DNA from: Synechococcus sp.
GTDB taxonomy: Bacteria > Cyanobacteriota > Cyanobacteriia > PCC-6307 > Cyanobiaceae
DNA: 64,000 bases
NCBI GenBank assembly: GCA_047285805.1
Contig: JBJBCN010000002.1
Span: 512,001 to 576,000 of the forward strand
Direction of reading: 5' to 3'
Part shown: piece by piece, positions 1 through 64,000 of the stretch
How the letters are laid out: each line of letters starts with the position of its first letter
Position numbering within the stretch: the first letter of the stretch is position 1
Program-made: the position numbers and the translations under genes
Notes under the pieces: model-generated
Database searches by the model: none
What the model saw: only the letters and a program-made list of their open reading frames with translations
What the model was told of the DNA's origin: nothing

Positions 1-349
1 CAACAACCGAGCGGATCTCTTCGTCAGCATCCATGCCAACGCCCTGAGCATGAATCGCCCGGACGTGAACGGTGTTGAGACCTTCTATTTCCAGGGCGGT
101 CGTTCCTTAAACCTGGCTCAGTCCATCCAGAACCAGCTCTTGGCGGCGTCGCCTGGAACCCCAGACCGGGGAGCGCGCTCCGGCCGCTTCTTTGTGATTC
201 GCCGCACGGTGATGCCCGCAGCTCTGGTGGAGATGGGCTTTGTCACGGGTCAACTTGATGCCCCGCGATTGGCCGATCCCGTTTTCCGCCGGCGGCTCGC
301 CGTTGCTATCGCTATGGGCATCCTGAATTACCTGGTCGCTTACCCATGA
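1..349 (+). CDS. N-acetylmuramoyl-L-alanine amidase, C-terminal part (5' end outside window)
   Basis: Frame reads ADLFVSIHANA...NGVETFY...RFFVIRRTVMPAALVEMGF, the Amidase_3 motifs; lies upstream of murI. Confidence 0.9.
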   Translation, partial: NNRADLFVSIHANALSMNRPDVNGVETFYFQGGRSLNLAQSIQNQLLAASPGTPDRGARSGRFFVIRRTVMPAALVEMGFVTGQLDAPRLADPVFRRRLAVAIAMGILNYLVAYP

Positions 350-1194
350 GTGGGGCCCCCATCGGCCTCTTTGATTCCGGCGTTGGCGGTTTAAGCATCT
401 GGCGCCAGGTGGTGCATGCCCTGCCGTCTGAGCCACTGCTCTACGTCGCCGATCAGGCTCATGTGCCGTACGGCCATCGCTCGGCAGCCGAGATTCAGGC
501 CAACAGCCAGGCGATAGCGGACTATTTGGTTTCCGAAGGCTGCAAGGCGATCGTGGTGGCCTGCAACACCGCCTCTGCCGTTGCGCTGGAGCCGCTCCGC
601 CAGCGTTTTCCGCAGCTACCGATTCTCGGTTTAGAGCCCGCGGTGAAGCCGGCGGTGCAGCTCACCCGCTCCGGGGTGGTGGGGGTGATGGCCACACCGG
701 CCACATTTCACGGCCAGTTGTATCGAGCCACGGTCGGTCGCTACGCCACGGCCGTTCAGGTGGTGGAGCAGGTTTGTGTCGGCCTGGCGGAATTGGTGGA
801 GCAGGGCGAGCTGGAGGGACGGGACTGTGACTCCAGGTTGATGGGCTATCTGGAGCCCATGTTGGCGGCCGGGGCCGACACGATTGTCTTGGGCTGTACC
901 CACTACCCCTTCGTGATCGAGTCCATCCGCCGTTTGGTGGGGCCGTTGATGGCGGTCGTGGATCCAGCGCCGGCCGTGGCCCGTCACCTTGCCGATGTCC
1001 TGGCCAGGGACGGGCTGTTGGCCCCTGTCGAGAGGGGGCCGCTGGAGCCGGCTTCCCGCTACCGCTTTGCCACAACGGCCAATCCATCGGCTTTCAACCA
1101 GGCCCTCTCGCGACTGGTGGGTGTGAGGAGCTCTAGTCAGACCTTGATCTGGCGACAGGGTCCCGATCAATCCCTCGTTCTCCACCCTGCTTAG
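346..1194 (+). CDS. murI: glutamate racemase
   Basis: FDSGVGG, ACNTAS and LGCTHYP catalytic motifs. Confidence 0.95.
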   Translation: MSGAPIGLFDSGVGGLSIWRQVVHALPSEPLLYVADQAHVPYGHRSAAEIQANSQAIADYLVSEGCKAIVVACNTASAVALEPLRQRFPQLPILGLEPAVKPAVQLTRSGVVGVMATPATFHGQLYRATVGRYATAVQVVEQVCVGLAELVEQGELEGRDCDSRLMGYLEPMLAAGADTIVLGCTHYPFVIESIRRLVGPLMAVVDPAPAVARHLADVLARDGLLAPVERGPLEPASRYRFATTANPSAFNQALSRLVGVRSSSQTLIWRQGPDQSLVLHPA

Positions 1195-1244
1195 GCAGCG
1201 GTCAGAGGCTGGCTCCTTCTAGGATCAAACCACCGCTGGGGTTC

Positions 1245-2216
1245 ATGGCCACCGTTGCAGAGCTGCTACAGCCCGTCGAGTCCGATCTCGAGGCTCTGCT
1301 GAGTGATCTCCGCAGTCTGATTGGTGCTGGGCACCCGATTCTCCAAGCCGCTGCAGAGCATCTCTTCAGCGCTGGTGGAAAGCGGCTTCGTCCCGGCATT
1401 GTTCTTTTGATTTCACGGGCGCTTGCGCCCGATGGTGAGCTCACCAGCCGTCACCGGCGCCTGGCCGAAATCACCGAGATGATCCACACCGCCTCGCTCG
1501 TCCACGATGACGTGGTGGATGAGGCCTCCACCCGCCGCGGCGTCGACACCGTCCACAGCCGCTTCAATCACCGCGTTGCGGTCCTGGCCGGTGACTTCCT
1601 GTTCGCTCAGGCCAGTTGGCACCTCGCCAACCTGGACAACCTCGAGGTGGTCAAGCTCCTCTCTCGCGTGATCATGGATCTCGCCGATGGAGAGGTGAAA
1701 CAGGGCCTCTATCGCTACGACACAGGCCAGAGCTTCGAGACCTACCTCGAGAAGAGCTACTGCAAGACCGCCTCGTTGATTGCCAACAGTGCCCGTGCGG
1801 CCGGGGTTCTTAGTGGTCTGCCTAAATCACAGCTCGATGACCTCTATCGCTTTGGGCGGCAGTTGGGCTTGGCTTTCCAGGTGGTCGATGACATCCTTGA
1901 TTTCACCGGCAGTGACCAACAGCTGGGCAAGCCCGCAGCCAGCGACCTTGCCAGCGGCTACCTAACGGCACCGGCTCTCTATGCCCTTGAGGAACGTCCG
2001 GCGCTAGCTGGTCTGATTGAGCGAGAGTTCAACCAAGAGGGAGATCTCGAGCAAGCCCTGGAATTGGTTCGCAGCAGCAACGCGATCCATCGTTCACGGA
2101 ACCTGGCCGAGACCTTCGCCAATGAGGCCTACGAGGCCCTGAGCTTCCTACCCCCATCGGATTGCCGCACGGCTCTGTTGGATCTGCCTGAGTTTGTTCT
2201 GAGCCGCCTCTACTGA
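1245..2216 (+). CDS. sds: solanesyl diphosphate synthase (polyprenyl synthetase)
   Basis: GGKRLRP, HDDVVD and FQVVDDILD aspartate-rich motifs. Confidence 0.93.
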   Translation: MATVAELLQPVESDLEALLSDLRSLIGAGHPILQAAAEHLFSAGGKRLRPGIVLLISRALAPDGELTSRHRRLAEITEMIHTASLVHDDVVDEASTRRGVDTVHSRFNHRVAVLAGDFLFAQASWHLANLDNLEVVKLLSRVIMDLADGEVKQGLYRYDTGQSFETYLEKSYCKTASLIANSARAAGVLSGLPKSQLDDLYRFGRQLGLAFQVVDDILDFTGSDQQLGKPAASDLASGYLTAPALYALEERPALAGLIEREFNQEGDLEQALELVRSSNAIHRSRNLAETFANEAYEALSFLPPSDCRTALLDLPEFVLSRLY

Positions 2217-2884
2217 GGAGTGTCACCGAGTAACGGCAGCACGTCGATGAGTGAGGTGAGCATCTCTGCGCCTTCTTCCTGGTAATGCTTGCGATCGGCA
2301 CCAGGTGCCGGCACTACGAAGACGCGACAGCCCGCTGCCAAGGCGGCCTCGGCTCCCGCGGGGGAGTCTTCAAAGGCCCAGCTCTCAGCGCAGTCAACCC
2401 CCAAACGCTGGGCGGCGAGTTTAAAGACATCCGGATGGGGCTTTCCCCGTTTGAGTTCGGGATCGTCACCATGGACCCGTTCTTGAATGGCCTCGAGCCA
2501 GGGGTGCGGTTTGGCTTTGAGCTTCACCGCCTCCCTGGAGCTGCTGGTGGCAAGAGCCATCGGTAGAGCCATGTCGAGGCATCGTCGAACCAGCGCTTGG
2601 GCTCCGGCCATGGGTTGGGCCTGGATCAGGAGTGCTTCGGCGATGGGTTGGCGGATAGCCAGCAAGGCCTCCGGGTTGGGGACCTCGAGGCCGCTTGTAC
2701 CAATCCAGAGACGGACTTGATCGGCGCAGTCCAGCCGCCGGCGCCCTCGCAATTGCATGAGCTCCCCATCCGTCAGCTCTCGACCGAAGTGCTGGGCCGC
2801 CTGCTGCCAGGCCTGGGCATGCAGGGGTTCGGTGTCGAGCAGAAGCCCATCGAGGTCGAACAGGCAGGCGGCGGGATGAGCCAT
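2210..2884 (-). CDS. HAD-family phosphatase
   Basis: FDLDGLLLDTE motif I, GKPHPD, FEDSPAG. Confidence 0.9.
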   Translation of the reverse strand: MAHPAACLFDLDGLLLDTEPLHAQAWQQAAQHFGRELTDGELMQLRGRRRLDCADQVRLWIGTSGLEVPNPEALLAIRQPIAEALLIQAQPMAGAQALVRRCLDMALPMALATSSSREAVKLKAKPHPWLEAIQERVHGDDPELKRGKPHPDVFKLAAQRLGVDCAESWAFEDSPAGAEAALAAGCRVFVVPAPGADRKHYQEEGAEMLTSLIDVLPLLGDTPQ

Positions 2885-2974
2885 GTCCCCATCCTGAACC
2901 CTGCAACAGCGTTACAGCCCTTCAGCGCGGCGTTTTTCCTCGCTTGAATGGCCCCATTACTTTGTCGCTGGCCC

Positions 2975-4945
2975 ATGTCTGAGACCGGGATCGAATCAGT
3001 GCTGAATGAGGCGCGGGTGTTTGATCCACCGGCAGCGCTCTCCGCAGCGGCTCGGATAGGCTCCCTGCAGACGTATCGCGAACTGGCGGCCCTTGCGGAG
3101 GTCGATCCCGATACCTTTTGGGGCGAGGCGGCACGCCGGGAGCTGCATTGGTTTAAGCCGTTTGAGACTGTCCTCGATTGGAGCAATCCCCCCTTTGCGC
3201 GCTGGTTTGAGGGGGGACAAACCAACCTCTCCTACAACTGTTTGGACCGCCATCTCAGTGGACCCCGGGCGGAGAAGACGGCCCTGATCTGGGAGGGCGA
3301 ACCGGGCGATGTTCGCCGCTTCAGTTACCGCGAATTGCATGCGGAAGTCTGCAAAGCTGCCAATGCCCTCAAGGCCCTCGGCATCGCCAAGGGCGACCTA
3401 GTCGCGCTTTACATGCCGATGGTGCCCGAGGCGGCCATTGCGATGTTGGCCTGCGCCCGTATCGGCGCACCCCATTCCGTGGTCTTCGGTGGCTTCTCCG
3501 CAGATGCCCTGCGCGATCGGCTCATCGACGGCGAGGTCAAAGCGGTCATTACCGCCGATGGCGGTTTCCGCAAGGACAAACCCGTTCCCCTGAAGCCTGC
3601 CGTTGACGAGGCCCTAGCGGCCAAAGGCGGTGCCCCCAGCGTTGAGCATGTTCTGGTGGTCCAGCGCATCGACTCCGGATGTGCAATGGAGTCTGGTCGT
3701 GACCACTGGTGGCATGAGCTCGTGGCTGGACAGAGCAGCGACTGTGCAGCTGAGCCGATGGAGAGCGAGGACCGTCTTTTTGTCCTTTACACCTCGGGCT
3801 CCACGGGGAAACCGAAGGGTGTCGTGCACACCACCGCCGGTTACAACCTCTGGGCCCACCTGACCTTCCAGTGGATATTCGACATCCGCGAAGACGACGT
3901 GCACTGGTGCACGGCGGATGTGGGCTGGATCACGGGACACAGCTATATCGTCTATGGCCCCCTCTCCAACGGGGCGACGACGGTGATGTACGAGGGCGCA
4001 CCCCGCCCGAGCAAGCCAGGCGCCTTCTGGGAGTTGATCCAGAAACACCGGTGCACCATCTTTTACACCGCACCGACGGCGATTCGCGCCTTCATGAAGA
4101 GTGGCCGTGAGGTGCCGGATCAATACGACATGAGTTCCTTGCGGATCTTGGGCACCGTGGGTGAGCCGATTAATCCGGAGGCCTGGATCTGGTATCGCGA
4201 TGTCATCGGCGGCGGTCGCTGCCCGATCGTCGACACCTGGTGGCAGACGGAAACCGGTGGAGTGATGATCAGCCCCCTACCGGCAGCGACCCCGACGAAG
4301 CCTGGTTCCGCGACCCTTCCCCTTCCCGGGATTGAGGCCGACATCGTCGACTATGACGGCAACTCTCAAGGAGCCGATCAAGGGGGTTACCTCGCCGTTC
4401 GCCGTCCTTGGCCAGGGATGATGCGCACCGTCCACGGTGATCCGGACCGCTTCCGCAAGAGCTACTGGGAGGAGATTCGTCCAGCTGATGGCTCCCACAT
4501 CTATTTCGCCGGTGACGGAGCCCGTCGCGATGCCGATGGATACTTCTGGGTCATGGGCCGGGTCGACGACGTGATCAACGTCAGTGGCCACAGGCTCGGG
4601 ACGATGGAAATCGAGAGCGCCCTGGTGAGTCACCCCGCCGTGGCGGAGTCGGCTGTGGTCGGCCGCCCGGATGATCTCAAGGGTGAGGGCATCGTCGCCT
4701 TCGTCACCCTTGAGGCCGGGCGCAGTGGTGATGACGCCTTGATCGCAGAGCTTCGCAGACATGTGGGCAAGGAGATCGGTCCGATTGCCCGCCCGGATGT
4801 GATCAAGTTCAGCGATGCCCTTCCGAAGACCCGTAGCGGCAAGATCATGCGCAGAATTTTGCGCTCTCTGGCCGCCGGTCAAGAGGTGAGCGGCGACACC
4901 TCAACCCTCGAGGATCGTTCCGTCCTCGATCAGTTGCGGGTCTGA
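2975..4945 (+). CDS. acs: acetate--CoA ligase
   Basis: [36 protein letters not shown] at 2975 preferred as start. Confidence 0.97.
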
Positions 4946-5679
4946 CTCGGGCTTTTCCACCACTGCAGCAGTTGATCGGCCAGTTGATCCAGTTCCCTCT
5001 GTCGGGCTGGATCATCGGCCCATCCCCCCAGCAGTTTTTGTCGTAGTCCTGCGCTGGCGGGGGTGAGGTGATCTCCGGCTCGCTGCATCAATTGCGAGTT
5101 GTCTGGGCTGCGTTGTTGCAGCACCTTCAGGAGCCGAGGGCTCTGGTCCAGTTGGTCGCTCTTAAAGCGCACCAGCAGATTGTTGGCTTGTCTGTAATTC
5201 CGCTCAATCAGCCGCAGGGTTTCCTCGGGGGATGGACTGAATTCACTGGTCACCCCGAGGGCCGGTCCGATCTCCGCGAGCAGTGGAACGCTGCGTTCGG
5301 CCGAGAAGTTGTTGAAGCTCATGGCCGCCAGGGCGCTGCAGCCTCGTCCGTTATCGGGGGCCAGAAGGTGCAGCTTGCAGCCCAGGCTGTGGCCGAGCCT
5401 CAACGGTGGGGGCTGATCAGGGTCTCGCCGCTGGCGAAAGGTCCTCCAGGCTTCATTGGCCTGGGCCTGATGGTCAAAGCCTGGGACATAGCTCCAAGCG
5501 TGGATGGCCATGCCGCGGCGCGCCAAGGCCTCGAGCAAGCGCCGATAGCTGATCTTTGGTGTCGCAGCGAGATAGCTGCCGCCGATGAACTCGATCAACC
5601 CCTGGGGTTGGGGAGGGCTCCAGCACCAGAGACTTCCCCGCTGACGCCAGTTCACGCGGCCTGCAGGCGCTTCAGGCAC
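4930..5679 (-). CDS. DUF1350-family alpha/beta hydrolase-like protein
   Basis: [11 protein letters not shown] and GHSLGCKL motifs typical of this cyanobacterial family; start uncertain. Confidence 0.8.
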
Positions 5680-6122
5680 TCCAGGGCTTCACGGCGATGG
5701 GCCGGCCCGTCCAGCAGGTTGTTGAAGACGTGGCGCACTACACCCTCGGCGTCGATCACATAGGTGACGCGGCCCGGCAGAAGCCCAAGGACGCCAGGTA
5801 CACCAAAGGCCTTGCGCAGCTGGTTGTCATGGTCCACCAGCAAGGGGTAAGGGAGGTTGTGGCGGGTGGCGAAGCGTTGATGACTGCCGGCGTTGTCGCC
5901 GCTGACCCCCCAGACGTCGGCCCCCAAGGCCTGCAAATCGGCGTAGCTGTCGCGGAAGGCGCAGGCCTCCATCGTGCAGCCCGGAGTGTCGTCCTTTGGG
6001 TAGAAGAAGAGCACCAGGGACTTGCCGGTCAATTGGTCGCTGCGGCGCTCAACCCCGTTCTGATCCTGTAGGGCGATCAGGGGAGCGCGATCACCGCTTT
6101 TTAGGGCTTGAGCCAAGGCCAA
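5652..6122 (-). CDS. peroxiredoxin (BCP/PrxQ)
   Basis: FYPKDDTPGCTMEACAFRD. Confidence 0.93.
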   Translation of the reverse strand: MALAQALKSGDRAPLIALQDQNGVERRSDQLTGKSLVLFFYPKDDTPGCTMEACAFRDSYADLQALGADVWGVSGDNAGSHQRFATRHNLPYPLLVDHDNQLRKAFGVPGVLGLLPGRVTYVIDAEGVVRHVFNNLLDGPAHRREALECLKRLQAA

Positions 6123-6214
6123 TCCAACAGATGGGCAAACCCTAGGGAGGGGCTGGCCAGGGCTGGGATCATGGGGGCACTACGGAGGTGGTGATGGTCA
6201 GGGGCGACGCCGAG

Positions 6215-7132
6215 ATGGACGACCAACAGTCGCTCACCGCTTGGGAGCAGGTTGACCTGCTCAGCCTGGTAGGCGCCCCTGCGGCCACCTCGCTCCCCTC
6301 GCAACCAGAGCCAGAGCGTTCTGATGAACCTATGTCGGCAATCGAGTCAGCCTCTGAGCCCGATGTCATTTCTGAGCAGGTTCCTGAACCAGCCGCCCTG
6401 CCAATCCCCGCAGAGGTGCCTGCAGTCTCACCGGAGCGTCTACTGATCCTCGACACCGAGACCACGGGACTATCCCCAGCGCAACACCAGTGCATCGAGG
6501 TTGGGGCAGTGCTGTTCTCGGTCCCGGATCGCTCCGTGCTGAGTCAGGTCTCGTTTTTGGTGCCCTGTCAGAGCAATGCCGCTGAAGCGGTGAATGGGAT
6601 CGCACCCGCCCTCACCCAGCGAACACAGCCCTGGCAGGCCGGTTTGGCCTGCTTTGAGGCCATGGTCGAGGCGGCTGATCTGCTGTTGGCCCACAACGCC
6701 TCCTTCGACAAGCAGTGGTTTGGCCTCGCTTCCCTGCCAGCCCTAAACAAGCCCTGGCTTTGTTCGATGGAGGACATCCGTTGGCCCCAGGAACGCCAGC
6801 TGCGATCAACCCCTTCGGTCCGTGATCTGGCCTTGGCCTATGGCGTTCCGGTTTGGGCGGCCCACCGGGCTTTGACCGACTGCATCTACCTGGCGCAGGT
6901 TTTTGAGCGCTGCGAGGGCTTGGAGGATCTCCTGGTTCAAGCGATGGAGCCGCGTCGCCTCTACCGCGCACGCCTCTCCTACGAGGAACGGCACAAGGCC
7001 CGGGAGGCTGGATTCCGTTGGAACCAGCCTGTGAGTGGCGCCTGGAGCCGCCGCCTTTCCGAGCGGGAGGTGGCTTTACTTCCATTCCCGGTGGCTCCGG
7101 TGGATGATCCAGGGGAGCGGCAGAGCGCCTGA
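6215..7132 (+). CDS. DEDDh 3'-5' exonuclease (DnaQ-like)
   Basis: ILDTETTGL, AHNASFD, AHRALTDC. Confidence 0.88.
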   Translation: MDDQQSLTAWEQVDLLSLVGAPAATSLPSQPEPERSDEPMSAIESASEPDVISEQVPEPAALPIPAEVPAVSPERLLILDTETTGLSPAQHQCIEVGAVLFSVPDRSVLSQVSFLVPCQSNAAEAVNGIAPALTQRTQPWQAGLACFEAMVEAADLLLAHNASFDKQWFGLASLPALNKPWLCSMEDIRWPQERQLRSTPSVRDLALAYGVPVWAAHRALTDCIYLAQVFERCEGLEDLLVQAMEPRRLYRARLSYEERHKAREAGFRWNQPVSGAWSRRLSEREVALLPFPVAPVDDPGERQSA

Positions 7133-7179
7133 TTTGCTTCAGCAACAGGAAGCGGACCCGCTCATTTGAATGACTTGCC

Positions 7180-7485
7180 ATGGGCTCTCACCATCGTGGT
7201 GGGTACGCTCTGCTCCTTTACATGTCTGCTCACGCCCGTGGTCATCCCTCCAGGCCTTGCGCGGTTAGCAAGGTCCAGCGCTGGCAGCGCAGCCGCACCT
7301 GGGCCCGCTTAATCCGGGAAGCGGAAGCGCTTTGGCATGTTGATGTGCGTGAGCTTCATCGCCTCGCAGCCCTGGAGTTGTCCCAATTGCTGGAAGAGGT
7401 GCCGCCGGGTCTGCGCCCTCGCGTGAATCGCTGGTTAGAGGGCTATCACGTCCATACGCGCCTGGAACCAGATTCGAAGCTTTGA
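7180..7485 (+). CDS. conserved hypothetical protein
   Basis: WARLIREAEALWHVDVR motif resembles a small picocyanobacterial family; start uncertain. Confidence 0.6.
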   Translation: MGSHHRGGYALLLYMSAHARGHPSRPCAVSKVQRWQRSRTWARLIREAEALWHVDVRELHRLAALELSQLLEEVPPGLRPRVNRWLEGYHVHTRLEPDSKL

Positions 7486-7489
7486 TGCG

Positions 7490-8046
7490 TGAGTGTCAGT
7501 AGTGAGGCTAGGAGCTCACAGTTCGGAAAACGCTTCGAGTGAATGTTCAAGTAGGTCTGGCCATCCAGCAGGGCCTTGAGGTCCTGCTGCTGGATCACCA
7601 CCGAACCTGTCAGCCGACAGGTCGTGACTCCCTCCCGAAGGGGGCCCCGCTGAAGCTTCAGATCCGTTTGGACGGTAGCGGTGGTGTAGGGGATCTAGAG
7701 GACCCCCGGCATAGGCCCCGGGTTGGCTCGGGGGTGTCGGCCCTTGTACATGGATGCCTCCGTACACCGCTGGACGAAATAATCCGCCTGCTGAAAGATT
7801 TTGGAAGGCGAAATCAAAAACCAAGCGTTGGGTCTCTGCTTCGTAGTAGATCCTGCGGGGATTGATGAGCCCGCCCGTGGCGGACGATTCCTTGACATTG
7901 GCAAAGCCTGGGCCGCCAGCGCCATTCCCCGGGAGAAGTCAGTTGCCCGTGTAAACACTGAGTCGAAGGTGCATGGGCTCAGCCTGTTCGCGTAGGCCGA
8001 GGGCCATGACCGTGACCAGGGGCAGCAAGCGAAGAAAGGCCTTCAT
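7490..8046 (-). pseudogene. secreted CHRD-domain protein pseudogene
   Basis: Signal-peptide-like MKAFLRLLPLVTVMALG, in-frame TGA at 7939-7941, then SATGG...IYYEAETQRLVFDFAFQNLS...IHVQGP, a frameshift near 7715, then DLKALLDGQTYLNIHSKRFP (CHRD-type YxNxH..FP). Confidence 0.7.
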
Positions 8047-8104
8047 GAATCAGTGAATCTGGACTCGGTCTAGCCAGCTTCCTTGTTGTTGTTACACCAA
8101 AAAA

Positions 8105-8125
8105 ACCACCTCTGGGGGAGGTGGT
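8105..8125 (-). terminator. intrinsic terminator downstream of tRNA-Pro
   Basis: ACCACCTC/GAGGTGGT stem with an A-run on its left (U-tail on the minus strand). Confidence 0.75.
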
Positions 8126-8150
8126 CAATTTGGTCTTGCCGTTGATGAAA

Positions 8151-8224
8151 TCGGAGCGGCGGGATTTGAACCCACGACCCCCACTACCCCAAAGTGGTGC
8201 GCTACCAAGCTGCGCTACGCCCCG
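8151..8224 (-). tRNA. tRNA-Pro (GGG)
   Basis: Reverse complement CGGGGCGTAGCGCAGCTTGGTAGCGCACCACTTTGGGGTAGTGGGGGTCGTGGGTTCAAATCCCGCCGCTCCGA folds as a cloverleaf with anticodon GGG. Confidence 0.97.
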
Positions 8225-8239
8225 GCGACGAAGAAGCTA

Positions 8240-8626
8240 TCACAGCGCTTTCCCGCGTCTGGAACGGATTTTTCGAAGCATCTGGCGGGTCAGTTGCTCC
8301 CGGTTTAACCCCGCATAGCCCCAGAGGCGGAGGCCGCAGGCGAGCTCCCTCAACTCCCGCAGATTCATCGACGCCAGGCGCAGTTCAGGCACCTTCTGCC
8401 AGGCGGTGGCCGTGGGTGGCAAAGCACTGCCAACGCGGCCCGGTTTCAGGCTGGAGAGTGCCCCGTCCGCCATCCATTCGGGCACAAGCACAAACAGCAC
8501 GGCTAAAAGCCCGTAGAGCTCCACAAGACCACGGGGCAAGGGATGCAGTTGCCGAGGGGCGTTGGTGTCAGCCGATTCGGTAATGGGTCTTGGCTCCGTG
8601 TCAGCGCCGGCGCCATTGTTTCGCAA
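8240..8626 (-). CDS. conserved hypothetical membrane protein
   Basis: One TM segment plus C-terminal MNLRELRELA...GYAGLNREQL (Rho-N-like helix motif). Confidence 0.7.
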   Translation of the reverse strand: MRNNGAGADTEPRPITESADTNAPRQLHPLPRGLVELYGLLAVLFVLVPEWMADGALSSLKPGRVGSALPPTATAWQKVPELRLASMNLRELRELACGLRLWGYAGLNREQLTRQMLRKIRSRRGKAL

Positions 8627-8669
8627 GCCACGTCCTCCCCCAAGGGGGGCAGCGGCTGAGCTGTCCGCC

Positions 8670-8852
8670 TTAGATCAGGTCAGCTGGGCGACGTTGGAGT
8701 GGCTTCGGGCTCTCAAGGGCGGGTTGGTCTTTCCAGAGCATCGGCACTTCGGTACTGGGCGCCAAGCGGACATACCAAAAGACCATCGCAAAGATCAGCC
8801 CGAGGGTGGCCAACATGCCGATGATCAGGGTGCGATCGGGCAACGGATTCAT
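8670..8852 (-). CDS. small membrane hypothetical protein
   Basis: Single TM; ATG overlaps the upstream stop. Confidence 0.55.
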   Translation of the reverse strand: MNPLPDRTLIIGMLATLGLIFAMVFWYVRLAPSTEVPMLWKDQPALESPKPLQRRPADLI

Positions 8853-9145
8853 CAGACCTGATCCATCCGCAAACACTGGATGCGCATCGGCAGTTGCTCC
8901 AGGGTGAGTTCATCGCCGCGCAGGATCATTTCCATGCCGTCGCTGCTGTAGCGGACCCCGGGTTCATTGCTTTGAAACCGGAAGAATGTTCTGCGGTAGC
9001 CGCCGCTGATCATGGAGGCCTGGGATTGGTTCCGCTCAATTACGAGCATCCCCTTGTCATGGCAGAGGTATCGATCTTTGATCCCGTAGTCCTCCCACCA
9101 AGGGGACTGCATGGCCTGGGCGATCAGAAGGGCAAAGCCAAGCAT
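8852..9145 (-). CDS. hypothetical secreted protein (MliC-like fold possible)
   Basis: Signal-like N-terminus, YLC...GVRYSSDG...C; coupled to the msrA stop. Confidence 0.6.
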   Translation of the reverse strand: MLGFALLIAQAMQSPWWEDYGIKDRYLCHDKGMLVIERNQSQASMISGGYRRTFFRFQSNEPGVRYSSDGMEMILRGDELTLEQLPMRIQCLRMDQV

Positions 9146-9903
9146 TAGAGGCGGATGGGGCTGTTGTCTCCCCGCAGGACGCAGTGGCTGAGGCTCCAGT
9201 CGTAGTGCTCCCACACCGAAGCAGGGAGTTGGTAATGACAGCCCTCCCACTGTTGATCGAGCAAGACGCCCTGGGGTTGAGCTGAGCAGTATGGGCGACT
9301 TCCCGGGCGTGCCAAGTATTGCTGGTGGTATCCCTCCGCGAAGAAAAAGGGTTTGCCCAGAGCGATGTCCGTGGTGATGGCTCCTTTGCAGGAGCCATCG
9401 AGCAGCTCTTGGTAGCGATCACGGGAGGCCTTGGCGACCTCGATGAGCTTTGGTTCGTTGACGAAGATCGAGGAGCGGTACTGGGTTCCGGTGTCATTGC
9501 CCTGGGCCATGCCCTGGGTGGGGTTGTGGCATTCCCAGAACAGTTTCAGGAGATCGCTAAAATCGACTGCATTCACATCCCAGACAACCCGGACCACTTC
9601 GGTGTGTCCCGTGCGGCCCGAGCACACCTCCTCGTAGATGGGATTTGGGGTGAAGCCTCCGGCGTAACCGACGGCGGTAGTTATCACGCCCGGCAGTCGC
9701 CAGAAGCCTTTCTCGGCCCCCCAGAAGCAGCCGCAGCCAAACAGGGCTTCCTGTTGGCTGGTGGTCAATGGTGCCTTGAGTGCCGTACCGAGCACGACGT
9801 GGCGCTCGGAGGTCGCGATCGTATCCCGGCGACCGGGCAGGGCCGCTTCTGGTGCGATCAGGTTTGCCTTCGATTCACCCATGCCTTGGAACAGTCCGAA
9901 CAC
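9145..9903 (-). CDS. msrA: peptide methionine sulfoxide reductase A
   Basis: GCFWG, GHTEVV, AEGYHQQYL. Confidence 0.95.
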   Translation of the reverse strand: MFGLFQGMGESKANLIAPEAALPGRRDTIATSERHVVLGTALKAPLTTSQQEALFGCGCFWGAEKGFWRLPGVITTAVGYAGGFTPNPIYEEVCSGRTGHTEVVRVVWDVNAVDFSDLLKLFWECHNPTQGMAQGNDTGTQYRSSIFVNEPKLIEVAKASRDRYQELLDGSCKGAITTDIALGKPFFFAEGYHQQYLARPGSRPYCSAQPQGVLLDQQWEGCHYQLPASVWEHYDWSLSHCVLRGDNSPIRL

Positions 9904-9936
9904 ACAGAAGCACTTGCTGGCCAGAGCGTAGGGAGT

Positions 9937-10191
9937 TCAGCCCTCAGCCGAAGTGGATTCCAGGGAGATGTGATTCAGCAGCGTTGTGGTGAACGCAAAA
10001 AGCAGGAAGGGCAGCGACAAGACGAGGATCAGCCCGACACCAACCAGCGCCACCATTGGCTTGCTCGTGCCCATCAGGGCTAAGCCAGCCGCCAGGCTGA
10101 CGAAGATCACCAACATCCAAATCAGGATCTGGCCGTAGATGTCGCCAAACGTCAGGGTGCAGCGCAGGCGGTAGGCAGTGCTGGTGAGCAT
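9937..10191 (-). CDS. conserved membrane protein
   Basis: CTLTFGDIYGQI followed by two TM helices. Confidence 0.75.
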   Translation of the reverse strand: MLTSTAYRLRCTLTFGDIYGQILIWMLVIFVSLAAGLALMGTSKPMVALVGVGLILVLSLPFLLFAFTTTLLNHISLESTSAEG

Positions 10192-10274
10192 TGGTCGCTC
10201 ATCGGGGCATTTATGCCCAGCTAAGCGAGCTACGGCTTGGTTGTCTGGAGTTGTTGCGATAACGATGTTCTCCG

Positions 10275-12035
10275 TTAAGCCACCCTGCTGAGCTTCTCCT
10301 CGGCCTGTTCCCTTTCCCAGAGGCGCCTGTAGGTGCCCGGTTGCTCCAGCAGAACGTTGTGGTGCCCCTCCTGAACGAGGCGTCCCTCGTCGAGCACCAG
10401 GATCCGGTCGCAGGCTGCCGCTGCGGAGAGCTGATGGCTGATCATCAAGACTGTCCGGTCCTGTTGTCCGCGAATCGAGCCCAGAATCTCGGAGGCGGTG
10501 TTGTTGTCAACGCTGGCCAAGGCGTCATCCAGCACGAGCAGAGGCGCTTGAACGAGTAGGGCTCGTCCCAGGGCTGTGCGTTGACGTTGACCCCCACTCA
10601 GGGTGATCCCTCGCTCCCCCACCAAGGTCTCGTAGCGATCCGGGAATCCGTGAACATCGGCGGCAAGCCGGGCCTGCTCCGCGGCCTGCTCGACGCGGGA
10701 CAGGTCTGCGTTGGGCTCCCCGTAGCGGAGGTTGTCAGCGAGGGTCGCGGTGAAGAGGTAACCCTCCTGGGGCACCAGGGCGACCTGCTGCCGAAGTTGC
10801 TCAAGTTTGAGGGAAGTGATGTCGGTCCCATCGAGATAAAGCTGCCCCTGGGGCACCTCCACCATGCGGCCGAGGGCCCTGGCCAAGGTCGTTTTGCCGC
10901 ATCCGACCGGTCCAACGACGGCTACGAGCTCGCCGGGGATTAAGCGGAAACTGACGTCATTAAGGGTGTTTCGCTCCGCATCGGGATAACGCAGGGTCAA
11001 GCCGCGCGCTTCGATCCCGGCGGCTTGGCTTCCCGTTCGTCGCGGAACCGGCAGGGGAGTCGCCGGCGAAAAAATTGTTGGTTTCCGGCGAAGCAGTTCT
11101 TCGACCCTCTCGAGGGATACCTGACCGGTCTGGAAGGTGTTGAGGGTAAAGCCCAGCAGGGCCGTCGGGAAGACAAGGCGCTCGACATACAGGATCAAGG
11201 CCACCAGGTCACCGATCGATAGCCGACCGCTTTCCAGTTGTCCGCTACCCAGGGCGAGCAAGAGCAGCAGGCTGATCGATGAAATACCCTCCAGCAGCGG
11301 AAAGAGCGTGCTCCGCGTCCGAGCCAATTGCAGCGCGTCGTCCCTGTAGCGCTTGTTGCGCCGCTCGAACGCCTCCCGCTCAGTACGTTCTTGGCCGTAG
11401 ATCTTGATGGCGCTGATGCCCGAGAGGTCCTCTTGGATCAGATCGCTCAGTGCCCCCAGGGCTTCCTGTTGCCGGCGTTGTTGGCGCATCATTCGGCCGC
11501 CGAACAAGCGGACGGTGATCAGCATCAAGGGGTAGAGGCCGACTGCCGCCAGGCTGAGCAGCGGGTCGATTGCCAGCATGGCCGGCATCGTCAGGGCATA
11601 GGCCAGCGCGGTATTCGTCAGGCTCAGGACGGCAAAACCCAAGAGCCGCCGCACATTCTCCACGTCGCTGGTGGCCCTACTTATCACTTCACCACTGCCG
11701 CTGCTCTGAACCCACCCCGGCTCTTGTCGGAGCATGTGGTCAAAGATTTTTTGCTTCAGCTGGGCTTCGACCTGCCGGCCTACGCCAAAGACCAGCATCC
11801 TTGAGAACAGCCGGACGCCGCCCATCAGGGTCGCCAGCACGACGATGATCCCGGCCTGGCGCAGGACATCGCTGTAGCTGAACCCGTCCTGAAGGTCATC
11901 GATCACCCCCCGCACCATTAGTGGGATGGTGACGCTTAGAAGGTTGACGACCACCAAGGCGGCGACGCCCAACAGCACCGTGCGGCGGTAGGGCCGCAGG
12001 TAGCGCTGGATCAGACCGAAGCGGATCGCCGCCAT
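10275..12035 (-). CDS. ABC exporter, fused permease/ATPase
   Basis: N-terminal TMD, Walker A GPVGCGKT, LSGGQRQR signature. Confidence 0.93.
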   Translation of the reverse strand: MAAIRFGLIQRYLRPYRRTVLLGVAALVVVNLLSVTIPLMVRGVIDDLQDGFSYSDVLRQAGIIVVLATLMGGVRLFSRMLVFGVGRQVEAQLKQKIFDHMLRQEPGWVQSSGSGEVISRATSDVENVRRLLGFAVLSLTNTALAYALTMPAMLAIDPLLSLAAVGLYPLMLITVRLFGGRMMRQQRRQQEALGALSDLIQEDLSGISAIKIYGQERTEREAFERRNKRYRDDALQLARTRSTLFPLLEGISSISLLLLLALGSGQLESGRLSIGDLVALILYVERLVFPTALLGFTLNTFQTGQVSLERVEELLRRKPTIFSPATPLPVPRRTGSQAAGIEARGLTLRYPDAERNTLNDVSFRLIPGELVAVVGPVGCGKTTLARALGRMVEVPQGQLYLDGTDITSLKLEQLRQQVALVPQEGYLFTATLADNLRYGEPNADLSRVEQAAEQARLAADVHGFPDRYETLVGERGITLSGGQRQRTALGRALLVQAPLLVLDDALASVDNNTASEILGSIRGQQDRTVLMISHQLSAAAACDRILVLDEGRLVQEGHHNVLLEQPGTYRRLWEREQAEEKLSRVA

Positions 12036-12121
12036 GGATAAAGGCAAGGTGTCGCCAACTTAGGCATCGCCCCCAGAACAGCGTTGTTGAGCGATGCTGT
12101 GCCGGCGCGCCCCTTCCTTCG

Positions 12122-12439
12122 GTGATGGACGAGAACCCGCAGGTTCATCCTCTTTATGCCACCGACCGTGATCTGGTGGATCGATTGCTCGCCATAGAGG
12201 CCCCCTCTGATGCCGATCTCGTCGAGCTCGGTCGCTTGCTGATGCGCTACGAGGGATTCCCCGGTGCCTTGGATCTCCAGGAGGACCTGAAAAAGACTCT
12301 GCGTCTCTGGGGACTGAGCCTCGACCAGTTGCATCAGCGCACGCGAGCGATCTGGGCTGCCGGCTACCGCCCCGGGGCCGATGCGGCCCCCCAGGCCGTG
12401 GGCTCTGGTTTTGATACGTCCGATCAGGACAGTCCTTGA
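12122..12439 (+). CDS. DUF3288-family protein
   Basis: HPLYATDR...RLLMRYEGFPGA...VGSGFD. Confidence 0.8.
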   Translation: MMDENPQVHPLYATDRDLVDRLLAIEAPSDADLVELGRLLMRYEGFPGALDLQEDLKKTLRLWGLSLDQLHQRTRAIWAAGYRPGADAAPQAVGSGFDTSDQDSP

Positions 12440-12477
12440 GTCACGTTCTTGCTAGACACCACTTCTGATTTCTCGTT

Positions 12478-13509
12478 TTGATGTCTGCCCCCCAGTCCTG
12501 GCCAGCCCTGCTCGATCAACTGCTGTGCGGTGAGCCCTTGGAGGCCGCCAAGGCCAAGGGCTTGATGGAGGCGTGGCTCTCAGAGCAGCTGGAGCCCGTG
12601 CAGTCCGGGGCCCTGCTCGCGGCCCTCAGGGCCAAGGGGGTGAACGGAGAAGAGCTCGCCGCCATGGCCGAGGTGTTGCGGGCCGCCGCTCCGCTCCCCT
12701 GCGAGCGCCCTGATTTGCCCTTGGTCGACACCTGCGGAACCGGTGGAGATGGGGCCAACACCTTCAATATTTCAACCGCTGTGGCGTTCGTCGCTGCCGC
12801 TTGCGGCGCTCAGGTGGCGAAGCATGGCAACCGCAGCGCCAGCGGCAAGGTGGGCTCCGCCGATGTGCTCGAAGCCGTTGGCTTGAACCTCAAAGCGCCA
12901 ACCAATCAAGTGGTTCAGGCCTTGAATGTGGCTGGAGTGACCTTCTTGTTTGCCCCGGGATGGCACCCCGCATTGGTGGGACTTGCCCCGCTGCGCCGGG
13001 CCCTCGGGGTGCGGACGGTTTTCAACCTCTTAGGTCCCCTGGTGAACCCCCTTCGTCCTGACTACCAAGTCCTCGGGGTCGGAGCGGCCGATCTGCTAGA
13101 TCCGATGGCTGATGCGCTGGCCCGTCTAGGCAGCGTCCGTGCGGTGGTCGTTTTTGGCCATGGCGGATTGGATGAAGCCTCTCTCTCCGGCCCGAGCGAG
13201 CTGCGCTTGATTCGCGACGGCGAGGTGGAGCGGCAGCTCCTGGATCCCCAGTCCTTGGGCCTCAGCCTCGCTCCAATGGAGGCCCTACGCGGCGGAGAGC
13301 TCGAGGACAACGCTCGTATTCTCGAGGCGGTGCTCCAGGGCCAGGGCACCCAAGCCCAGCAGGACGTTGTTGCGCTCAATGCGGCCTTGGTGATTTGGGC
13401 GGCCGGCCTTGCGGAGTCCGTGGAGGTGGCCCTGCCCCAGGCCCAGGCCGCCATGGCAAGCCGCAGCGCCCACGCCAAAATGCTCAACCTCCGGCAGGCC
13501 CTGGCTTAG
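12478..13509 (+). CDS. trpD: anthranilate phosphoribosyltransferase
   Basis: [24 protein letters not shown]. Confidence 0.96.
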
Positions 13510-13534
13510 AACCCCTTTACGGGATGATGACGGC

Positions 13535-14680
13535 ATGAGCAGCACAGCGACCCCTCAGCCGGCCCTCCTTGTGTTGGCGGATGGCCTGGTGTTGCGTGGT
13601 GAAGCCTTTGGTGCCACGGCAACGGCCCTGGGCGAAGTGGTATTCAACACTGGCATGACGGGCTACCAGGAGGTCATGACCGACCCCAGCTATGCCGGGC
13701 AATTGGTCACCTTCACCTACCCCGAGCTTGGCAACACCGGGGTCAACAGCAGCGATCAAGAGGCTGATGCGCCCCATGTGCGCGGGGTGATCGCCCGTCA
13801 GCTGGCCCCCACCGAGAGCAACTGGCGCAGCGAGGGCAGCCTGGGGGCCTGGTTACAACAACACGGTGTGGTCGGTATTTCCGGCATCGACACCCGCTCC
13901 CTGGTCCGTCACCTTCGGGAAGGCGGAGCGATGAATTGCGCCATCAGTAGTGATGGCAGCACGCCGCAGCAACTGCTTGAGCGGGTGCGGGCCATGCCTT
14001 CGATGGCCGGCTTGAACCTGGCGAAGGATGTCTCAACGCGGGAGCCCTACCGCTGGTCCTCGCTCTGTCCGGCGAGCTTTGATCAGCGACTGCAGGAGAA
14101 CCCCACCACCCCCTACAAGGTTGTGGCCATTGACTTTGGGATCAAGCGGGCGATTCTCGAGCGGCTTGTGGCCCACGGCTGTGATGTCACGGTTCTCCCG
14201 GCTGACGCGACCTTGGAGCAAGTGTTGGAGAGCCAGCCCGAGGGCGTCTTCCTCTCCAATGGTCCTGGCGATCCGTCGGCTGTGACCAGTGGGATTGCCT
14301 TGGCCAAGTCCCTCGTCGAGCACAACAACCTGCCCTTGTTTGGTATTTGCCTCGGACACCAGATCCTGGGCCTGGCCCTTGGCGGCAACACCTTCAAGCT
14401 CGGTTACGGCCACCGCGGCCTGAATCACCCCTGCGGCACTACCGGCGTTGTGGAGATCACCAGCCAAAACCACGGCTTTGCCCTGGATGCGGACTCCCTA
14501 CCGGCTGATCAAATGGAGGTGACCCATTTGAATTTGAACGACCGGACCGTGGCGGCGTTTGCCCACCGCCAGAAGCCGATCTTCGGTGTCCAGTACCACC
14601 CAGAGGCCAGCCCCGGGCCCCACGATGCGGACCATCATTTCGGTCGATTTGCCACGTTGATGCGTGAGCGCCGGAGCTGA
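13535..14680 (+). CDS. carA: carbamoyl-phosphate synthase small subunit
   Basis: [38 protein letters not shown]. Confidence 0.97.
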
Positions 14681-14781
14681 TCGATCGAACTTTGTTTCGG
14701 TCCTGCCCGTTTCGAAAACCCTCATTACACTGCGATCGCCAGTGACGTCAGAGGTTCGCAGCCATCACTGATCTGCAGCGA

Positions 14782-15129
14782 TTGACCGTCTCTCTCCGCG
14801 GTGGGTTTGAACAGCAGGACGGATGCCTGCTGTTCAGTTTCACCGGACAGTTGGATGCCTACTCCGAGAAGCAATTTCTCGCGTTCATCAACGACCACCT
14901 CACCAGCACACCTCAGCCGCTGGTGCTGGATCTGAGCAAGATCGATTTCATCGACTCTTCCGGTTTGGGTGCCCTGGTGCAGTTCGCGAAGCATTGCAAT
15001 GACCAGAAGATCCAGTTCCTGGTGGTCGGCAATGCCCGGGTCGTGCAGACGGTGAAACTGGTAAGGCTTGAGGAGTTTCTCCATCTCCAGCCCGACCTCA
15101 ACACCGCCCTCGGATCCATCGCCGCCTGA
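14782..15129 (+). CDS. STAS-domain anti-sigma factor antagonist
   Basis: GQLDAY, DLSKIDFIDSSGLGAL. Confidence 0.9.
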   Translation: MTVSLRGGFEQQDGCLLFSFTGQLDAYSEKQFLAFINDHLTSTPQPLVLDLSKIDFIDSSGLGALVQFAKHCNDQKIQFLVVGNARVVQTVKLVRLEEFLHLQPDLNTALGSIAA

Positions 15130-15142
15130 TTCGGCCGCCTGG

Positions 15143-15532
15143 ATGACCCAACTCCAACCGCCGGGATGGCCCGGGGAGTTGGGTCCACTTCAATTGGCCT
15201 GGCTTGGCGACGCCGTCTGGGAGCTGCACCAGCGCATCCGCCGTTGCCGCCAACCCGGCAGGAGTGCCGATTTGCATCGCGCTGTCGTGGCGGATGTCCG
15301 TGCTGATGCCCAAGCCCATGCTCTTGATCGCCTGCAGGAGAACGGCTTTCTCAGGAAGGAGGAACTGGAGTGGGTGCGCAAAGGCCGCAATAAAGCGGGC
15401 AGGGGGCCTCGCAAGGGGGAGGCAGGTCTCTATGGAAAGGCCACGGGATTTGAGACAATGGTTGGCTGGCTCTTTCTGCAGAACCCCAGCCGCCTTGCAC
15501 AGCTGCTGGCAGAACTCGAGGACGCCGACTGA
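15143..15532 (+). CDS. mini-ribonuclease III
   Basis: LAWLGDAVWEL, ATGFETMVGWL; upstream of rlmB. Confidence 0.88.
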   Translation: MTQLQPPGWPGELGPLQLAWLGDAVWELHQRIRRCRQPGRSADLHRAVVADVRADAQAHALDRLQENGFLRKEELEWVRKGRNKAGRGPRKGEAGLYGKATGFETMVGWLFLQNPSRLAQLLAELEDAD

Positions 15533-15553
15533 TAACCCTTTTGCTTGAAAACC

Positions 15554-17200
15554 ATGAGCCCTCGTTTTGATCGTCGTAATGACCAGCGTTCGGGCTCTGG
15601 CGGAGGCAAACCTCCCCGTTCCGGAGGGCGCTTTGGTGGCGAACGCTCAGGTGGGGACCGCCGCGGTGATCGCTTCGACTCTGATCGGGGGGGCGAGCGG
15701 TATGGCTCCGCTCGCGGTGGTGACCGCTTTGGTGGCGGTGAAGAAGGCGGTGGTGGTCGTCCTGGGTATCGCGCCGGTGGGCGTACCGCAGGCCGTCCTG
15801 GCGTTAGGCCCGGTGGGCGTCCCGGTTTCCGTGGAGGTTCCTCCCGTCCCTTCTCTCCCCGCGGTGAATGGCGCCCTGATGGGGAGGGGCGCGGAGGAGC
15901 CGGCCAGGGACGTGAGCGCTTTTCCCGTCCTGAGGGCCGTTCGGAGGGCCGCGGTGATGCCTCGAGCCGACCGGAGCGTCGTGGTGCCCGCCCCCAAGGC
16001 CGCCCGTTTCTGAAAGGGCGTGGTGCAGACCGTTACCGCGACGCTGGTTCAGAAAGTGGTCGTGGTGGCGGCAAGGGCCGTTTGGGTGGAGCTCGTGACG
16101 ATCAGCGCGCTGGTCGCAAGCCCTTCAGCCGCGACCGGGATCAGGGCAAACCCATCGCCGTTGAGGTTCCGGTCGGTGAGGCCGAACGCTTCAACGCCTA
16201 TCCCGCCGATGACCTGATCTGGGGCCGCCATGCCGCCCTGGCGGCCCTTGAAAGCGGCCGGCCTGTGCACCGCATTTGGTGCACCCCTGAGATGCGCTTC
16301 CAGCCCCGTTTCCTTCAGCTGCTGCGCGAAGCGAAGTCCGCCGGCGTTCTGGTCGAAGAGGTCACCTGGTCCCGCCTGGGTCAGCTGACCAATGGTGCGG
16401 TTCACCAGGGCATCGTCTTGCAGGCCGCTGCAGCCGACACCTTGGATTTGGGGAGCTTGATTGATGGTTGCCGTGACCTGGGGGAGCCACCTCTGTTGAT
16501 GGCACTCGACGGCATTACCGATCCCCACAACCTCGGGGCGATCGTCCGCAGTGCGGAGGCGTTGGGGGCCCATGGTCTGGTTCTACCGCAGCGGCGAAGT
16601 GCTGGCCTGACCGGTTCGGTCGCCAAAGTGGCCGCCGGTGCCCTGGAGCACCTCCCGGTGGCCCGGGTGGTCAACTTGAACCGGGCCCTCGACAGCCTCA
16701 AGAACGAGGGCTACCGCGTGATCGGCCTGGCCGGTGAGGGCAGCGTCGCCCTTGGCGAGGCCGACCTGGATGGTCCCTTGGTGGTGGTGACGGGTTCGGA
16801 GGGTGATGGCCTCTCGATGCTGACCCGCAAGCACTGCGATCAGTTGGTGCGGATTCCGATCCGAGGCGCGACCCCCAGCCTTAATGCGTCGGTGGCCACG
16901 GCGATGGTGCTTTACGAAGTGGCTCGCCGCGGATGGATGCAGAAGATTTCTGGCGCTGCGCCCGCCCCGCGGATCGTGCGCCCGCAAATGCCTACTCCGC
17001 CCCCGCTGGAACTGCCTGAAGAGGAGATCGTTAGTGAGGCCGGGGAGGCCGAGGCGACCGTCAGCGCCGCCGAAGAGGTCCGTGCAGAGAAGATCGTTGC
17101 CGATGTGATGGCTGATTTGCAGGACGAGGGCCCGACCAGCCCGGATCAGGTCGATGGCTCTGATCCCTCCGCGACGTTCTCCTCCGACATCAAGCTCTGA
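15554..17200 (+). CDS. rlmB: 23S rRNA (G2251) 2'-O-methyltransferase with RG-rich N-terminal extension
   Basis: SpoU motifs DPHNLGAIVRSA, GSEGDG, SLNASVA. Confidence 0.93.
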   Translation: MSPRFDRRNDQRSGSGGGKPPRSGGRFGGERSGGDRRGDRFDSDRGGERYGSARGGDRFGGGEEGGGGRPGYRAGGRTAGRPGVRPGGRPGFRGGSSRPFSPRGEWRPDGEGRGGAGQGRERFSRPEGRSEGRGDASSRPERRGARPQGRPFLKGRGADRYRDAGSESGRGGGKGRLGGARDDQRAGRKPFSRDRDQGKPIAVEVPVGEAERFNAYPADDLIWGRHAALAALESGRPVHRIWCTPEMRFQPRFLQLLREAKSAGVLVEEVTWSRLGQLTNGAVHQGIVLQAAAADTLDLGSLIDGCRDLGEPPLLMALDGITDPHNLGAIVRSAEALGAHGLVLPQRRSAGLTGSVAKVAAGALEHLPVARVVNLNRALDSLKNEGYRVIGLAGEGSVALGEADLDGPLVVVTGSEGDGLSMLTRKHCDQLVRIPIRGATPSLNASVATAMVLYEVARRGWMQKISGAAPAPRIVRPQMPTPPPLELPEEEIVSEAGEAEATVSAAEEVRAEKIVADVMADLQDEGPTSPDQVDGSDPSATFSSDIKL

Positions 17201-17229
17201 TTGCTGCGCTGGGCCAATCCGGAGCCACA

Positions 17230-17499
17230 ATGGGTTTATCGCCTTCCCCCTGGATGACACCGCTTCTTCGGCCGCTGCGCAGCATTGCAAACGGGTTTGG
17301 GATGGCTTGGTGGGCCAGGGTTGAGACCAGGCAGCCCGACGTGACTTATTGGTTTGGTCCCTACATACGGCGCACCAGCCTGGAGTCGGCGCTTCCCCCG
17401 TTTCTGGCGGATCTGCGCAGTGAAGGGGCTGGACAGATCAACCACACCATGCTGAAGACCCGGCGGTCCGAGCCGTTTACCATTGCTTCCGAGAGCTGA
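17230..17499 (+). CDS. DUF1816-family protein
   Basis: AWWARVET..P.VTYWFGP. Confidence 0.8.
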   Translation: MGLSPSPWMTPLLRPLRSIANGFGMAWWARVETRQPDVTYWFGPYIRRTSLESALPPFLADLRSEGAGQINHTMLKTRRSEPFTIASES

Positions 17500-17558
17500 G
17501 CGTCTGAAGCACCACTGGTTGACTGATAGCGTCAACTCTTGGTTTGGACCTGGGTTTG

Positions 17559-19019
17559 ATGGGTATCGCCGAGTGGCGCGACCAGCTCAAGAGCGGCGAT
17601 GTCTCCGCCCGGGAGCTCACCGACCATCACCTCAGCCGGATTGAGGCGGTCGAGCCCAGCGTCAATGCCTACACCGAGGTCACCGCTGAGCGGGCCAGGG
17701 CCGATGCGGATCGCATCGATGCCCTGAGGGCCTCTGGCGCTGAACTCCCGCCGCTGGCCGGCGTCCCTTTGGCGATCAAGGACAACCTCTGCACCCGGGG
17801 CATCCGTACGACCTGCTCCAGCAGGATGCTTGAGTATTTTGTCCCCCCCTATGAATCCACCGTGACCGAACGCCTCTGGGGCGCTGGTGCGGTGTTGCTG
17901 GGCAAGACCAACCTCGATGAGTTCGCCATGGGCAGCTCCACCGAGACCTCGTTCTTCGGTCCCAGCCGCAACCCCTGGAACACCGAGAAGGTTCCTGGGG
18001 GTAGTTCCGGCGGCAGTGCCGCCGCGGTGGCGGCTGGCGAGTGCGTGGGTTCCCTGGGATCAGATACCGGTGGCTCCATTCGCCAGCCCGCCTCCTTCTG
18101 CGGGATCGTTGGCCTGAAGCCCACCTATGGACGGGTCAGCCGTTATGGCTTGGTGGCATTTGCCAGCTCCCTGGATCAGGTTGGCCCCTTTGCGAACAGC
18201 GTCTCCGATGCGGCTGAACTGCTCCAGGTGATCGCTGGGGAGGATCCACGTGATTCCACCTGCTTGGAGGCCCCTGTTCCCGATTTCCGGGCCGCTCTGA
18301 CACTGCCCGTGGCCGGCCTCAGGGTCGGTATCGTTCGGGAATGCTTTGAAGCGGAGGGTCTGCATCCCGAGGTCAAGGCCTCGGTGATGGCCGCCGCCGC
18401 CCAACTCGAGGCTCTGGGCTGTGACCTTGTCGATGTCAGCTGCCCGCGTTTTAACGATGGGATCGCGACTTACTACGTCATTGCTCCATCGGAGGCATCC
18501 GCCAACTTGGCTCGCTATGACGGTGTGAAGTACGGCTACCGCGCCGAAGACGCCGCAAGCCTCGCTGAAATGACCTCCCGCAGCCGGGCTGAAGCATTCG
18601 GCGATGAGGTGAAACGTCGCATCCTGATCGGCACTTACGCCTTGTCCGCTGGCTACGTCGACGCTTATTACAAAAAGGCCCAGCAGGTCCGGACCCTGAT
18701 CCGTCGTGACTTTGATGCGGCCTTTGGTCAGGTCGACGTCCTGCTGACCCCTACCTCACCGACCACCGCGTTTGGCTTTGGCGCCCATGCAGAAGACCCC
18801 CTTGCCATGTACCTGGCCGACCTGCTGACGATCCCCGCGAACATGGCGGGCTTGCCGGCCATCAGTCTCCCTTGTGGCTTCGATGGTGTGGGCCTGCCGA
18901 TCGGTGTGCAGCTGATCGCGGGCGTGTTGCAGGAGGAGCGTCTGCTCCAGGTCGCCTACCACTACGAGCAGGCCGCTCGGGTGATGGAGAAACGTCCCCG
19001 GGCCTCCCTGGTGCCCTGA
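17559..19019 (+). CDS. gatA: Asp/Glu-tRNA amidotransferase subunit A
   Basis: Amidase signature [29 protein letters not shown]. Confidence 0.97.
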
Positions 19020-19101
19020 TCACTAGGGCTGGCGTGTCGGACTGACGAACTGGCGAGTGAAGCCCTGAATCTGGTGTTGCCGGCTTAGCCTGGCACCAGT
19101 C

Positions 19102-22100
19102 TTGGCTCCATCGCTTTCTCCGCGCTTGGCCTTCGTCCCCCTCCACAACCACAGCGACTACAGCCTTCTGGATGGGGCCAGTCAGCTGCCGGCCATGGTG
19201 AAACGTGCTGAGGAGCTGGGCATGACTGCGATCGCCCTCACCGACCACGGCGTCATGTACGGCGCCATTGAGCTGTTGAAGCTCTGCCGGGGCAGCTCGG
19301 TGAAACCGATAATCGGCAATGAGATGTATGTCATCAATGGCTCCCTTGATGACCCCAACCCTCCAAAAAAAGAGCGCCGCTACCACCTGGTTGTCCTGGC
19401 CAAGAACGCTGTCGGCTATCGCAATTTGGTGAAGCTCACGAGCATCAGCCACCTGCGGGGTATGCGTGGTCGGGGCATTTTTTCCCGGGCTTGTATCGAT
19501 AAGTCAACCCTCGAGCGCTACAGCGAGGGTTTGATCATTGCCACCGCCTGCCTCGGCGGTGAAATCCCCCAGGCGATCCTGCGGGATCGCCCCGACGTCG
19601 CTCGCGACGTGGCCCGCTGGTACCAGGGGGTCTTCGGCGACGACTTCTACCTGGAGATCCAAGACCACGGCTCTCCGGAGGACCGGATCGTCAATGTGGA
19701 GATGGCAAAGATCTCCAAGGAATTGAGGATTCCGTTGGTGGTCACCAATGATGCCCACTACTTGACCAGTAATGACGCGGAGGCCCATGACGCGCTGCTC
19801 TGCGTCCTCACGGGCAAGTTGGTGACCGACGAAAAGCGTCTGCGCTACACGGGCACTGAATTCATCAAGAGCGAGCAGGAAATGCTCGGTCTCTTCGCCG
19901 ATCACCTGGACCCTGAGGTGGTGGCAGAAGCGGTTGCCAATACAGCACTGGTGGCCGAGAAGGTCGAGGACTACGACATCCTTGGCCGCTATCAAATGCC
20001 CCGTTTCCCGATCCCCGAGGGACACACACCGGTGAGCTACCTCCGGGAGGTCACCGAACAGGGTCTTCGGGCGCGCCTGGGGCTGCCCGAAGACAGTGGA
20101 TTTGACCCCATCTATGGCCAGCGGCTCGATTTCGAGCTGCAGGTCATGGAACAGATGGGGTTCCCCACCTACTTCTTGGTGGTCTGGGACTACATCCGTT
20201 TCGCTCGTGACAACGGCATTCCCGTGGGACCGGGCCGTGGTTCCGCCGCCGGCTCACTGGTGGCCTACGCCCTGGGTATCACAAACATTGATCCGGTCAC
20301 GAACGGATTGCTGTTCGAGCGCTTCTTGAACCCCGAGCGCAAGTCGATGCCTGATATCGACACGGACTTTTGCATCGAGCGCCGTGGCGAGGTGATTGAC
20401 TACGTCACGGAGCGCTACGGCGAAGACAAGGTCGCTCAGATCATCACCTTCAACCGGATGACCTCGAAGGCGGTGCTTAAGGATGTGGCCCGTGTGCTCG
20501 ACATCCCCTATGGCGATGCGGATCGTCTCGCCAAGTTGATCCCGGTGGTGCGCGGCAAACCCGCCAAGCTCAAAGAAATGATCGGCGAGGAATCACCAGC
20601 CCCTGAGTTCCGCGAGAAATATCTCGGCGATCCCGCGGTGAAGCGCTGGATCGACATGGCGATGCGCATTGAGGGGACCAACAAGACCTTCGGTGTACAT
20701 GCCGCTGGTGTCGTCATCGCGGCGGATCCCCTCGATGAAGTGGTGCCGTTGCAGCGCAACAACGACGGCCAGGTGATCACCCAGTACTTCATGGAAGACG
20801 TGGAGTCCATGGGCCTGCTGAAGATGGACTTCCTGGGCCTTAAGAACCTCACGATGATCGATAAGACCGTCGATTTGGTTCAACAGAGTTCCGGCATCAG
20901 CATCGATACCGATGCTCTCCCACTTGATGATCCAGGCACCTTCGGTCTCCTAGCCCGCGGCGATCTTGAAGGCATCTTCCAGTTGGAATCCAGTGGGATG
21001 CGCCAGATCGTGCGTGATCTCAAACCGTCTTCCCTGGAGGACATCTCATCCATCCTGGCCCTCTACCGACCCGGTCCCCTCGATGCGGGTTTGATTCCGA
21101 AATTCATCAACCGCAAGCACGGCCGCGAGGCGATCGATTTCGCCGACGCCAAGTTGGAGCCGATATTGCAGGAGACCTACGGGATCATGGTCTACCAAGA
21201 GCAGATCATGAAGATCGCTCAGGATTTGGCGGGCTATTCCCTGGGTGAGGCGGACTTGCTGCGCCGGGCCATGGGTAAGAAAAAGGTCTCGGAGATGCAG
21301 AAGCACCGAGACATCTTTGTGAAGGGCGCGAGTGAGCGTGGCGTCGACGCCAAGATCGCCGACGAGCTCTTCGATCAGATGGTGCTCTTCGCTGAGTACT
21401 GCTTCAACAAGAGCCATTCCACCGCCTACGGCGCGGTGACCTATCAGACCGCTTACCTCAAGGCGCACTACCCAGTGGCTTACATGGCGGCGCTGCTCAC
21501 GGTGAATGCCGGCAGCACCGACAAGATCCAGCGCTACATCTCCAATTGCAATGCGATGGGGATTGAGGTCATGCCCCCTGATGTGAATGCCTCGGGCATT
21601 GACTTCACCCCTGTCGGTGATCGCATCCTGTTTGGCCTTTCGGCGGTTCGAAACCTTGGCGAGGGGGCGATTCGTGTCCTTCTGGAGACCCGCGCTACCG
21701 ATGGTTCTTTTAAGTCACTCGCAGATCTCTGTGATCGAATCCCCGGCGCCACCTTGAACCGTCGCTCCTTGGAAGCGCTGATCCACTGCGGTGCTATGGA
21801 TGCCCTTGAACCCGAGGCCAACCGGGCTCAACTGATGGCGGACCTGGATCTGATTATCGACTGGGCTTCCTCCAGGGCCCGTGACCGGGAGAGCGGGCAG
21901 GGCAACCTGTTCGATCTGTTTGCGAGGTCGGCGGACGATTCAAACGATGCGACGCCCGTGGCTGGAGGCGATCTCAGTACGGCCCCGAAGGCGGCGCCGG
22001 TGAAGGATTACCCCCCGACTGAGAAGCTGCGGCTCGAGAAGGAATTGGTCGGCTTCTACCTCTCGGATCACCCGCTCAAGCAGCTCACCCGCCCTGTACA

Positions 22101-22665
22101 GCTGCTTTCACCGGTGGGCCTCGGTGGCCTCGAGGAGCAAGCCGATAAGGCGCGAGTCAGCGTGGTGGGCATGGTCTCCGGCCTACGACCGGTGACCACC
22201 CGCAAAGGGGATCGTATGGCGGTCCTTCAGCTAGAGGATCTAAGTGGCAGTTGTGAGGCCGTGGTCTTCCCGAAGACCTACGCCCGCCTTTCGGATCACC
22301 TGGTGGTGGATTCCCGTCTTTTGATTTGGGCTTCAGTCGACCGGCGTGACGAGCAGGTGCAGTTGATCGTTGATGACTGCCGCGTCATCGACGAGCTGCG
22401 CTTCCTCGTGGTCGAACTGGATGGCCAACAGGCCAGTGACATTGCCATCCAGCACAAACTGCGGGAATGCTTAAACCAGCACCGCACCGAAAAAGACGAG
22501 GGCGGTATTCGCGTTCCCGTGGTGGCCATGGTCAAGGACCAGCGCCAGGTGCGTTATGTGCGGCTGGGCCACCAGTTCTGCGTCCGTGACAGCCGTGCCG
22601 CTTTGAGCAGCCTGGAGGCCCAGGCCTTCCGGGCCCGTCTCAGCTCGACGCTGGTGGGCGCTTAA
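19102..22665 (+). CDS. dnaE: DNA polymerase III alpha subunit (unsplit, no intein)
   Basis: PHP domain [35 protein letters not shown]. Confidence 0.97.
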
Positions 22666-23071
22666 GGGAGCTGCGGAGGCGTGTGATGTTAACGCCCAGT
22701 TGCTCGAACCCCAGCAGGCTGCCTGCAGTGGATTCCCAACTGGCTGACAAGACCCCGTAGCTCAATCCGACCAGGCCAAGCAGGAAAAACCCCCCAGACG
22801 TCACCAGCGTGGCGCTCGGGGGGATGTCCATCAGTCCACGGCTGACAACCAAGTAGCTCACGATGAAGGTGGCCATGCCCATCACTGTGGGTAGACCGGT
22901 CGCGATGGCCACACGCCGGGCCATGCGATTGGCCACGGCGGGTGGAATTGCTTGTGGGTGGTTCGGCTTGGTACGACCTTTGGTCGTTTTGGATTGGCTA
23001 GAGGGGACGCTTGGAGCAAGTCCTCCGCTGCTCTTCAGAGGACGGGAGCGGTTTTTCCCCTCTTTTGCCAT
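22640..23071 (-). CDS. PAM68-family (DUF3464) protein
   Basis: [12 protein letters not shown], two TM helices, LSASW; downstream of rpsO. Confidence 0.88.
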
Positions 23072-23072
23072 C

Positions 23073-23342
23073 TCAGCCGCGGATGCCCAGCTTTTGGATC
23101 AGGTCGGTATAGCGCTTCTCGCTGTTGCTGCGCAGGTAGCTGAGGAGGCGCTTGCGGCGACCGATCATCTTCAGCAGACCCTGGCGGGACGAGAAGTCAT
23201 GGATGTTGCCTTGCAGGTGACCACTCAGATTGCTGATGCGCTCGCTCAGCATCGCCACCTGAACTTCCACGGAACCGGTGTCGGTGCCATGGGTCTGGTG
23301 AGCGTTGATTAGTTCCTGTTTCTTGGTGGTGTCGAGCGACAT
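23073..23342 (-). CDS. rpsO: 30S ribosomal protein S15
   Basis: [30 protein letters not shown]. Confidence 0.97.
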
Positions 23343-23405
23343 GCGCGGCGTCTGGCCCTGACGGTGCAAACAACCAACTTACTGCCCCGAGGGGACCGTC
23401 TCTCC

Positions 23406-24059
23406 TCAGGCCGCATCGCGGGAGAGGTAGCGCAGGCTCTCCCGCAGCCAGGCATCGCCGTCCTCGCCCAAATCTTGGCTCTGCAGGCTGAGGGCCCGCA
23501 GGGCTCGGTTGATCTCCAGCGCCTCGTAGCCCAGGGCCGCCAGGGTCAGCTGCACCTCCTCTCGGACCTCTTCCGCTGGAGAGTCTCCGGCCTCCGCGTT
23601 CTGCAGGTCATCGGCTGCGCTCAACTGCAGGCTCTCGCCGTAGCGCGCCTGCAGCCGAGTCCGCAATTCCACGGAGAGGCGCTCGGCAGTGCGTTTGCCC
23701 ACCCCGGGTGCCTGGCAGAGCTGACGGAGATCGGCCTGCACGATCGCGCTAACCAGCTCTTCGCAACTCAGCTGGCCTAGTAGGCCCAGGGCCATCTGCG
23801 GTCCAACGCCGCTGACGGCCACCAGTTCGCGGAACAGATCCCGCTCATGGCGCGCACAGAACCCGTACAGCGTCCAGCTGTCCTCCCGTATGACCTGGTG
23901 CACATGCAGGGATGTCTCGCTGCCATCACCGCCGAGCTGATCCCAGTGCCGACGGGGCATCTGTACTTCGTAGCCCACTCCTGAACAGACCAGCAGAACG
24001 CCGAATCGGTTGTTCAGATGCCAGCGATCGGCGAGTTGCCCTTGCAGCCAGCCGATCAT
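23406..24059 (-). CDS. ruvA: Holliday junction branch migration protein RuvA
   Basis: MIGWLQG, GVGYEV, VSGVGPQMAL, PGVGKRTAERL. Confidence 0.95.
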   Translation of the reverse strand: MIGWLQGQLADRWHLNNRFGVLLVCSGVGYEVQMPRRHWDQLGGDGSETSLHVHQVIREDSWTLYGFCARHERDLFRELVAVSGVGPQMALGLLGQLSCEELVSAIVQADLRQLCQAPGVGKRTAERLSVELRTRLQARYGESLQLSAADDLQNAEAGDSPAEEVREEVQLTLAALGYEALEINRALRALSLQSQDLGEDGDAWLRESLRYLSRDAA

Positions 24060-24081
24060 GGGGAGACGCTTACTGCTCTCC

Positions 24082-24561
24082 ATGCTGCCCGGTCTGACCA
24101 CCCAGGCTGATCGCCTTGCACCACTTTCCCGCCTGTTGAGTTGGGCGCTGGCCCTTATCTTGGCTGCGGTCTTAGCCCTGGGGATGGGTGGTTGTGTGGG
24201 TTCCGGCCAACCGCCCCAGAAGGTCTTGCTCTCGGCGTTGGCCCTTCAAATCGACTTGACCCAGCGCTCTATTGCCGATGCCCTGACCTTGGATGCTGCG
24301 GGGCCGCCGCAGGTCAGTCGCGTTCGAGTGGAGTCCCAGGAGAGCTACCCCATTGGAGGGGGAAAAGGCATTCACCTACGCGGTCGCTTTGATTGGCGCC
24401 TGGCTGGTGATCCCATCCGCGTCGACAGCGTTTTCGATCTCTACCTGCAGCGGGGTGAGCGTGGCCAGAGTTGGCGCTTGGCACGACCCATCGGCAGTGA
24501 AGACGGCGCAACCCAGGACTGGCTGACCTATCCCCTTCCCCTGAAAGGCGAGCAGAGCTAA
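24082..24561 (+). CDS. conserved hypothetical (lipoprotein-like) protein
   Basis: Hydrophobic stretch ending MGGC; FDLYLQRGERGQSWRLARP. Confidence 0.65.
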   Translation: MLPGLTTQADRLAPLSRLLSWALALILAAVLALGMGGCVGSGQPPQKVLLSALALQIDLTQRSIADALTLDAAGPPQVSRVRVESQESYPIGGGKGIHLRGRFDWRLAGDPIRVDSVFDLYLQRGERGQSWRLARPIGSEDGATQDWLTYPLPLKGEQS

Positions 24562-25466
24562 GAGGCTTTGCTGCGTTCGGGCTTCAGGCTCAGGAGAGTC
24601 GCGGCCAGGACCAGGAGGGCGGCTGTTGTGGTGTCGGGATCCAGGGGTTCCTGAAACAGAAGCCAGCCCCAGAACGCCGCCAGAGGAACCTGGCCGTAGC
24701 TCATAGCCGTGGCCCGTGCTGCCGGCATCCCCAACAGCCCCTTGGTGATCCCGATCTGTCCGAGCTGGGTGAACAGACCCACTCCCACGAGGGCCAACAG
24801 TTCCCAGGCGCTGGGCCAAACCGGATCCAGCAGGACCAAGGGAGCGGTCAACAGCAACCCAACCAAGGGGAAGTAGAAGACAATGACCAGGGGGTTCTCC
24901 GTGCGCCCGAGGGCGCGAACACTGACATAGGCACAGGCTGCGAGAATTGCTCCGGCTAAGGCCAGGAGCACACCAGACCAGGGCAAGGGGTTGGCTTGGA
25001 CTCCGAGCCAGCCCCCGCCCAGGGGACCAAGCAGGCTCGCAAGCTCTCTCGGGTTGCTGAGAATCACGACCGCCGCCCAGCCCAACAGTGCCGCGATCCA
25101 CACCTTGGCCCCGACTCGTTCCTTCAGCAGCAACCAGGCCAGCAGCGCCGTGAAGGTCGGTTGGAGGTACTGCAGAACCGTTGCCGGTGCCAGGGGCAGT
25201 TGGGCAAGGGCTGCGAAGAAACAAAAAAGAGCACCCGTGCCAATCGCTCCGCGCAGGACCAGCAGTCCTTTGCGCTGACCCCAGGGATCGAGTCCCGCCT
25301 GCCGCAGCATCACCATGCTGAGTACGAGGCTGATGGCGGAGCGGGCCATAACGACCTCGGCCACCGGGATGCGCCCGCCCAATGCTTTCACGCAAACGCC
25401 CATCAGGCTGAAGCTCAGCGTGCTGGACAGCATCCACAGGCTGGCCCTGCCATCCTGGAGCGTCAC
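24558..25466 (-). CDS. DMT/EamA-family transporter
   Basis: About 10 TM helices in two EamA-like repeats; start uncertain (GTG 25466). Confidence 0.88.
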   Translation of the reverse strand: MTLQDGRASLWMLSSTLSFSLMGVCVKALGGRIPVAEVVMARSAISLVLSMVMLRQAGLDPWGQRKGLLVLRGAIGTGALFCFFAALAQLPLAPATVLQYLQPTFTALLAWLLLKERVGAKVWIAALLGWAAVVILSNPRELASLLGPLGGGWLGVQANPLPWSGVLLALAGAILAACAYVSVRALGRTENPLVIVFYFPLVGLLLTAPLVLLDPVWPSAWELLALVGVGLFTQLGQIGITKGLLGMPAARATAMSYGQVPLAAFWGWLLFQEPLDPDTTTAALLVLAATLLSLKPERSKAS

Positions 25467-25479
25467 TTGCGCCCGGAGC

Positions 25480-27582
25480 GTGTCAGTCCCTCGCCTCCAT
25501 CCCCGCACGATCGAGGCCGTTAAAGAGCGCGCTGACATCGTCGATGTGGTGGGTGAGCACGTTGTGCTCAAAAAGAAGGGCAGGGAATTCGTCGGGATTT
25601 GCCCCTTCCACGACGACAAATCACCGTCGATGACGGTTTCACCGGCCAAGCAGTTCTACTACTGCTTCTCCTGTGGAGCCGGCGGGAACTCGATCAAGTT
25701 TTTGATGGAGTTGCAGCGCCAGAGTTTCTCTGACGTGGTCCTGGAGCTGGCGCGCAAGTACCAGCTGCCGGTCGAGACCCTCGAGGGCCCGCAGCAGGAG
25801 CGCCTACGCCAGCAGCTGTCCCGTCGCGATCAGCTCCACAAGGCGCTCTCTTTGGCGGCCGGCTGGTTTCGCGCGCAACTACGCGCTACGGAGGGCGCCG
25901 CGGCCCTTGACTACCTGAAGCGCAGTCGTGGTCTGGATGAGGCCACCCTGGAGGGGTTCGATCTGGGGTACGCCCCGGAGCGTTGGGATGGTCTGTTGAG
26001 CCACCTTCAGCAGGTTGAGGGGTTGAGCCCGGAGCTTTTGGAGGCGGCAGGCCTGGTAGTTCCCCGCCGGGGAGGGGATGGTTTCTATGACCGTTTTCGC
26101 CATCGGGTGATGGTGCCGATTGCGGATCGCCAAGGACGGATTATTGGCTTCGGCGGCCGCAGCCTTGATGGCGGTGAGCCCAAGTACCTGAACTCTCCGG
26201 AGACGGAAGTCTTTGAGAAGGGCAAACATCTCTTTGGCCTTGACAAGGCGGTCAATGCGATTCGCAAGGCCGATCGTGCCGTCGTGGTCGAGGGCTACTT
26301 CGACGTCATCGCACTTCACGCGGCTGGCATCACCAATGCGGTGGCGGCCCTGGGCACGGCGCTAAGCAATCAGCAGATCACCCAGCTCTGCCGTTGCTGC
26401 GATGGCAAGCGCTTGATCCTGAATTTCGACGCTGATGGCGCCGGGGTTCGGGCCGCCCAACGGGCTATTGGCGAGGTGGAGCAGCTGGCCCTGCAGGGCC
26501 AGCTGGAACTGCGGGTGCTGCACCTCCCCAGCGGCAAGGACCCCGACGACTTTCTGAAGGAGCACGGAGCAGCGGATTACCGCTCCCTGCTCGATCAATC
26601 CCCCCTTTGGCTCGATTGGCAGATCGACCAGGTCCTGCACGACTGCGATCTCAGCAAGGCCGATCAGTTCCAAAAGGCGGTGACCGAGCTGGTGGCCCTC
26701 TTGGGCAAGCTGCCGGCCAGTGCCGTTCGCTCCCGTTACCTCCAGCAGGTGGCCGAACGGCTCAGCGGCGGCCAGGCCCGGCTGGCACTGCAGTTGGAGG
26801 ACGACCTGCGCCAGCAGGTCAAAGGGCAGCGCTGGCATGGTCGCTCTCGCCGTTGGGAGCAGCCCGGTGAGGCCGGCCTGCGGGAGCGGGCTGAAGCCGA
26901 GGTCCTGCGTCTCTATCTTCATTGCCCGACCTATCGCGGTCCGATTCGCAGCGAGCTGCGGCGCCGCGAGCTCGATGACTTCGCCATTGCCCACCACCGG
27001 CAGCTTTGGGCCGTGATCAGTTCGCTGGAGGAGGACAACCTGGGGGGCGGACGCCTGGAGGCGATCAACCGCGGTAGTGAGGCCGGTGCGGAGCTGGCCG
27101 ACCTGGATCTACCACGCCTGCTCAGTGATCAGCTACTGCTGGTCGACGATCCCGACTCAGGCCTGCCCACCGAACTGCTTGGACGTTTGACCCCACTGCT
27201 GGAGCCTAGTGACGTTCAACGCCTCTCCCTGAGCAACCCCTCCCTGCAACTGCGGGGAGCCACCGCGGCATTGGAGCGCCAGCGCAGCATGAAGCGGGCT
27301 CGTCACCTGCTGGACGCTTGGAGCAGCCAGCGGCTGGAGACCCTGGAGCGCTGCATTGCGCGGCTGCTGGATGACTCCCAGGCACCGCCCGCTGAGGCGG
27401 AGGCCGAGAGCCTTGACATGGAAACCCGCATCGAGGCGATGTTTGTCGAGCTCAATAGCGATGCCCTGCGCTTTCAGGACCTCTACTACAACGAGCGCAA
27501 ACACATCGAACACCTCGATTCCCAACGGCGCGCCACCTTTGAAGACGTCGTTGCCGAGTCCCAGGATGCTCAGCAGGCCTAG
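25480..27582 (+). CDS. dnaG: DNA primase
   Basis: CPFH...CFSC zinc finger, KYLNSPET, VEGYFDV, KDPDD. Confidence 0.96.
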   Translation: MSVPRLHPRTIEAVKERADIVDVVGEHVVLKKKGREFVGICPFHDDKSPSMTVSPAKQFYYCFSCGAGGNSIKFLMELQRQSFSDVVLELARKYQLPVETLEGPQQERLRQQLSRRDQLHKALSLAAGWFRAQLRATEGAAALDYLKRSRGLDEATLEGFDLGYAPERWDGLLSHLQQVEGLSPELLEAAGLVVPRRGGDGFYDRFRHRVMVPIADRQGRIIGFGGRSLDGGEPKYLNSPETEVFEKGKHLFGLDKAVNAIRKADRAVVVEGYFDVIALHAAGITNAVAALGTALSNQQITQLCRCCDGKRLILNFDADGAGVRAAQRAIGEVEQLALQGQLELRVLHLPSGKDPDDFLKEHGAADYRSLLDQSPLWLDWQIDQVLHDCDLSKADQFQKAVTELVALLGKLPASAVRSRYLQQVAERLSGGQARLALQLEDDLRQQVKGQRWHGRSRRWEQPGEAGLRERAEAEVLRLYLHCPTYRGPIRSELRRRELDDFAIAHHRQLWAVISSLEEDNLGGGRLEAINRGSEAGAELADLDLPRLLSDQLLLVDDPDSGLPTELLGRLTPLLEPSDVQRLSLSNPSLQLRGATAALERQRSMKRARHLLDAWSSQRLETLERCIARLLDDSQAPPAEAEAESLDMETRIEAMFVELNSDALRFQDLYYNERKHIEHLDSQRRATFEDVVAESQDAQQA

Positions 27583-27703
27583 GGCCGAATCTCCTTTCCC
27601 TACAGCTCTGTTTTTTTCCTGCTCAGCGTCGCTATTACAAGTCTGAAGCTCTCCGGTCTCTTCCCTGACTGACCTCCGTTCGCTCGCGTCTCGCGCCGCC
27701 GGT

Positions 27704-27958
27704 GTGGCTGTTCTCAGCGGGAGCACCCTGTTCGCTGCCCCATCTGTTTCGGCGCAGAGCATGGTCGTTCAGATCATTCAGAACCAGTGCTCCAGGGCGA
27801 TGAATGCGGACTTCAAGGCCGCGGGTAAAACCCCGCCGTCCGGCATGGTTCAAGACACCTGCAACTGCGTCGCCGAGCGCATCGAGAAGCTTGACTCCAT
27901 CGAGGAGGCAAAAACCTTCTGCGTCAAGCAGAGCACAGCGAAATACGGTGCTGTTTAG
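27704..27958 (+). CDS. small secreted hypothetical protein
   Basis: Signal-like N-terminus; C...TCNC...C pattern. Confidence 0.65.
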   Translation: MAVLSGSTLFAAPSVSAQSMVVQIIQNQCSRAMNADFKAAGKTPPSGMVQDTCNCVAERIEKLDSIEEAKTFCVKQSTAKYGAV

Positions 27959-27964
27959 GTCTTC

Positions 27965-29242
27965 TTATCGCGCCCAGACGGTGGGGAGGTCGCTCAGTCG
28001 GGTGGTGGCGGCCCGCGAGAGTTGCTCCCGCCGCATTAACCACGCTGGCTGGAGCCCGCAGGCGGCCCACTGAACCGTCCCGCTGCCGTAGCGACGGTTC
28101 AGTTGATCGATGCTGGCCATGAGGGCCTCCCGGCGCTGCTGCTCGACCTGGCTGAGGGGTTGCAGGAGGTGGTGCTGAAGCTGACTCTCCGGTTGCAGGT
28201 CCTGCAGCAGGATTCCGGCCTTGGCAAAGCGTTTGTAGGGTCGATAAAGGCTGGGAACCATCTGGCAGGCCGCCCGCAGCAGGACGCCGGTGTCGTTGCT
28301 GGCCAGGGGAAGGCTGAGGCTGGCGGCTTGGCTGTAGAAGCCGGGGGCGAAGGGACTGGTGCGGGCAAACACCGTGAGCCGTCCAGCCCGTTGCCGTTGC
28401 CGCCGTAACTTCTCCGCGCCGCGGCTGATGTAGCTGGCGACGGCTTGGCGCAGCTCTTCTTCGGTGGTGACGGGGCGGCTGAAGCTGCGGCTCACGCAGG
28501 TCTCCTGCTTCTCTCCGGCTTGCTGCTCCAGGGGCAGGCAGCTGATGCCCTGCAGTTCCAGTTGCAGGCGGAGGCCCACCACCCCGGCTTTAGCCCGCAG
28601 TTCTCCGCTGGGCATGTCCCGCAGTTGCTGCGCCGTACTGATACCCCGCAGCCGGCACCAGCGGCTCAGGCGCCGGCCGACACCCCAGAGTTCCTCCACT
28701 GGGGTTCGCTCCAGCCAGCTCGTAGTCTCCCCGGGGATGCTGAGGTCAAACACCCCTGCGTGTTGCCGATCCCCCTTGGCGATGTGGTTCGCCACTTTGG
28801 CCAGCACTTTGCTGGTGGAGAGTCCGATGGCAATGGGCAGGCCCAGGTTGTGGCGGATCCGGCCGCGCAGGGCTGTGGCCCAGGGAATGAGGTCGCCGTT
28901 GTTCGGTCTAGGCAGACGGATGAAGGCTTCATCGATGGAATAGACCTCCAGCTCGGCGACGAAGGGCTCCAGGCTGCTCATCAGCCGATTGCTCATGTCG
29001 CCATAGAGCGCGTAGTTGGAGCTGCGTACGACCACGCTGTGCCGTTGGAGGTGGTCGGCGATCTGGAAGTAGGGCTTGCCCATGCCGATGCCGAGTTGTC
29101 GGGCCTCACTGCTGCGGGAGACCACGCAGCCGTCGTTGTTGGAGAGAACCACGACGGGGCGGCCCAGCAGTGCTGGGTCGAAGGCCTGCTCACAGCTGGC
29201 ATAGAAGTTGTTGGCATCGATCAGCCCGAGGGCATCAGCCAT
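27965..29242 (-). CDS. umuC: Y-family DNA polymerase V subunit
   Basis: DANNFYASCE, LSNNDGC, YSIDEAF. Confidence 0.95.
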   Translation of the reverse strand: MADALGLIDANNFYASCEQAFDPALLGRPVVVLSNNDGCVVSRSSEARQLGIGMGKPYFQIADHLQRHSVVVRSSNYALYGDMSNRLMSSLEPFVAELEVYSIDEAFIRLPRPNNGDLIPWATALRGRIRHNLGLPIAIGLSTSKVLAKVANHIAKGDRQHAGVFDLSIPGETTSWLERTPVEELWGVGRRLSRWCRLRGISTAQQLRDMPSGELRAKAGVVGLRLQLELQGISCLPLEQQAGEKQETCVSRSFSRPVTTEEELRQAVASYISRGAEKLRRQRQRAGRLTVFARTSPFAPGFYSQAASLSLPLASNDTGVLLRAACQMVPSLYRPYKRFAKAGILLQDLQPESQLQHHLLQPLSQVEQQRREALMASIDQLNRRYGSGTVQWAACGLQPAWLMRREQLSRAATTRLSDLPTVWAR

Positions 29243-29714
29243 GGGCGGAGAGGCTATGAATGGCGTGGATCGCCACCCCCCAGATCTGGACGTCGCTGCA
29301 GTGGTGTAATTCGAGCGGGGGATAGGCGTTGTTGGCGGCCTCGAGCCGCAATCGGCCTTGGTGCCGGGCGAGGCGCTTCAAGGTGAAGGCGCCATCAAGC
29401 ACGGCTACGACGATCTGGCCCGGCCTGGCTTCGAGGCTGCGGTCCACGACCAGCAGATCACCGTGCTGGATTCCGGCGTCAACCATTGAATCGCCGCTCA
29501 CCCGCAGGAAGAAGGTGCTGTTGGGGTGGCGGATCAGGGTTTCGTTGAGGTCGATGCCGACATCCATGTAGTCATCGGCCGGACTGGGGAAGCCTGCCGC
29601 CACGGTGCTGGTGGCATGGGGCAGCCTCAGCTCCTGGGGCTCCTCCCGCGGTTGGCCCAAGAGTTGCGGCGGGCCGTCGGAGGACAGAGGGGCAGGCAAG
29701 GCCACGGGCACCAC
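29235..29714 (-). CDS. umuD: DNA polymerase V subunit UmuD (S24 peptidase)
   Basis: AAGFPSPA cleavage site, VSGDSM, FTLKRL. Confidence 0.95.
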   Translation of the reverse strand: MVPVALPAPLSSDGPPQLLGQPREEPQELRLPHATSTVAAGFPSPADDYMDVGIDLNETLIRHPNSTFFLRVSGDSMVDAGIQHGDLLVVDRSLEARPGQIVVAVLDGAFTLKRLARHQGRLRLEAANNAYPPLELHHCSDVQIWGVAIHAIHSLSAHG

Positions 29715-29728
29715 AGAGACCTTTACGA

Positions 29729-29744
29729 TAGTCCATCTGTACTA
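29729..29744 (-). promoter_or_regulatory. cyanobacterial LexA box upstream of umuDC
   Basis: Minus strand TAGTACAGATGGACTA, one mismatch from the AGTAC-N3-TGTACT type palindrome, just upstream of the umuD start. Confidence 0.75.
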
Positions 29745-29755
29745 GTCGCGGATGT

Positions 29756-30193
29756 CTAGACCTCCTCGTCCCCCTCCAGAAGCAGTTGCTGGAAGGCCAC
29801 GTAGAGGTCCTGTTCCTCGCTGTTGGCGGGGTGGTGGCGCTGTTTATTGGGCCGCAGTTCCTGGGGTTTGCCTTGGGCTTGCAAGCCGCCGGTAAGGCGG
29901 TTGGTTTGGCTTTGGAGGGCCTGCAGTTGCTCCCGCTGGGCGGCCTGGCGCTTGCGTTCTTGATCGCTTTCGGCCTGGCGGAGGCGATCCATGAGATGGG
30001 GCGGCACCGTGCCGTCCTCGCTGGCCTTCATCAGCTCGCCAAAGAGGGCCTGGGGATCCGTTTCGGTCTCAACGCGATGGCGTTTGCCGGACGCCCCCTT
30101 GGTGTCCTCGTGGCGCTCTGCCTTGGGGAGAGGTTTTGGCAGGGAGCGGCCCAGTTCTTGGAGCCGCTCCAGGCTGCGGGCATCGAAGCTCAT
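29756..30193 (-). CDS. conserved hypothetical protein
   Basis: MSFDARSLERLQELGR...HRVETETDPQALF..S.DGTVPPHL. Confidence 0.75.
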   Translation of the reverse strand: MSFDARSLERLQELGRSLPKPLPKAERHEDTKGASGKRHRVETETDPQALFGELMKASEDGTVPPHLMDRLRQAESDQERKRQAAQREQLQALQSQTNRLTGGLQAQGKPQELRPNKQRHHPANSEEQDLYVAFQQLLLEGDEEV

Positions 30194-30205
30194 GGTCGGA
30201 TGGCG

Positions 30206-30703
30206 TCAGCTGCACTCAAGGGTGTCTTTGGTGGCACGACCGGTGACCGGGTTCATGCCGCTGGCGCTGGCGCAGAGGGTTTTCAGGACGTCGCCGCGGA
30301 ACGGCACGTTGGTGAAGTCCGCACCTTCGATCAGGACATCCTTAAAGCGCGTGTTGAAGGCAAAGGCGTTCTCCAGCACCGCATTACGCAGGTCCGTTCC
30401 ATCGAGGACGGCTGAATCGAGGGTGGCGTCACTCAGGTCGGCGCCCGAGAGGTTGGCGTCCTGGAGCTTGGCGCCGTAGAGGCTGGTGCCACGCAGGTCG
30501 GCCCCTTGGAAATCGGCTTCCCGCAGGTTCGTCAGGTTGAAGGTGGCGCCGTGCAGGTCGACGCCAGCAAAGTCATGGCCGATCAGCACCTGCTTGGCGT
30601 AGTCCATGGCCGCCTGCGCCGGCTGGGCCGGGTGGAGAGCCGCACTGACGAGCAGCAGGGCCAGCAGCGCGGAGCGAAACAGTGCTCGGAAGAAGCGACG
30701 CAT
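30206..30703 (-). CDS. pentapeptide repeat protein (secreted/lumenal)
   Basis: Signal peptide followed by ADLRG/ANLSG/ADLSD repeats. Confidence 0.92.
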   Translation of the reverse strand: MRRFFRALFRSALLALLLVSAALHPAQPAQAAMDYAKQVLIGHDFAGVDLHGATFNLTNLREADFQGADLRGTSLYGAKLQDANLSGADLSDATLDSAVLDGTDLRNAVLENAFAFNTRFKDVLIEGADFTNVPFRGDVLKTLCASASGMNPVTGRATKDTLECS

Positions 30704-30777
30704 GGTGGAGAGCCGGTGTCGAGAAACCCTAGGCAGGGCGCCTTGGGAATTCTGAGCAGGGATACAGGCTGCGGCTG

Positions 30778-30926
30778 ATGGGGCGATTCGAGTCGCAACG
30801 GCGGGGCGATTGGGCGGAACAGCGGGCCCTGCGCTTGCTGCGGGCTGCGGGTTGGAACCGACTCTCCCAGCGTTGGCATTGCCGCTGGGGGGTAATGGAT
30901 TTGCTGCTCCATACACCGCAACGGCT
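30778..30926 (+). pseudogene. yraN: YraN-family nuclease, 5' fragment interrupted by the element
   Basis: GDWAEQRA..L...GW...RWHCRWGVMDLLL is the YraN N-terminus; similarity ends at the att core. Confidence 0.85.
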
Positions 30927-30951
30927 GCTATTGGGTGACTACTTGCAAAAA
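30923..30951. repeat. left attachment site (core plus P-arm)
   Basis: GGCTGCTATTGG, overlapping TTGGGTGACTACTTGCAAAAA (30931-30951), which is a 17/21 inverted match to 39937-39957. Confidence 0.85.
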
Positions 30952-31042
30952 GGCTTAAAGTCAGTCCACAAGTGCCTTTTGGGCTGACTGCGATATGCAC
31001 GGTGGCTCTGTCGCCAAGACCAGTGGAGCCAATCCTGTGGCG

Positions 31043-32715
31043 ATGAACAAGCTGGTCGCGATCTCCTATGCGCGTGTTTCGACCGGCAAGCAGTCGGAGG
31101 AGAGCGCGAGTGGATTGGAGCGTCAGGAGTTAGCCATTGCTCGCTGGCTTGAAGCGCACCCTCAGTACGAACTGGACCGCGAGATCAAGGCAGTCGGCTG
31201 GGCGCGAAAGCGGGACGTTTTGAGTGGTTCATCAAGGAGCTTCAGGAGGGCCGACTGCCACAAGGCACCTGCCTTGTGGTGGAGAAGATCAGCCGGTTCT
31301 CCCGAGAGCCTGTAATGGAGGTGCTGGAGACCCTCATTCGGCTGTTTCGAGCTGGGGGGTGCGTAGCGGCTTGCGAGTTGGGGGGTGAGGTGCTGAGCAA
31401 CTTGGACGGTCAAAACGGCGCTGTTTTCATGCTTGTGGGGGCGATACAGCGGGCTCGGGGTGAGTGGGAGGAGAAGCGGGACCGTGCTGCTGGCAGCAGT
31501 GCGAAGCAACGTCGATTGATCGCAGAGGGTGAATAGCCTTTCAGGGCAGGACAGAAGGGCAAGCGAGCTGACTACCCCTTCTGGCTGGACTTCAACCCCG
31601 ATGCCGGCCAGTTCGAACTGAACCGGCATGCCGAGTGGTTACGCCAAGCCTTTTTGTGGGCTCCTGAAGTGGGCAGCACTGTCATTGCTCGCAAGCTCAA
31701 GGAGATGGGCGTGCGTTCTCCCTCTGATGGACGCAAGGTCCTTTCGCACAAGCGCATTACCCGGCTCTTGAAAGACCGCGCAGTACTTGGGGAGCGGCAA
31801 TTCGTTGATGCCCGCCACAACCCCGTGGGCGAGCCAATTCGTGGGGTTTATCCGCCCGTGGTGACCGAAGACGAGTGGCGTCTTGCGAGAACTGCCATAG
31901 AGGCTCGTTTTGGAGGAAATCGGCGAACAGGCACAAAGCACCACTTGCTTTTTGAAGGCCAAGTTTTTTGTGCCCACTGCGGAGGCACCGTTGGCGTGGA
32001 CCGCCAAACCAGGCAATTGGCGGGGGGCGGATCGAAGGTTTACGAGTACCTGCGGTGCAGGCAGCGGGATAAAGACAGCAGCCTTTGCGAGGCACCAGCG
32101 CAGCATCCCTACGACGAAGAACGCATGCTTCGGCGTCTACATGATTTTCGGTGGGCGGAATTCTTCAGCGATGAGAAGCACGAAGCCGAAGTGACGGCAG
32201 CGCGGAAGCAAGTGCTATGTGCCCAAGGGCATCGGAGTGATGTTGAACGTGACTTGACCAACCTCAGAACCGCGGCACTTGAGCAGGCGAAAGCAGGCGG
32301 AACTGTCAGTGCCTGGCTGGAACACGAAGCAAAGAAGTTGGAGCAGGCGTTTTCAGATGCTCAGGCGGCTGAGAACGTCGCAATCAGCGCTTTAGGGAGC
32401 CTTGAACGGCGCAGAACGGGTACAGACGCCCAACGGGCTATCCGGAAGCGTGTTGAGGCTTTCGTGGCCTCAGACAGGCAAGACGTTCAGCAGCGCAAAG
32501 CGTTTATCCAGTGGCTCTCGTCAGAAGAGCTGGTGATCGAGTTCAACCTCGAGACAGGAACGATGGAGCTTGGGGTCGGTCAGGTTGCTTCTGACGGCCG
32601 CTTGGTTGCACTGGATATGCGGCTTGAAGATGCGGCGGCCTTTGGGCTCCCCGTCGAGGAGTTCCGGGCATTCATCAAGGAGAGGGATGAAGCGATTGCA
32701 GCCCAGCTCCAATAG
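31043..32715 (+). pseudogene. large serine recombinase (integrase) with a frameshift and an internal stop
   Basis: YARVSTGKQ catalytic Ser; frameshift near 31199; LVVEKISRFSRE; in-frame TAG at 31534-31536; recombinase domain YPPVVTEDEW; Zn ribbon CAHCGG...YLRC...C; coiled coil. Confidence 0.9.
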
Positions 32716-32770
32716 GCCCTCTTGCAAGAAACTGTTGCGCGCTTAAACGGCCGTGGACACACTGAAGCTC

Positions 32771-33007
32771 GTGCGTCCCACGAATCTGGTCGGTCCTTAC
32801 CGCCAGGCTCGTCCTAGTGGATGCGCCCCCCTTGCGCTGACGGCAACACCAAGGCCATAACCGCTGAGGACACGGTCCGAGAGAACCCCGTGATCCGAGA
32901 CGGGGGAGTGCCAAGCTCCCCCAACTCAACACTCCCCGCTACTGAGCAGTGGGTCGGGGAGCTGTTGTGCTTGTTATCAGTGACCTTGATCCTTGGCGGC
33001 GAGGGGG
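32771..33007 (+). ncRNA. candidate structured non-coding RNA
   Basis: Multiple nested helices found by eye, several with G-U pairs on the + strand; no convincing ORF. Confidence 0.45.
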
Positions 33008-33047
33008 AGGAGAGATGAGCGCAACCCAGGAGTTAGCAGGCCATATG

Positions 33048-33797
33048 TCAGAGCTTGGATTCTTCTGGAACCTCCCTTGAGGACGGAACTCGTGGAGCCA
33101 CATGCAACGACTTTTTCTTTCTTCCGTCAGATGAGGGCTGCCAATCTGAATAAACAACCTTCCAAGCTTTGACGGTTTCTGGACCAATCTCATTGATCCT
33201 TAGACCGGTGGATCCATCATTTGAAAGCAAGACAAAAGCTTTTCCATTCACCATGTCGTAGTTAGCCAAAGCGGCCGCAATTTCTTTGTTGACCCTAAAA
33301 ACGCCATCGCACCCATTAACAACCAGATAGCCGTCACCATTCTTGATTCCAAAAGACTGAATTGACTCACTACCAGTGGTCACGCGTCGACCGAAAGACT
33401 TATTGGCAACAGTTTCTTGCCTGACCCGGATTGTGTTCCGACCAAAGAACGAAGCAACCCTGAAGGATTTATTGTAATTGCGGTCAAATACACCAATCGT
33501 CGTCCCGGTGATTGGGTTTTTCAGGATTACTGGTTTGGAAAGAGGGAATTTGGTGCTCTCAAGGTCTTGCGACCTCCAGTCTTCGGTAATAGTGAAAACT
33601 TCGACGCCGGGAAAGACCCTGGGTAGCTTCTCTGGTTCATATTGAATGTATTCTTCGGTTCTATATGGCGAACATAGAAGGAGCTCCTCCTTTAATGCAT
33701 CGCCGTATTTCTTTGGCGATATTTCATATGCCGCTGCAGGCAATGAAGAGGCGAGAAGTGTTGCGCCAGCAAGGGTTAGCGGAGCGAGGGAGCGCAT
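33048..33797 (-). CDS. secreted hypothetical protein (element cargo)
   Basis: 249-aa AT-richer ORF with signal peptide MRSLAPLTLAGATLLASSLPAAA. Confidence 0.75.
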   Translation of the reverse strand: MRSLAPLTLAGATLLASSLPAAAYEISPKKYGDALKEELLLCSPYRTEEYIQYEPEKLPRVFPGVEVFTITEDWRSQDLESTKFPLSKPVILKNPITGTTIGVFDRNYNKSFRVASFFGRNTIRVRQETVANKSFGRRVTTGSESIQSFGIKNGDGYLVVNGCDGVFRVNKEIAAALANYDMVNGKAFVLLSNDGSTGLRINEIGPETVKAWKVVYSDWQPSSDGRKKKSLHVAPRVPSSREVPEESKL

Positions 33798-33859
33798 AGG
33801 CTTCTTTTTTCTATATTTAAGCTAGCATCACTTCTGTAGTCACTTGTGGGTGAAGGCCG

Positions 33860-34138
33860 ATGATCGCCTCTGGGCTTGTGGTGTCAGCGCTATTTGGGAT
33901 TGCACTGCTGAGCGCTGAATCGCCGGCGAACGCGGCTCCTTCAGTCTTGGTGAAGAGCGGCGTCAACTGCCCTGGAAGCTACGTAAAAGCAGGGAGAGGC
34001 AAGAATTGCCAAGCAGCGCCCGAATATGTAGACATCACCTATCTCGGAGAGAATATAAGGGAATCCTGTAAGCCCACCTACACCCGTCTTAATGCTGGCG
34101 ACAGCAAGTGGTGCGTAAAATACAGCGAGCAATACTAA
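33860..34138 (+). CDS. small secreted Cys-paired protein (element cargo)
   Basis: Signal peptide ending ANA; two C-x2-(S/T)Y...C units. Confidence 0.65.
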   Translation: MIASGLVVSALFGIALLSAESPANAAPSVLVKSGVNCPGSYVKAGRGKNCQAAPEYVDITYLGENIRESCKPTYTRLNAGDSKWCVKYSEQY

Positions 34139-34196
34139 TGCGCTCGGATAACTTCACTTGCAAGAGTGATGGGTTGACGTGTATTTGCATCCGCAA

Positions 34197-34547
34197 CTAC
34201 CTCCTTCTCGCCTTCTGCATTGCTTGTTCAATCAGAATCCATTCCGCTGCGGTGTGACGTGTCTTCCACCCGTACTGCTCGCATAGCGCGTTGCAATAGT
34301 CCCCAATCCGCAGGATCGTCTCCAGGTCAACGCGGCTAAGCCTCTCCTTAGCCACCACGTTCCGGTCGCTCCAGTTCACCACCTGAGCAACGCGCTCCCG
34401 TAGCCCATTCATCTCCAGCTGCCGATGACCTCTCTCATTCAGTGAAATGAAGTCATCCAGGTAGCCGTCATCCATCAAGTTCTGAAGGCTTGAACGACTC
34501 CGATATCCCAGCTCTCTTGCTGCCGCCGCAATGCTCTTAATGGCCAC
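34197..34547 (-). CDS. HTH DNA-binding protein, possibly terminase small subunit (Nu1-like)
   Basis: N-terminal SIAAAARELGYRSRSSLQNLMDDG winged-HTH-like segment; lies downstream of a cos-like motif. Confidence 0.55.
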   Translation of the reverse strand: MAIKSIAAAARELGYRSRSSLQNLMDDGYLDDFISLNERGHRQLEMNGLRERVAQVVNWSDRNVVAKERLSRVDLETILRIGDYCNALCEQYGWKTRHTAAEWILIEQAMQKARRR

Positions 34548-34611
34548 TATTCGCTAAATCTCAGCGCCTAAACCAGCCTAAGGAATTTTGCACTGACGCT
34601 AGATGAGACAT

Positions 34612-34653
34612 GCGCTTTCGGATGACCCGCAATAAAGCAAATAGCAAGGACCC
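34612..34653 (-). other. lambda-type cos-like packaging signal
   Basis: Minus strand GGGTCCTT-GCTATTTGCTTTATT-GCGGGT-CATCCGAAAGCGC; GGGTCCT is the lambda cosQ sequence. Confidence 0.45.
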
Positions 34654-34710
34654 TGCAAATACGTCATTGGATACTGATTTATTGGCTTATGGGTGTGACT
34701 GAAGAAATAA

Positions 34711-34736
34711 AAAGCCCCTGCGTTTGCAGGGGCTTT
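34711..34736 (-). terminator. intrinsic terminator of the beta-barrel cargo gene
   Basis: Perfect AAAGCCCCTGC/GCAGGGGCTTT stem with adjacent A-run. Confidence 0.85.
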
Positions 34737-34770
34737 AGGTGGCTAGCCTACCACCTTCTAATGCATAATG

Positions 34771-35727
34771 TCAGCACCGCAATATCCACGGTATGTATGG
34801 ATCCAGGTAATGGCAATTATCGTGCACCCGCACATCCCTGTTACTAGGCGTTGATGTTAGGGCTTTAGCAGCGGCATTGGTTTTCGGTGTTTCTTTGCCA
34901 GGACCGCCATTGGTATTGAAGCGCCACTTGATATCAGCGGAGAAGCGTGACTTGAAGGCACTGTCATAAGAGAGGTTGGTGCCAACGGTTAGTCCGTTGT
35001 TGATGGCATAAGCCAGACGACCCAAGACGCCAGAGCCATCGGCATCGCCTGCATCGCCGTTTTGGTAGTAGTAACCGACAGAGGCTCTTAAGGCTGGCGT
35101 CAGGTTGTAACCAGCATCTAAGCCATAGGTGTCCAGTGCACCGCCTTGATAGACGGTGTTGAGCTGTTGCTCGGTGTCACCCGTTGGAATGAGCGCATAG
35201 GCATTGAAGTTCCACTTATCGCTCATCGCTTCTGCATTGACGGCAGCCTGCTGGAAGAAAGCCGTGCGTGAGGCATAGACAGGGATGCCTGTATCGGCAT
35301 CACCCGTGCTCATTGGTCGGGTGTCATAGCCCGCATTCAGTCCATACATCCAACTGCGGTCACCATTGAGCCAGCGATAGCCCAGGCGGGCTGAGGTGGA
35401 GATGGTGGTGCCAGCAACGGTGGTGTTGATGATGCTGCTGCTGTTACCCCAGTCCGACAAGTTGGCATTCGCCAAGACATCAGCAAAGAAGATGCTGTTG
35501 CTGCCGACCACCAGTGGAAGGAAGCCACCCAGACCGGCTTGGTTGGGGGTGCCAGCGGCTTGGGTTTGCGCATGGATGCCGACTTGAGGTTTGACGATGT
35601 CCTTGAGCTGAATGCTCATCACGCCTAGGTCACTGGCGCTGCCATGCCCATCAGCTTGTGCAGGGAGAGTGGCGACTGCGAATGCAGATGCCACCAACCC
35701 GATTGATAAAGGACGCAGCATCAGCAC
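34771..35727 (-). CDS. outer-membrane beta-barrel protein (inverse-autotransporter beta-domain-like picocyanobacterial family)
   Basis: Signal peptide; GTPNQAGLGGFLPL, STSARLGYRWL, GLNAGYD and alternating beta-strand pattern; ends NRDVRVHD plus a short Cys tail. Confidence 0.75.
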   Translation of the reverse strand: MLMLRPLSIGLVASAFAVATLPAQADGHGSASDLGVMSIQLKDIVKPQVGIHAQTQAAGTPNQAGLGGFLPLVVGSNSIFFADVLANANLSDWGNSSSIINTTVAGTTISTSARLGYRWLNGDRSWMYGLNAGYDTRPMSTGDADTGIPVYASRTAFFQQAAVNAEAMSDKWNFNAYALIPTGDTEQQLNTVYQGGALDTYGLDAGYNLTPALRASVGYYYQNGDAGDADGSGVLGRLAYAINNGLTVGTNLSYDSAFKSRFSADIKWRFNTNGGPGKETPKTNAAAKALTSTPSNRDVRVHDNCHYLDPYIPWILRC

Positions 35728-35780
35728 TGGTGGGCAGTTGGGGTGATGGTGACCTACTTACGGTGACTTGTCGTGAGAAA

Positions 35781-35807
35781 GCCCGAGGGGGCATCACTCC
35801 CTCGGGC
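35781..35807 (-). terminator. hairpin after the capsid gene
   Basis: GCCCGAGGG/CCCTCGGGC stem with a short A-run on its left. Confidence 0.6.
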
Positions 35808-35837
35808 GGAACTGCACCACTGCAGGAGCTCTCGCGG

Positions 35838-37436
35838 TTATGCGATCGCGTCCTGCATCGCAGCGAAGCTTTCAGGGTGTCTGACGGCGATATCGATCGA
35901 CTGCAGCGCTCGGATGCCAGTCGTGCCCTTGGCGAAGTCGGTGTAGGAGTCCACCAGGATTCCCAAGGTGCCGTACAGGCCAATCAGCAGGTCGCTGAAG
36001 TTGCCGTAGACGATCGCGCTCAGGTTGGTGCCAGTGCCCTTGCTCAAGTTGCTCGGGACGTTGTTGCTGACCTCGAAGCGACGTCCAGCAATCTGCGAGC
36101 GGCCTAGCTAAGTGCCATAAGGCGAAAGCAGGTACTGGTCTTGGGAGTCCTTGAGCTTGGAGAGGACTGCTTCCACCTTGGCGTTGGTGAGGAAGCCGCA
36201 GCTAGCGACATCAGCGTTATCGACGGCCACCTCCTTCTTGAGGTCCATCAGGTGATCGAGGGTCGGAGCCAAGCCATTGGTCCCGCCCGCAACAGAGCCA
36301 ATGCCTGTGGTGTTCAAGATCCCTGTGGGTTGGTTGCTACTGCCACTGCCGTTGATGGCAGCGGTGTCGATTGCATCGGCCAGCAGCGCAACGAAGTCAG
36401 CACGGATCAGCTGCTCGATGTCCGGGGTGCTTTGCAGGTTCATCAGGTGAGAGAACTTGCTAAGTGCACCAACGGTCTTGGGGGTCATCGTCACGGTGCC
36501 GATGGTCCCGGTGCTTTCGGTGACGCTGTCGCTGTCATCAGCACCAAACCAATAGGCAGTCGCAGTGCCTGTTCTCTTGGGGATGCTCACGTCGCCCACC
36601 AAGCCGCCAAGGAAGGTGGCGCCAAGCTCGGCAACGGCCAAGCGATCACGCAGCGCCTCAATGAAACTGGTCGCCAGGTGATCGGTAGCGATCAGGTTGC
36701 CGCCGGCGCTTGCGGTTCCCGCCACATAGGTGCGTTTCTTCCAGCCGTTATCCGGGACAAAGAAGCCTTGAGTACGCCGCCCATTGCGGTGCTCAAGCTC
36801 TTGGTTCACCTCAGCTTCTCGGCCGCTCAGCCCCCGACCTGAGGAGATGCCTTGCGCAGCGCGGACGATGCTGAACTGCTCGGCCTCTCGCCGGTACTCG
36901 GCATCAGGGTCAAGGCCAATGGGGGAAATCGGTTCGTAGGTCATTGGTGTGTGAGTCGTAGTTGGTAGGGCGCGGTTCACGCCAATCGATGCGTCGGCCG
37001 GGATGCTCACGACGCTCAGCTCAATCGGTTGCCAGCGAGTGACGCGCATCACGCCTGCGTCCTGCTCGGCATCCAGCACGGAGTAGCCGACCGAGATGTT
37101 GGGCCTCACGCCTGCTTCAACGTCCTTGCGCACTTGCCTGGCGAGGTCGTTTGTGGCCCAGGTGATGCGGGCCATGCAGCGGCGTCTCTCATCGATCCAT
37201 GCCCGCTCGACAATCCCGAGGATTCGATCCGGGTCGTGGTTCAGCAGCAGTGGTGCTGCGCCTCCATTCAGCCGAGTGAGGTCGACCGCTTCTCGGTCGT
37301 GATCCAACACCTCATCACCGAAGTATCGAGTGACAGGTGTTTCCGAGCTGAATGAGAACTCAAGCTGATTGGAGTCAGCTTTGGTGTCATCGATCGTGAG
37401 ATAACGCCGCTGGATTTCGGCGGCGATGGTTGTCAT
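35838..37436 (-). pseudogene. fused HK97-type prohead protease plus major capsid protein, one in-frame TAG at 36108-36110
   Basis: Protease motifs FSFSSETPV, LLLNHD, ISVGY, ELSVVSIPAD; capsid motifs GGNLIATD, DTAAINGSG, KLKDSQDQYL; the frame continues after TAG with LGRSQIAGRRFEVSNNVP...YGNFSDL...DIAVRHPESF. Confidence 0.9.
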
Positions 37437-37657
37437 TGACTCCCTCTATAGAGAGGTCTCGTAGATAACGACGTTGCTGAGCGCTAGCGAGGCAATCTTC
37501 CAAGGGATTTGGAACCCTTGGCATGTCGTCATCGACGAGTGATTTCATGTCCAATGCTAGAGATATATCTACTCCGATAATAGTCGCTTCTCTAAATACG
37601 CCTAATCAGTGTTAGTCAATGCTTCTGGGCGCCTGCAGAGGGGTTGCTGAGAGGAAA

Positions 37658-37753
37658 AAGAGGTTTAAGAGGTTAAAGAGGTTGCACCATCACACGCATG
37701 TATGGCTTTCTTGAAGTCAGACCCCTGTAGCGAGACAGCCTCTAAAACCTCTT
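37658..37753. repeat. iteron-like repeats, putative replication origin of the element
   Basis: AAGAGGTT x3 at 9-nt spacing (37658, 37667, 37676) and an inverted AACCTCTT at 37746. Confidence 0.6.
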
Positions 37754-37766
37754 TTCCCCTTAGTGG

Positions 37767-39137
37767 TCACCTGGTCAGTGCTTTAAGCACCTCATCGACT
37801 GGGCGAAAGAGGGCTGCGGGAGGCCCGCCTCGTTTCCCGTTTGATTGTTGGTAGCCGTCTTCAACGATCAGGTGTTTGCGCTCAAGGGCTTGCAATGCCT
37901 CTCGCGCCTTTGATGTGGCATGCACTTCAAGACCTAAGGCATTGCCTAGGTGAACCGCATCCATACCTTTCTTTGTCGATTGGTAGTGATCGCATAGGTC
38001 TGTCAGGGCCTTGTGCTGACGATCTGTGAGGTCGTCGAGTACTCCCTGAATCGCGGCTTTTCTTGCCACCTCCTCGCCGGATCCATGAAGGATCCAGCCA
38101 GCGTTTGTTTGCTCGATCAGCAAGTCGATCGGTGCAGCTTCACGACCCTCTGCCGCCAACCTGCTCCGCCTGTCTCGTTGAGCGAGCGGGTTGTCATCGC
38201 CGTCCCCAAGAGACGCGAGAGCCGCCGTTTGGGAAGCGGCTGCCGGCAGAGAGTTATTGCCTCGACTGGCCTCTGAGGCCCGCAATGCACCAGGCCGTTT
38301 TTTTGCGTGGTGGATCAAGAGCAGCGTCGCCTCGTGGGGAGCGAGCGCTTCTGTCAGATCGATGCAGGGGTCAGCAAAGGCGGCATCGCATTCCTGCAGC
38401 CCAAGCTTGCTGGTGCACGCGTGATAGCTGTCGACCAGAACAATCAGCCTTGGGTAGCGAAGGCAGTAGCCGACGATTTCCTCAATGCCTTCCTCGTCCA
38501 CATGGAGTGGTGCGCCCTTGTGGAAGAGGCCAACAATCGCCGGGTGCATGCTCCTGTCTGGGTTGAGCAGACCAGCGAGCTGAAGGCACTTTGCCCAATC
38601 CCGTTGCGGTTGGTCCGTTCCAACAATCAGAACCTTGGCGTCAGGCCATGGATGCAGGGCCTGTCCGAGAAACTCTGACTCCCCTCGGACTAATGCCCCG
38701 AGGACGGCACAAGCCAGTCGGCTTTTTCCCGTCTTTGGGGCACCGACAACAAGATTGCTCGTCCCTCGCAGCAGGATGTTCGACCAAAGCCAGGGTGCTT
38801 CTGCAAGCGAAAGCTTTCCGCCTTGCGGGATGGGTTCAGCAGCACCCACCAGCCTTCGCCGCTCTTGCCCAAGGAGGCGGCGAAGCTCGTCGTCTCGGAC
38901 GCGCGTCTGAAGTTCAGATGCGGTTCGGCGTAGGTGGATGAGTCGCTGATGGCTGGGAATGGCCTCATCGCAAAGAAGATCCCGCGTCTTCCTCTGCAGG
39001 GTGCGTAGGTCCTCTGCTGCCGATGGCTTGCGTCGAGGGGCGGGGTCAACGCGTTTGAGCTGACCCTGAACGCGTTGTTGCCGTTCCCTTTGATCAAACG
39101 CGTCTGAGTGGTCGAGCCATGCGAGTGGGTCGGTCAT
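37767..39137 (-). CDS. RepA-like AAA (AAA_25/RecA-fold) helicase with C-terminal HTH
   Basis: Walker A GAPKTGKS, Walker B LIVLVDSY, LLLIHHAKK, SRGNNSL; ATG overlaps the upstream TGA. Confidence 0.85.
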   Translation of the reverse strand: MTDPLAWLDHSDAFDQRERQQRVQGQLKRVDPAPRRKPSAAEDLRTLQRKTRDLLCDEAIPSHQRLIHLRRTASELQTRVRDDELRRLLGQERRRLVGAAEPIPQGGKLSLAEAPWLWSNILLRGTSNLVVGAPKTGKSRLACAVLGALVRGESEFLGQALHPWPDAKVLIVGTDQPQRDWAKCLQLAGLLNPDRSMHPAIVGLFHKGAPLHVDEEGIEEIVGYCLRYPRLIVLVDSYHACTSKLGLQECDAAFADPCIDLTEALAPHEATLLLIHHAKKRPGALRASEASRGNNSLPAAASQTAALASLGDGDDNPLAQRDRRSRLAAEGREAAPIDLLIEQTNAGWILHGSGEEVARKAAIQGVLDDLTDRQHKALTDLCDHYQSTKKGMDAVHLGNALGLEVHATSKAREALQALERKHLIVEDGYQQSNGKRGGPPAALFRPVDEVLKALTR

Positions 39138-39355
39138 CGGGACCTCCTCGCCCATTCGGCCATTCGGAGGCAGCCAATCGGGTCTTGGTGCTCCAAAAGG
39201 GCTGCTGCTCGGTCGTAATCCGCTGCTGACCAAGCTGGTTCGCTGCTGAGACGCAGCAGCGTGCCGGTCAGATCAACTGAGTCCAGAGGTCGCGAAAAAT
39301 CTCCGTAATGCCGCCAGCGATAACGAGTAACGGTAATTAGGGTGTCATCAGACAT
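39134..39355 (-). CDS. hypothetical protein of the element
   Basis: ATGA-coupled to the helicase gene. Confidence 0.55.
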   Translation of the reverse strand: MSDDTLITVTRYRWRHYGDFSRPLDSVDLTGTLLRLSSEPAWSAADYDRAAALLEHQDPIGCLRMAEWARRSR

Positions 39356-39419
39356 TTGTTCGTGACTCCCAGCCCCAACTGGGGGTTTTTTCATTTTTCG
39401 AGAACCTCGATTCGTTGGG

Positions 39420-39662
39420 TCAGGGCTGAAATCCGGTCTTGAGGTGGGCGCTCACCTCTTGGGCCAAGTCACGGGCGGCTTCGCTGGAAGTGCGATTGAC
39501 GACGACCGCCTCCTGCAGCTGACCAACAGCGGCAAGCATTGCGGTGGTGCTATCGATCAAGCGGCGTTCGAGTTCTGTTGATGCCAAAGGCATCAGCTCC
39601 TCGCGCCAGGCATCGCATTGCGTCTGGACGCGTTCCGCCGTCCAAAAAATGTCCGCTTTCAC
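39420..39662 (-). CDS. hypothetical helical protein of the element
   Basis: GTGA-coupled to the upstream RHH gene. Confidence 0.55.
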   Translation of the reverse strand: MKADIFWTAERVQTQCDAWREELMPLASTELERRLIDSTTAMLAAVGQLQEAVVVNRTSSEAARDLAQEVSAHLKTGFQP

Positions 39663-39850
39663 TTGGCTGCTCCTTTTTTGAGCTCTTCCTCCTGGTGCGC
39701 GAGGGCAAAGATCACCATTGCTCTGAGTAGCTCCGCTCGACGGACCCTGTAAGCGGCCGCCAAGGCATCTACGCGAGCTGCGGTCGGTTGGTCGATGTCA
39801 CACGAGAGCCTCACGTCCCGTGATGGCCTCACTGGCAGTTGAACGGTCAT
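39659..39850 (-). CDS. ribbon-helix-helix (CopG-like) regulator
   Basis: VRLSCDIDQPTAARVDALAAAYRVRRAELLRAMV is a beta-helix-helix pattern. Confidence 0.7.
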   Translation of the reverse strand: MTVQLPVRPSRDVRLSCDIDQPTAARVDALAAAYRVRRAELLRAMVIFALAHQEEELKKGAAK

Positions 39851-39936
39851 GGTTCCAAGTTCTGGACCGAAGTACGAACCAGTGTGTGGAACGTTCAGTA
39901 GCCCTGCAGTGCAGTCGATCTCAGCCGAGTGAATGC

Positions 39937-39971
39937 TTTTCGCAAGTAACCAACCAAGAGGCTGCTGTTGG
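39937..39971. repeat. right attachment site (P-arm plus core)
   Basis: TTTTCGCAAGTAACCAACCAA followed by GA-GGCTGCTGTTGG. Confidence 0.85.
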
Positions 39972-40063
39972 TGGAGGTCAAAGTCCGGAACCGGAGTGGG
40001 TCTGTGCCTTGGCACCCCTTGCCTCCCAGTCGCCGGCCCGTGCTTTGGCTGTCTTGGGCCTGA
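39962..40063 (+). pseudogene. yraN: YraN-family nuclease, 3' fragment
   Basis: LLLVEVKVR...PLPPSRRPVLWL; in frame with the 5' fragment after excision. Confidence 0.8.
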
Positions 40064-40112
40064 GCGGACCGGACTTGAAGCAATGTGGAGATAAGGCCTG
40101 CTCCGCTCACTG

Positions 40113-40925
40113 ATGTCCTTCGCGGCCCACCGTGCCCGCAAACGCTTTGGCCAGCACTGGTTGAAGGATCAGTCCGTGCTTGATCAGATCGTGCGGGCCG
40201 CTGAGCTGACCGCCGCGGACACCGTTCTGGAGGTGGGACCCGGTCGCGGAGCCCTGACGGAGCGGCTGCTGGATTCCGCCGCCAGCGCGGTTCATGCGGT
40301 GGAGCTGGATCGTGATTTGGTGGCAGGGCTTCAGGACCGCTTTGGCGCCAACCACCGCTTTGTGCTCACCGAAGGGGACGTTCTGGCCGTCGACCTGCCG
40401 GAGGCCACCGCCGTGGTCGCCAACATCCCGTACAACATCACAGGCCCTCTGCTGGAGCGCCTGGTGGGTCGCCTGGATCGCCCAGTGGCCGAGCCCTATC
40501 GACGCCTGGTCTTGTTGGTGCAGCAGGAGGTGGGAGAGCGGATTCGTTCCCGTCCCGGCAGCAGTGCCTTCTCAGCTCTAAGTGTGCGGATGCAGTTGTT
40601 AGCGCGCTGCAGCACGGTCTGCCCGGTCCCGCCTCGCTGCTTTCAACCGCCTCCGAAGGTGATGAGTGAGGTGGTGGCCCTCGATCCACTGCCTGTGGAG
40701 CAACGGCTGGATCCCGCCCTGGCCAAAACGGTGGAGATGCTTCTCAGGCGCTGCTTTGCTGCCCGCCGCAAGATGTTGCGCAACACACTCTCGGGTTTGG
40801 TGGATCCGGAGCAGCTGTTGGCCCTTACCGAGGAGGCGGAGATTGGCCTGCAGCAGCGTCCCCAGGAGGTGGCACCCGAGGATTGGGTGCGACTCGCGGC
40901 GGGCTTGAATCGGCTCACGTCCTAA
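40113..40925 (+). CDS. rsmA: 16S rRNA dimethyladenosine transferase
   Basis: [25 protein letters not shown]. Confidence 0.96.
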
Positions 40926-40941
40926 GCAACGCACCCTCGCC

Positions 40942-41874
40942 ATGGCAGAGCTGCAGGCCAGCGCCCCCGCCAAGATCAACCTGCATCTCGAGGTGCTCGG
41001 CCTGCGCCCCGACGGCTTTCACGAGCTGGCGATGGTGATGCAGACCTTGGATTTGGCCGACAGCCTCAGCCTGCGGCCCACGGCTGACGGGGCGGTGACC
41101 CTCCGCTGCGGATGTGCGGACCTGCCCACCGACGGCAACAACCTGATCGTTAAGGCGGCCGAGTTGATCAAACGACGGGTCGGCTTGCCTGAGCTGGGCG
41201 TTGCCATGGACTTGACGAAGCGCATTCCGATTGGCGCAGGTCTTGCGGGGGGCTCCAGCAATGGTGCAGCGGCCCTGGTGGGTCTAAACACTCTGTGGGG
41301 CTGTGGTTTCAGCAGCGCGCAGCTGGAGGCCATGGCCGCTGAGCTCGGCTCGGACATGCCCTTTTGCCTCGATGGTGGGACCCAGCTCTGCTTTGGCCGG
41401 GGAGAGGTCCTCGAAACCGCTGGCTTGGCCGAGCCGCCGGCTTTGGGGGTGCTGCTGATCAAGCATCCCGACGCGAGCGTCTCGACTCCCTGGGCCTATG
41501 AGCAGTGCCGTGAGCAATTCGGGGCGGACTACCTCTCGGGTGAGGAGGCCTTTGAGCAGCGCCGGCAGGCCCTGCGTCAAGCCCCCTTGCTCCAGGGCTT
41601 GAGCGGCAATGGGCCGCTTCCCGCCATACGCAATGACCTTCAGAAGGTGGTGGAGTCCGAGGTGACCAGTGTTCGAGAGGGCCTCTCGATCCTGCGGCGG
41701 GCCAACGGGGCGTTGGCGGTGGCCATGAGCGGTTCTGGGCCAAGCCTCTTCGCGGTGTTCCCCGATCGAGGGGGTGCGGATGCGGCCCAGAACCAGCTGG
41801 CTGAAGACCTGGCGGATGGCGGTTTCGAGTCCTGGGTCTGCCGCTGCACGGGCTCTGGTGCCACGCTGGTCTGA
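40942..41874 (+). CDS. ispE: 4-diphosphocytidyl-2-C-methyl-D-erythritol kinase
   Basis: [28 protein letters not shown]. Confidence 0.96.
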
Positions 41875-41883
41875 GCGCATCCC

Positions 41884-42252
41884 GTGCAATCCCGCGTGAG
41901 TGAGACCGAGAGCGATAGCCAAGACCTCGCTAAGGCGGAGAAGGCCGGCGACGCGGCGGTCTCCACGAAGTCGCGCAAGGGGCCGATCAGCTTTCTAAGC
42001 GGTTCATTGACCAGCTTTGGACTGGGCTGGTTGGCGCTGCAGTTGGCCATCAAGGTGGTGGGTTATTACGCCGAACATCCGCCCACCTACGAGGCGCGCT
42101 TTGCCCAGAGCATTGCTGTGTTCATGAAGACCCTGGGGGTTGGCATGAGTTTTTTGGCGACGTTCACCTTTGCCTTCGTTGGCCTGGGGCTGTTTTTGAC
42201 ATTTATCCGCAGCCTCTTACCGGGTTGGAAACAGGCGGAAGAAACCCCCTAG
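41884..42252 (+). CDS. DUF3082-family membrane protein
   Basis: KGPISFLSGSLT...LATFTFAFVGLGL. Confidence 0.8.
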   Translation: MQSRVSETESDSQDLAKAEKAGDAAVSTKSRKGPISFLSGSLTSFGLGWLALQLAIKVVGYYAEHPPTYEARFAQSIAVFMKTLGVGMSFLATFTFAFVGLGLFLTFIRSLLPGWKQAEETP

Positions 42253-42424
42253 CCTTGGGCAACGGGCTGCCTTCCCTCGACATGACTGGCCACGATCTGC
42301 AGCTGCTTGTGTTGCTCCTTTCACCAGGAATGCTGTTGTCGGTGCTGTTGTTGCTGACCTTTGCCGCAGGCGGTTGAGATAGGTTGGCCCCACCCCGGAC
42401 CAGTGCCGGACCCGCTTTTCAACC

Positions 42425-43408
42425 GTGGCAGAGACCCTTCTCTTCAACGCCCTGCGTGAGGCCATCGACGAAGAGATGGCTAGTGATCCCCATGTCTGCG
42501 TGATGGGGGAAGACGTCGGTCAATACGGCGGTTCTTACAAGGTCACGAAGGACCTCTACGAGAAGTACGGCGAACTGCGGGTTCTGGATACCCCGATTGC
42601 GGAGAACGCTTTCACCGGCATGGCTGTCGGTGCCGCGATGACGGGCCTTAGGCCCATCGTCGAAGGCATGAACATGGGCTTCCTGCTGCTCGCGTTCAAC
42701 CAGATTTCAAACAACATGGGGATGCTCCGCTACACCAGTGGCGGCAACTTCACGATTCCCGCCGTGGTTCGCGGTCCCGGCGGCGTGGGCCGTCAGCTGG
42801 GCGCTGAGCACAGCCAGCGCCTCGAGGCCTACTTCCACGCGGTGCCGGGCATCAAGATAGTGGCGGTCAGCACCCCGACAAACGCCAAGGGCCTTATGAA
42901 GGCGGCGATTCGCGACAACAACCCCGTGCTGTTCTTCGAGCACGTGCTGCTTTACAACCTCTCGGAAGACATTCCGGAAGGTGACTACACCTGTTCCTTG
43001 GACCAGGCCGACTTGGTCAAGGAAGGCAGCGATGTCACGATCCTGACCTACTCCCGCATGCGCCAACACTGCCTGAAGGCCGTGGAGCACCTGGAGAAGG
43101 AGGGTGTCAGCGTTGAGTTGATCGACTTGATCAGTCTCAAGCCCTTCGACATGGAGACCATCTCCCGATCGATCCGCAAGACCCACAAGGTTTTGGTGGT
43201 CGAGGAGTGCATGAAGACCGGTGGTATCGGCGCTGAGTTGATCGCCCTGATTACCGAGCAGTGCTTCGACGATCTCGATGCTCGTCCGATCCGGTTGTCC
43301 TCCCAGGACATCCCGACTCCCTACAACGGCACTTTGGAAAACCTGACAATCATTCAGCCGCATCAGATCGTGGAAGCGGCCAAGGCGCTCAAGGCTGGCC
43401 AGGTCTGA
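42425..43408 (+). CDS. pdhB: pyruvate dehydrogenase E1 beta subunit
   Basis: [21 protein letters not shown]. Confidence 0.97.
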
Positions 43409-43409
43409 G

Positions 43410-44891
43410 ATGGCACGTCAACAGGGGTGGTTCGCCCTGATCTTGGCCCTGGCGTTTGCCGCAGGTGCCGCTCTGACTTCCTTTCCACTGCAACTGGGTT
43501 TGGATCTGCGTGGTGGTAGCCAATTGACTCTGCAAGTGATGCCGGCAGGCCCCATTGAGCGCGTCGAAAGCGAGCAGCTGGAGGCGGTGAAAGAAGTCTT
43601 AGATCGCCGCATCAATGGTCTTGGGGTGAGTGAAACCACGTTGCAGACCATTGGGGAAGATCGCCTCTTGCTCCAGATGCCCGGTGAACAGGACCCGAGC
43701 CGTGCGGCGAAGGTTCTCGGCACGACAGCTCTGCTGGAGTTTCGGGGCCAGAAACCTGGCACCGAGCAAGAAATGAGCGGTTTGCTCAAGCTCAAGCGGC
43801 AGGCCCAAGCCGTCTTAAATCTGCGTCGCTCCAAGGATCAAGAGCAGGCCAAAGCGGCTGATCTGGATGTAGAGGGTCTGACCCAGCTCCTGAAGGATGC
43901 AGGAGTCAGCGCCCCGGCCGGCAGCAGCGAGACCGACCAGTTGGAGCTGCTCCTTGCAGCAGTCAACACAAAGATTGTTGACCTCTATGAACCTGCCGCC
44001 CTGACCGGTAAGGATCTCACCGGTGCTGGTCGGCAACAGAACCAGTCGGGTAGTGCCTGGGACGTCACCTTGAGCTTTAACACCGAGGGTGGCCGCAAGT
44101 TCGCCCAACTCACTCAAGGCATTGCTGGCAGTGGCCGTCTGTTGGGAATCGTTTTGGACGGCCGCTCGATCAGTGAAGCAAGTGTCGGCCCTGAGTTCAA
44201 GCCCGCTGGCATCAGCGGGGGCGCCGCGACCATCACGGGCAACTTCAGCGCTGAGGCGGCGCGTGATCTGGAGGTTCAGCTCCGGGGCGGCTCCCTGCCT
44301 TTGCCCGTGGAAGTGATCGAGCAGCGCACCATTGGAGCCACCCTCGGCAGCGAGAATGTCCAACGCAGCCTGAAGGCGGCCCTGCTAGGTCTCGCCCTGG
44401 TCGCCTTCTTCATGGTGGGCTTCTATCGCCTTCCTGGTGCTGTTGCCGTGTTGGCCCTGGGGCTCTACGCACTGTTCAACCTGGCTATGTACGCGCTGAT
44501 CCCGGTCACTCTGACTCTGCCTGGGATTGCTGGTTTCATCCTCTCGATCGGCATCGCTGTGGATGCCAACGTCCTGATCTTTGAGCGGATCAAAGAAGAA
44601 TTACGCCTCGGCAACACCCTCATCCGCTCCATCGATGCAGGCTTCTCCTTGGCCTTCTCTTCGATCCTTGATGGCCATATCACTGGTTTGATTAGCTGCG
44701 TGGCCCTCTTTGCACTCGGCAGCGGTCTTGTCAAAGGCTTTGCCGTCACCTTGGGCATCGGTTTGGTGCTGAGCCTATTCACGGCATTGACGTGCACCCG
44801 CACCCTCTTGCGCCTGCTGATGGGTTATCCCTCCCTGCGCCGCTCCAGCTACTTCCTGCAACAGTCTCAGCTGCCCGCCCAGGCCTCCTGA
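43410..44891 (+). CDS. secD: protein translocase subunit SecD
   Basis: LGLDLRGG, GIAVDANVLIFERIKEE. Confidence 0.96.
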   Translation: MARQQGWFALILALAFAAGAALTSFPLQLGLDLRGGSQLTLQVMPAGPIERVESEQLEAVKEVLDRRINGLGVSETTLQTIGEDRLLLQMPGEQDPSRAAKVLGTTALLEFRGQKPGTEQEMSGLLKLKRQAQAVLNLRRSKDQEQAKAADLDVEGLTQLLKDAGVSAPAGSSETDQLELLLAAVNTKIVDLYEPAALTGKDLTGAGRQQNQSGSAWDVTLSFNTEGGRKFAQLTQGIAGSGRLLGIVLDGRSISEASVGPEFKPAGISGGAATITGNFSAEAARDLEVQLRGGSLPLPVEVIEQRTIGATLGSENVQRSLKAALLGLALVAFFMVGFYRLPGAVAVLALGLYALFNLAMYALIPVTLTLPGIAGFILSIGIAVDANVLIFERIKEELRLGNTLIRSIDAGFSLAFSSILDGHITGLISCVALFALGSGLVKGFAVTLGIGLVLSLFTALTCTRTLLRLLMGYPSLRRSSYFLQQSQLPAQAS

Positions 44892-45868
44892 TGTCAGACC
44901 CTTCGACCGCCGTGGCTGCAACCGCTCCTCGCTTTCGGATCAGCCGCATCCGCCGTCAGGGCTGGCTTGCCTCCGGCCTCGCTGTGTTGCTCAGTGTTAT
45001 GGGCATGGTGCTCTGCTGGACCAACCCTCGCATTGCCGCACCGCTGAAGCCCGGTTTGGACTTCACCGGCGGTACCCAGATAGAGATCCAGCGCAGCTGC
45101 ATGGGCCCAGACTGCTCAGGTCTAAAAGCTGCCGCAGTCCGTCAGAAACTGCGTGCATTGACTTTGCCCGAGATCGGCGGCCAAGCGGCGCCCCAGCTTG
45201 TCAATGCCGGCGTTCAGGTTCTGGATGGGGGCCGTTCCGTCGACCTGCGTCTTCCGGATCTTGAGCCGGAGCAGAGCCAAGCAATGATTGCGGGTCTGGT
45301 TCGCGTCATAGGGCCAATCCACCTTGACCAGGTCTCAATCAACACCATTGGACCCACTCTTGGATCTGAGCTTCTCAAGGGGAGCTTGATTTCCTTATTG
45401 GTGAGCTTTGCCGCTATCTCGGTTTACATCAGATTCCGTTACGACGATGTCTTTGCCGGCTTGGCCCTGTTGTGTCTGGCCCATGACATCGTCATCACCT
45501 GCGGCGTTTTCGCTTGGTTGGGTTTGATCAGCGGCATCGAGGTCAATTCACTCTTTGCTGTGGCTCTGATCACAGTGGCCGGTTACTCCATCAACGACAC
45601 CGTGGTGGTCTTTGACCGCATCCGTGAGCAAAAACGCGCCTTGCAGGGGCTGAGCCTCCAGGACCAGGTGGACGTGGCCGTGGATGCCACCTTGACCCGC
45701 TCGCTGTACACGTCTTTTACTACCCTCCTACCGCTGGTGTCCCTTCTGCTCTTCGGTGGGAGCAGCCTCTTCTGGTTTGCTGTGGCACTGACCATCGGTA
45801 TCGGTGTCGGCAGTTGGTCGAGCATTGGGATTGCCCCGACCTTGTACTCGGTTCTCTCGCGTCGATGA
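44891..45868 (+). CDS. secF: protein translocase subunit SecF
   Basis: GLDFTGGT, GYSINDTVVVFDRIRE. Confidence 0.96.
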   Translation: MSDPSTAVAATAPRFRISRIRRQGWLASGLAVLLSVMGMVLCWTNPRIAAPLKPGLDFTGGTQIEIQRSCMGPDCSGLKAAAVRQKLRALTLPEIGGQAAPQLVNAGVQVLDGGRSVDLRLPDLEPEQSQAMIAGLVRVIGPIHLDQVSINTIGPTLGSELLKGSLISLLVSFAAISVYIRFRYDDVFAGLALLCLAHDIVITCGVFAWLGLISGIEVNSLFAVALITVAGYSINDTVVVFDRIREQKRALQGLSLQDQVDVAVDATLTRSLYTSFTTLLPLVSLLLFGGSSLFWFAVALTIGIGVGSWSSIGIAPTLYSVLSRR

Positions 45869-46062
45869 CCCGCCGCATCCCCTTGGTGCCGCTGCTGCTC
45901 GCAGCAATAGCCCTTTGGGATCTGCGCTCTGAGCTTCAGCTTCTGGCCGAGCATTTCACTTGGATCAGCCTGCTCACGATTCCCCGCTACCACCTGCTGG
46001 CGGTGAGTGTGCTGCTGTTGACGCCAACCCTCATTCGTCAAATCAGAGCCCAGCGGCGATAA
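45865..46062 (+). CDS. small membrane protein
   Basis: ATGA-coupled to secF; two hydrophobic segments. Confidence 0.6.
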   Translation: MTRRIPLVPLLLAAIALWDLRSELQLLAEHFTWISLLTIPRYHLLAVSVLLLTPTLIRQIRAQRR

Positions 46063-46745
46063 CAAATCCCATAGTGCTGAGCATCGCTTATTCGCTGAAG
46101 CTCAAAATCCCTAGGGGCGTTTTGCTGTTCCCGCCGACACAAGCACAGTTCAGAGCCAGTTTGTCTACACAAACGGCATTTAGGACCGAGATAATTCCGG
46201 GAATGCCAACTATGAGTGCGACCCAGCCTGCTAGGGGGACTGCCGGGTTCGTCAAGAAACCCAGGTCAACCAGTAATCCCACGCTTGGGTAAACCTTCGC
46301 CCAATTTCGCCAACGCTGGATGATGAGGTCGTACTTGCTTAAGCTCTCGGCAAAGCTGCTGATGTCCATCAGCTTCAGGATGACCAGCACGCAAATAGAC
46401 AACCACTTGAAGTGTCGAAGGATCGAGCCTTCGAGTACCAACGCGATCAGCAATGTGCTGCCAAAGACAGCGAGCACTGGGGTGTAGGAATACTCGACGG
46501 ACTCAGCCTCCTCTCCGGGTCGCTTGGCTAAGTTGCCATAGCCATCGATGCGTTCATCACGGGAAAAAACTTGCGGAGTTGTTGTCACCCGGTGAGCCTG
46601 TTTAAACGCGTCAACCGCCACTGATGTTGTGAGGAGATGATCGTCGAAAAGAATTCCCTTCGCTTGCAGCAAGTCACGCGCTTCAGTCCAAACGGGCAGT
46701 CGTGCACTAGCGTCGACAAGCGGTATAACAAACGCCCTCAAGATT
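46045..46745 (-). pseudogene. glutaredoxin plus MauE/DoxX-family membrane protein, degraded
   Basis: YRLSTLVHDCPFGLK sits in a shifted frame; then TTTPQVF, YTPVLAVF, LKLMD..SF...YDL, NCACVGGNSKTPLG; premature TAA at 46088-46090. Confidence 0.75.
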
Positions 46746-46865
46746 GTGACGGCGATGCACCGGTGCCTTGCCTCACTACACGGAAGCTAGAAATCGTCTG
46801 CAAGTTCGACAACCCCACTGCTTGCTATCACAGGCTCCTGGGCTGGGATGAAATCGCAAGGACGA

Positions 46866-47867
46866 TCAAGTCCACTTGTCCATGACCTGCTCCACCAGCA
46901 CCCGTTGGGAGAAGACTTGAAGCACCACCACCAGCGGCAGGGCGAGCAGTACACCGGGAAGTCCCAGCAGAGCCCCGAGGCTCAACTGGGACATTAGGGC
47001 CACGGTGGGCAGGAGGTTGACCGTTCTGCTCAGCAAGAGAGGGGTGAGCAGAAAGGCTTCGCCGTTCTGCAGCACCAAACGCAGCACGATCACCTGAACC
47101 GCAAGGGTCGGTGAGATCAACAACGAGACCCCCACGGGCAACAGGCTGGCCAGGGTTGGGCCGATGGTGGGAACAAAGGTGAGCAGGCCGCAGATCAGGC
47201 CGCTCAACAGCGCCAATGGCACCTTCAGGGCCGCCAGCCCCGCCCAGGTCAGAAGGAAGACCACGGAGGCGGAGAGGGTCATCCCCGCCAGCCAGCCGCC
47301 CAGGGCCTGGCGGCTTTCCGTGAGCAGGTTGTGCACCAAGGCGCGGCTGTGGGCGGGCATCAGCGCCAAGGCCAAGCGCTGGTGACTGCGGGGATCGAGC
47401 ACCAACAGGATCGCTAGCAGTCCCATCAGCAGTAGGATCACGGTGCCACTTGCGGCGCCGCCGGCGACCCCCAGCAGTTGGGCGCCAATGGGCTGCAGCT
47501 TGTCGATGGTGAGCAGCTCTGACAGTTGGCTTCCGAGTCCCTTCAGCACGCTTACTCCGCCGATCAGTTCGGCAAGCCGCGCAATCAAGGCCGGCACCAG
47601 TTGGGTCAGTTGGTTGAGCTGTTCCAGCAGTTCAGGCAAGAGAAGTTCGGCGAGCTGCCAGCTCAACAGGCTGAGCAACACCAGTACCGCCAGTAGGGCC
47701 TGCGGACGGCTCAGCCGAACAACCCTCCGCAGCCAGCTCACTGGCACATCTAAGGCGACGGCGAGCACCACGGCGCCAAATAGCATCATCAGCACCCATC
47801 GCAGTTCCCAGGCCAAAAGCCCAAGGACCACCAGGGAGAGCAGCAGCAGCAAGCCCCTAGGTGTCAT
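46866..47867 (-). CDS. AI-2E family transporter
   Basis: Multi-TM protein; FVPTIGP. Confidence 0.88.
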   Translation of the reverse strand: MTPRGLLLLLSLVVLGLLAWELRWVLMMLFGAVVLAVALDVPVSWLRRVVRLSRPQALLAVLVLLSLLSWQLAELLLPELLEQLNQLTQLVPALIARLAELIGGVSVLKGLGSQLSELLTIDKLQPIGAQLLGVAGGAASGTVILLLMGLLAILLVLDPRSHQRLALALMPAHSRALVHNLLTESRQALGGWLAGMTLSASVVFLLTWAGLAALKVPLALLSGLICGLLTFVPTIGPTLASLLPVGVSLLISPTLAVQVIVLRLVLQNGEAFLLTPLLLSRTVNLLPTVALMSQLSLGALLGLPGVLLALPLVVVLQVFSQRVLVEQVMDKWT

Positions 47868-48922
47868 GGCCGATCATCCATGGCTGGCTCCCAACCGTTA
47901 AGGACGTCCTGGATCAGCACCTCACGGATGATCACCTGCAGGCAGACCGCGAGCGGCAGGGCTAAGAGCAGGCCCAACGGACCAAAGATGACCGTAAACA
48001 GAAACTGCGCGATCAAGGTCAGCCCCGGCAACAACTTGACCTGGTGGTGCATGACCGACGGAGTGATCAGGTAACTTTCGATGTGCTGGATGACGACATA
48101 GAGCAGCAAGACAAACAACGCCTTCACTGGTGAATCCAGCAGCGCCACCGACATCGGGAAGACTGTGCTGAGGGTGGGGCCGATGTTGGGAATGACGTTC
48201 AACAGCGCCGCTAAGAGGGCATTGGCCGCCACCAACTTCACGCCAAGCAGCGAGAGGCCAATGGCCGCCAAAACACCAACGCAGAACGAACTGATCAGCA
48301 ATCCAGCCATCCAGCTGCTCAAGGCCTCACCGCAGAAGGTGAGAACCTCGCGGAATCGACGTCGATAAAAAGAAGGCACCAGGAGGATTGCGATTTCCCG
48401 GTAGGCCTTTGGCTGTATTGCCATCATTAAAGTGACGGCGACAACAAACAACAACTCCACCAGGCCACTGCTGAGATTGCCCGCTACGCCGAGCAGCTTC
48501 AGCAGGCCATCCGTGGGATCCAGGCTGGCGCTGCCTTGGTTTTGCCAGCTCTGATGCAACCACTCCAGGGCCTTACGCCCGTAGAGCATTTGGCTGCTCT
48601 GATCGAGGCTTTCGCGTAGCAGCTGCATGGCCACCTGCAGGGCGGCGGGTAGTTGCTTGAGCAGCTCCTGAAATTCGGCGATGAAGGGAGGAATGACCAC
48701 CGCCGTGGTCAGAATCGCCATCAGCAGCAAACCTCCAAGACTGAGCGAGAGCGCAACGGGGCGGTTGCAGCGCATTCGCTCTTGCGTGACACCCACCAAC
48801 GTGCAGATCGCCATGGCGAGCACCACGGCTGCAAAAACAAGGATTAGGACCTCGCGTAGGGACCACAGCAGCAGCACCGCAGCTGCTGTGGCGATCAATC
48901 CGAGCCACTGGCCGAATCTCAA
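47864..48922 (-). CDS. AI-2E family transporter
   Basis: NVIPNIGP, IQHIESYLITP. Confidence 0.9.
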   Translation of the reverse strand: MRFGQWLGLIATAAAVLLLWSLREVLILVFAAVVLAMAICTLVGVTQERMRCNRPVALSLSLGGLLLMAILTTAVVIPPFIAEFQELLKQLPAALQVAMQLLRESLDQSSQMLYGRKALEWLHQSWQNQGSASLDPTDGLLKLLGVAGNLSSGLVELLFVVAVTLMMAIQPKAYREIAILLVPSFYRRRFREVLTFCGEALSSWMAGLLISSFCVGVLAAIGLSLLGVKLVAANALLAALLNVIPNIGPTLSTVFPMSVALLDSPVKALFVLLLYVVIQHIESYLITPSVMHHQVKLLPGLTLIAQFLFTVIFGPLGLLLALPLAVCLQVIIREVLIQDVLNGWEPAMDDRP

Positions 48923-48971
48923 AGGGGGAGGCCGACTCGTGTTGTTTTAGCGCCGATTGCGGCACTTCAAT

Positions 48972-49340
48972 TCAGTTGGCGTCTCCTTCGCCAGCGTCTT
49001 CGTTTTTCTTTTGAGCAAATCCCAGGTCATTGGCTTGGGCGTAGCGCTCCGCAAAACGCATAAAGCGCTCGAAGTCTTCGGTGGTTTTCCAGGTGTAAGT
49101 GGCTTCCAGGCCGGCTGGTTTGCCATTCACGAACTTCGCATTGACATCACGGGTCACCATCTGCCCTTCTTCATCGACCATGTACATGCCGCCGATGTCA
49201 GCCATGCTCTCGGGGGAGAGGGCTTGGGGCTGATCGAACACGAAGATCGCCTGACCGGTACGGCCATCGCGCGAACGGGTCATCCGGATGTCGGGCACGA
49301 CCGGCTCATCCACACCGGGGAAAAACTGGATCGCGGCCAT
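48972..49340 (-). CDS. psb28: photosystem II assembly protein Psb28
   Basis: [33 protein letters not shown]. Confidence 0.95.
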
Positions 49341-49364
49341 CGCCCGTCGTCGTAAAGGCCGATC

Positions 49365-50426
49365 CTAGTGATGCTGCTCGGCCGTTCTGGTGGCGACACC
49401 GCTCTCGATCAGCTGATCGGCAACCGCTGCCGCCGATAGCCCTGCCAAATCCCGCGGTTCCCTTTGATTCAGAGCCTCCTCCTGTCCATGGCGCTCCAGC
49501 TCATGGTCGTAGCAGCGGTCGTAGTAGTCGAGCATTTGGGCGCAGGCTCCATGCCAGTCCCGCAGGGCGATCGCCTCAAGGGCTGTGCTGGTTCGCTGAG
49601 GGCCTAAGCGCCGTGCAATGCGTTGGGTGGCTTCAGCAAGAGCTTCCGGGTCCTGGACGCCGTAGACCTCGACGAGTTGATCGAGACGCTCCTCCATGGG
49701 GCGGGTGATCTCCAGCAGTGGTGCCGCTTGCATCTGCCGCCAGAGCCCGGCTGGGATGCGGCAGCGCCCCACTTGAACGCTTTCTGCTTCAAGCCAGATT
49801 TGGGGCGCCGCGCGCTGCTCATCCAGCACTGCTGCGATCCGATTCTCAAAGGCCTCTGTGCTCGGTTGAGCGGGCAGACCCAGTCCGCCGAAGCTGCTGC
49901 CGCGGTGATGGGCCAGTCCCTCCAGGTCCACGATGGCAACTCCCCGCTCCGCTAGTGCCACCAGAAGATCTGTTTTACCGGTCCCCGTCCGTCCGCCTAG
50001 CAGGCGGATCGGCCAGGGTTGCTCCATCAGGGCTAGAACCCAGCGCCGGTAGCTCTTGTAGCCGCCCTCCAAGACAACGGCCTCAAGGTCGAGGGTCTTA
50101 GCGAGCCAGGCCATGCTGCCCGAGCGCATTCCTCCTCGCCAGCAGTGGATCCTCAGCGGTTGGCCTGGGCACTGGCTGCTCCAGTCCTGCAAGGTTTCTC
50201 CAAGGAGCGCCAATTTCGGCCCCACCAGGGAGAGCCCGAGCTGCACCGCTGCGGTCCGCCCTTCCTGTTTGTAGGTCGTTCCGACTTCGGCGCGCTCGAG
50301 GTCGCTAAATAGAGGCAGATTCTTGGAGCCTGGGATGTGTCCTTTTTCAAATTCCCCCGGTGAACGCACATCCACGACGGGGCCTTGGCTTTTTAGGAAG
50401 GCCTCAATGGATTGCCGGTCAGCCAT
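49365..50426 (-). CDS. mnmH: tRNA 2-selenouridine synthase
   Basis: Rhodanese DVRSPGEF, CWRGGMRS, P-loop GRTGTGKT, HHRGSSFG. Confidence 0.93.
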   Translation of the reverse strand: MADRQSIEAFLKSQGPVVDVRSPGEFEKGHIPGSKNLPLFSDLERAEVGTTYKQEGRTAAVQLGLSLVGPKLALLGETLQDWSSQCPGQPLRIHCWRGGMRSGSMAWLAKTLDLEAVVLEGGYKSYRRWVLALMEQPWPIRLLGGRTGTGKTDLLVALAERGVAIVDLEGLAHHRGSSFGGLGLPAQPSTEAFENRIAAVLDEQRAAPQIWLEAESVQVGRCRIPAGLWRQMQAAPLLEITRPMEERLDQLVEVYGVQDPEALAEATQRIARRLGPQRTSTALEAIALRDWHGACAQMLDYYDRCYDHELERHGQEEALNQREPRDLAGLSAAAVADQLIESGVATRTAEQHH

Positions 50427-50523
50427 GGCGTTGATCCTGGTGGGGTCCCTAGCCGCTAGTCGACTGCAATGCCTGACATAGTGGGCCAGCGCTGTCAGGC
50501 CAGCGTTAGGTCAGCCCTTTTCT

Positions 50524-51246
50524 ATGCTTTCTGGTCCACCCGTCACCACCACCCTCAGCGCTGACCAGTTGATTGAGCGCTTCATCAGCAGCGCTCCGCG
50601 TCAGCGCCGCAAGCTGCTGCCTCAGGTCCTGAAGCGCAGCAGTGAATGCCGCCCATTGATTTTTGGTCAGATCGACCGCTGGGATGCCACGGGAGACGAT
50701 TGGGCCTGCGGCACCTTGATCCAGCTGCTGGTCGCCGAAGAGGATGCGCTCTGCGAGGCTTTTTGGGCTCGCTATCCCGAGGGCTGGCTGTCCGTCACCA
50801 GCGGCCAAGGGCTGAGCTACAACGCTCTACAACAGGCTTTGATTTGCCAGGACTTTGAGGAAGCGGATCGTCTTACCAGCGAGTACCTCCGCCAGTTAGC
50901 TGGTTCGGCTGCAGAGAACCGGGGCTACGTTTACTACTCCGAGGTCCCCCCTATATCCTCCGTCGACCTCCAAACCCTCGATCGCCTCTGGGTGACGTTC
51001 TCCCAGGGTCGGTTTGGTTTTTCCGTTCAATTGCGCTTGCTGCGCAGCTTGGGCAATCGCTGGGAGCAGCTCTGGCCCCGGATTGGCTGGAAGCAGGCTG
51101 GCATTTGGACCCGCTACCCCAAAGCCTTCACCTGGTCACTGGAAGCTCCCGAGGGCCACATGCCCCTCGTCAACCAATTGCGTGGAGTGCGCCTCATGGA
51201 CGCCCTGCTCTCCCATCCTGGGGTGCAACAACGCATTCCGTCCTGA
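50524..51246 (+). CDS. GUN4-domain protein (Ycf53)
   Basis: DFEEADRLT, DRLW..FSQGRFGFSVQ, APEGHMP. Confidence 0.9.
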   Translation: MLSGPPVTTTLSADQLIERFISSAPRQRRKLLPQVLKRSSECRPLIFGQIDRWDATGDDWACGTLIQLLVAEEDALCEAFWARYPEGWLSVTSGQGLSYNALQQALICQDFEEADRLTSEYLRQLAGSAAENRGYVYYSEVPPISSVDLQTLDRLWVTFSQGRFGFSVQLRLLRSLGNRWEQLWPRIGWKQAGIWTRYPKAFTWSLEAPEGHMPLVNQLRGVRLMDALLSHPGVQQRIPS

Positions 51247-51308
51247 AGCGCGCTACCGCACTCAGGGGTAGGGTCGATTGAACCGCTGTTTCCCCTGCTT
51301 GGGGCTCC

Positions 51309-51698
51309 ATGGCGCTGCGCTGGGCTGACTTCATCACCCCATCAACCCTTCAACTGGCTCCATTGTTGGAGCTGTTGTTGGAGCCGATTCAAACGGCGGA
51401 TCAACTGGCCACCCTCCAGCTGGGTCTTCAGGAGGTCTTGGTGAATGCCGTCCGACATGGCAACGGCAATGACCCGCTGAAGTGTGTGCGAGTTCGCCGG
51501 ATCCTTACGCCCCAGTGGTGTGTCTTTCAGGTACAGGACGAGGGACCGGGGGTCCCGCCCCAGGCTCGCTTGTCAGCCCTTCCCGAACGCCTCGATGACC
51601 TGAGCGGTCGCGGTTTCTTTCTGATCCACCAGTGCTTTGACGATGTGCGCTGGAGTCGTCGCGGCAACCGGGTTCAGGTTGCGCTGCGCCGGGCCTAG
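51309..51698 (+). CDS. anti-sigma-type ATP-binding protein (HATPase_c_2)
   Basis: LQEVLVNAVRHGN, QDEGPG, SGRGFFLI. Confidence 0.88.
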   Translation: MALRWADFITPSTLQLAPLLELLLEPIQTADQLATLQLGLQEVLVNAVRHGNGNDPLKCVRVRRILTPQWCVFQVQDEGPGVPPQARLSALPERLDDLSGRGFFLIHQCFDDVRWSRRGNRVQVALRRA

Positions 51699-52000
51699 TG
51701 GCCGTGGCTGGGGCAACCCGGGTCTTTGCGCTCCCCTGTCAGCCAGCCGAGGGCATGTTCCACCAGTGCGGTCGCTTCCCGACGCTGAGGGCTAATGGTC
51801 GCACCCGCTGGGCTGTTCTCGTTGTCGAGGAGCAACACGAGTGCCGCCACCAGTTGCTCGGCAGCCCGGCGTTGGGGCTGCCCTTTGAGCGCATGCCAGT
51901 CCTGGTTGCCGATCGCCAGCTTTTGATGCAGCGCTTGAGCCAGCTGCTGACTCTCCAAAGGCCATTTCTGTGGATTTTGCTTTGCCTGATGGGCTTGCAC
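51695..52000 (-). CDS. conserved hypothetical protein (DUF6439-like)
   Basis: DWHALK...RAAEQL...ALGWL...DPGCPSHG. Confidence 0.75.
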   Translation of the reverse strand: MQAHQAKQNPQKWPLESQQLAQALHQKLAIGNQDWHALKGQPQRRAAEQLVAALVLLLDNENSPAGATISPQRREATALVEHALGWLTGERKDPGCPSHGH

Positions 52001-52036
52001 TGGACGTATCCATTCACATCGGGGCATCCTGACGCC

Positions 52037-52309
52037 ATGCAACAGCGACCGCGTTCCCTCTATCAGCCGATCCGCTGGCTGCATCAGCTGGCCAACCTCT
52101 TGGCCACGGTCTCGGCGGCTGAACGCCTCGATCCACTCGACGACAGTCTCCAGGCCCGTCGCCTGCGCCAGCGCCTGGCGGCAGCCCAGCGTTTGCTGGA
52201 TCCACTCCCGGTACCCCTCCAGGCGAGTGTGTGGAGCGAGCGGGCTGTTTGGCAGTTCCTGCGGTGGGGTGGTCTTGGAGCGTTGCTGGCTGTACTTCTG
52301 AAGCGCTAG
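52037..52309 (+). CDS. hypothetical membrane protein
   Basis: C-terminal TM FLRWGGLGALLAVLL. Confidence 0.6.
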   Translation: MQQRPRSLYQPIRWLHQLANLLATVSAAERLDPLDDSLQARRLRQRLAAAQRLLDPLPVPLQASVWSERAVWQFLRWGGLGALLAVLLKR

Positions 52310-52319
52310 CTATGGCCGG

Positions 52320-52631
52320 CTACGCCGCGACTTGGATCAACGACTGATCGACTGGCGCTTCGCTTGGGTCGACCTCGAGTCCCTCAACGCCCTTATCAGC
52401 ACTGGTCTCGGTCATCCCCTCCCCGCGAAGCCAAGCAGCACGAAGGGCGCGGCGGCGGCGATCTTCGGCCAGGACCAAGCGATCCGCTGCGGCGATCGGG
52501 CTTTCGCCGTAGCGAAGCGGTGTACGGAGACAGATGCCAAAGCCGCGGGCTTCCACTTGAACACCCCCTTCCATAAGCACGGTTTGGAACGTCCAGCCCA
52601 TGAGCCATCGCACCTTGAAGGGATTGGACAT
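52320..52631 (-). CDS. conserved hypothetical protein
   Basis: MSNPFKVRWL.GWTFQ.V.MEG.VQVEA.GFGICLRT, a picocyanobacterial family pattern. Confidence 0.7.
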   Translation of the reverse strand: MSNPFKVRWLMGWTFQTVLMEGGVQVEARGFGICLRTPLRYGESPIAAADRLVLAEDRRRRALRAAWLRGEGMTETSADKGVEGLEVDPSEAPVDQSLIQVAA

Positions 52632-52686
52632 CCGCCACTTGGGTTTCGTAGACCCTATGGACTTTTTCGAGGGAGGTCCGCCTGTG

Positions 52687-53742
52687 TCAGGGCTTGGTGG
52701 CACTCCAGACGCGCGTCATCAGATGCGATTGGGCCCGAATCCCGCTAAACCCAGCAGCGCTCAATCGAGCGTCGATGTCATCGGCGATGTAATCGCGGTA
52801 ATAGGGCTCATGGAAGACGCGTCGGAAGTTGTCCATAGCCACTTCAAATTGCGGGGAGTCGGCCAGTTGGACCGAATCCGCCAACACCAGAACACCACCC
52901 GGTTCGAGAACGCGGAAGCAGTCGTTAATCACTGCTTGGCGTGCCTCGGCGGGCAGCTCGTGCATTAAAAAGACACAGGTCACCCCCTGCATGCTGCCTT
53001 CCGCGAAGGGCATTGCTTCGGCATTGCCTTTGACCAGCTGTGGCAGTTCCGAGGGTCGCTGCGAGAGCCAACGGTTGGCTTGGCGAAGATAGGAGGAGGA
53101 CAGGTCCAGGCCGCAGAGCTGGGCCTTGGGCAGGGCGGCCCGCAATTGATGCAGGGTGCGTCCGGTGCCTGTGGCGATGTCCAAGACGCGCAGTGCACTG
53201 GATGGACGTCCTTCAAACGCACGTAGCCCCTGCAGCAGAGGCTTGATCACACGACGCCGCATGGGGTCTGCGGTGCCGTTGAACAGAATTTCCACCTGCA
53301 GGTCGTAGAGCGATGCCGAGTGGTCGCTCAGGTAGCCATCGGTTTGATGGTGGAAGTTTTGCAGGTAGTAGTCGGGGTAGTTCTCCTGCTCGACGCTGGT
53401 TGGCAGATCACGCACATTTCTCTCGGAACGCCTGGTCCAAGTGCTGGGCATGTCCAGCCAGACCATGGGGTAGCGGGCAGCCCAATCCCCCCATGGGGAA
53501 TCAAAGAGCAGGGAGGTGGGATAGAGACCAACTTCAGCTTCCTGCCAGTCCACGTCCAATAACGCTTTGTGGGAGGCCTGCAGGTCCCGCAGCATCTCGG
53601 GTGGGATGGGCAGCGTTTTGGGCGCTCCATCGGGTGCGACCAGTTCCATAAGCCGCGTGCTGATCTCCTTGTGGGCGACTCCGACCAGGCTCTTGCCCTG
53701 TTGCAGGGCCTCATAGGCGAGCTTGGTGATGGCGTCTGCCAT
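52687..53742 (-). CDS. class I SAM-dependent methyltransferase
   Basis: YYLQNFHHQTDGYLS, VLDIATGTG, VFLMHELP. Confidence 0.9.
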   Translation of the reverse strand: MADAITKLAYEALQQGKSLVGVAHKEISTRLMELVAPDGAPKTLPIPPEMLRDLQASHKALLDVDWQEAEVGLYPTSLLFDSPWGDWAARYPMVWLDMPSTWTRRSERNVRDLPTSVEQENYPDYYLQNFHHQTDGYLSDHSASLYDLQVEILFNGTADPMRRRVIKPLLQGLRAFEGRPSSALRVLDIATGTGRTLHQLRAALPKAQLCGLDLSSSYLRQANRWLSQRPSELPQLVKGNAEAMPFAEGSMQGVTCVFLMHELPAEARQAVINDCFRVLEPGGVLVLADSVQLADSPQFEVAMDNFRRVFHEPYYRDYIADDIDARLSAAGFSGIRAQSHLMTRVWSATKP

Positions 53743-53856
53743 GGGCGGGTGTCAGGTGAAATCAAGCGGCATCCATTTCAGCTGATGGAATGCCACCGCC
53801 GTGGCCGTGTATCCCATTTAACGCAGATCAAGATTGATGGAGTTACGGTTTTTTTG

Positions 53857-53870
53857 GTAGCAACGGCTAC
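53857..53870. promoter_or_regulatory. NtcA binding site
   Basis: Perfect GTA-GCAACGGC-TAC with A/T-rich flanks; a second GTA-N8-AAC at 53809-53822. Confidence 0.7.
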
Positions 53871-53911
53871 AAAATAGAAGAGTGAAGCAGGAATGTAGAA
53901 GGAGGAATCTG

Positions 53912-54142
53912 ATGATCGAGTCCACCCCCACCGCTCGCTGGAACGAGCCCCATTACGTCGCTTGGGTGCGGGAGCATCAGCGCGCTGCCCGTCGCGTCTC
54001 CGCTTGGCTCTCCCAGCGCCGTGCCAAGCCCGATCTTGACCATGAAGAACGGGTGGACGCTCAGGCCCTGGTGTGGGCCGAGCGCCATGCCCATGAGCAC
54101 CGGCTGCACGACAGCGCCCTCGAGCAGCTTCGCCACGGCTAA
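53912..54142 (+). CDS. small protein, GifA/PirA-like nitrogen regulator candidate
   Basis: AGGAGG RBS at 53900-53905; 76 aa; C-terminal AQALVWAERHAHEHRLHDSALEQ. Confidence 0.6.
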   Translation: MIESTPTARWNEPHYVAWVREHQRAARRVSAWLSQRRAKPDLDHEERVDAQALVWAERHAHEHRLHDSALEQLRHG

Positions 54143-54151
54143 GTCGGCACG

Positions 54152-54175
54152 AAAAAGCCCCGCCGAAGCCGGGGT
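54152..54175. terminator. hairpin at the left edge of the island
   Basis: AAAAA-GCCCCG...CGGGGT. Confidence 0.5.
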
Positions 54176-54500
54176 AGTGGTCGCTGCGACGTCGATCAGC
54201 CGTCGCAGTACTTGGTGGACTAAGCCTCAGTATTGAGTCAATTGGCAAAACCAGACATAGCAATTGTTCTCAGCGGTCTGACAACGACTGCTATCTAGGT
54301 CGTTGGCTGTCCCATTCACGCCGGCCACTACTGATGCGTGCAGGCGATTTGAGTTGTAACTACTCCAGGCAAGAAAGCCAGCTGCAAGACACCCAGCTTG
54401 TGCTCAGCTCAAAAACGAGACTGGGTGAGGGGGTGATTCGAGACGATGTCACAATCGAATGGGGGCTCTGAGATTTTTGGTGAGGATCGTTCACCAAGCG

Positions 54501-54776
54501 CTCCTAGAGAAAGCTGAAGAGGTTGTGAATCCGCAGCTTGCCCGCGGCGGCAAGCTGGACCAAAAGTTCGCCGCGATCGATCGCAAGTCCGTCATCAACT
54601 GCAACCTGAATTGGAGCCCAAGTCCTGCCCATCAAAACGATGAGGTAATGCTGGTGATCCGCTGGCCTTAGGTCGCTGCCCACTTCAGCCGCGTTATGGA
54701 TCGCCTCTGGCTCAGTTCCGATCGGCGCATCACCGAACGGTTGCGGCGAAAGCAGGAACGCAACCGCCTGTGCTGA
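54501..54776 (+). pseudogene. C-terminal remnant of a phospholipase-D-domain nuclease (ComA-like)
   Basis: PQLARGGKLDQKFAAIDRKSVINCNLNWSPSPAHQNDEVMLVI, in-frame TAG, VAAHFSRVMDRLW; a decayed HxKxxxxD...GSxNW...NDE motif. Confidence 0.7.
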
Positions 54777-55341
54777 GGACTGTCGCAGTCCGCTTCTTAG
54801 TTTCCAATGGTGGCAACGAACTGCCTGACGACTGCGTGGGCCATCAATGAATCCTCCTGGCACTCCTGCAGCCACCTCATCCAGAGCTTCTGCGGACACG
54901 CACTGAGAGAGCTCAGTGACCCGACAAGGGGGAGGTCATTCCGCTTCCACAAAACACTCCTTGCCGCGAGCTGGTGCTGGGGGGCTCTTGGTTGGGCACA
55001 TACGTAGGTAACTGACAGATGGCACTGCAGTGATTCCGAGCACCGGTATGTACCCGCGCCCTTCATACCTTCATACGGAGGGAACATCGAAGCCTTCTGT
55101 TCGTATCCGGGCGGAGGCTTTTCTCTCTAACTGCGTGGCGAGACAATACGGGAGCCCCACCCCACCTCAAAAATTCCTACTAGCAAGTAGTGGTCTGGAT
55201 GTTTTAGTTGGGTACAGAGAATGGTAACTGATTGATGCCAGCGAAGTAATTTTAGCAACGATGTCCGACTGCCCTCTCCATACCGTAATTAGGAGAGAAC
55301 TCCTTGTCCTTCTGTTCCCTTTCCCCTCCTGAAATTCGCCA

Positions 55342-55533
55342 ATGGATGACGCAGTGCCTATGGATAGGGTGGCTCGGGAGCGACTGGGACTCCTTTCTCA
55401 GCTTTGGAAGCTGACCCCTGGGCAACGCTCTCAGATGCTTCGACAATTTGGAGCGACGACAACTATGTGCGATACAACCATCCCTGTCGAAGTGGCGATG
55501 CGTGCTCTCCAGATTGCGAAGGCCTCGGGGTGA
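55342..55533 (+). CDS. small hypothetical protein
   Basis: 63-aa ORF followed by a terminator-like hairpin AGCCGGT/ACCGGCT at 55571-55589. Confidence 0.4.
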   Translation: MDDAVPMDRVARERLGLLSQLWKLTPGQRSQMLRQFGATTTMCDTTIPVEVAMRALQIAKASG

Positions 55534-56156
55534 TTTCCTAGGTGGGGAGCTGTCTGGAGTGCGAGAAAAAAGCCGGTCACCAACCGGCTCCTTTCTTTCC
55601 CTGTGGACTGCACTCAGCGGTTATGGCTCACGTCTACACAAAATGCCAGTAAGCGGGTGCGCAGTTGCAATTGAGCTTCTCTACAAACACTAGCTTCACC
55701 CCAATGGGCTTTGCCATAAATGATCCGAGGAACGCTGATTGGGTGCCGACTTCAGTCCAAGCAACTGCAACAGGGAGATCACCTGACCAAGAAGTGTCGT
55801 CAATGGATGACCAGACGGGAAAAGCAGCTCGGCTGGTGCCCAGAGGTCGCCTGATGACGAATGACGTTCTCCCCTATGGACTGCTTCGGACGCCAGGAGC
55901 AGGTCTCCACTGCTGCCTATACTGCCGTCCTTACGACAGCAACTACTGCCACCTTCATGAGGGCTCTATCCCTGGACCGAAGGTGTCATCAGTCAAGTGC
56001 TGGAACAGTGCACATGGTTTAAAGCTCGACTGAGCAAGTGTTTCTAGCCCTGAAGGCGAGTGACAAGTTCCTTAAAGCCTTTATCTCAAAACAGGAGAAA
56101 ATTAATCCACCCGCGAAGGAATAAATTTTCACACTTACAGCTGTAGGTTTGTTTAT

Positions 56157-57383
56157 CTATAACAAGCCCACGGAATAAGGATGCTCGCCCAGGACGAAGT
56201 CAATTAGGCTACCTTCGTGCTCGATGAGAGCTTTTTCGTACTCTATCCCTAAATTAGAAGCTTCAATCAGGATGTCTTGAGCTCGCCACTGTGTTGGGAT
56301 AATTAGGACATCAGGCTTCCACTTGAGCAGCTCTTCGGGTGCCTTGATCTCTTGTCCTACGCCAGGCACATAAGTCCCGATCTTGCGAAGATCTGAATCA
56401 ACTACGATTTGAATATCTTCACAGCTGATTCCGTAGTGGTGCATAAAAGCAGCACATTTCCCTGTCCCTCCCCAGATCGCCACTCGCTTACCTTGCGTCA
56501 AGAGCATTGAGATCTGATTGGAAATTGTTGATATGGAAGTCGTTGTGGAGGCAGAGTAAAGCAGAGCTTCTTCCTTAATGCTTCTCTGTCTTTGACCTGG
56601 ACATAGCTCTACGAGACCGCAGACAACCTCTCCATCATATGCATGAGATATGTTAACGACCTGTCCTGCGCTTGACAGCAAGTATTTGAATGACTCAGTT
56701 GTAAATTGCGACGGGTGCTCATAGTAAAAGTCTGCTAGCCGCCTCGTGCTAAAAACCCTATCAATGCATGGAACTTCGCAATAAAGGTAGACTGATTTCT
56801 CTATCTCATTGCTGGCCCATGCTAATGAGTGGAGGAATGATGATGGCGCTGTCAGATGCTCGATGACATGTCTCATCAAAAGAAGATCAGGCTGAAGCTT
56901 CTTCAGATGCTCAAACGGGTCGAATAGTGATTTATGAAATTCGATAGATATCTCGCTAAGATTTACATCTCCCGATGGATCAAAGCCCAAGAATCTGCCT
57001 TTGCCTTGATACGAATTCGCCATACTGCCTAAAAAACTGCCATCACCACAGCCAATATCAATGACAATTGGCTCGGGCGGAAGTGAATTTGCAAGTCTGT
57101 CTCTTAAATTACCAAGATGATCTTTCCATATTGCCCCACGATTAAACATTTTGTTTGGCTTGTCGCCATAAGGTATATCTTTCCAGTCAAATAGGTGATT
57201 CCATACATGTGAACAATTAAGGCACTGGATGTATTCTTGTTCAAATGTGGGCACTTGTAGCGCTGCCTTCTGTGAATCAGCCCAGGCAATCGTTGCTAGA
57301 GGTTTCTTGCCTGCTTTAAAAATAGTGACAGCTAGTGTGTAGCCACAAACAGGGCATTGCTTGCATTGATATGACCTTCTCAT
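56157..57383 (-). CDS. SAM-dependent C-methyltransferase (NDP-sugar methyltransferase-like)
   Basis: CPVC...CLNC zinc site, IDIGCGDG, RHVIEH, FYYEH, AIWGGTGK, VVDSD..KIG; ATGA-coupled to the upstream gene. Confidence 0.85.
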   Translation of the reverse strand: MRRSYQCKQCPVCGYTLAVTIFKAGKKPLATIAWADSQKAALQVPTFEQEYIQCLNCSHVWNHLFDWKDIPYGDKPNKMFNRGAIWKDHLGNLRDRLANSLPPEPIVIDIGCGDGSFLGSMANSYQGKGRFLGFDPSGDVNLSEISIEFHKSLFDPFEHLKKLQPDLLLMRHVIEHLTAPSSFLHSLAWASNEIEKSVYLYCEVPCIDRVFSTRRLADFYYEHPSQFTTESFKYLLSSAGQVVNISHAYDGEVVCGLVELCPGQRQRSIKEEALLYSASTTTSISTISNQISMLLTQGKRVAIWGGTGKCAAFMHHYGISCEDIQIVVDSDLRKIGTYVPGVGQEIKAPEELLKWKPDVLIIPTQWRAQDILIEASNLGIEYEKALIEHEGSLIDFVLGEHPYSVGLL

Positions 57384-59755
57384 GCCTGGAAATTTATGGC
57401 TGACTGCCATTCTAGGGGAAGCTTCCGTCCAGCTCTATCGCTTTCAATGGCGGCAAAGATAAATTCTATAAACTCGTCGCCCGCCTCTTGATCATTGAAT
57501 AAGTGCTGTTGAGCAGCATTGCGAATATCATCCTTCAACCTATCCCTTATATCGCTGGATTCTGCAAGTCTTTTGCACCACTCGACGTATTCATCGGGGC
57601 TTCTTGCTACTGGAGCATTTTCAAGATTCATCTGCTGATATCCCCCTGCGACAATCCTGCCACGCATATAATTTCCTGGCATTGTGATCAGTGGAGTCCC
57701 CACTGCCATTGCTTCATAGAATGTATTGCCGCTTCCGAAGTAAAAAGGATCAAGAAGAAGATCCATTGAATCAAGAAACTCTAGATATATATCGCTATTC
57801 ATGCGTGGCAGAAACACCGAATTCTTTGCGACTGTTGGAGCTCTTCTCCTCCATCTATCTTTCAGTCGCTCAGTCTGCAAATTGCTGTGCCCGTTAATTA
57901 AGACAAAACATGCTGATGGCACCTCTAACGCAATGCTCTCAAGTATTTCATCGTAATCGGGGTGAAACTTAAAGAGGCTTTGCGGTATTCCAATGAGAAC
58001 TCGATCACTGGGCAATTCCTTGAAGTTACATTGTGAGGAGCTGCTTTCTTTGCGAACTGGCTCATCGTAGATACAGGGAAGACGCGATAAGAGTACCAGC
58101 TGTTCTGCATAGTAATCTTGAGAATTCTCTGATTCAATGAGGCTAGAGCTGACAAAGTAGTCAATTGTTGACAGACCAGTCGTATTGGGATGCCCCCAGC
58201 TCGTCATTTGAATCGGCGCCAGCCTTGATAGCGCCATTTGATAAGTGAAGGGCGACATCCCGATATCAGGATAGAACAAGACATCAAGTTGTTCTCCCAG
58301 AACTCTTTCGCAAGCCAGCATGTAGTTCGCAGGAAGATCAATAACTTTAGAGCAGGTCTTGCTAATTATCTTTCTGTGGTTATCTCTCTTGGTGTCGTTC
58401 GGGTAAAGAAGTATGGTTTCGCAATTCGATGCATTCATTCTTTCAATTATTCCGCTGTAGAGTCTTCCTATTGTGTGATTACCAAGAAACTGAGAGCATA
58501 TTCCAATCCTCGGCATGCTTTTCATACGCCTGGCTGGCAAGTCTGATTCTGCCTGGCGTATAAAACCTCTCGTGAATGGGGATGACTTGATTGAGCTTGA
58601 GATCTTTTCAAGCAACGCTCGATCATCATGGCAGTTGTGATATGCGATCCAAAACATGTCAGTCTCTAGCGCCTTCTGCGGGCGTCTGGGGTTATTTGGC
58701 GCCTCTAGTAGTACAAGCTGATCTAAACCCTCTTTGTATTTCTGGCGTGCCTCGTTGATGTCCTCCTGGCATTCGTAGAATTCTTTAAAATATAATCTGC
58801 TCTTCATCCAGTAAAGCGGTGTTTCGGGGGATTGCATGGATGCAATACCCCATTCGTCTATGGCAGCGTGTAGATCACCCTGCGCCTTGAGAGCATTGCC
58901 CAGGTTGTAGTGAGCATCTGGGAAGTTAGGCTTAAGTTGAAGAGCCGTATTGTAGGAAGCGATGGCAGCGTCTAGTTCATCCTGCTCCTGGAGAGCAATA
59001 CCCAGGTTGTTGTGAGCCTCTGGGTAGTTGGGCTTGAGTTGAAGAGCCGTGTTGTAGGAGGCAATGGCAGCGGTAAGATCACCCTGTGCCTTGAAAGCAT
59101 TACCCAGGTTGTTGTGAGCCTCTGGGTAGTTGGGCTTAAGTTGAAGAGCCTTGTTGTAGGAGGCAATGGCAACGTCTAGATCACCCTGGGCTTTGAGAGC
59201 ATTGCCCAGGTTGTTGTGAGCCTCTGGGAAGTTGGACTTAAGTTCAAAAGCTGTGATGTAGGAGGCAATGGCAGCTTGTAGATCACCCTGTTCCTTGAGA
59301 GCAATACCCAGGTTGTTGTGAGCCTCTGGGAAGTTGGGCTTAAGTTGAAGAGCCGTGTTGTAGGAGGCAATGGCAGCTTGTAGATCACCCTGCTCCTTGA
59401 GAGCAATACCCAGGTTGTTGTGACCCTGTGGGTAGTTGGGCTTGAGTTGAAGAGCCGTGTTGTAGGAGGCAATGGCAGCTTGTAGATCACCCTGCGCCTT
59501 TAGAGCAATACCCAGGTCGTTGTGACCTTCTGGATAGTCGGGATTGATTTCTAATGCTTTTTGGAGAAGCTGAATGCTTTCTTTATGCCTACCTTCCATT
59601 AGGTAGATTGCTGCCAGGTGCCCGTAGACAATGTGATCTTTCGTTCCTTCGGTGATCAGCTCTTTGTAAATCGCTCCTGCTTCTTGAAGCTTCCCCTGAT
59701 GGATTAGCGCGACAGCCTGCTGTTCCTTCGCGGCGTGATCAGACATCGTGTTCAA
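57380..59755 (-). CDS. TPR-repeat O-GlcNAc transferase-like glycosyltransferase (GT41/SPINDLY)
   Basis: N-terminal TPRs; NHTIG, RLAPIQMTSWGHPNTTGL..IDYF, QSLFKFHP, LLLDPFYFGSGNTFYEA. Confidence 0.9.
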   Translation of the reverse strand: MNTMSDHAAKEQQAVALIHQGKLQEAGAIYKELITEGTKDHIVYGHLAAIYLMEGRHKESIQLLQKALEINPDYPEGHNDLGIALKAQGDLQAAIASYNTALQLKPNYPQGHNNLGIALKEQGDLQAAIASYNTALQLKPNFPEAHNNLGIALKEQGDLQAAIASYITAFELKSNFPEAHNNLGNALKAQGDLDVAIASYNKALQLKPNYPEAHNNLGNAFKAQGDLTAAIASYNTALQLKPNYPEAHNNLGIALQEQDELDAAIASYNTALQLKPNFPDAHYNLGNALKAQGDLHAAIDEWGIASMQSPETPLYWMKSRLYFKEFYECQEDINEARQKYKEGLDQLVLLEAPNNPRRPQKALETDMFWIAYHNCHDDRALLEKISSSIKSSPFTRGFIRQAESDLPARRMKSMPRIGICSQFLGNHTIGRLYSGIIERMNASNCETILLYPNDTKRDNHRKIISKTCSKVIDLPANYMLACERVLGEQLDVLFYPDIGMSPFTYQMALSRLAPIQMTSWGHPNTTGLSTIDYFVSSSLIESENSQDYYAEQLVLLSRLPCIYDEPVRKESSSSQCNFKELPSDRVLIGIPQSLFKFHPDYDEILESIALEVPSACFVLINGHSNLQTERLKDRWRRRAPTVAKNSVFLPRMNSDIYLEFLDSMDLLLDPFYFGSGNTFYEAMAVGTPLITMPGNYMRGRIVAGGYQQMNLENAPVARSPDEYVEWCKRLAESSDIRDRLKDDIRNAAQQHLFNDQEAGDEFIEFIFAAIESDRAGRKLPLEWQSAINFQA
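58860..59545 (-). repeat. 102-bp tandem repeats encoding TPRs (about 6.5-7 units)
   Basis: Near-identical units PEAHNNLG(I/N)AL K.QGDL.AAIASYNTALQLKPN(Y/F), conserved at nucleotide level. Confidence 0.9.
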
Positions 59756-60125
59756 CTCCGCTGTAGAAGCATAACGTCTGAGCCACCAACAAAGATCTGG
59801 CGAATCTACTGCCCACCTAACTTGATTTGAAACTCCATGCCAGGTTCAAGACCAGGCATCCCGGTGTATGCCTTGCCTATCAGCAGGTTGGAATTCTTTT
59901 GAACCTTTTGGCAAGGCGTTCTGCAGCCGTTGGAAGCTTCGCCAGCTCTATTTCCTGGTCGGTCTTGGCCAGGCAGCTGATGGATTTCCTACGAGCTTCT
60001 GCGAGTTCGTGTCCGAGCCGTATACGCCAAATCTTTTTGCCGATCTGCTCTTGCAGCGCTCTTGGCACCGCTCCGGAGAACCACCAGTCCTTGACTTGCT
60101 GAATCAGATAGGGGGGTTTGGCCAG

Positions 60126-60177
60126 AAAAAAAGGACCCTGCTATCTAGACCACACGATAGGGCTAGAAGCAGGATCC
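60126..60177 (-). terminator. long hairpin terminator of glnA
   Basis: GGACCCTGCTATCTAG.../...CTAGAAGCAGGATCC imperfect stem with an A7 run on its left. Confidence 0.7.
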
Positions 60178-60200
60178 CAGTTGAATGCTGGCCTATGGGA

Positions 60201-61619
60201 TCAGGCGTCGTAGTACATCGTGAATTCGTGGGGGTGGGGCCGCTGGCGAAGCTGCTGCACCTCCTCGTACTTCAGATCGATCCAGTTGTCGATGAAGTCT
60301 TCCGTGAAGACGCCACCGGCCAGCAGGTACTCGTGGTCAGCCTTCAGGGCCTCGAGGGAGCCGTTTAGGGAGGCGGGGACGGTGGAGATCTTTGCCAGCT
60401 CCTCGGCGGGAAGCTCGAAGAGGTCGACGTCGGTGCCGTTACCGGGATCGATTTGGTTCTTGATGCCGTCGATGCCGGCCATGAGCATGGCGGCAAAGCC
60501 GAGGTAGGGATTAGCCAGGGCATCACCTGAGCGGAATTCCAGGCGCTTGGCTTTGGGGTTCGAGCCGGTCAGCGGGATGCGGACAGCGGCTGACCGGTTG
60601 CCCTGGGAGTACACCAGGTTCACGGGAGCTTCGAAGCCCGGGACAAGCCGCTTGTAGCTGTTGGTAGTCGGGTTGGTGAAGGCCAGGAAGCTCGGTGCGT
60701 GCTTCAGCAGGCCGCCGATGTACCAACGGGCGGTCTGGGACAGGTTCGCGTAGGTGCCGTCGCCCCACATCAGGGTGTCGCCATTCTTCCAGATGCTCTG
60801 GTGGACGTGCATGCCGCTGCCGTTGTCGGCAAAGATCGGCTTGGGCATGAACGTGGCGGTCTTGCCGTACTTCTTGGCAATGTTCCGCACGACGTACTTG
60901 TAGATCATCACGTTGTCGGCCGCGGTGATCAGCTCGGCGAATTTCATCCCGAGCTCGTGCTGCGAGGTTGCCACCTCGTGGTGATGCTTCTCGATGGGAA
61001 CCCCCAGGGAGCCCATGGTGAGGAGCATCTCGGTCCTCATGTCCTGAAGAGTGTCGTTGGGGGCGACGGGGAAGTAGCCCTCCTTCAGTTGAATTTTGTT
61101 GGCGAGGTTGCCGCCCTCTTCAACTCGATCGGTATTCCAGGGGTTCTCGATCGAATCAACGCTGTAGAAGCTGGAGCCGTTCCCGCTCTTGTAGCGGACG
61201 TCGTCGAAGACGAAGAATTCAGGCTCGGGACCGAAATAAGCGGTGTCGGCCAGGCCGGTGGAGCCCAGATAGTCCAGGGCCTTTTGAGCCAAGGCTCGAG
61301 GACAGCGGGAGTAGGGCTTGCCGCTGCGCGGCTCCTGAATCGAGCAGATAAGGCTCAGGGTCTTGTGGCCGTAGAAGGGGTCAATCCAGGCGGTGTCCGG
61401 GTCGGGCACCATCGCCATGTCCGACTCGTTGATGGCCTTCCAACCGCGGATCGAGGAGCCATCAAAGGCCACGCCTTCGGTGAAGGCTTCTTCTTCCACC
61501 AGGTCAGGGGTGACCGTGAGGTGTTGCCACTTGCCGTGGAGATCAATGAACTTCAGGTCGATCAGTTCAATGCCTTCGTCCTTGATCTGACGGAGGACGT
61601 CCTGGGCGGTCTTGGCCAT
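60201..61619 (-). CDS. glnA: glutamine synthetase type I
   Basis: [34 protein letters not shown]. Confidence 0.98.
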
Positions 61620-61669
61620 GACGCGTTGAAAGTGGCTGGGTGGGTGCCCGCCTATACCGGGCGGATGCG

Positions 61670-61712
61670 ACGGTACGGAGTGGGCCAGGGCTGCCTTTGT
61701 ATCACCGGTAAC
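61670..61712 (-). promoter_or_regulatory. NtcA-activated glnA promoter
   Basis: Minus strand GTT-ACCGGTGA-TAC (61712-61699), a 23-nt spacer, then TACCGT -10 box (TAN3T). Confidence 0.8.
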
Positions 61713-61860
61713 TAAATTTGCGACTGGTGGGCCTCCTTTTCGCCCGCGTCGCGATTTGAGTAACCGTTTCTGTCAACTTCATCAAAGGCTCGATCCAGCA
61801 AGGGATCTGGACGTTTACCGGTGCTACGGTCCGCTCCAGGTGCGTCGATCTCCCACCCCC

Positions 61861-62391
61861 ATGCGTGATGCCATCACCGGTCTGATCGGCCGTTACGACC
61901 AGCTGGGTCGTTATCTCGATGGGCGAGCCATCGACCGCATCGCCACTTACTACACGGAGGCTGCCCTGCGTTTGGCCGCTGTTGAGTTGATCAACTGTGA
62001 GGCCGCTGAGATCGTCCGCGAAGCTAGTCAGCGTCTGTGGCAAGCCGATCCTGAGCTGCTCCTACCCGGCGGGAATGCCTACACCACCCGCCGCTGGGCG
62101 GCTTGCCTAAGGGATATGGACTATTTCCTGCGTTACGCCAGCTATGCCCTCGTCGCGGATGACAGCACGATCCTCAACGAACGCGTCCTGAACGGCCTGG
62201 ATGACACCTACAAGAGCCTGGGGGTACCCACTGGGCCCACCGTTCGCAGCATCGCCCTTATGGCCGATGTAGTCAGCGAAAAGTTGCTCGATGCGGGTGC
62301 CGCCAGCGCCGAAGCGATCAATGCCGTGGTCCGTGCTCCCTTTGAGCACCTCTGCCGTGGTCTCGGCGTTACCAACGTCCGCGCCCGCTGA
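61861..62391 (+). CDS. apcF: allophycocyanin beta-18 subunit
   Basis: MRDAIT..I..YD..GRYLD, PGGNAYTTRR.AACLRD, ERVLNGL; divergent from glnA. Confidence 0.93.
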   Translation: MRDAITGLIGRYDQLGRYLDGRAIDRIATYYTEAALRLAAVELINCEAAEIVREASQRLWQADPELLLPGGNAYTTRRWAACLRDMDYFLRYASYALVADDSTILNERVLNGLDDTYKSLGVPTGPTVRSIALMADVVSEKLLDAGAASAEAINAVVRAPFEHLCRGLGVTNVRAR

Positions 62392-62444
62392 CTGGTCGCA
62401 CCTGCGACTGCGTAATCTCAACCCATCCAGCCCCCTCACAGGCC

Positions 62445-63635
62445 TTGGCTTCCATCACCTCAACCGTGTCTGATCGGCACCGGCTGTCGCTTGCTCCGAT
62501 TGATACCCCGGAGCGCTTGTTGTTGGGACCCGGCCCTTCCAATGCCCATCCCACCGTTTTAGAGGCCCTCAGCCGCTCTCCGATAGGTCACTTGGACCCC
62601 CTCTACGTCGCCCTGATGGGCGAGGTGCAGGAGTTGCTTCGTTACACCTGGCAAACAGATAACCGCCTGACCCTGCCGATGAGCGGCACCGGCTCAGCGG
62701 CGATGGAAGCCACGATCGCCAATATCGTCGAACCCGGCGACACCGTCTTGGTCGCCGTGAAGGGCTATTTCGGCCTGCGGTTACAGGATATGGCCGGCCG
62801 CTACAGGGCCAATGTTCCGACCATCGAGAAGCCATGGGGCGAAGCTTTCAGCCTCGACGAGATCGAAGCCGGCCTCAAAAAGTACAAGCCAAAGGTCTTG
62901 GCGATGGTGCATGCCGAAACCTCGACAGGAGTCTGTCAGCCGATGGAGGGCATCGGCGATCTCTGCCGTCAGCACGACTGCCTTCTGCTGCTCGACACGG
63001 TGACCTCCTTTGGCGCCGTCCCTCTCTTCCTCGATGACTGGAAGGTTGATCTCGCCTATAGCTGCAGCCAGAAAGGGTTGAGCTGCCCCCCAGGGTTGGG
63101 TCCCTTCTCCATGGGCCCCCGTGCCGAGGAGAAGCTCGCGGCCCGCAGCGGCAAGGTGCCTAACTGGTATCTCGATGTCAGCCTCTTGAACCAGTACTGG
63201 GGAAGCGATCGGGTTTACCACCACACCGCCCCGGTGAACATGAACTTCGGCATGCGGGAAGCACTCCGCTTGATCGCTGAAGAGGGTCTCGAGAACGTTT
63301 GGTCTCGCCACCGCAGAAATGCCGAGCGTCTCTGGTCCGGACTGGAGCGCTTGGGCCTGGAACCCCATGTTCCCCTCGAATTGCGTCTGCCTACCTTGAC
63401 CACCGTTCGCATCCCTGAGGGTTTGGATGGCAAGGCTTTCACCACCCACCTGCTCAACAAGCACGGCATCGAAGTGGGCGGTGGCCTGGGTGCCCTGGCT
63501 GGCAAGGTCTGGCGGGTTGGCCTGATGGGTTACAACAGCCGTGAGGAGAACGTCGACCTGCTGCTCAACCTGCTGGAGCAGGAGCTGCCGGCCTTCCGTT
63601 CCTCTGCGCCTGCTGTTGCAGCCGCCGTCGCCTGA
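62445..63635 (+). CDS. alanine--glyoxylate/serine--pyruvate aminotransferase (class V)
   Basis: LLGPGPSN, HAETSTG, SCSQKGL, YHHTAP. Confidence 0.93.
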   Translation: MASITSTVSDRHRLSLAPIDTPERLLLGPGPSNAHPTVLEALSRSPIGHLDPLYVALMGEVQELLRYTWQTDNRLTLPMSGTGSAAMEATIANIVEPGDTVLVAVKGYFGLRLQDMAGRYRANVPTIEKPWGEAFSLDEIEAGLKKYKPKVLAMVHAETSTGVCQPMEGIGDLCRQHDCLLLLDTVTSFGAVPLFLDDWKVDLAYSCSQKGLSCPPGLGPFSMGPRAEEKLAARSGKVPNWYLDVSLLNQYWGSDRVYHHTAPVNMNFGMREALRLIAEEGLENVWSRHRRNAERLWSGLERLGLEPHVPLELRLPTLTTVRIPEGLDGKAFTTHLLNKHGIEVGGGLGALAGKVWRVGLMGYNSREENVDLLLNLLEQELPAFRSSAPAVAAAVA

Positions 63636-64000
63636 ACCAGCGCTCTAGCGCGCTGCGGCATTCCGGCTCCAGGACGCCCCCCATGACCTCCATGTGGTGA
63701 TGGGCGCTGGGGTCGGTAGCCAAATTCAGACATCCCCCTAGGGCACCGCGCTTCGCATCGTGAGCCCCAAAAATCACCCTCCCCAGGCGTGCTTGCACAA
63801 GAGCGCCGGCACACATCGGACAGGGCTCTAGCGTCACGATCAGGCTGCAGTCGTTGAAGCGCCAGTCCTCCCTCAGACGGGCGGCCTGTTCGAGGGCCAT
63901 CAGCTCCGCGTGTCCCAGGGGGCGTTGTTGCCGTTGCCGGCGATTGACTCCCCAGCCCACTGCACGTCCCTGTCCATCCAGGATGACTGCAGCGACAGGG
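63565..64000 (-). CDS. tadA: tRNA adenosine deaminase (5' end outside window)
   Basis: GHAE...TLEPCPMCAGA deaminase motif. Confidence 0.88.
   Translation of the reverse strand, partial: PVAAVILDGQGRAVGWGVNRRQRQQRPLGHAELMALEQAARLREDWRFNDCSLIVTLEPCPMCAGALVQARLGRVIFGAHDAKRGALGGCLNLATDPSAHHHMEVMGGVLEPECRSALERWFRRRRLQQQAQRNGRPAAPAPAG

Follow-up and report, generated by a model that had tools for sequence, protein, structure and literature searches.

A defective 9-kb integrative element with its own phage-type capsid gene in yraN of a marine Synechococcus

Picocyanobacteria belong to the most abundant phototrophs, and small integrative elements are thought to build their genomic islands. The cf-PICIs described by Alqurainy and colleagues in 2023 reportedly encode, besides an HK97-type capsid protein and a protease, a portal, head-tail connectors and a small terminase. 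The element described here would be comparable to them in having its own HK97-type capsid protein and protease, with tails that would be borrowed from a helper. Unlike cf-PICIs, it gave no match to a portal, head-tail connector or small terminase, and neither did the five closest loci. The tycheposons of Prochlorococcus are closer. According to the preprint on them, the PICI-like group has terS or MCP and no cargo in any observed case, and a large serine recombinase occurs in 27 of 937 elements (Hackl et al., bioRxiv 10.1101/2020.12.28.424599). Neither MCP-carrying PICI-like elements nor serine-recombinase elements can thus be called new, since both are already reported there for Prochlorococcus. 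Our element resembles MCP-type tycheposons in being small and site-specific, with a primase/helicase module and MCP as the sole virion gene, but differs in its cargo genes, its Synechococcus host and the defective state of this copy. VEIMEs are marine integrative elements of small size that carry an integrase and genes for replication and are recovered from virions as concatemers; one of their modules is dominated by serine recombinases, and they have no capsid genes (Eppley et al. 2022, PMC9618062), whereas the element reported here has one. The fused protease-capsid architecture is shared with the head modules of the cyanophages S-LBS1, S-CBS1 and S-CBS3. However, in S-LBS1 the TerS, TerL and portal genes come first, then the capsid gene and then tail genes, while in the element the capsid gene comes after a helicase and an origin.

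The window is a stretch of 64,000 nucleotides from a marine Synechococcus (contig JBJBCN010000002.1, positions 512,001 to 576,000), in which yraN is split by a 9,037-bp insertion at 30923-39959 with the 7-bp core GGCTGCT at both ends (Table 1). In two genomes of the same genus (G125 and G320; flank identity 91-93%), yraN is whole and flanked by a pentapeptide-repeat gene and ksgA. The flanks align with these empty sites on the left to 30929 and on the right from 39960, and they overlap by the 7 bp of the core. The uninterrupted ORF of G125 matches Pfam UPF0102 (E 3.6e-14). A third empty site is given by one seawater-metagenome contig (run X8), which joins 30922 to 39960 and skips 9037 bp. The limits fixed in this way lie within 4 bp of those proposed in the original prediction (30925-39963). 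GC content changes from about 0.65 outside to 0.48-0.60 within the element. Beyond the right junction, 39960-40000 corresponds to positions 1353-1393 of L043 and 39993 onward to its position 1501 onward. The gene next to the left junction has the Resolvase, Recombinase and zinc-ribbon domains of large serine recombinases, spread over three pieces. The 9,037-bp element was inserted into yraN at GGCTGCT by a large serine recombinase, whereas in MCP-type tycheposons a tyrosine recombinase acts at tRNA genes. ARAGORN finds only a tRNA-Pro in the window, and no tRNA or tRNA-Pro fragment lies within the element. A tRNA-Pro remnant adjoining the recombinase gene was considered and rejected (longest match <=10 nt).

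Table 1. Features of the element and its junctions (window positions).
Feature	Position	Strand	Basis
yraN (UPF0102), 5' part, ending in GGCTGCT 30923-30929 = attL	30778..30929	+	alignment to intact yraN of G125/G320
Large serine recombinase, pseudogene	30995..32715	+	Resolvase / Recombinase / Zn_ribbon_recom and phrog_95
Non-coding stretch, about 20 repeats in genome	32732..32966		blastn against own genome
Cargo, 249 aa, signal-peptide-like N-terminus	33048..33797	-	92% identical to G098 copy, dN/dS 0.056
Cargo, 92 aa, signal-peptide-like N-terminus	33860..34138	+	92% identical to G098 copy, dN/dS 0.11
Predicted small DNA-binding protein HTH116, N-terminal winged HTH of MerR/Xis type	34197..34547	-	alignment, AF2 model, Foldseek
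Intrinsic-terminator-like hairpin after barrel gene	34711..34736	-	stem and T-run
Cargo, predicted outer-membrane beta-barrel protein, multi-copy island family	34771..35727	-	own-genome copies, atlas
Pseudogene for a fused S78 prohead protease and HK97-type major capsid protein, TAG in frame at 36108-36110	35838..37436	-	Pfam and PHROG
Origin-like region with iterons, then conserved capsid-gene leader	37437..37766		repeat search
RepA-like replicative helicase (AAA_25), start probably internal ATG at 39155	37767..39155	-	AAA_25, phrog_30286
Small ORF, 86 aa, conserved with RepA	39134..39394	-	60% identical in G098, 80% in own second copy
Small ORF, 80 aa	39420..39662	-	69% identical in G098, 66% in L157
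Putative ribbon-helix-helix regulator, attR end	39659..39850	-	RHH_1 sub-threshold
attR core GGCTGCT (39960-39966) and 3' yraN remnant, about 107 bp gone	39960..40112	+	alignment to L043

From its letters the element had been predicted to carry replication genes and a fused protease-capsid gene and to be integrated in yraN by a serine recombinase. Empty sites and domain matches bear out the integration and the three components, but the recombinase gene is in pieces and the capsid gene has an in-frame stop. The recombinase gene is broken by a frameshift near 31190 and an in-frame TAG at 31534-31536. In an alignment with 17 intact homologues, the frameshift falls in VGSGAKAG and the TAG takes the place of an invariant Lys. 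The capsid gene matches Peptidase_S78, Phage_capsid and phrog_617 (4e-90), with positions 1-192 of 280 of Phage_capsid matched before its TAG. Including the part after the stop, it aligns end to end with five intact homologues, which cover 1-279 of 280 and all have a sense codon at the TAG position (E/S/E/A/E). Against the copy in G098, an intact relative of the same genus, dN/dS of the capsid gene is 0.10 for the part preceding the stop and 0.09 for the rest. Contigs of run X1, which may be the source sample, show 0 differences from the window over 30700-32866 and 35896-38097, so the TAGs and the frameshift are unlikely to be assembly errors. With its recombinase frameshift and TAG, its capsid TAG and its shortened yraN remnant, this copy is dead or dying. 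Given the three lesions and the decayed remnant, the building or remodelling of capsids which the original prediction gave it is now beyond this copy.

The replication module had been read as a RepA-like helicase with iterons, and this is confirmed. The helicase matches AAA_25 (2e-13) and phrog_30286 (3.3e-79), the latter also matched in the Prochlorococcus locus L161. It is 69% identical to that of G098, whose element has a tyrosine integrase beside a tRNA gene, and in this module the element agrees with tycheposons. A second helicase copy, 84% identical, is located in the same genome (C2:1337671-1339128). Three iterons AGAGGTTWA occupy 37650-37683, with inverted copies at 37739-37758. It turned out that their layout is conserved and their sequence co-varies with the RepA variant in all three loci compared (window, G098 and the second own-genome copy). 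The proposed RHH regulator is less certain, with RHH_1 as its single Pfam match, below the cut-off (E 0.0022; 18.3 vs 20.5 bits). Homologues of it are found beside ksgA in L201 (43% identical) and in L223 (58%), where the homologue immediately precedes the recombinase gene, the arrangement expected of an excised circle.

For the capsid protein, the nearest named relatives are those of S-LBS1, S-CBS1 and S-CBS3 (39% identity over 91-97% of the protein). In a tree built with FastTree only, the 18 full-length copies from picocyanobacterial loci group in a single clade with SH-like support of 99 and with an inner clade of 16 members, separate from a clade of S-LBS1 and 48 viral contigs; the picocyanobacterial clade also holds the Prochlorococcus copies with the order helicase, capsid, HTH, tyrosine integrase at tRNA genes. 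A RepA- or VapE-type helicase is encoded within 2.5 kb upstream on the same strand in 14 of the 18 copies, and PHROGs finds a helicase or primase in two of the other four. The fusion had been regarded as a special trait, but cyanosiphoviruses of the S-CBS1/S-CBS3/S-LBS1 type normally have it, and so do all close relatives. It is the only packaging gene recognised in the element, as in tycheposons, and Pfam, PHROGs and tblastn give no portal, terminase (TerL or TerS) or tail gene there. The original prediction would have fallen if homologous loci consistently carried portal, TerL and tail genes. Queries with TerL, portal, tape-measure and tail-fibre proteins of S-LBS1 matched none of 24 picocyanobacterial loci, while as a positive control they detected a portal in 74 of the 80 viral contigs that have related capsid fusions.

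The gene order had been expected to recur in other genomes, and it does, for example in G098. There the order is sec249, sec92, HTH116, barrel, capsid (93% identical), RepA, orf86, orf80, HTH_17 and a tyrosine integrase (phrog_1), next to tRNA-Pro(TGG). On a circular map the two elements are collinear except for one cassette: the window has RHH - attP - serine recombinase in place of HTH_17/Xis - ORF - tyrosine integrase - attP. Synteny starts with the repeated non-coding stretch, 17 bp past the recombinase stop, which is 86% identical to L037 6443-6777. All six shared segments have dN/dS of 0.03-0.19. The element belongs to the PICI-like tycheposons with MCP, which in Prochlorococcus and Synechococcus have the order helicase>capsid>HTH>integrase, and its unusual part is the integration cassette.

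The element has three cargo genes. The 249-aa protein has no Pfam or PHROG match and falls only in unnamed cyanobacterial clusters of the protein atlas, and the 92-aa protein has no Pfam or PHROG family match. Elsewhere in the same genome the barrel gene occurs 10 more times at full or nearly full length and once as a split copy (58-94% identity). Its atlas clusters are cyanobacterial, one with IAT_beta in 43% of members, and the G098 paralogue has a weak OMP_b-brl match. Between the barrel and HTH genes a cos-like motif had been suspected. This is an intrinsic-terminator-like hairpin (34736-34711), with an 11-pair stem including 7 GC pairs followed by a T-run; it is the strongest terminator-like site of the region and belongs to a 3' flank common to other barrel-gene copies. 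An Rfam search of 29000-42000 (E <= 0.1) gave one sub-threshold snoRNA-like match, which we take as chance. The neighbouring gene had been called HTH/TerS-like, of which the HTH part stands weakly and TerS found no match. The AF2 model of HTH116 has pLDDT 75.5 overall and about 88 for residues 1-50, and the first ~55 residues weakly resemble MerR/BldC/RacA winged HTH domains (Foldseek E 0.05-0.2); a PDB sequence search with the HTH116 profile gave implausible matches only, such as Pumilio and ribosomal proteins. HTH116-like or HTH_17-like matches occur downstream of the capsid gene in 13 loci.

Homologues of the recombinase in the databases number 47, the best being intact, 556 aa long and 78% identical; intact ones have 556-593 aa. 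The same recombinase was found in none of 44 other species genomes of the genus (E <= 1e-20), and the best match in a family-level genome sample has 37% identity. Scanning genome_contigs with the recombinase as a single protein returned 53 pattern matches and no relative. Among 21 metagenome contigs, yraN fragments stand at the recombinase-proximal junction in L205/L206, L211, L216 and L220, which are four independent cases. Three contigs of this family also carry capsid genes, namely L205, L218 and L219, with recombinases 44-55% identical to the C-terminal piece of ours. L218 and L219 are permutations of one 9,119-bp circular molecule, assembled in two samples. L205 shares the yraN target and the layout, the recombinase on the plus strand followed by capsid and replication genes on the other. 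These contigs, together with L154 of genome G183 and L182, are likewise serine-recombinase/capsid elements of about 9 kb, but their replication proteins are primase/helicase fusions, and in G183 and L182 the recombinases are more distant or unrelated and the integration sites are other ones. Most integrases in the close capsid clade are tyrosine integrases. The metagenomic serine-recombinase relatives have more distant capsids: that of L205 (377 aa) lacks the fusion, as does that of G183 (336 aa), and in L218 the gene is split, with the capsid ORF ahead of a protease-like ORF. Thus the exact combination of the window is so far a single case. Of the undescribed subfamily suggested originally, a narrower version survives, a serine-recombinase/yraN cassette with capsid genes that recurs in metagenomes. 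A literature search found no paper naming such a cassette joined to capsid genes.

We think it probable that the locus represents a small replicative picocyanobacterial element with its own phage-type capsid gene, of the kind of MCP-type PICI-like tycheposons, in a copy that is integrated and by now defective, and from its gene content we infer a satellite lifestyle. Intact relatives might be excised upon infection by a siphovirus like S-CBS1 or S-LBS1, the group with the nearest capsid proteins, and might then replicate from their own origin. The ~9-kb genome would be packaged by the self-scaffolding protease-capsid protein of the element with portal, terminase and tail of the helper, to which this would be costly. 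The present copy, no longer capable of this, would persist as a fixed island with cargo genes under purifying selection. A resident helper prophage was sought, and S-LBS1-type TerS, TerL, portal and tape-measure proteins had no match in the same genome (E <= 1e-3). The 6.8-kb low-GC contig C1 was considered as an excised element or plasmid and rejected; it encodes glycosyltransferase/TPR, methyltransferase and YadA-like proteins and no replication or capsid gene.

The same genes might instead belong to an integrative replicon that is no phage satellite, in which the capsid-protease gene serves as an anti-phage decoy spoiling head assembly of related siphoviruses, or has another cell-level role, and transfer goes by vesicles or other routes. 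We regard this as unlikely, although several findings agree with it. No TerS gene and no pac or cos site were identified in the element, and capsid genes are under purifying selection inside cells. Capsid relatives in the viral-contig collection reach at most ~59% identity, and a helicase or integrase gene adjoins none of them; a viral_contigs scan with the capsid as a single protein gave 4 pattern matches and no relative. Tycheposons, according to the preprint, are reported in vesicles as well as capsids, but the same source finds PICI-like ones abundant in viral-fraction libraries (bioRxiv 10.1101/2020.12.28.424599). Against the decoy, a catalytic-type protease and full-length capsid domains are both kept across the clade, beyond what a decoy needs, and the sizes of 9.0-9.1 kb and the circular form suit a packaged genome.

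That the locus is what remains of a temperate siphovirus after loss of the portal, terminase, tail and lysis genes is, in our estimate, very unlikely. The copy is visibly decaying and its nearest named capsids come from temperate-type cyanosiphoviruses, as such an origin would predict, and TerL and portal-like matches in the sister locus L182 leave room for a prophage ancestry of the wider group. However, TerL appears only in L182 among the related loci, and no portal, terminase or tail remnant was recognised in the element. The att sites enclose exactly 9,037 bp, the chromosomal capsids form their own clade, and a relative exists as a 9,119-bp circle; upstream of the capsid gene there is a helicase, not a portal, in the intact G098 as in most of the clade, while true viral contigs mostly have the portal. 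It is scarcely credible that amber suppression or recoding keeps the recombinase and capsid genes functional. The in-frame stop is TAG in each of the two genes, but the homologues have ordinary sense codons at these sites, the recombinase is frameshifted as well, and the window's single tRNA is the tRNA-Pro. On the homologue alignments, we rejected the two TAGs as marks of recoding.

Returning to the defective satellite-like element, the ~9-kb serine-recombinase elements (window, L205 and the circular L218/L219) could make up a distinct family of minimal capsid-forming satellites of Synechococcus and Cyanobium, an idea that we offer tentatively and consider doubtful. A contiguous RHH - attP - serine recombinase cassette would target a short core in protein-coding genes, with yraN as one target, in either orientation, and another flank type besides, and the element's self-scaffolding capsid protein would form a head sized for 9 kb. 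Portal, terminase and tail would come from S-CBS1-like siphoviruses, and outer-membrane or secreted cargo might alter the cell surface seen by phages.

Taken as a whole, the locus places a capsid-carrying branch of small integrative elements in marine Synechococcus too. This branch can exchange a whole integration cassette, from tyrosine integrase and tRNA to serine recombinase and protein-coding gene, and can bear surface-protein cargo. Intact relatives (G098, the metagenomic recombinase family and the 9.1-kb circle) and candidate helpers (S-CBS1/S-LBS1-like phages) make the proposed satellite lifestyle directly testable. Besides, the recombinase family with its defined ~40-bp attB in yraN is a candidate site-specific integration tool for Synechococcus. 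Metagenome contigs also show gaps over the recombinase region, which might mark intact alleles.

The genome under study comprises 2.37 Mb in 3 contigs with 61% GC, and marine Synechococcus and Prochlorococcus are the names on related records. Between the pentapeptide-repeat gene and ksgA/rsmA, GC drops from ~0.65 to 0.48-0.60. In both same-genus genomes compared at the corresponding position (G125 and G320) yraN is intact, and the G125 ORF matches UPF0102 (3.6e-14). When the flanks were aligned to these genomes, the left flank ended at 30929 and the right flank began at 39960, with an overlap of 7 bp (GGCTGCT). In a contig from the seawater run X8, position 30922 is directly connected to 39960, so that 9037 bp are absent and 7 letters are compatible with both sides; the size of the insertion is therefore 9,037 bp. 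The original prediction had placed the ends within 4 bp of these positions, and the att boundaries and gene content confirm its observation of a capsid-carrying element at yraN. By reading of the sequence, attP carries an imperfect inverted repeat on both sides of the core (11 of 15 positions); such repeats are typical of serine-integrase sites.

Features of the element at yraN, with window coordinates where available
Feature	Position	Strand	Order	Evidence or remark
Whole insertion	30923-39959			core GGCTGCT
Large serine recombinase		+		Resolvase, Recombinase and Zn_ribbon_recom domains; phrog_95
Frame change in recombinase	near 31190	+
TAG in recombinase	31534-31536	+
Non-coding repeat, ~120 bp	32848-32966
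Putative RHH protein		-	first in transcription order	RHH_1, E 0.0022, under cut-off
Two small ORFs		-	between RHH and RepA-like helicase
RepA-like AAA_25 helicase		-		phrog_30286, 3.3e-79
Iteron region		-	after helicase, before capsid fusion
Peptidase_S78/Phage_capsid fusion		-		phrog_617, 4e-90
TAG in capsid gene	36108-36110	-
Predicted beta-barrel protein	34771-35727	-	after capsid fusion
Small HTH protein		-	after barrel gene
92-aa protein		+	between small HTH and 249-aa genes	N-terminus signal-peptide-like
249-aa protein		-	last	N-terminus signal-peptide-like

Several details of the earlier annotation need correction. The position proposed as a cos-like motif is that of the strongest terminator-like hairpin in the region, directly after the barrel gene, and this hairpin belongs to a 3' flank common to other barrel-gene copies. 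The small HTH protein, which had been called TerS-like, has no Pfam or PHROG match; only an N-terminal domain of ~65 residues is common to its aligned family, and its AF2 model (pLDDT 75.5) shows weak likeness to the DNA-binding domains of MerR, BldC and RacA (E 0.05-0.2). Judged by this model, an excisionase- or AlpA-like protein would fit at least as well as TerS. The fusion of protease and capsid, regarded before as a special feature, is the normal form in S-LBS1/S-CBS-type phages and in all close relatives.

To find relatives of the element body, we searched the capsid protein in 301 family genomes (own genome included), 22 of which have matches at E <= 1e-10. Full-length, stop-free copies occur in five, namely G098 (93% identity), G144 (68%), G054 (60%), G188 (56%) and G227 (52%), and in most of the remaining genomes just C-terminal pieces of the gene are left, numbering for example four in G200 and two in both G216 and G095. 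Such capsid fragments often precede the small HTH gene and pieces of integrase genes (L174, L188, L190), and it seems that deletion preferentially spares the end of these elements nearest the integrase.

The gene order was expected to be conserved elsewhere, and this is the case in G098, a genome of the same genus. It shares with the window, in identical order, the genes for the 249-aa protein (92%), the 92-aa protein (92%), the small HTH protein (95%), a barrel paralogue (52%), the capsid (93%), RepA (69%) and the two small ORFs, orf86 (60%) and orf80 (69%). Beyond these lie genes for an HTH_17 protein, a single ORF and a tyrosine integrase (phrog_1, 9.5e-12), and tRNA-Pro(TGG) is found at the opposite end. 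The synteny begins 17 bp past the stop codon of the recombinase, so that the circular maps of the two elements differ by one cassette, which is RHH, attP and serine recombinase in the window versus HTH_17, ORF, tyrosine integrase and attP(tRNA-Pro) in G098. The loci of G144, G054, G188 and G227 are of low GC (Prochlorococcus-like), lie beside tRNA-Pro or tRNA-Ala, and show the order helicase (AAA_25 or VapE), capsid fusion, small HTH gene and integrase-like gene. A wider scan, over species genomes, brought in single-cell genomes of named Synechococcus and Prochlorococcus. A helicase of RepA or VapE type is encoded upstream of 14 of the 18 full-length capsid copies, on the same strand and no more than 2.5 kb away, and 13 copies have a tyrosine-integrase match nearby. 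PHROGs added L166, with a helicase, and L184, with a primase; in L162 the helicase lies on the opposite side of the capsid gene, and in L158, searched by tblastn, no helicase was found. One locus, L164 (Prochlorococcus sp. AG-388-A01), holds two helicase-capsid-integrase elements that follow each other in tandem in a 12-kb stretch, and their capsids share 56% and 53% identity with that of the window.

Such an element could also be what is left of a cut-down prophage, in which case homologous loci should include portal, TerL and tail genes. The closest named capsids are indeed from the Synechococcus siphoviruses S-LBS1, S-CBS3 and S-CBS1 (39% identity over 91-97% of the protein), and in S-LBS1 the fused gene sits after TerS, TerL and portal. 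Searches with S-LBS1 proteins, though, detected TerL, portal, tape-measure or tail-fibre genes in none of 24 picocyanobacterial loci, which speaks against a deleted prophage; one partial TerS match was obtained, in L184. As a positive control, the identical queries recovered the portal in 74 of 80 IMG/VR contigs with related fusions, and in the 6 portal-negative contigs the capsid gene lies no more than ~600 bp from the contig start. With our query set, no helicase or integrase was found in these 80 viral contigs. The own genome also lacks S-LBS1-type TerS, TerL, portal and tape-measure genes, as searched with the S-LBS1 queries.

A quick capsid tree (FastTree, 100 proteins, groups defined by source) places all 18 chromosomal capsids in one clade (SH-like 99; the inner 16 at 100), while S-LBS1 and 48 viral contigs form a separate clade (100). 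PHROG scans of five more loci gave TerL (phrog_38, 4e-81) and a partial portal-like match solely in L182, a cyanobacterial MAG from Lac Pavin that belongs to the sister group. This locus contains a large serine recombinase, RepA, capsid fusion, HTH_17, portal-like match, sigma factor and TerL in one 12-kb stretch, and it may represent either a small prophage or a relative that is more complete. The satellite-like reading of the element at yraN is reasonable, and the copy itself is defective; a satellite lifestyle, a helper and any capsid remodelling are what we infer beyond that.

As to the defects, the frame change in the recombinase falls within the conserved VGSGAKAG, and its TAG replaces an invariant Lys (K-P-F) in an alignment with 17 intact homologues. 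The TAG in the capsid gene, at a site occupied by E, S, E, A and E in five intact homologues, is followed by 89 further in-frame codons to the normal end, and the 3' remnant of yraN lacks ~107 bp compared with G125. Contigs of the metagenome run X1, which is possibly the source sample, show 0 differences from the window in the stretches 30700-32866 and 35896-38097, and the lesions are therefore no obvious assembly slips. Against G098, dN/dS is 0.03-0.19 across all shared segments (0.09 in the capsid part after the stop), indicating that the decay is recent relative to the divergence of the two elements. The element belongs to a known lineage, of which it is a defective member.

Its unusual part is the integration cassette and the target, and these recur in nature. 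A search of 44 further species genomes from the genus did not recover the recombinase, which reaches at most 35-37% identity in the family sample. A collection of 5.8 billion proteins contains 47 homologues (E <= 1e-30). The best foreign match is intact, 556 aa long and 78% identical, and about 40 homologues show 40-58% identity with 556-627 aa. A profile scan of metagenome contigs yielded 21 loci. Four of them (the near-identical L205 and L206, L211 and L216) have the 5' half of yraN at the recombinase-proximal junction, as in the window, and L220 has the 3' half there, inverted. A second flank, ending ...CACCAGCCCGTTG, is found in six or seven contigs (L208, L210, L212-L215 and perhaps L207), and its core in L208, L210 and L212-L215 resembles the yraN core (AACGGCTGCTGCTGGTG). 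The flank of L209 is different, and L204, L217 and L221 were left out of flank typing as too short.

Capsid genes are present in the recombinase contigs L205 (377 aa), L218 and L219; none was detected in the 3.2 kb downstream of the recombinase gene in L214. L205 mirrors the window, with a yraN fragment, recombinase (+), small ORFs including an RHH-fold protein, capsid (-) and primase/helicase (-). L218 has an exact terminal overlap of 110 bp and, once the permuted order is allowed for, matches L219 at 100% identity; the two contigs, from two samples, define one circular molecule of 9,119 bp. Besides the recombinase, this circle encodes a capsid, a protease-like protein, a large replication protein (~1,200 aa, spanning the contig ends) and a phrog_1924 protein, a "minor tail protein" homologue. 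Its recombinase gene has a perfect 12-bp inverted repeat upstream. In L223, an RHH gene 58% identical to that of the window stands immediately upstream of the recombinase with no intervening yraN, as an excised circle would be expected to look. G183 carries a small element at another site with a DUF3854/AAA_25 protein, a capsid of 336 aa and a serine recombinase of 622 aa, which shares 33-38% identity with the recombinase pieces of the window. In Synechococcus AG-670-B23, RHH (43%), VapE helicase and the capsid-gene start adjoin ksgA at a contig end, and a serine recombinase is on a different, small contig.

Directly past the RepA stop, the iterons consist of two to three direct 9-bp copies, a spacer of 50-60 bp and three inverted copies. 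The unit is AGAGGTT in the window and AAAGGTT/GAAGGTT in G098 and at a second RepA locus of the own genome (RepA 84% identical), with the layout unchanged. This co-variation of iterons and RepA supports origin function, and the region is a likely replication origin. The second RepA copy lies in a mosaic island without a capsid gene (C2:1328001-1346000), which has its own iteron origin, three tyrosine-recombinase genes, a VapE-type primase/helicase and a capsid-gene 3'-end remnant.

According to Hackl et al. (bioRxiv 10.1101/2020.12.28.424599), PICI-like tycheposons carry terS or MCP and were never found with cargo, 910 of 937 elements have tyrosine recombinases and the rest large serine recombinases, and elements were detected in viral fractions. 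In contrast to those PICI-like tycheposons, the window, G098 and L157 each have a gene in the slot between capsid and small HTH genes; in L157 a SepF-domain gene occupies the barrel-gene position, so this slot takes cargo. VEIMEs are described by Eppley et al. (PMC9618062) as lacking capsid genes and some as having serine recombinases, and Grebert et al. mention tycheposon-like insertions in Synechococcus. No yraN paper was among the top matches listed for yraN with serine recombinase, satellite or cyanobacteria. The search for PICI-like, Prochlorococcus and capsid gave none on this element type by title or abstract, and the supplements of Hackl et al. or the Cell 2023 version may catalogue it.

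The barrel family is represented in the own genome by another 10 copies that are full or near-full and by one that is split (58-94% identity), mostly in islands, with clusters at C2:1134990-1152989 and C2:153503-155899. These ~300-aa predicted outer-membrane barrels, at 11 places besides the window, are without a Pfam family; their protein-atlas neighbours are cyanobacterial clusters, in one of which 43% of members have IAT_beta. The ~120-bp non-coding sequence has ~20 genome copies (72-95% identity) and no Rfam match. By tRNA-Pro(TGG), at C2:290001-302000, there are a decayed copy of the small HTH gene (83% identical) with several in-frame stops, remains of the 26 final capsid codons and a 235-bp repeat known from behind the recombinase gene of the window, and judging from its sequence this locus seems to be what is left of a tRNA-Pro-type capsid element. 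The separate contig C1 (6,832 bp, 44.8% GC) encodes TPR/glycosyltransferase-41, methyltransferase and YadA-like repeat proteins, and is probably an unplaced cell-surface island rather than a plasmid.

Follow-up and report, generated by a model that had tools for sequence, protein, structure and literature searches.

A probable capsid-encoding satellite with its own large serine recombinase, grounded in the transformation gene yraN of a Synechococcus

Capsid-bearing satellites of picocyanobacteria are represented by the PICI-like tycheposons of Prochlorococcus, among which a minority with serine integrases is allowed for (bioRxiv 10.1101/2020.12.28.424599). The element described here resembles them in its capsid gene but carries a serine rather than a tyrosine integrase, targets a protein-coding transformation gene rather than a tRNA, and has extra open reading frames (ORFs), whereas that preprint reports no cargo in PICI-like tycheposons (bioRxiv 10.1101/2020.12.28.424599). 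Module 3 of the VEIMEs, small marine satellites with serine recombinases and links to Cyanobacteria, is also similar; VEIMEs, however, are reported to have no major capsid genes, whereas the present element has a protease-capsid fusion (PMC9618062).

Mobile elements in transformation genes have precedents as well. Large serine recombinases disrupt competence genes, and their targets are enriched, according to one survey, for Mg-chelatase-like, Competence and N_methyl (pilin) domains (PMC10083194). In that work attB and attP were rebuilt from attL and attR, as here. We take its Mg-chelatase-like targets to be of the comM type. Two of its Cyanobacteria entries, cluster2119 and cluster7255, look by eye like distant relatives of the integrase studied here; compared with the recombinases of that survey, the present clade stands apart: its targets are two unrelated genes, it inserts in both orientations, and it has several core dinucleotides (PMC10083194). 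In Acinetobacter, AbaR and other elements inactivate comM and so block the D-loop step, which has been proposed to protect them from being cured by transformation (PMC11472951, PMC11441513). AbaR is Tn7-like, whereas here the enzyme is a serine integrase and the target is YraN, the partner nuclease of ComM. YraN is reported to act with ComM on transformation D-loops, a role that emerged from Tn-seq screens in species including Synechococcus elongatus (bioRxiv 10.1101/2024.02.06.579203); yraN is reportedly required in Bifidobacterium too (PMC13660472), and competence in S. elongatus needs minor pilins (bioRxiv 10.1101/822627).

A search of the open literature did not find yraN as an integration target, although subscription papers, bioRxiv supplements and large island databases may list such sites. 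The main texts of PMC13626063 and PMC11472951 do not name it in this role, and yraN, UPF0102 and PF02021 had no match in the PMC10083194 supplements searched. Serine integrases in competence genes and capsid satellites of picocyanobacteria are known; the yraN target and the pattern of target switching are apparently new. The integrase and att pair, put forward as a new candidate in an earlier sequence-only reading of this DNA, also appears to be undescribed.

The window, that is, the whole stretch of DNA analysed, comprises 64,000 nt of Synechococcus sp. (GCA_047285805.1, contig JBJBCN010000002.1, 512,001-576,000, forward strand). The host genome is 2.37 Mb in three large contigs and is 100% complete; its gene content and relatives point to a picocyanobacterium. 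A 9,037-bp element lies inside yraN, with the following features (window coordinates).

30778..30926, plus strand: yraN 5' part, codons 1-50, decayed (Pfam UPF0102 E=5e-4; NCBIfam YraN models; E39V, L40M, K46T and others)
30899..30952, plus strand: attL, with B arm 30899-30924, CT core 30925-30926 and P' arm 30927-30952, in the same register in related loci
30956..30961, plus strand: conserved TAAnnT hexamer just beyond the P' arm, at an identical offset in 12 of 13 aligned arms and shifted by 1 nt in the 13th
31043..32715, plus strand: large serine recombinase pseudogene (resolvase, recombinase and Zn-ribbon domains by Pfam on the pieces)
33048-33797, minus strand: accessory ORF without a family match (ORF scan)
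33860-34138, plus strand: accessory ORF without a family match (ORF scan)
34197-34547, minus strand: accessory ORF without a family match (ORF scan)
34771-35727, minus strand: accessory ORF without a family match, with about 10 further copies in the genome
35838..37436, minus strand: prohead protease-HK97 major capsid fusion gene, broken by a TAG at 36108-36110
37767..39233, minus strand: AAA_25-family ATPase, with an 84% paralog elsewhere in the genome
39134-39394 and 39420-39662, minus strand: two small ORFs with no assigned function (ORF scan)
39659..39853, minus strand: RHH/CopG-like regulator (Pfam RHH_1 E=0.002)
39936..39989, plus strand: attR, with P arm 39936-39961, CT core 39962-39963 and B' arm 39964-39989
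39964..40063, plus strand: yraN 3' remnant (115 bp deleted at 39992/39993, 1 bp inserted near 40019-40021; unchanged in sequencing run X2)

The element is delimited by a 12-bp block at 30923-30934 that recurs at 39960-39971 with 11 of 12 bases identical and an offset of 9,037 bp, which places both junctions where the sequence-only reading had put them. That reading also gave an inverted repeat of 17/21 around CT for the inner arms; it was reproduced, and over the full 26-bp arms the dyad is 20/26 with CT at its centre (30925-30926 and 39962-39963). Such a dyad is the form expected of a large-serine-recombinase attP (about 50-bp inverted arms, 2-bp core) and supports the view of the two ends as attL and attR of a serine-integrase element. 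When the left inner arm was compared with the whole 2.37-Mb genome on both strands, the right inner arm was the sole non-self match above 18/26; seven places scored 18/26. A generic repeat finder did not place the att pair among its top matches, and the arms were tested directly. The two ends agree exactly over 30923-30929, so that the crossover cannot be placed from the window alone; the dyad centre and the relatives favour CT, the dinucleotide proposed earlier, as the probable crossover. A degenerate attL pattern run over 401 genomes gave 14 matches, the window itself not among them, and was uninformative.

Rebuilt from the outer arms, the empty site aligns without gaps to the intact yraN of two relatives, at 50/54 in G023 (locus L049) and 49/54 in G033 (L050), with the same junction and the same flanking genes as in the window (a pentapeptide-repeat gene and rsmA). 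In seawater run X5, yraN 5' sequence occurs as a loose end directly before 39960 in two records, again the empty-site form; a precise empty attB is thus found in relatives. The target lies between the D and the EVK of the YraN nuclease motif, as had been proposed, though without mention of the nuclease's part in natural transformation. The gene is present in 34 of the 36 same-genus genomes searched, in one of them (G018) as a partial match only. The TAAnnT hexamer might be the -10 element of an integrase promoter, which would then sit under bound integrase; a sigma-70 scan at attL returned no -35/-10 pair and neither a promoter nor a terminator consensus.

Joining the outer arms had been expected to restore yraN. 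An open, in-frame product of 82 codons does result, but it is not a restored gene. Intact YraN has 120 aa in the two closest relatives (L049, L050); the rejoined frame has 82 because of the 115-bp deletion at 39992/39993 and the 1-bp insertion near 40020, so that 38 of the 120 residues are absent. Over 59 codons, yraN carries seven lineage-specific substitutions at residues common to both relatives, including E39V and L40M in the GELDL motif. Nonsynonymous and synonymous codon differences stand at 13:6 in yraN against 11:42 in two neighbouring genes (Fisher p=4e-4), with 6:11 in a control comparison of intact yraN copies. The window's yraN is a pseudogene, by virtue of the 115-bp deletion, the 1-bp insertion and E39V.

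The integrase is decayed too. Its pieces are 81-89% identical to the full-length homolog P0002 and retain the domain set of a large serine recombinase (Resolvase, Recombinase and Zn-ribbon, about 550 aa), as a pseudogene only. A single defect to repair had been assumed; there are two: one nucleotide is missing at 31199-31200, and 31534-31536 reads TAG. The capsid gene gives one in-frame tblastn match to the intact capsid of L110 (57% over 547 aa). Stop-codon reassignment, considered because both nonsense lesions are TAG, was ruled out: in P0002 the position of the integrase stop is occupied by Lys, and in L110 that of the capsid stop by Glu. In the frameshift region, contigs from seawater and sponge samples (X5, X13) that are about 97% identical to the window show one gap and one additional letter apiece, suggesting that intact integrase alleles may exist in nature.

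Judged by its genes, the layout is that of a capsid-encoding satellite, now decayed: an integrase, a replication gene and a major capsid gene within about 10 kb and no full virion set, the class being recognized by integrase, replication gene and either capsid or terS. The AAA_25 ATPase is probably a replication helicase or primase partner. Among the element ORFs scanned, terminase, portal and tail genes had no match, and a single-protein viral scan gave one match, weak and unrelated. The element stands outside the tycheposon clade as marked by a tRNA-targeting tyrosine integrase, having a serine integrase and yraN as its target. In the circular form the RHH gene would face away from the integrase across attP; an RHH homolog with 58% identity lies beside attP in L073, and a CopG-like gene holds the same position in L053. 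From this position, the RHH gene may encode a directionality or control factor.

The host genome has lost the rest of its transformation machinery as well. In profile searches comM was found as fragments with stops and comEC was reduced to 58 of 270 profile positions, while dprA, PilB/PilT and GFxxxE pilins had no match above the cut-off in this complete genome; comM, comEC and pilus-ATPase matches above the cut-off were obtained in the four relatives searched. A tblastx comparison of pilin fragments with the genome itself gave noise. The closest relative, G023, has no dprA match and a stop in one pilus ATPase, yet its yraN is intact, so competence loss probably began before the insertion. With integrase and capsid genes broken, yraN a pseudogene and the transformation machinery lost, the window's copy is grounded.

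Related integrases were surveyed by aligning eight full-length homologs, which led to 22 loci, several of them near-duplicates, so that independent insertion events are fewer; their integrase-side arms were brought into register by a conserved motif that lies 16 nt away from the core. Four loci lie in yraN at the same site and in the same orientation (L057, L058, L063, L069; cores CT and TT) and one lies there reversed (L072), its AG core being the reverse complement of the window's CT at the same codon position. Eight are in a type IV minor-pilin gene (core CC). The remainder comprise four free attP forms, one insertion in an unrelated gene or site (L060), three contigs too short to place and one unassigned locus. 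Among the assignable integrated junctions, 13 of 14 thus fall in two genes, yraN and the minor pilin, both linked to pili or transformation; the pilin is typed only to the GspH/N-methyl level (intact copy in L124), so its role in competence is presumptive. A survey of other yraN insertions, as the earlier reading had proposed, thus gave these five loci; in addition, yraN is split at the same CT in G018, with an element end resembling that of L073, and at another site by a distant element in G119.

The clade is not strictly bound to one site, given yraN in both orientations, the pilin gene and one unrelated site. The integrase of L060 has 89% DNA identity to that of L063 yet is inserted in unrelated sequence, so specificity is imperfect. 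The yraN and pilin B' arms have 8 of their first 12 bases in common. In L064, inserted in the pilin gene, and L073, a free form, the sequence is the same from the predicted CC core on and differs just 5' of it. L057 carries capsid and primase genes. L053 is a circle of about 9.12 kb from a viral collection, with a 110-bp terminal repeat and capsid and protease genes; its attP dyad is weak (13/26) and it was left out of core assignment, and L068 is a permuted copy of it. In a quick tree with long branches, of which only the starred groups were used, the window's enzyme clusters with yraN users in a set of 14 rows (support 98), and the enzymes that use the pilin gene are nested as a group of their own (100). 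A genus search with a C-terminal integrase piece found it in 0 of 44 other genomes, which is no evidence of absence because a later alignment found 1 in 29.

The family-wide draw found a related integrase in 26 of 401 genomes, and context was examined for 15 loci from the 25 other genomes. In G119 (L117) a 9,204-bp element interrupts yraN elsewhere, near codon 26-27; its integrase is 29% identical to the window's and far from it in the tree, and in silico rejoining gives full-length YraN.

Taken together, the locus is very probably a capsid-encoding phage satellite of the PICI-like tycheposon type, with its own large serine recombinase, integrated in yraN and now grounded, from a picocyanobacterial clade that docks mostly in transformation genes. 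In serine integration, a tetramer of the enzyme brings attP and attB together and makes cuts staggered by 2 bp; a core that is not palindromic determines the orientation. In the proposed course of events, the element's recombinase would have joined an attP dyad of about 54 bp to attB in yraN, with strand exchange presumably at CT, splitting the PD-(D/E)XK motif between D and EVK; the pair formed by the window's CT and the AG of L072 fits the rule of orientation by core. The RHH product may control integration and excision, and a helper phage may have spread the element. The clade's natural docking sites would be mostly transformation genes, yraN in either orientation (CT, TT, AG) and the minor pilin (CC). 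As to excision and packaging, the contigs of run X2, which holds the window's strain, contain no attP or attB joint (contigs drop rare forms), and one clade relative, L053, was recovered as the viral-collection circle. More tentatively, and at less than even chances, yraN docking may be convergent at two sites, one clade having moved between yraN and a competence pilin while keeping the shared B' arm and changing core and orientation, and intact copies such as that of G119 may reversibly block curing transformation.

Were the lesions assembly errors, the element could still be live. Single-base frameshifts are a common assembly artefact, and the genome is in three large contigs, but a 115-bp deletion and two stops are untypical of such errors. 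In a contig comparison covering 4 of the 19 listed sequencing runs, X2 contigs matched the window with zero differences and zero gaps over 29500-32866, 35896-38097 and 39080-41500; X2 may be the source sample, so this excludes a consensus error and does not represent an independent strain. Assembly error is largely refuted and extremely improbable. Another possibility, implied by the earlier reading, is a reversible switch, like skin and SPbeta, whose cued excision would restore YraN and turn transformation on. The join is precise and in frame, the separate element of G119 rejoins to full-length YraN, and depth in seawater contigs is far greater at the empty site than at the integrase (in X4 and X5, integrase depth 4-7 against flanks of about 1,000-2,000, ratios that do not equal cell fractions). 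For this genome, however, the deletion refutes a switch, which needs both a functional target after excision and an intact integrase and target pathway: the rejoined gene stops short of an intact YraN and has an excess of nonsynonymous change, the integrase is damaged at two places, and for comM, comEC, dprA and the pilus ATPases the searches gave broken genes or none. We regard it as very unlikely.

A further alternative attributes site choice to sequence only: the integrase would recognize a short motif rich in CTG, of a kind frequent in coding DNA of high GC content, and insertions in transformation genes would survive merely because those genes are dispensable. The bases shared by the yraN and pilin B' arms and the off-target insertion of L060 agree with this, as does the state of G023, by which competence loss in the window's lineage probably predates the insertion. 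Motif and dispensability would nevertheless predict scatter across many genes, whereas 13 of 14 junctions concentrate in two, and the 29%-identical integrase of G119 independently uses another yraN site. We consider this explanation rather unlikely but far from negligible: site choice may have been selected for a transformation block, or it may follow a motif that dispensable genes have in common.

The satellite reading adds yraN to the transformation genes disrupted by mobile elements. This is in line with the idea that the ComM/YraN D-loop step, by which elements are removed, is itself attacked by them, and carries that idea over to the abundant picocyanobacteria of the sea and of fresh water. 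The integrase family has naturally varied cores (CT, TT, AG and CC), and the attB conserved in most genus members (yraN in 34/36) is a possible landing site for picocyanobacterial engineering. If the convergent-docking reading is true, the clade offers a natural set of steps for studying changes of target in serine integrases. The window's own copy is a fossil and says little about present host biology.

Farther from the clade, a search of GenBank phages gave distant integrases only (22-28% identity among the best 20 of 50 records), and a profile search of representatives returned 81 proteins at E<=1e-30, without gene context. Competence targets are not a universal rule in the family: several of the 15 distant loci are located within or next to genes of other kinds (glyoxalase, SLOG, amidase, DUF1254, UPF0047, phasin), and two interrupt a PLD-domain gene, which we take to be of the cyanobacterial comA/comEA type.

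The exchange of integrase modules between elements is shown by an element in G400 (L110), which sits in a glyoxalase gene, carries a distant integrase and encodes an intact capsid fusion (57%) together with an AAA gene resembling that of the window. Remnants of related satellites also persist elsewhere in the window's own genome: an AAA paralog (84%), the 3' ends of capsid genes, and paralogs of the accessory ORF at 34197-34547 (-). The remnant at C2:296408-297531 lies close to a tRNA-Pro.

Related elements
L110:2093-12091 (G400), element with distant integrase, in glyoxalase gene
C2:1337671-1339292, satellite remnant
C2:296408-297531, satellite remnant
C2:1144341-1145676, satellite remnant
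L117:8768-17970 (G119), 9,204-bp element encoding an 893-aa primase/helicase

The accessory ORF at 34771-35727 (-) belongs to a family with about 10 other genomic copies (59-94% identity) and no match in Pfam, NCBIfam or PHROG. Several copies are grouped at C2:1.135-1.153 Mb, and one member adjoins the pilin-targeting integrase of L064.

The L117 element, a second and distantly related serine-integrase element, splits yraN at another site; it is apparently intact, and rejoining the halves around it recovers full-length YraN. At L074:1-284, a distant integrase (32%) begins 140 bp from the rsmA 5' end, the usual place of yraN. In a further serine-integrase clade the interrupted gene encodes a PLD-domain protein, possibly of the cyanobacterial comA/comEA type, and the insertions lie at two different positions (L120 in G244; L123 in G196).

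Across the window's 100%-complete genome, the entire machinery for natural transformation and type IV pili has either decayed or gives no hit: comM is reduced to fragments and comEC to a stub, and dprA, PilB/PilT and pilins have no match over the cut-off genome-wide. In G023, the closest relative, the same decay is less advanced.

Decayed transformation loci
C2:1366338-1367411
C2:1266966-1267130

Within the element, between the capsid and AAA genes, a possible replication origin or packaging site at 37650-37760 consists of three A/G-rich repeats spaced by 9 bp, along with an inverted repeat of 20 bp. In host DNA 1.2 kb beyond the left end lies a umuDC-like pair (27965-29714; named by eye from translation). 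GC content is low at 55001-60000 (44-54% vs ~62%), possibly marking another island.
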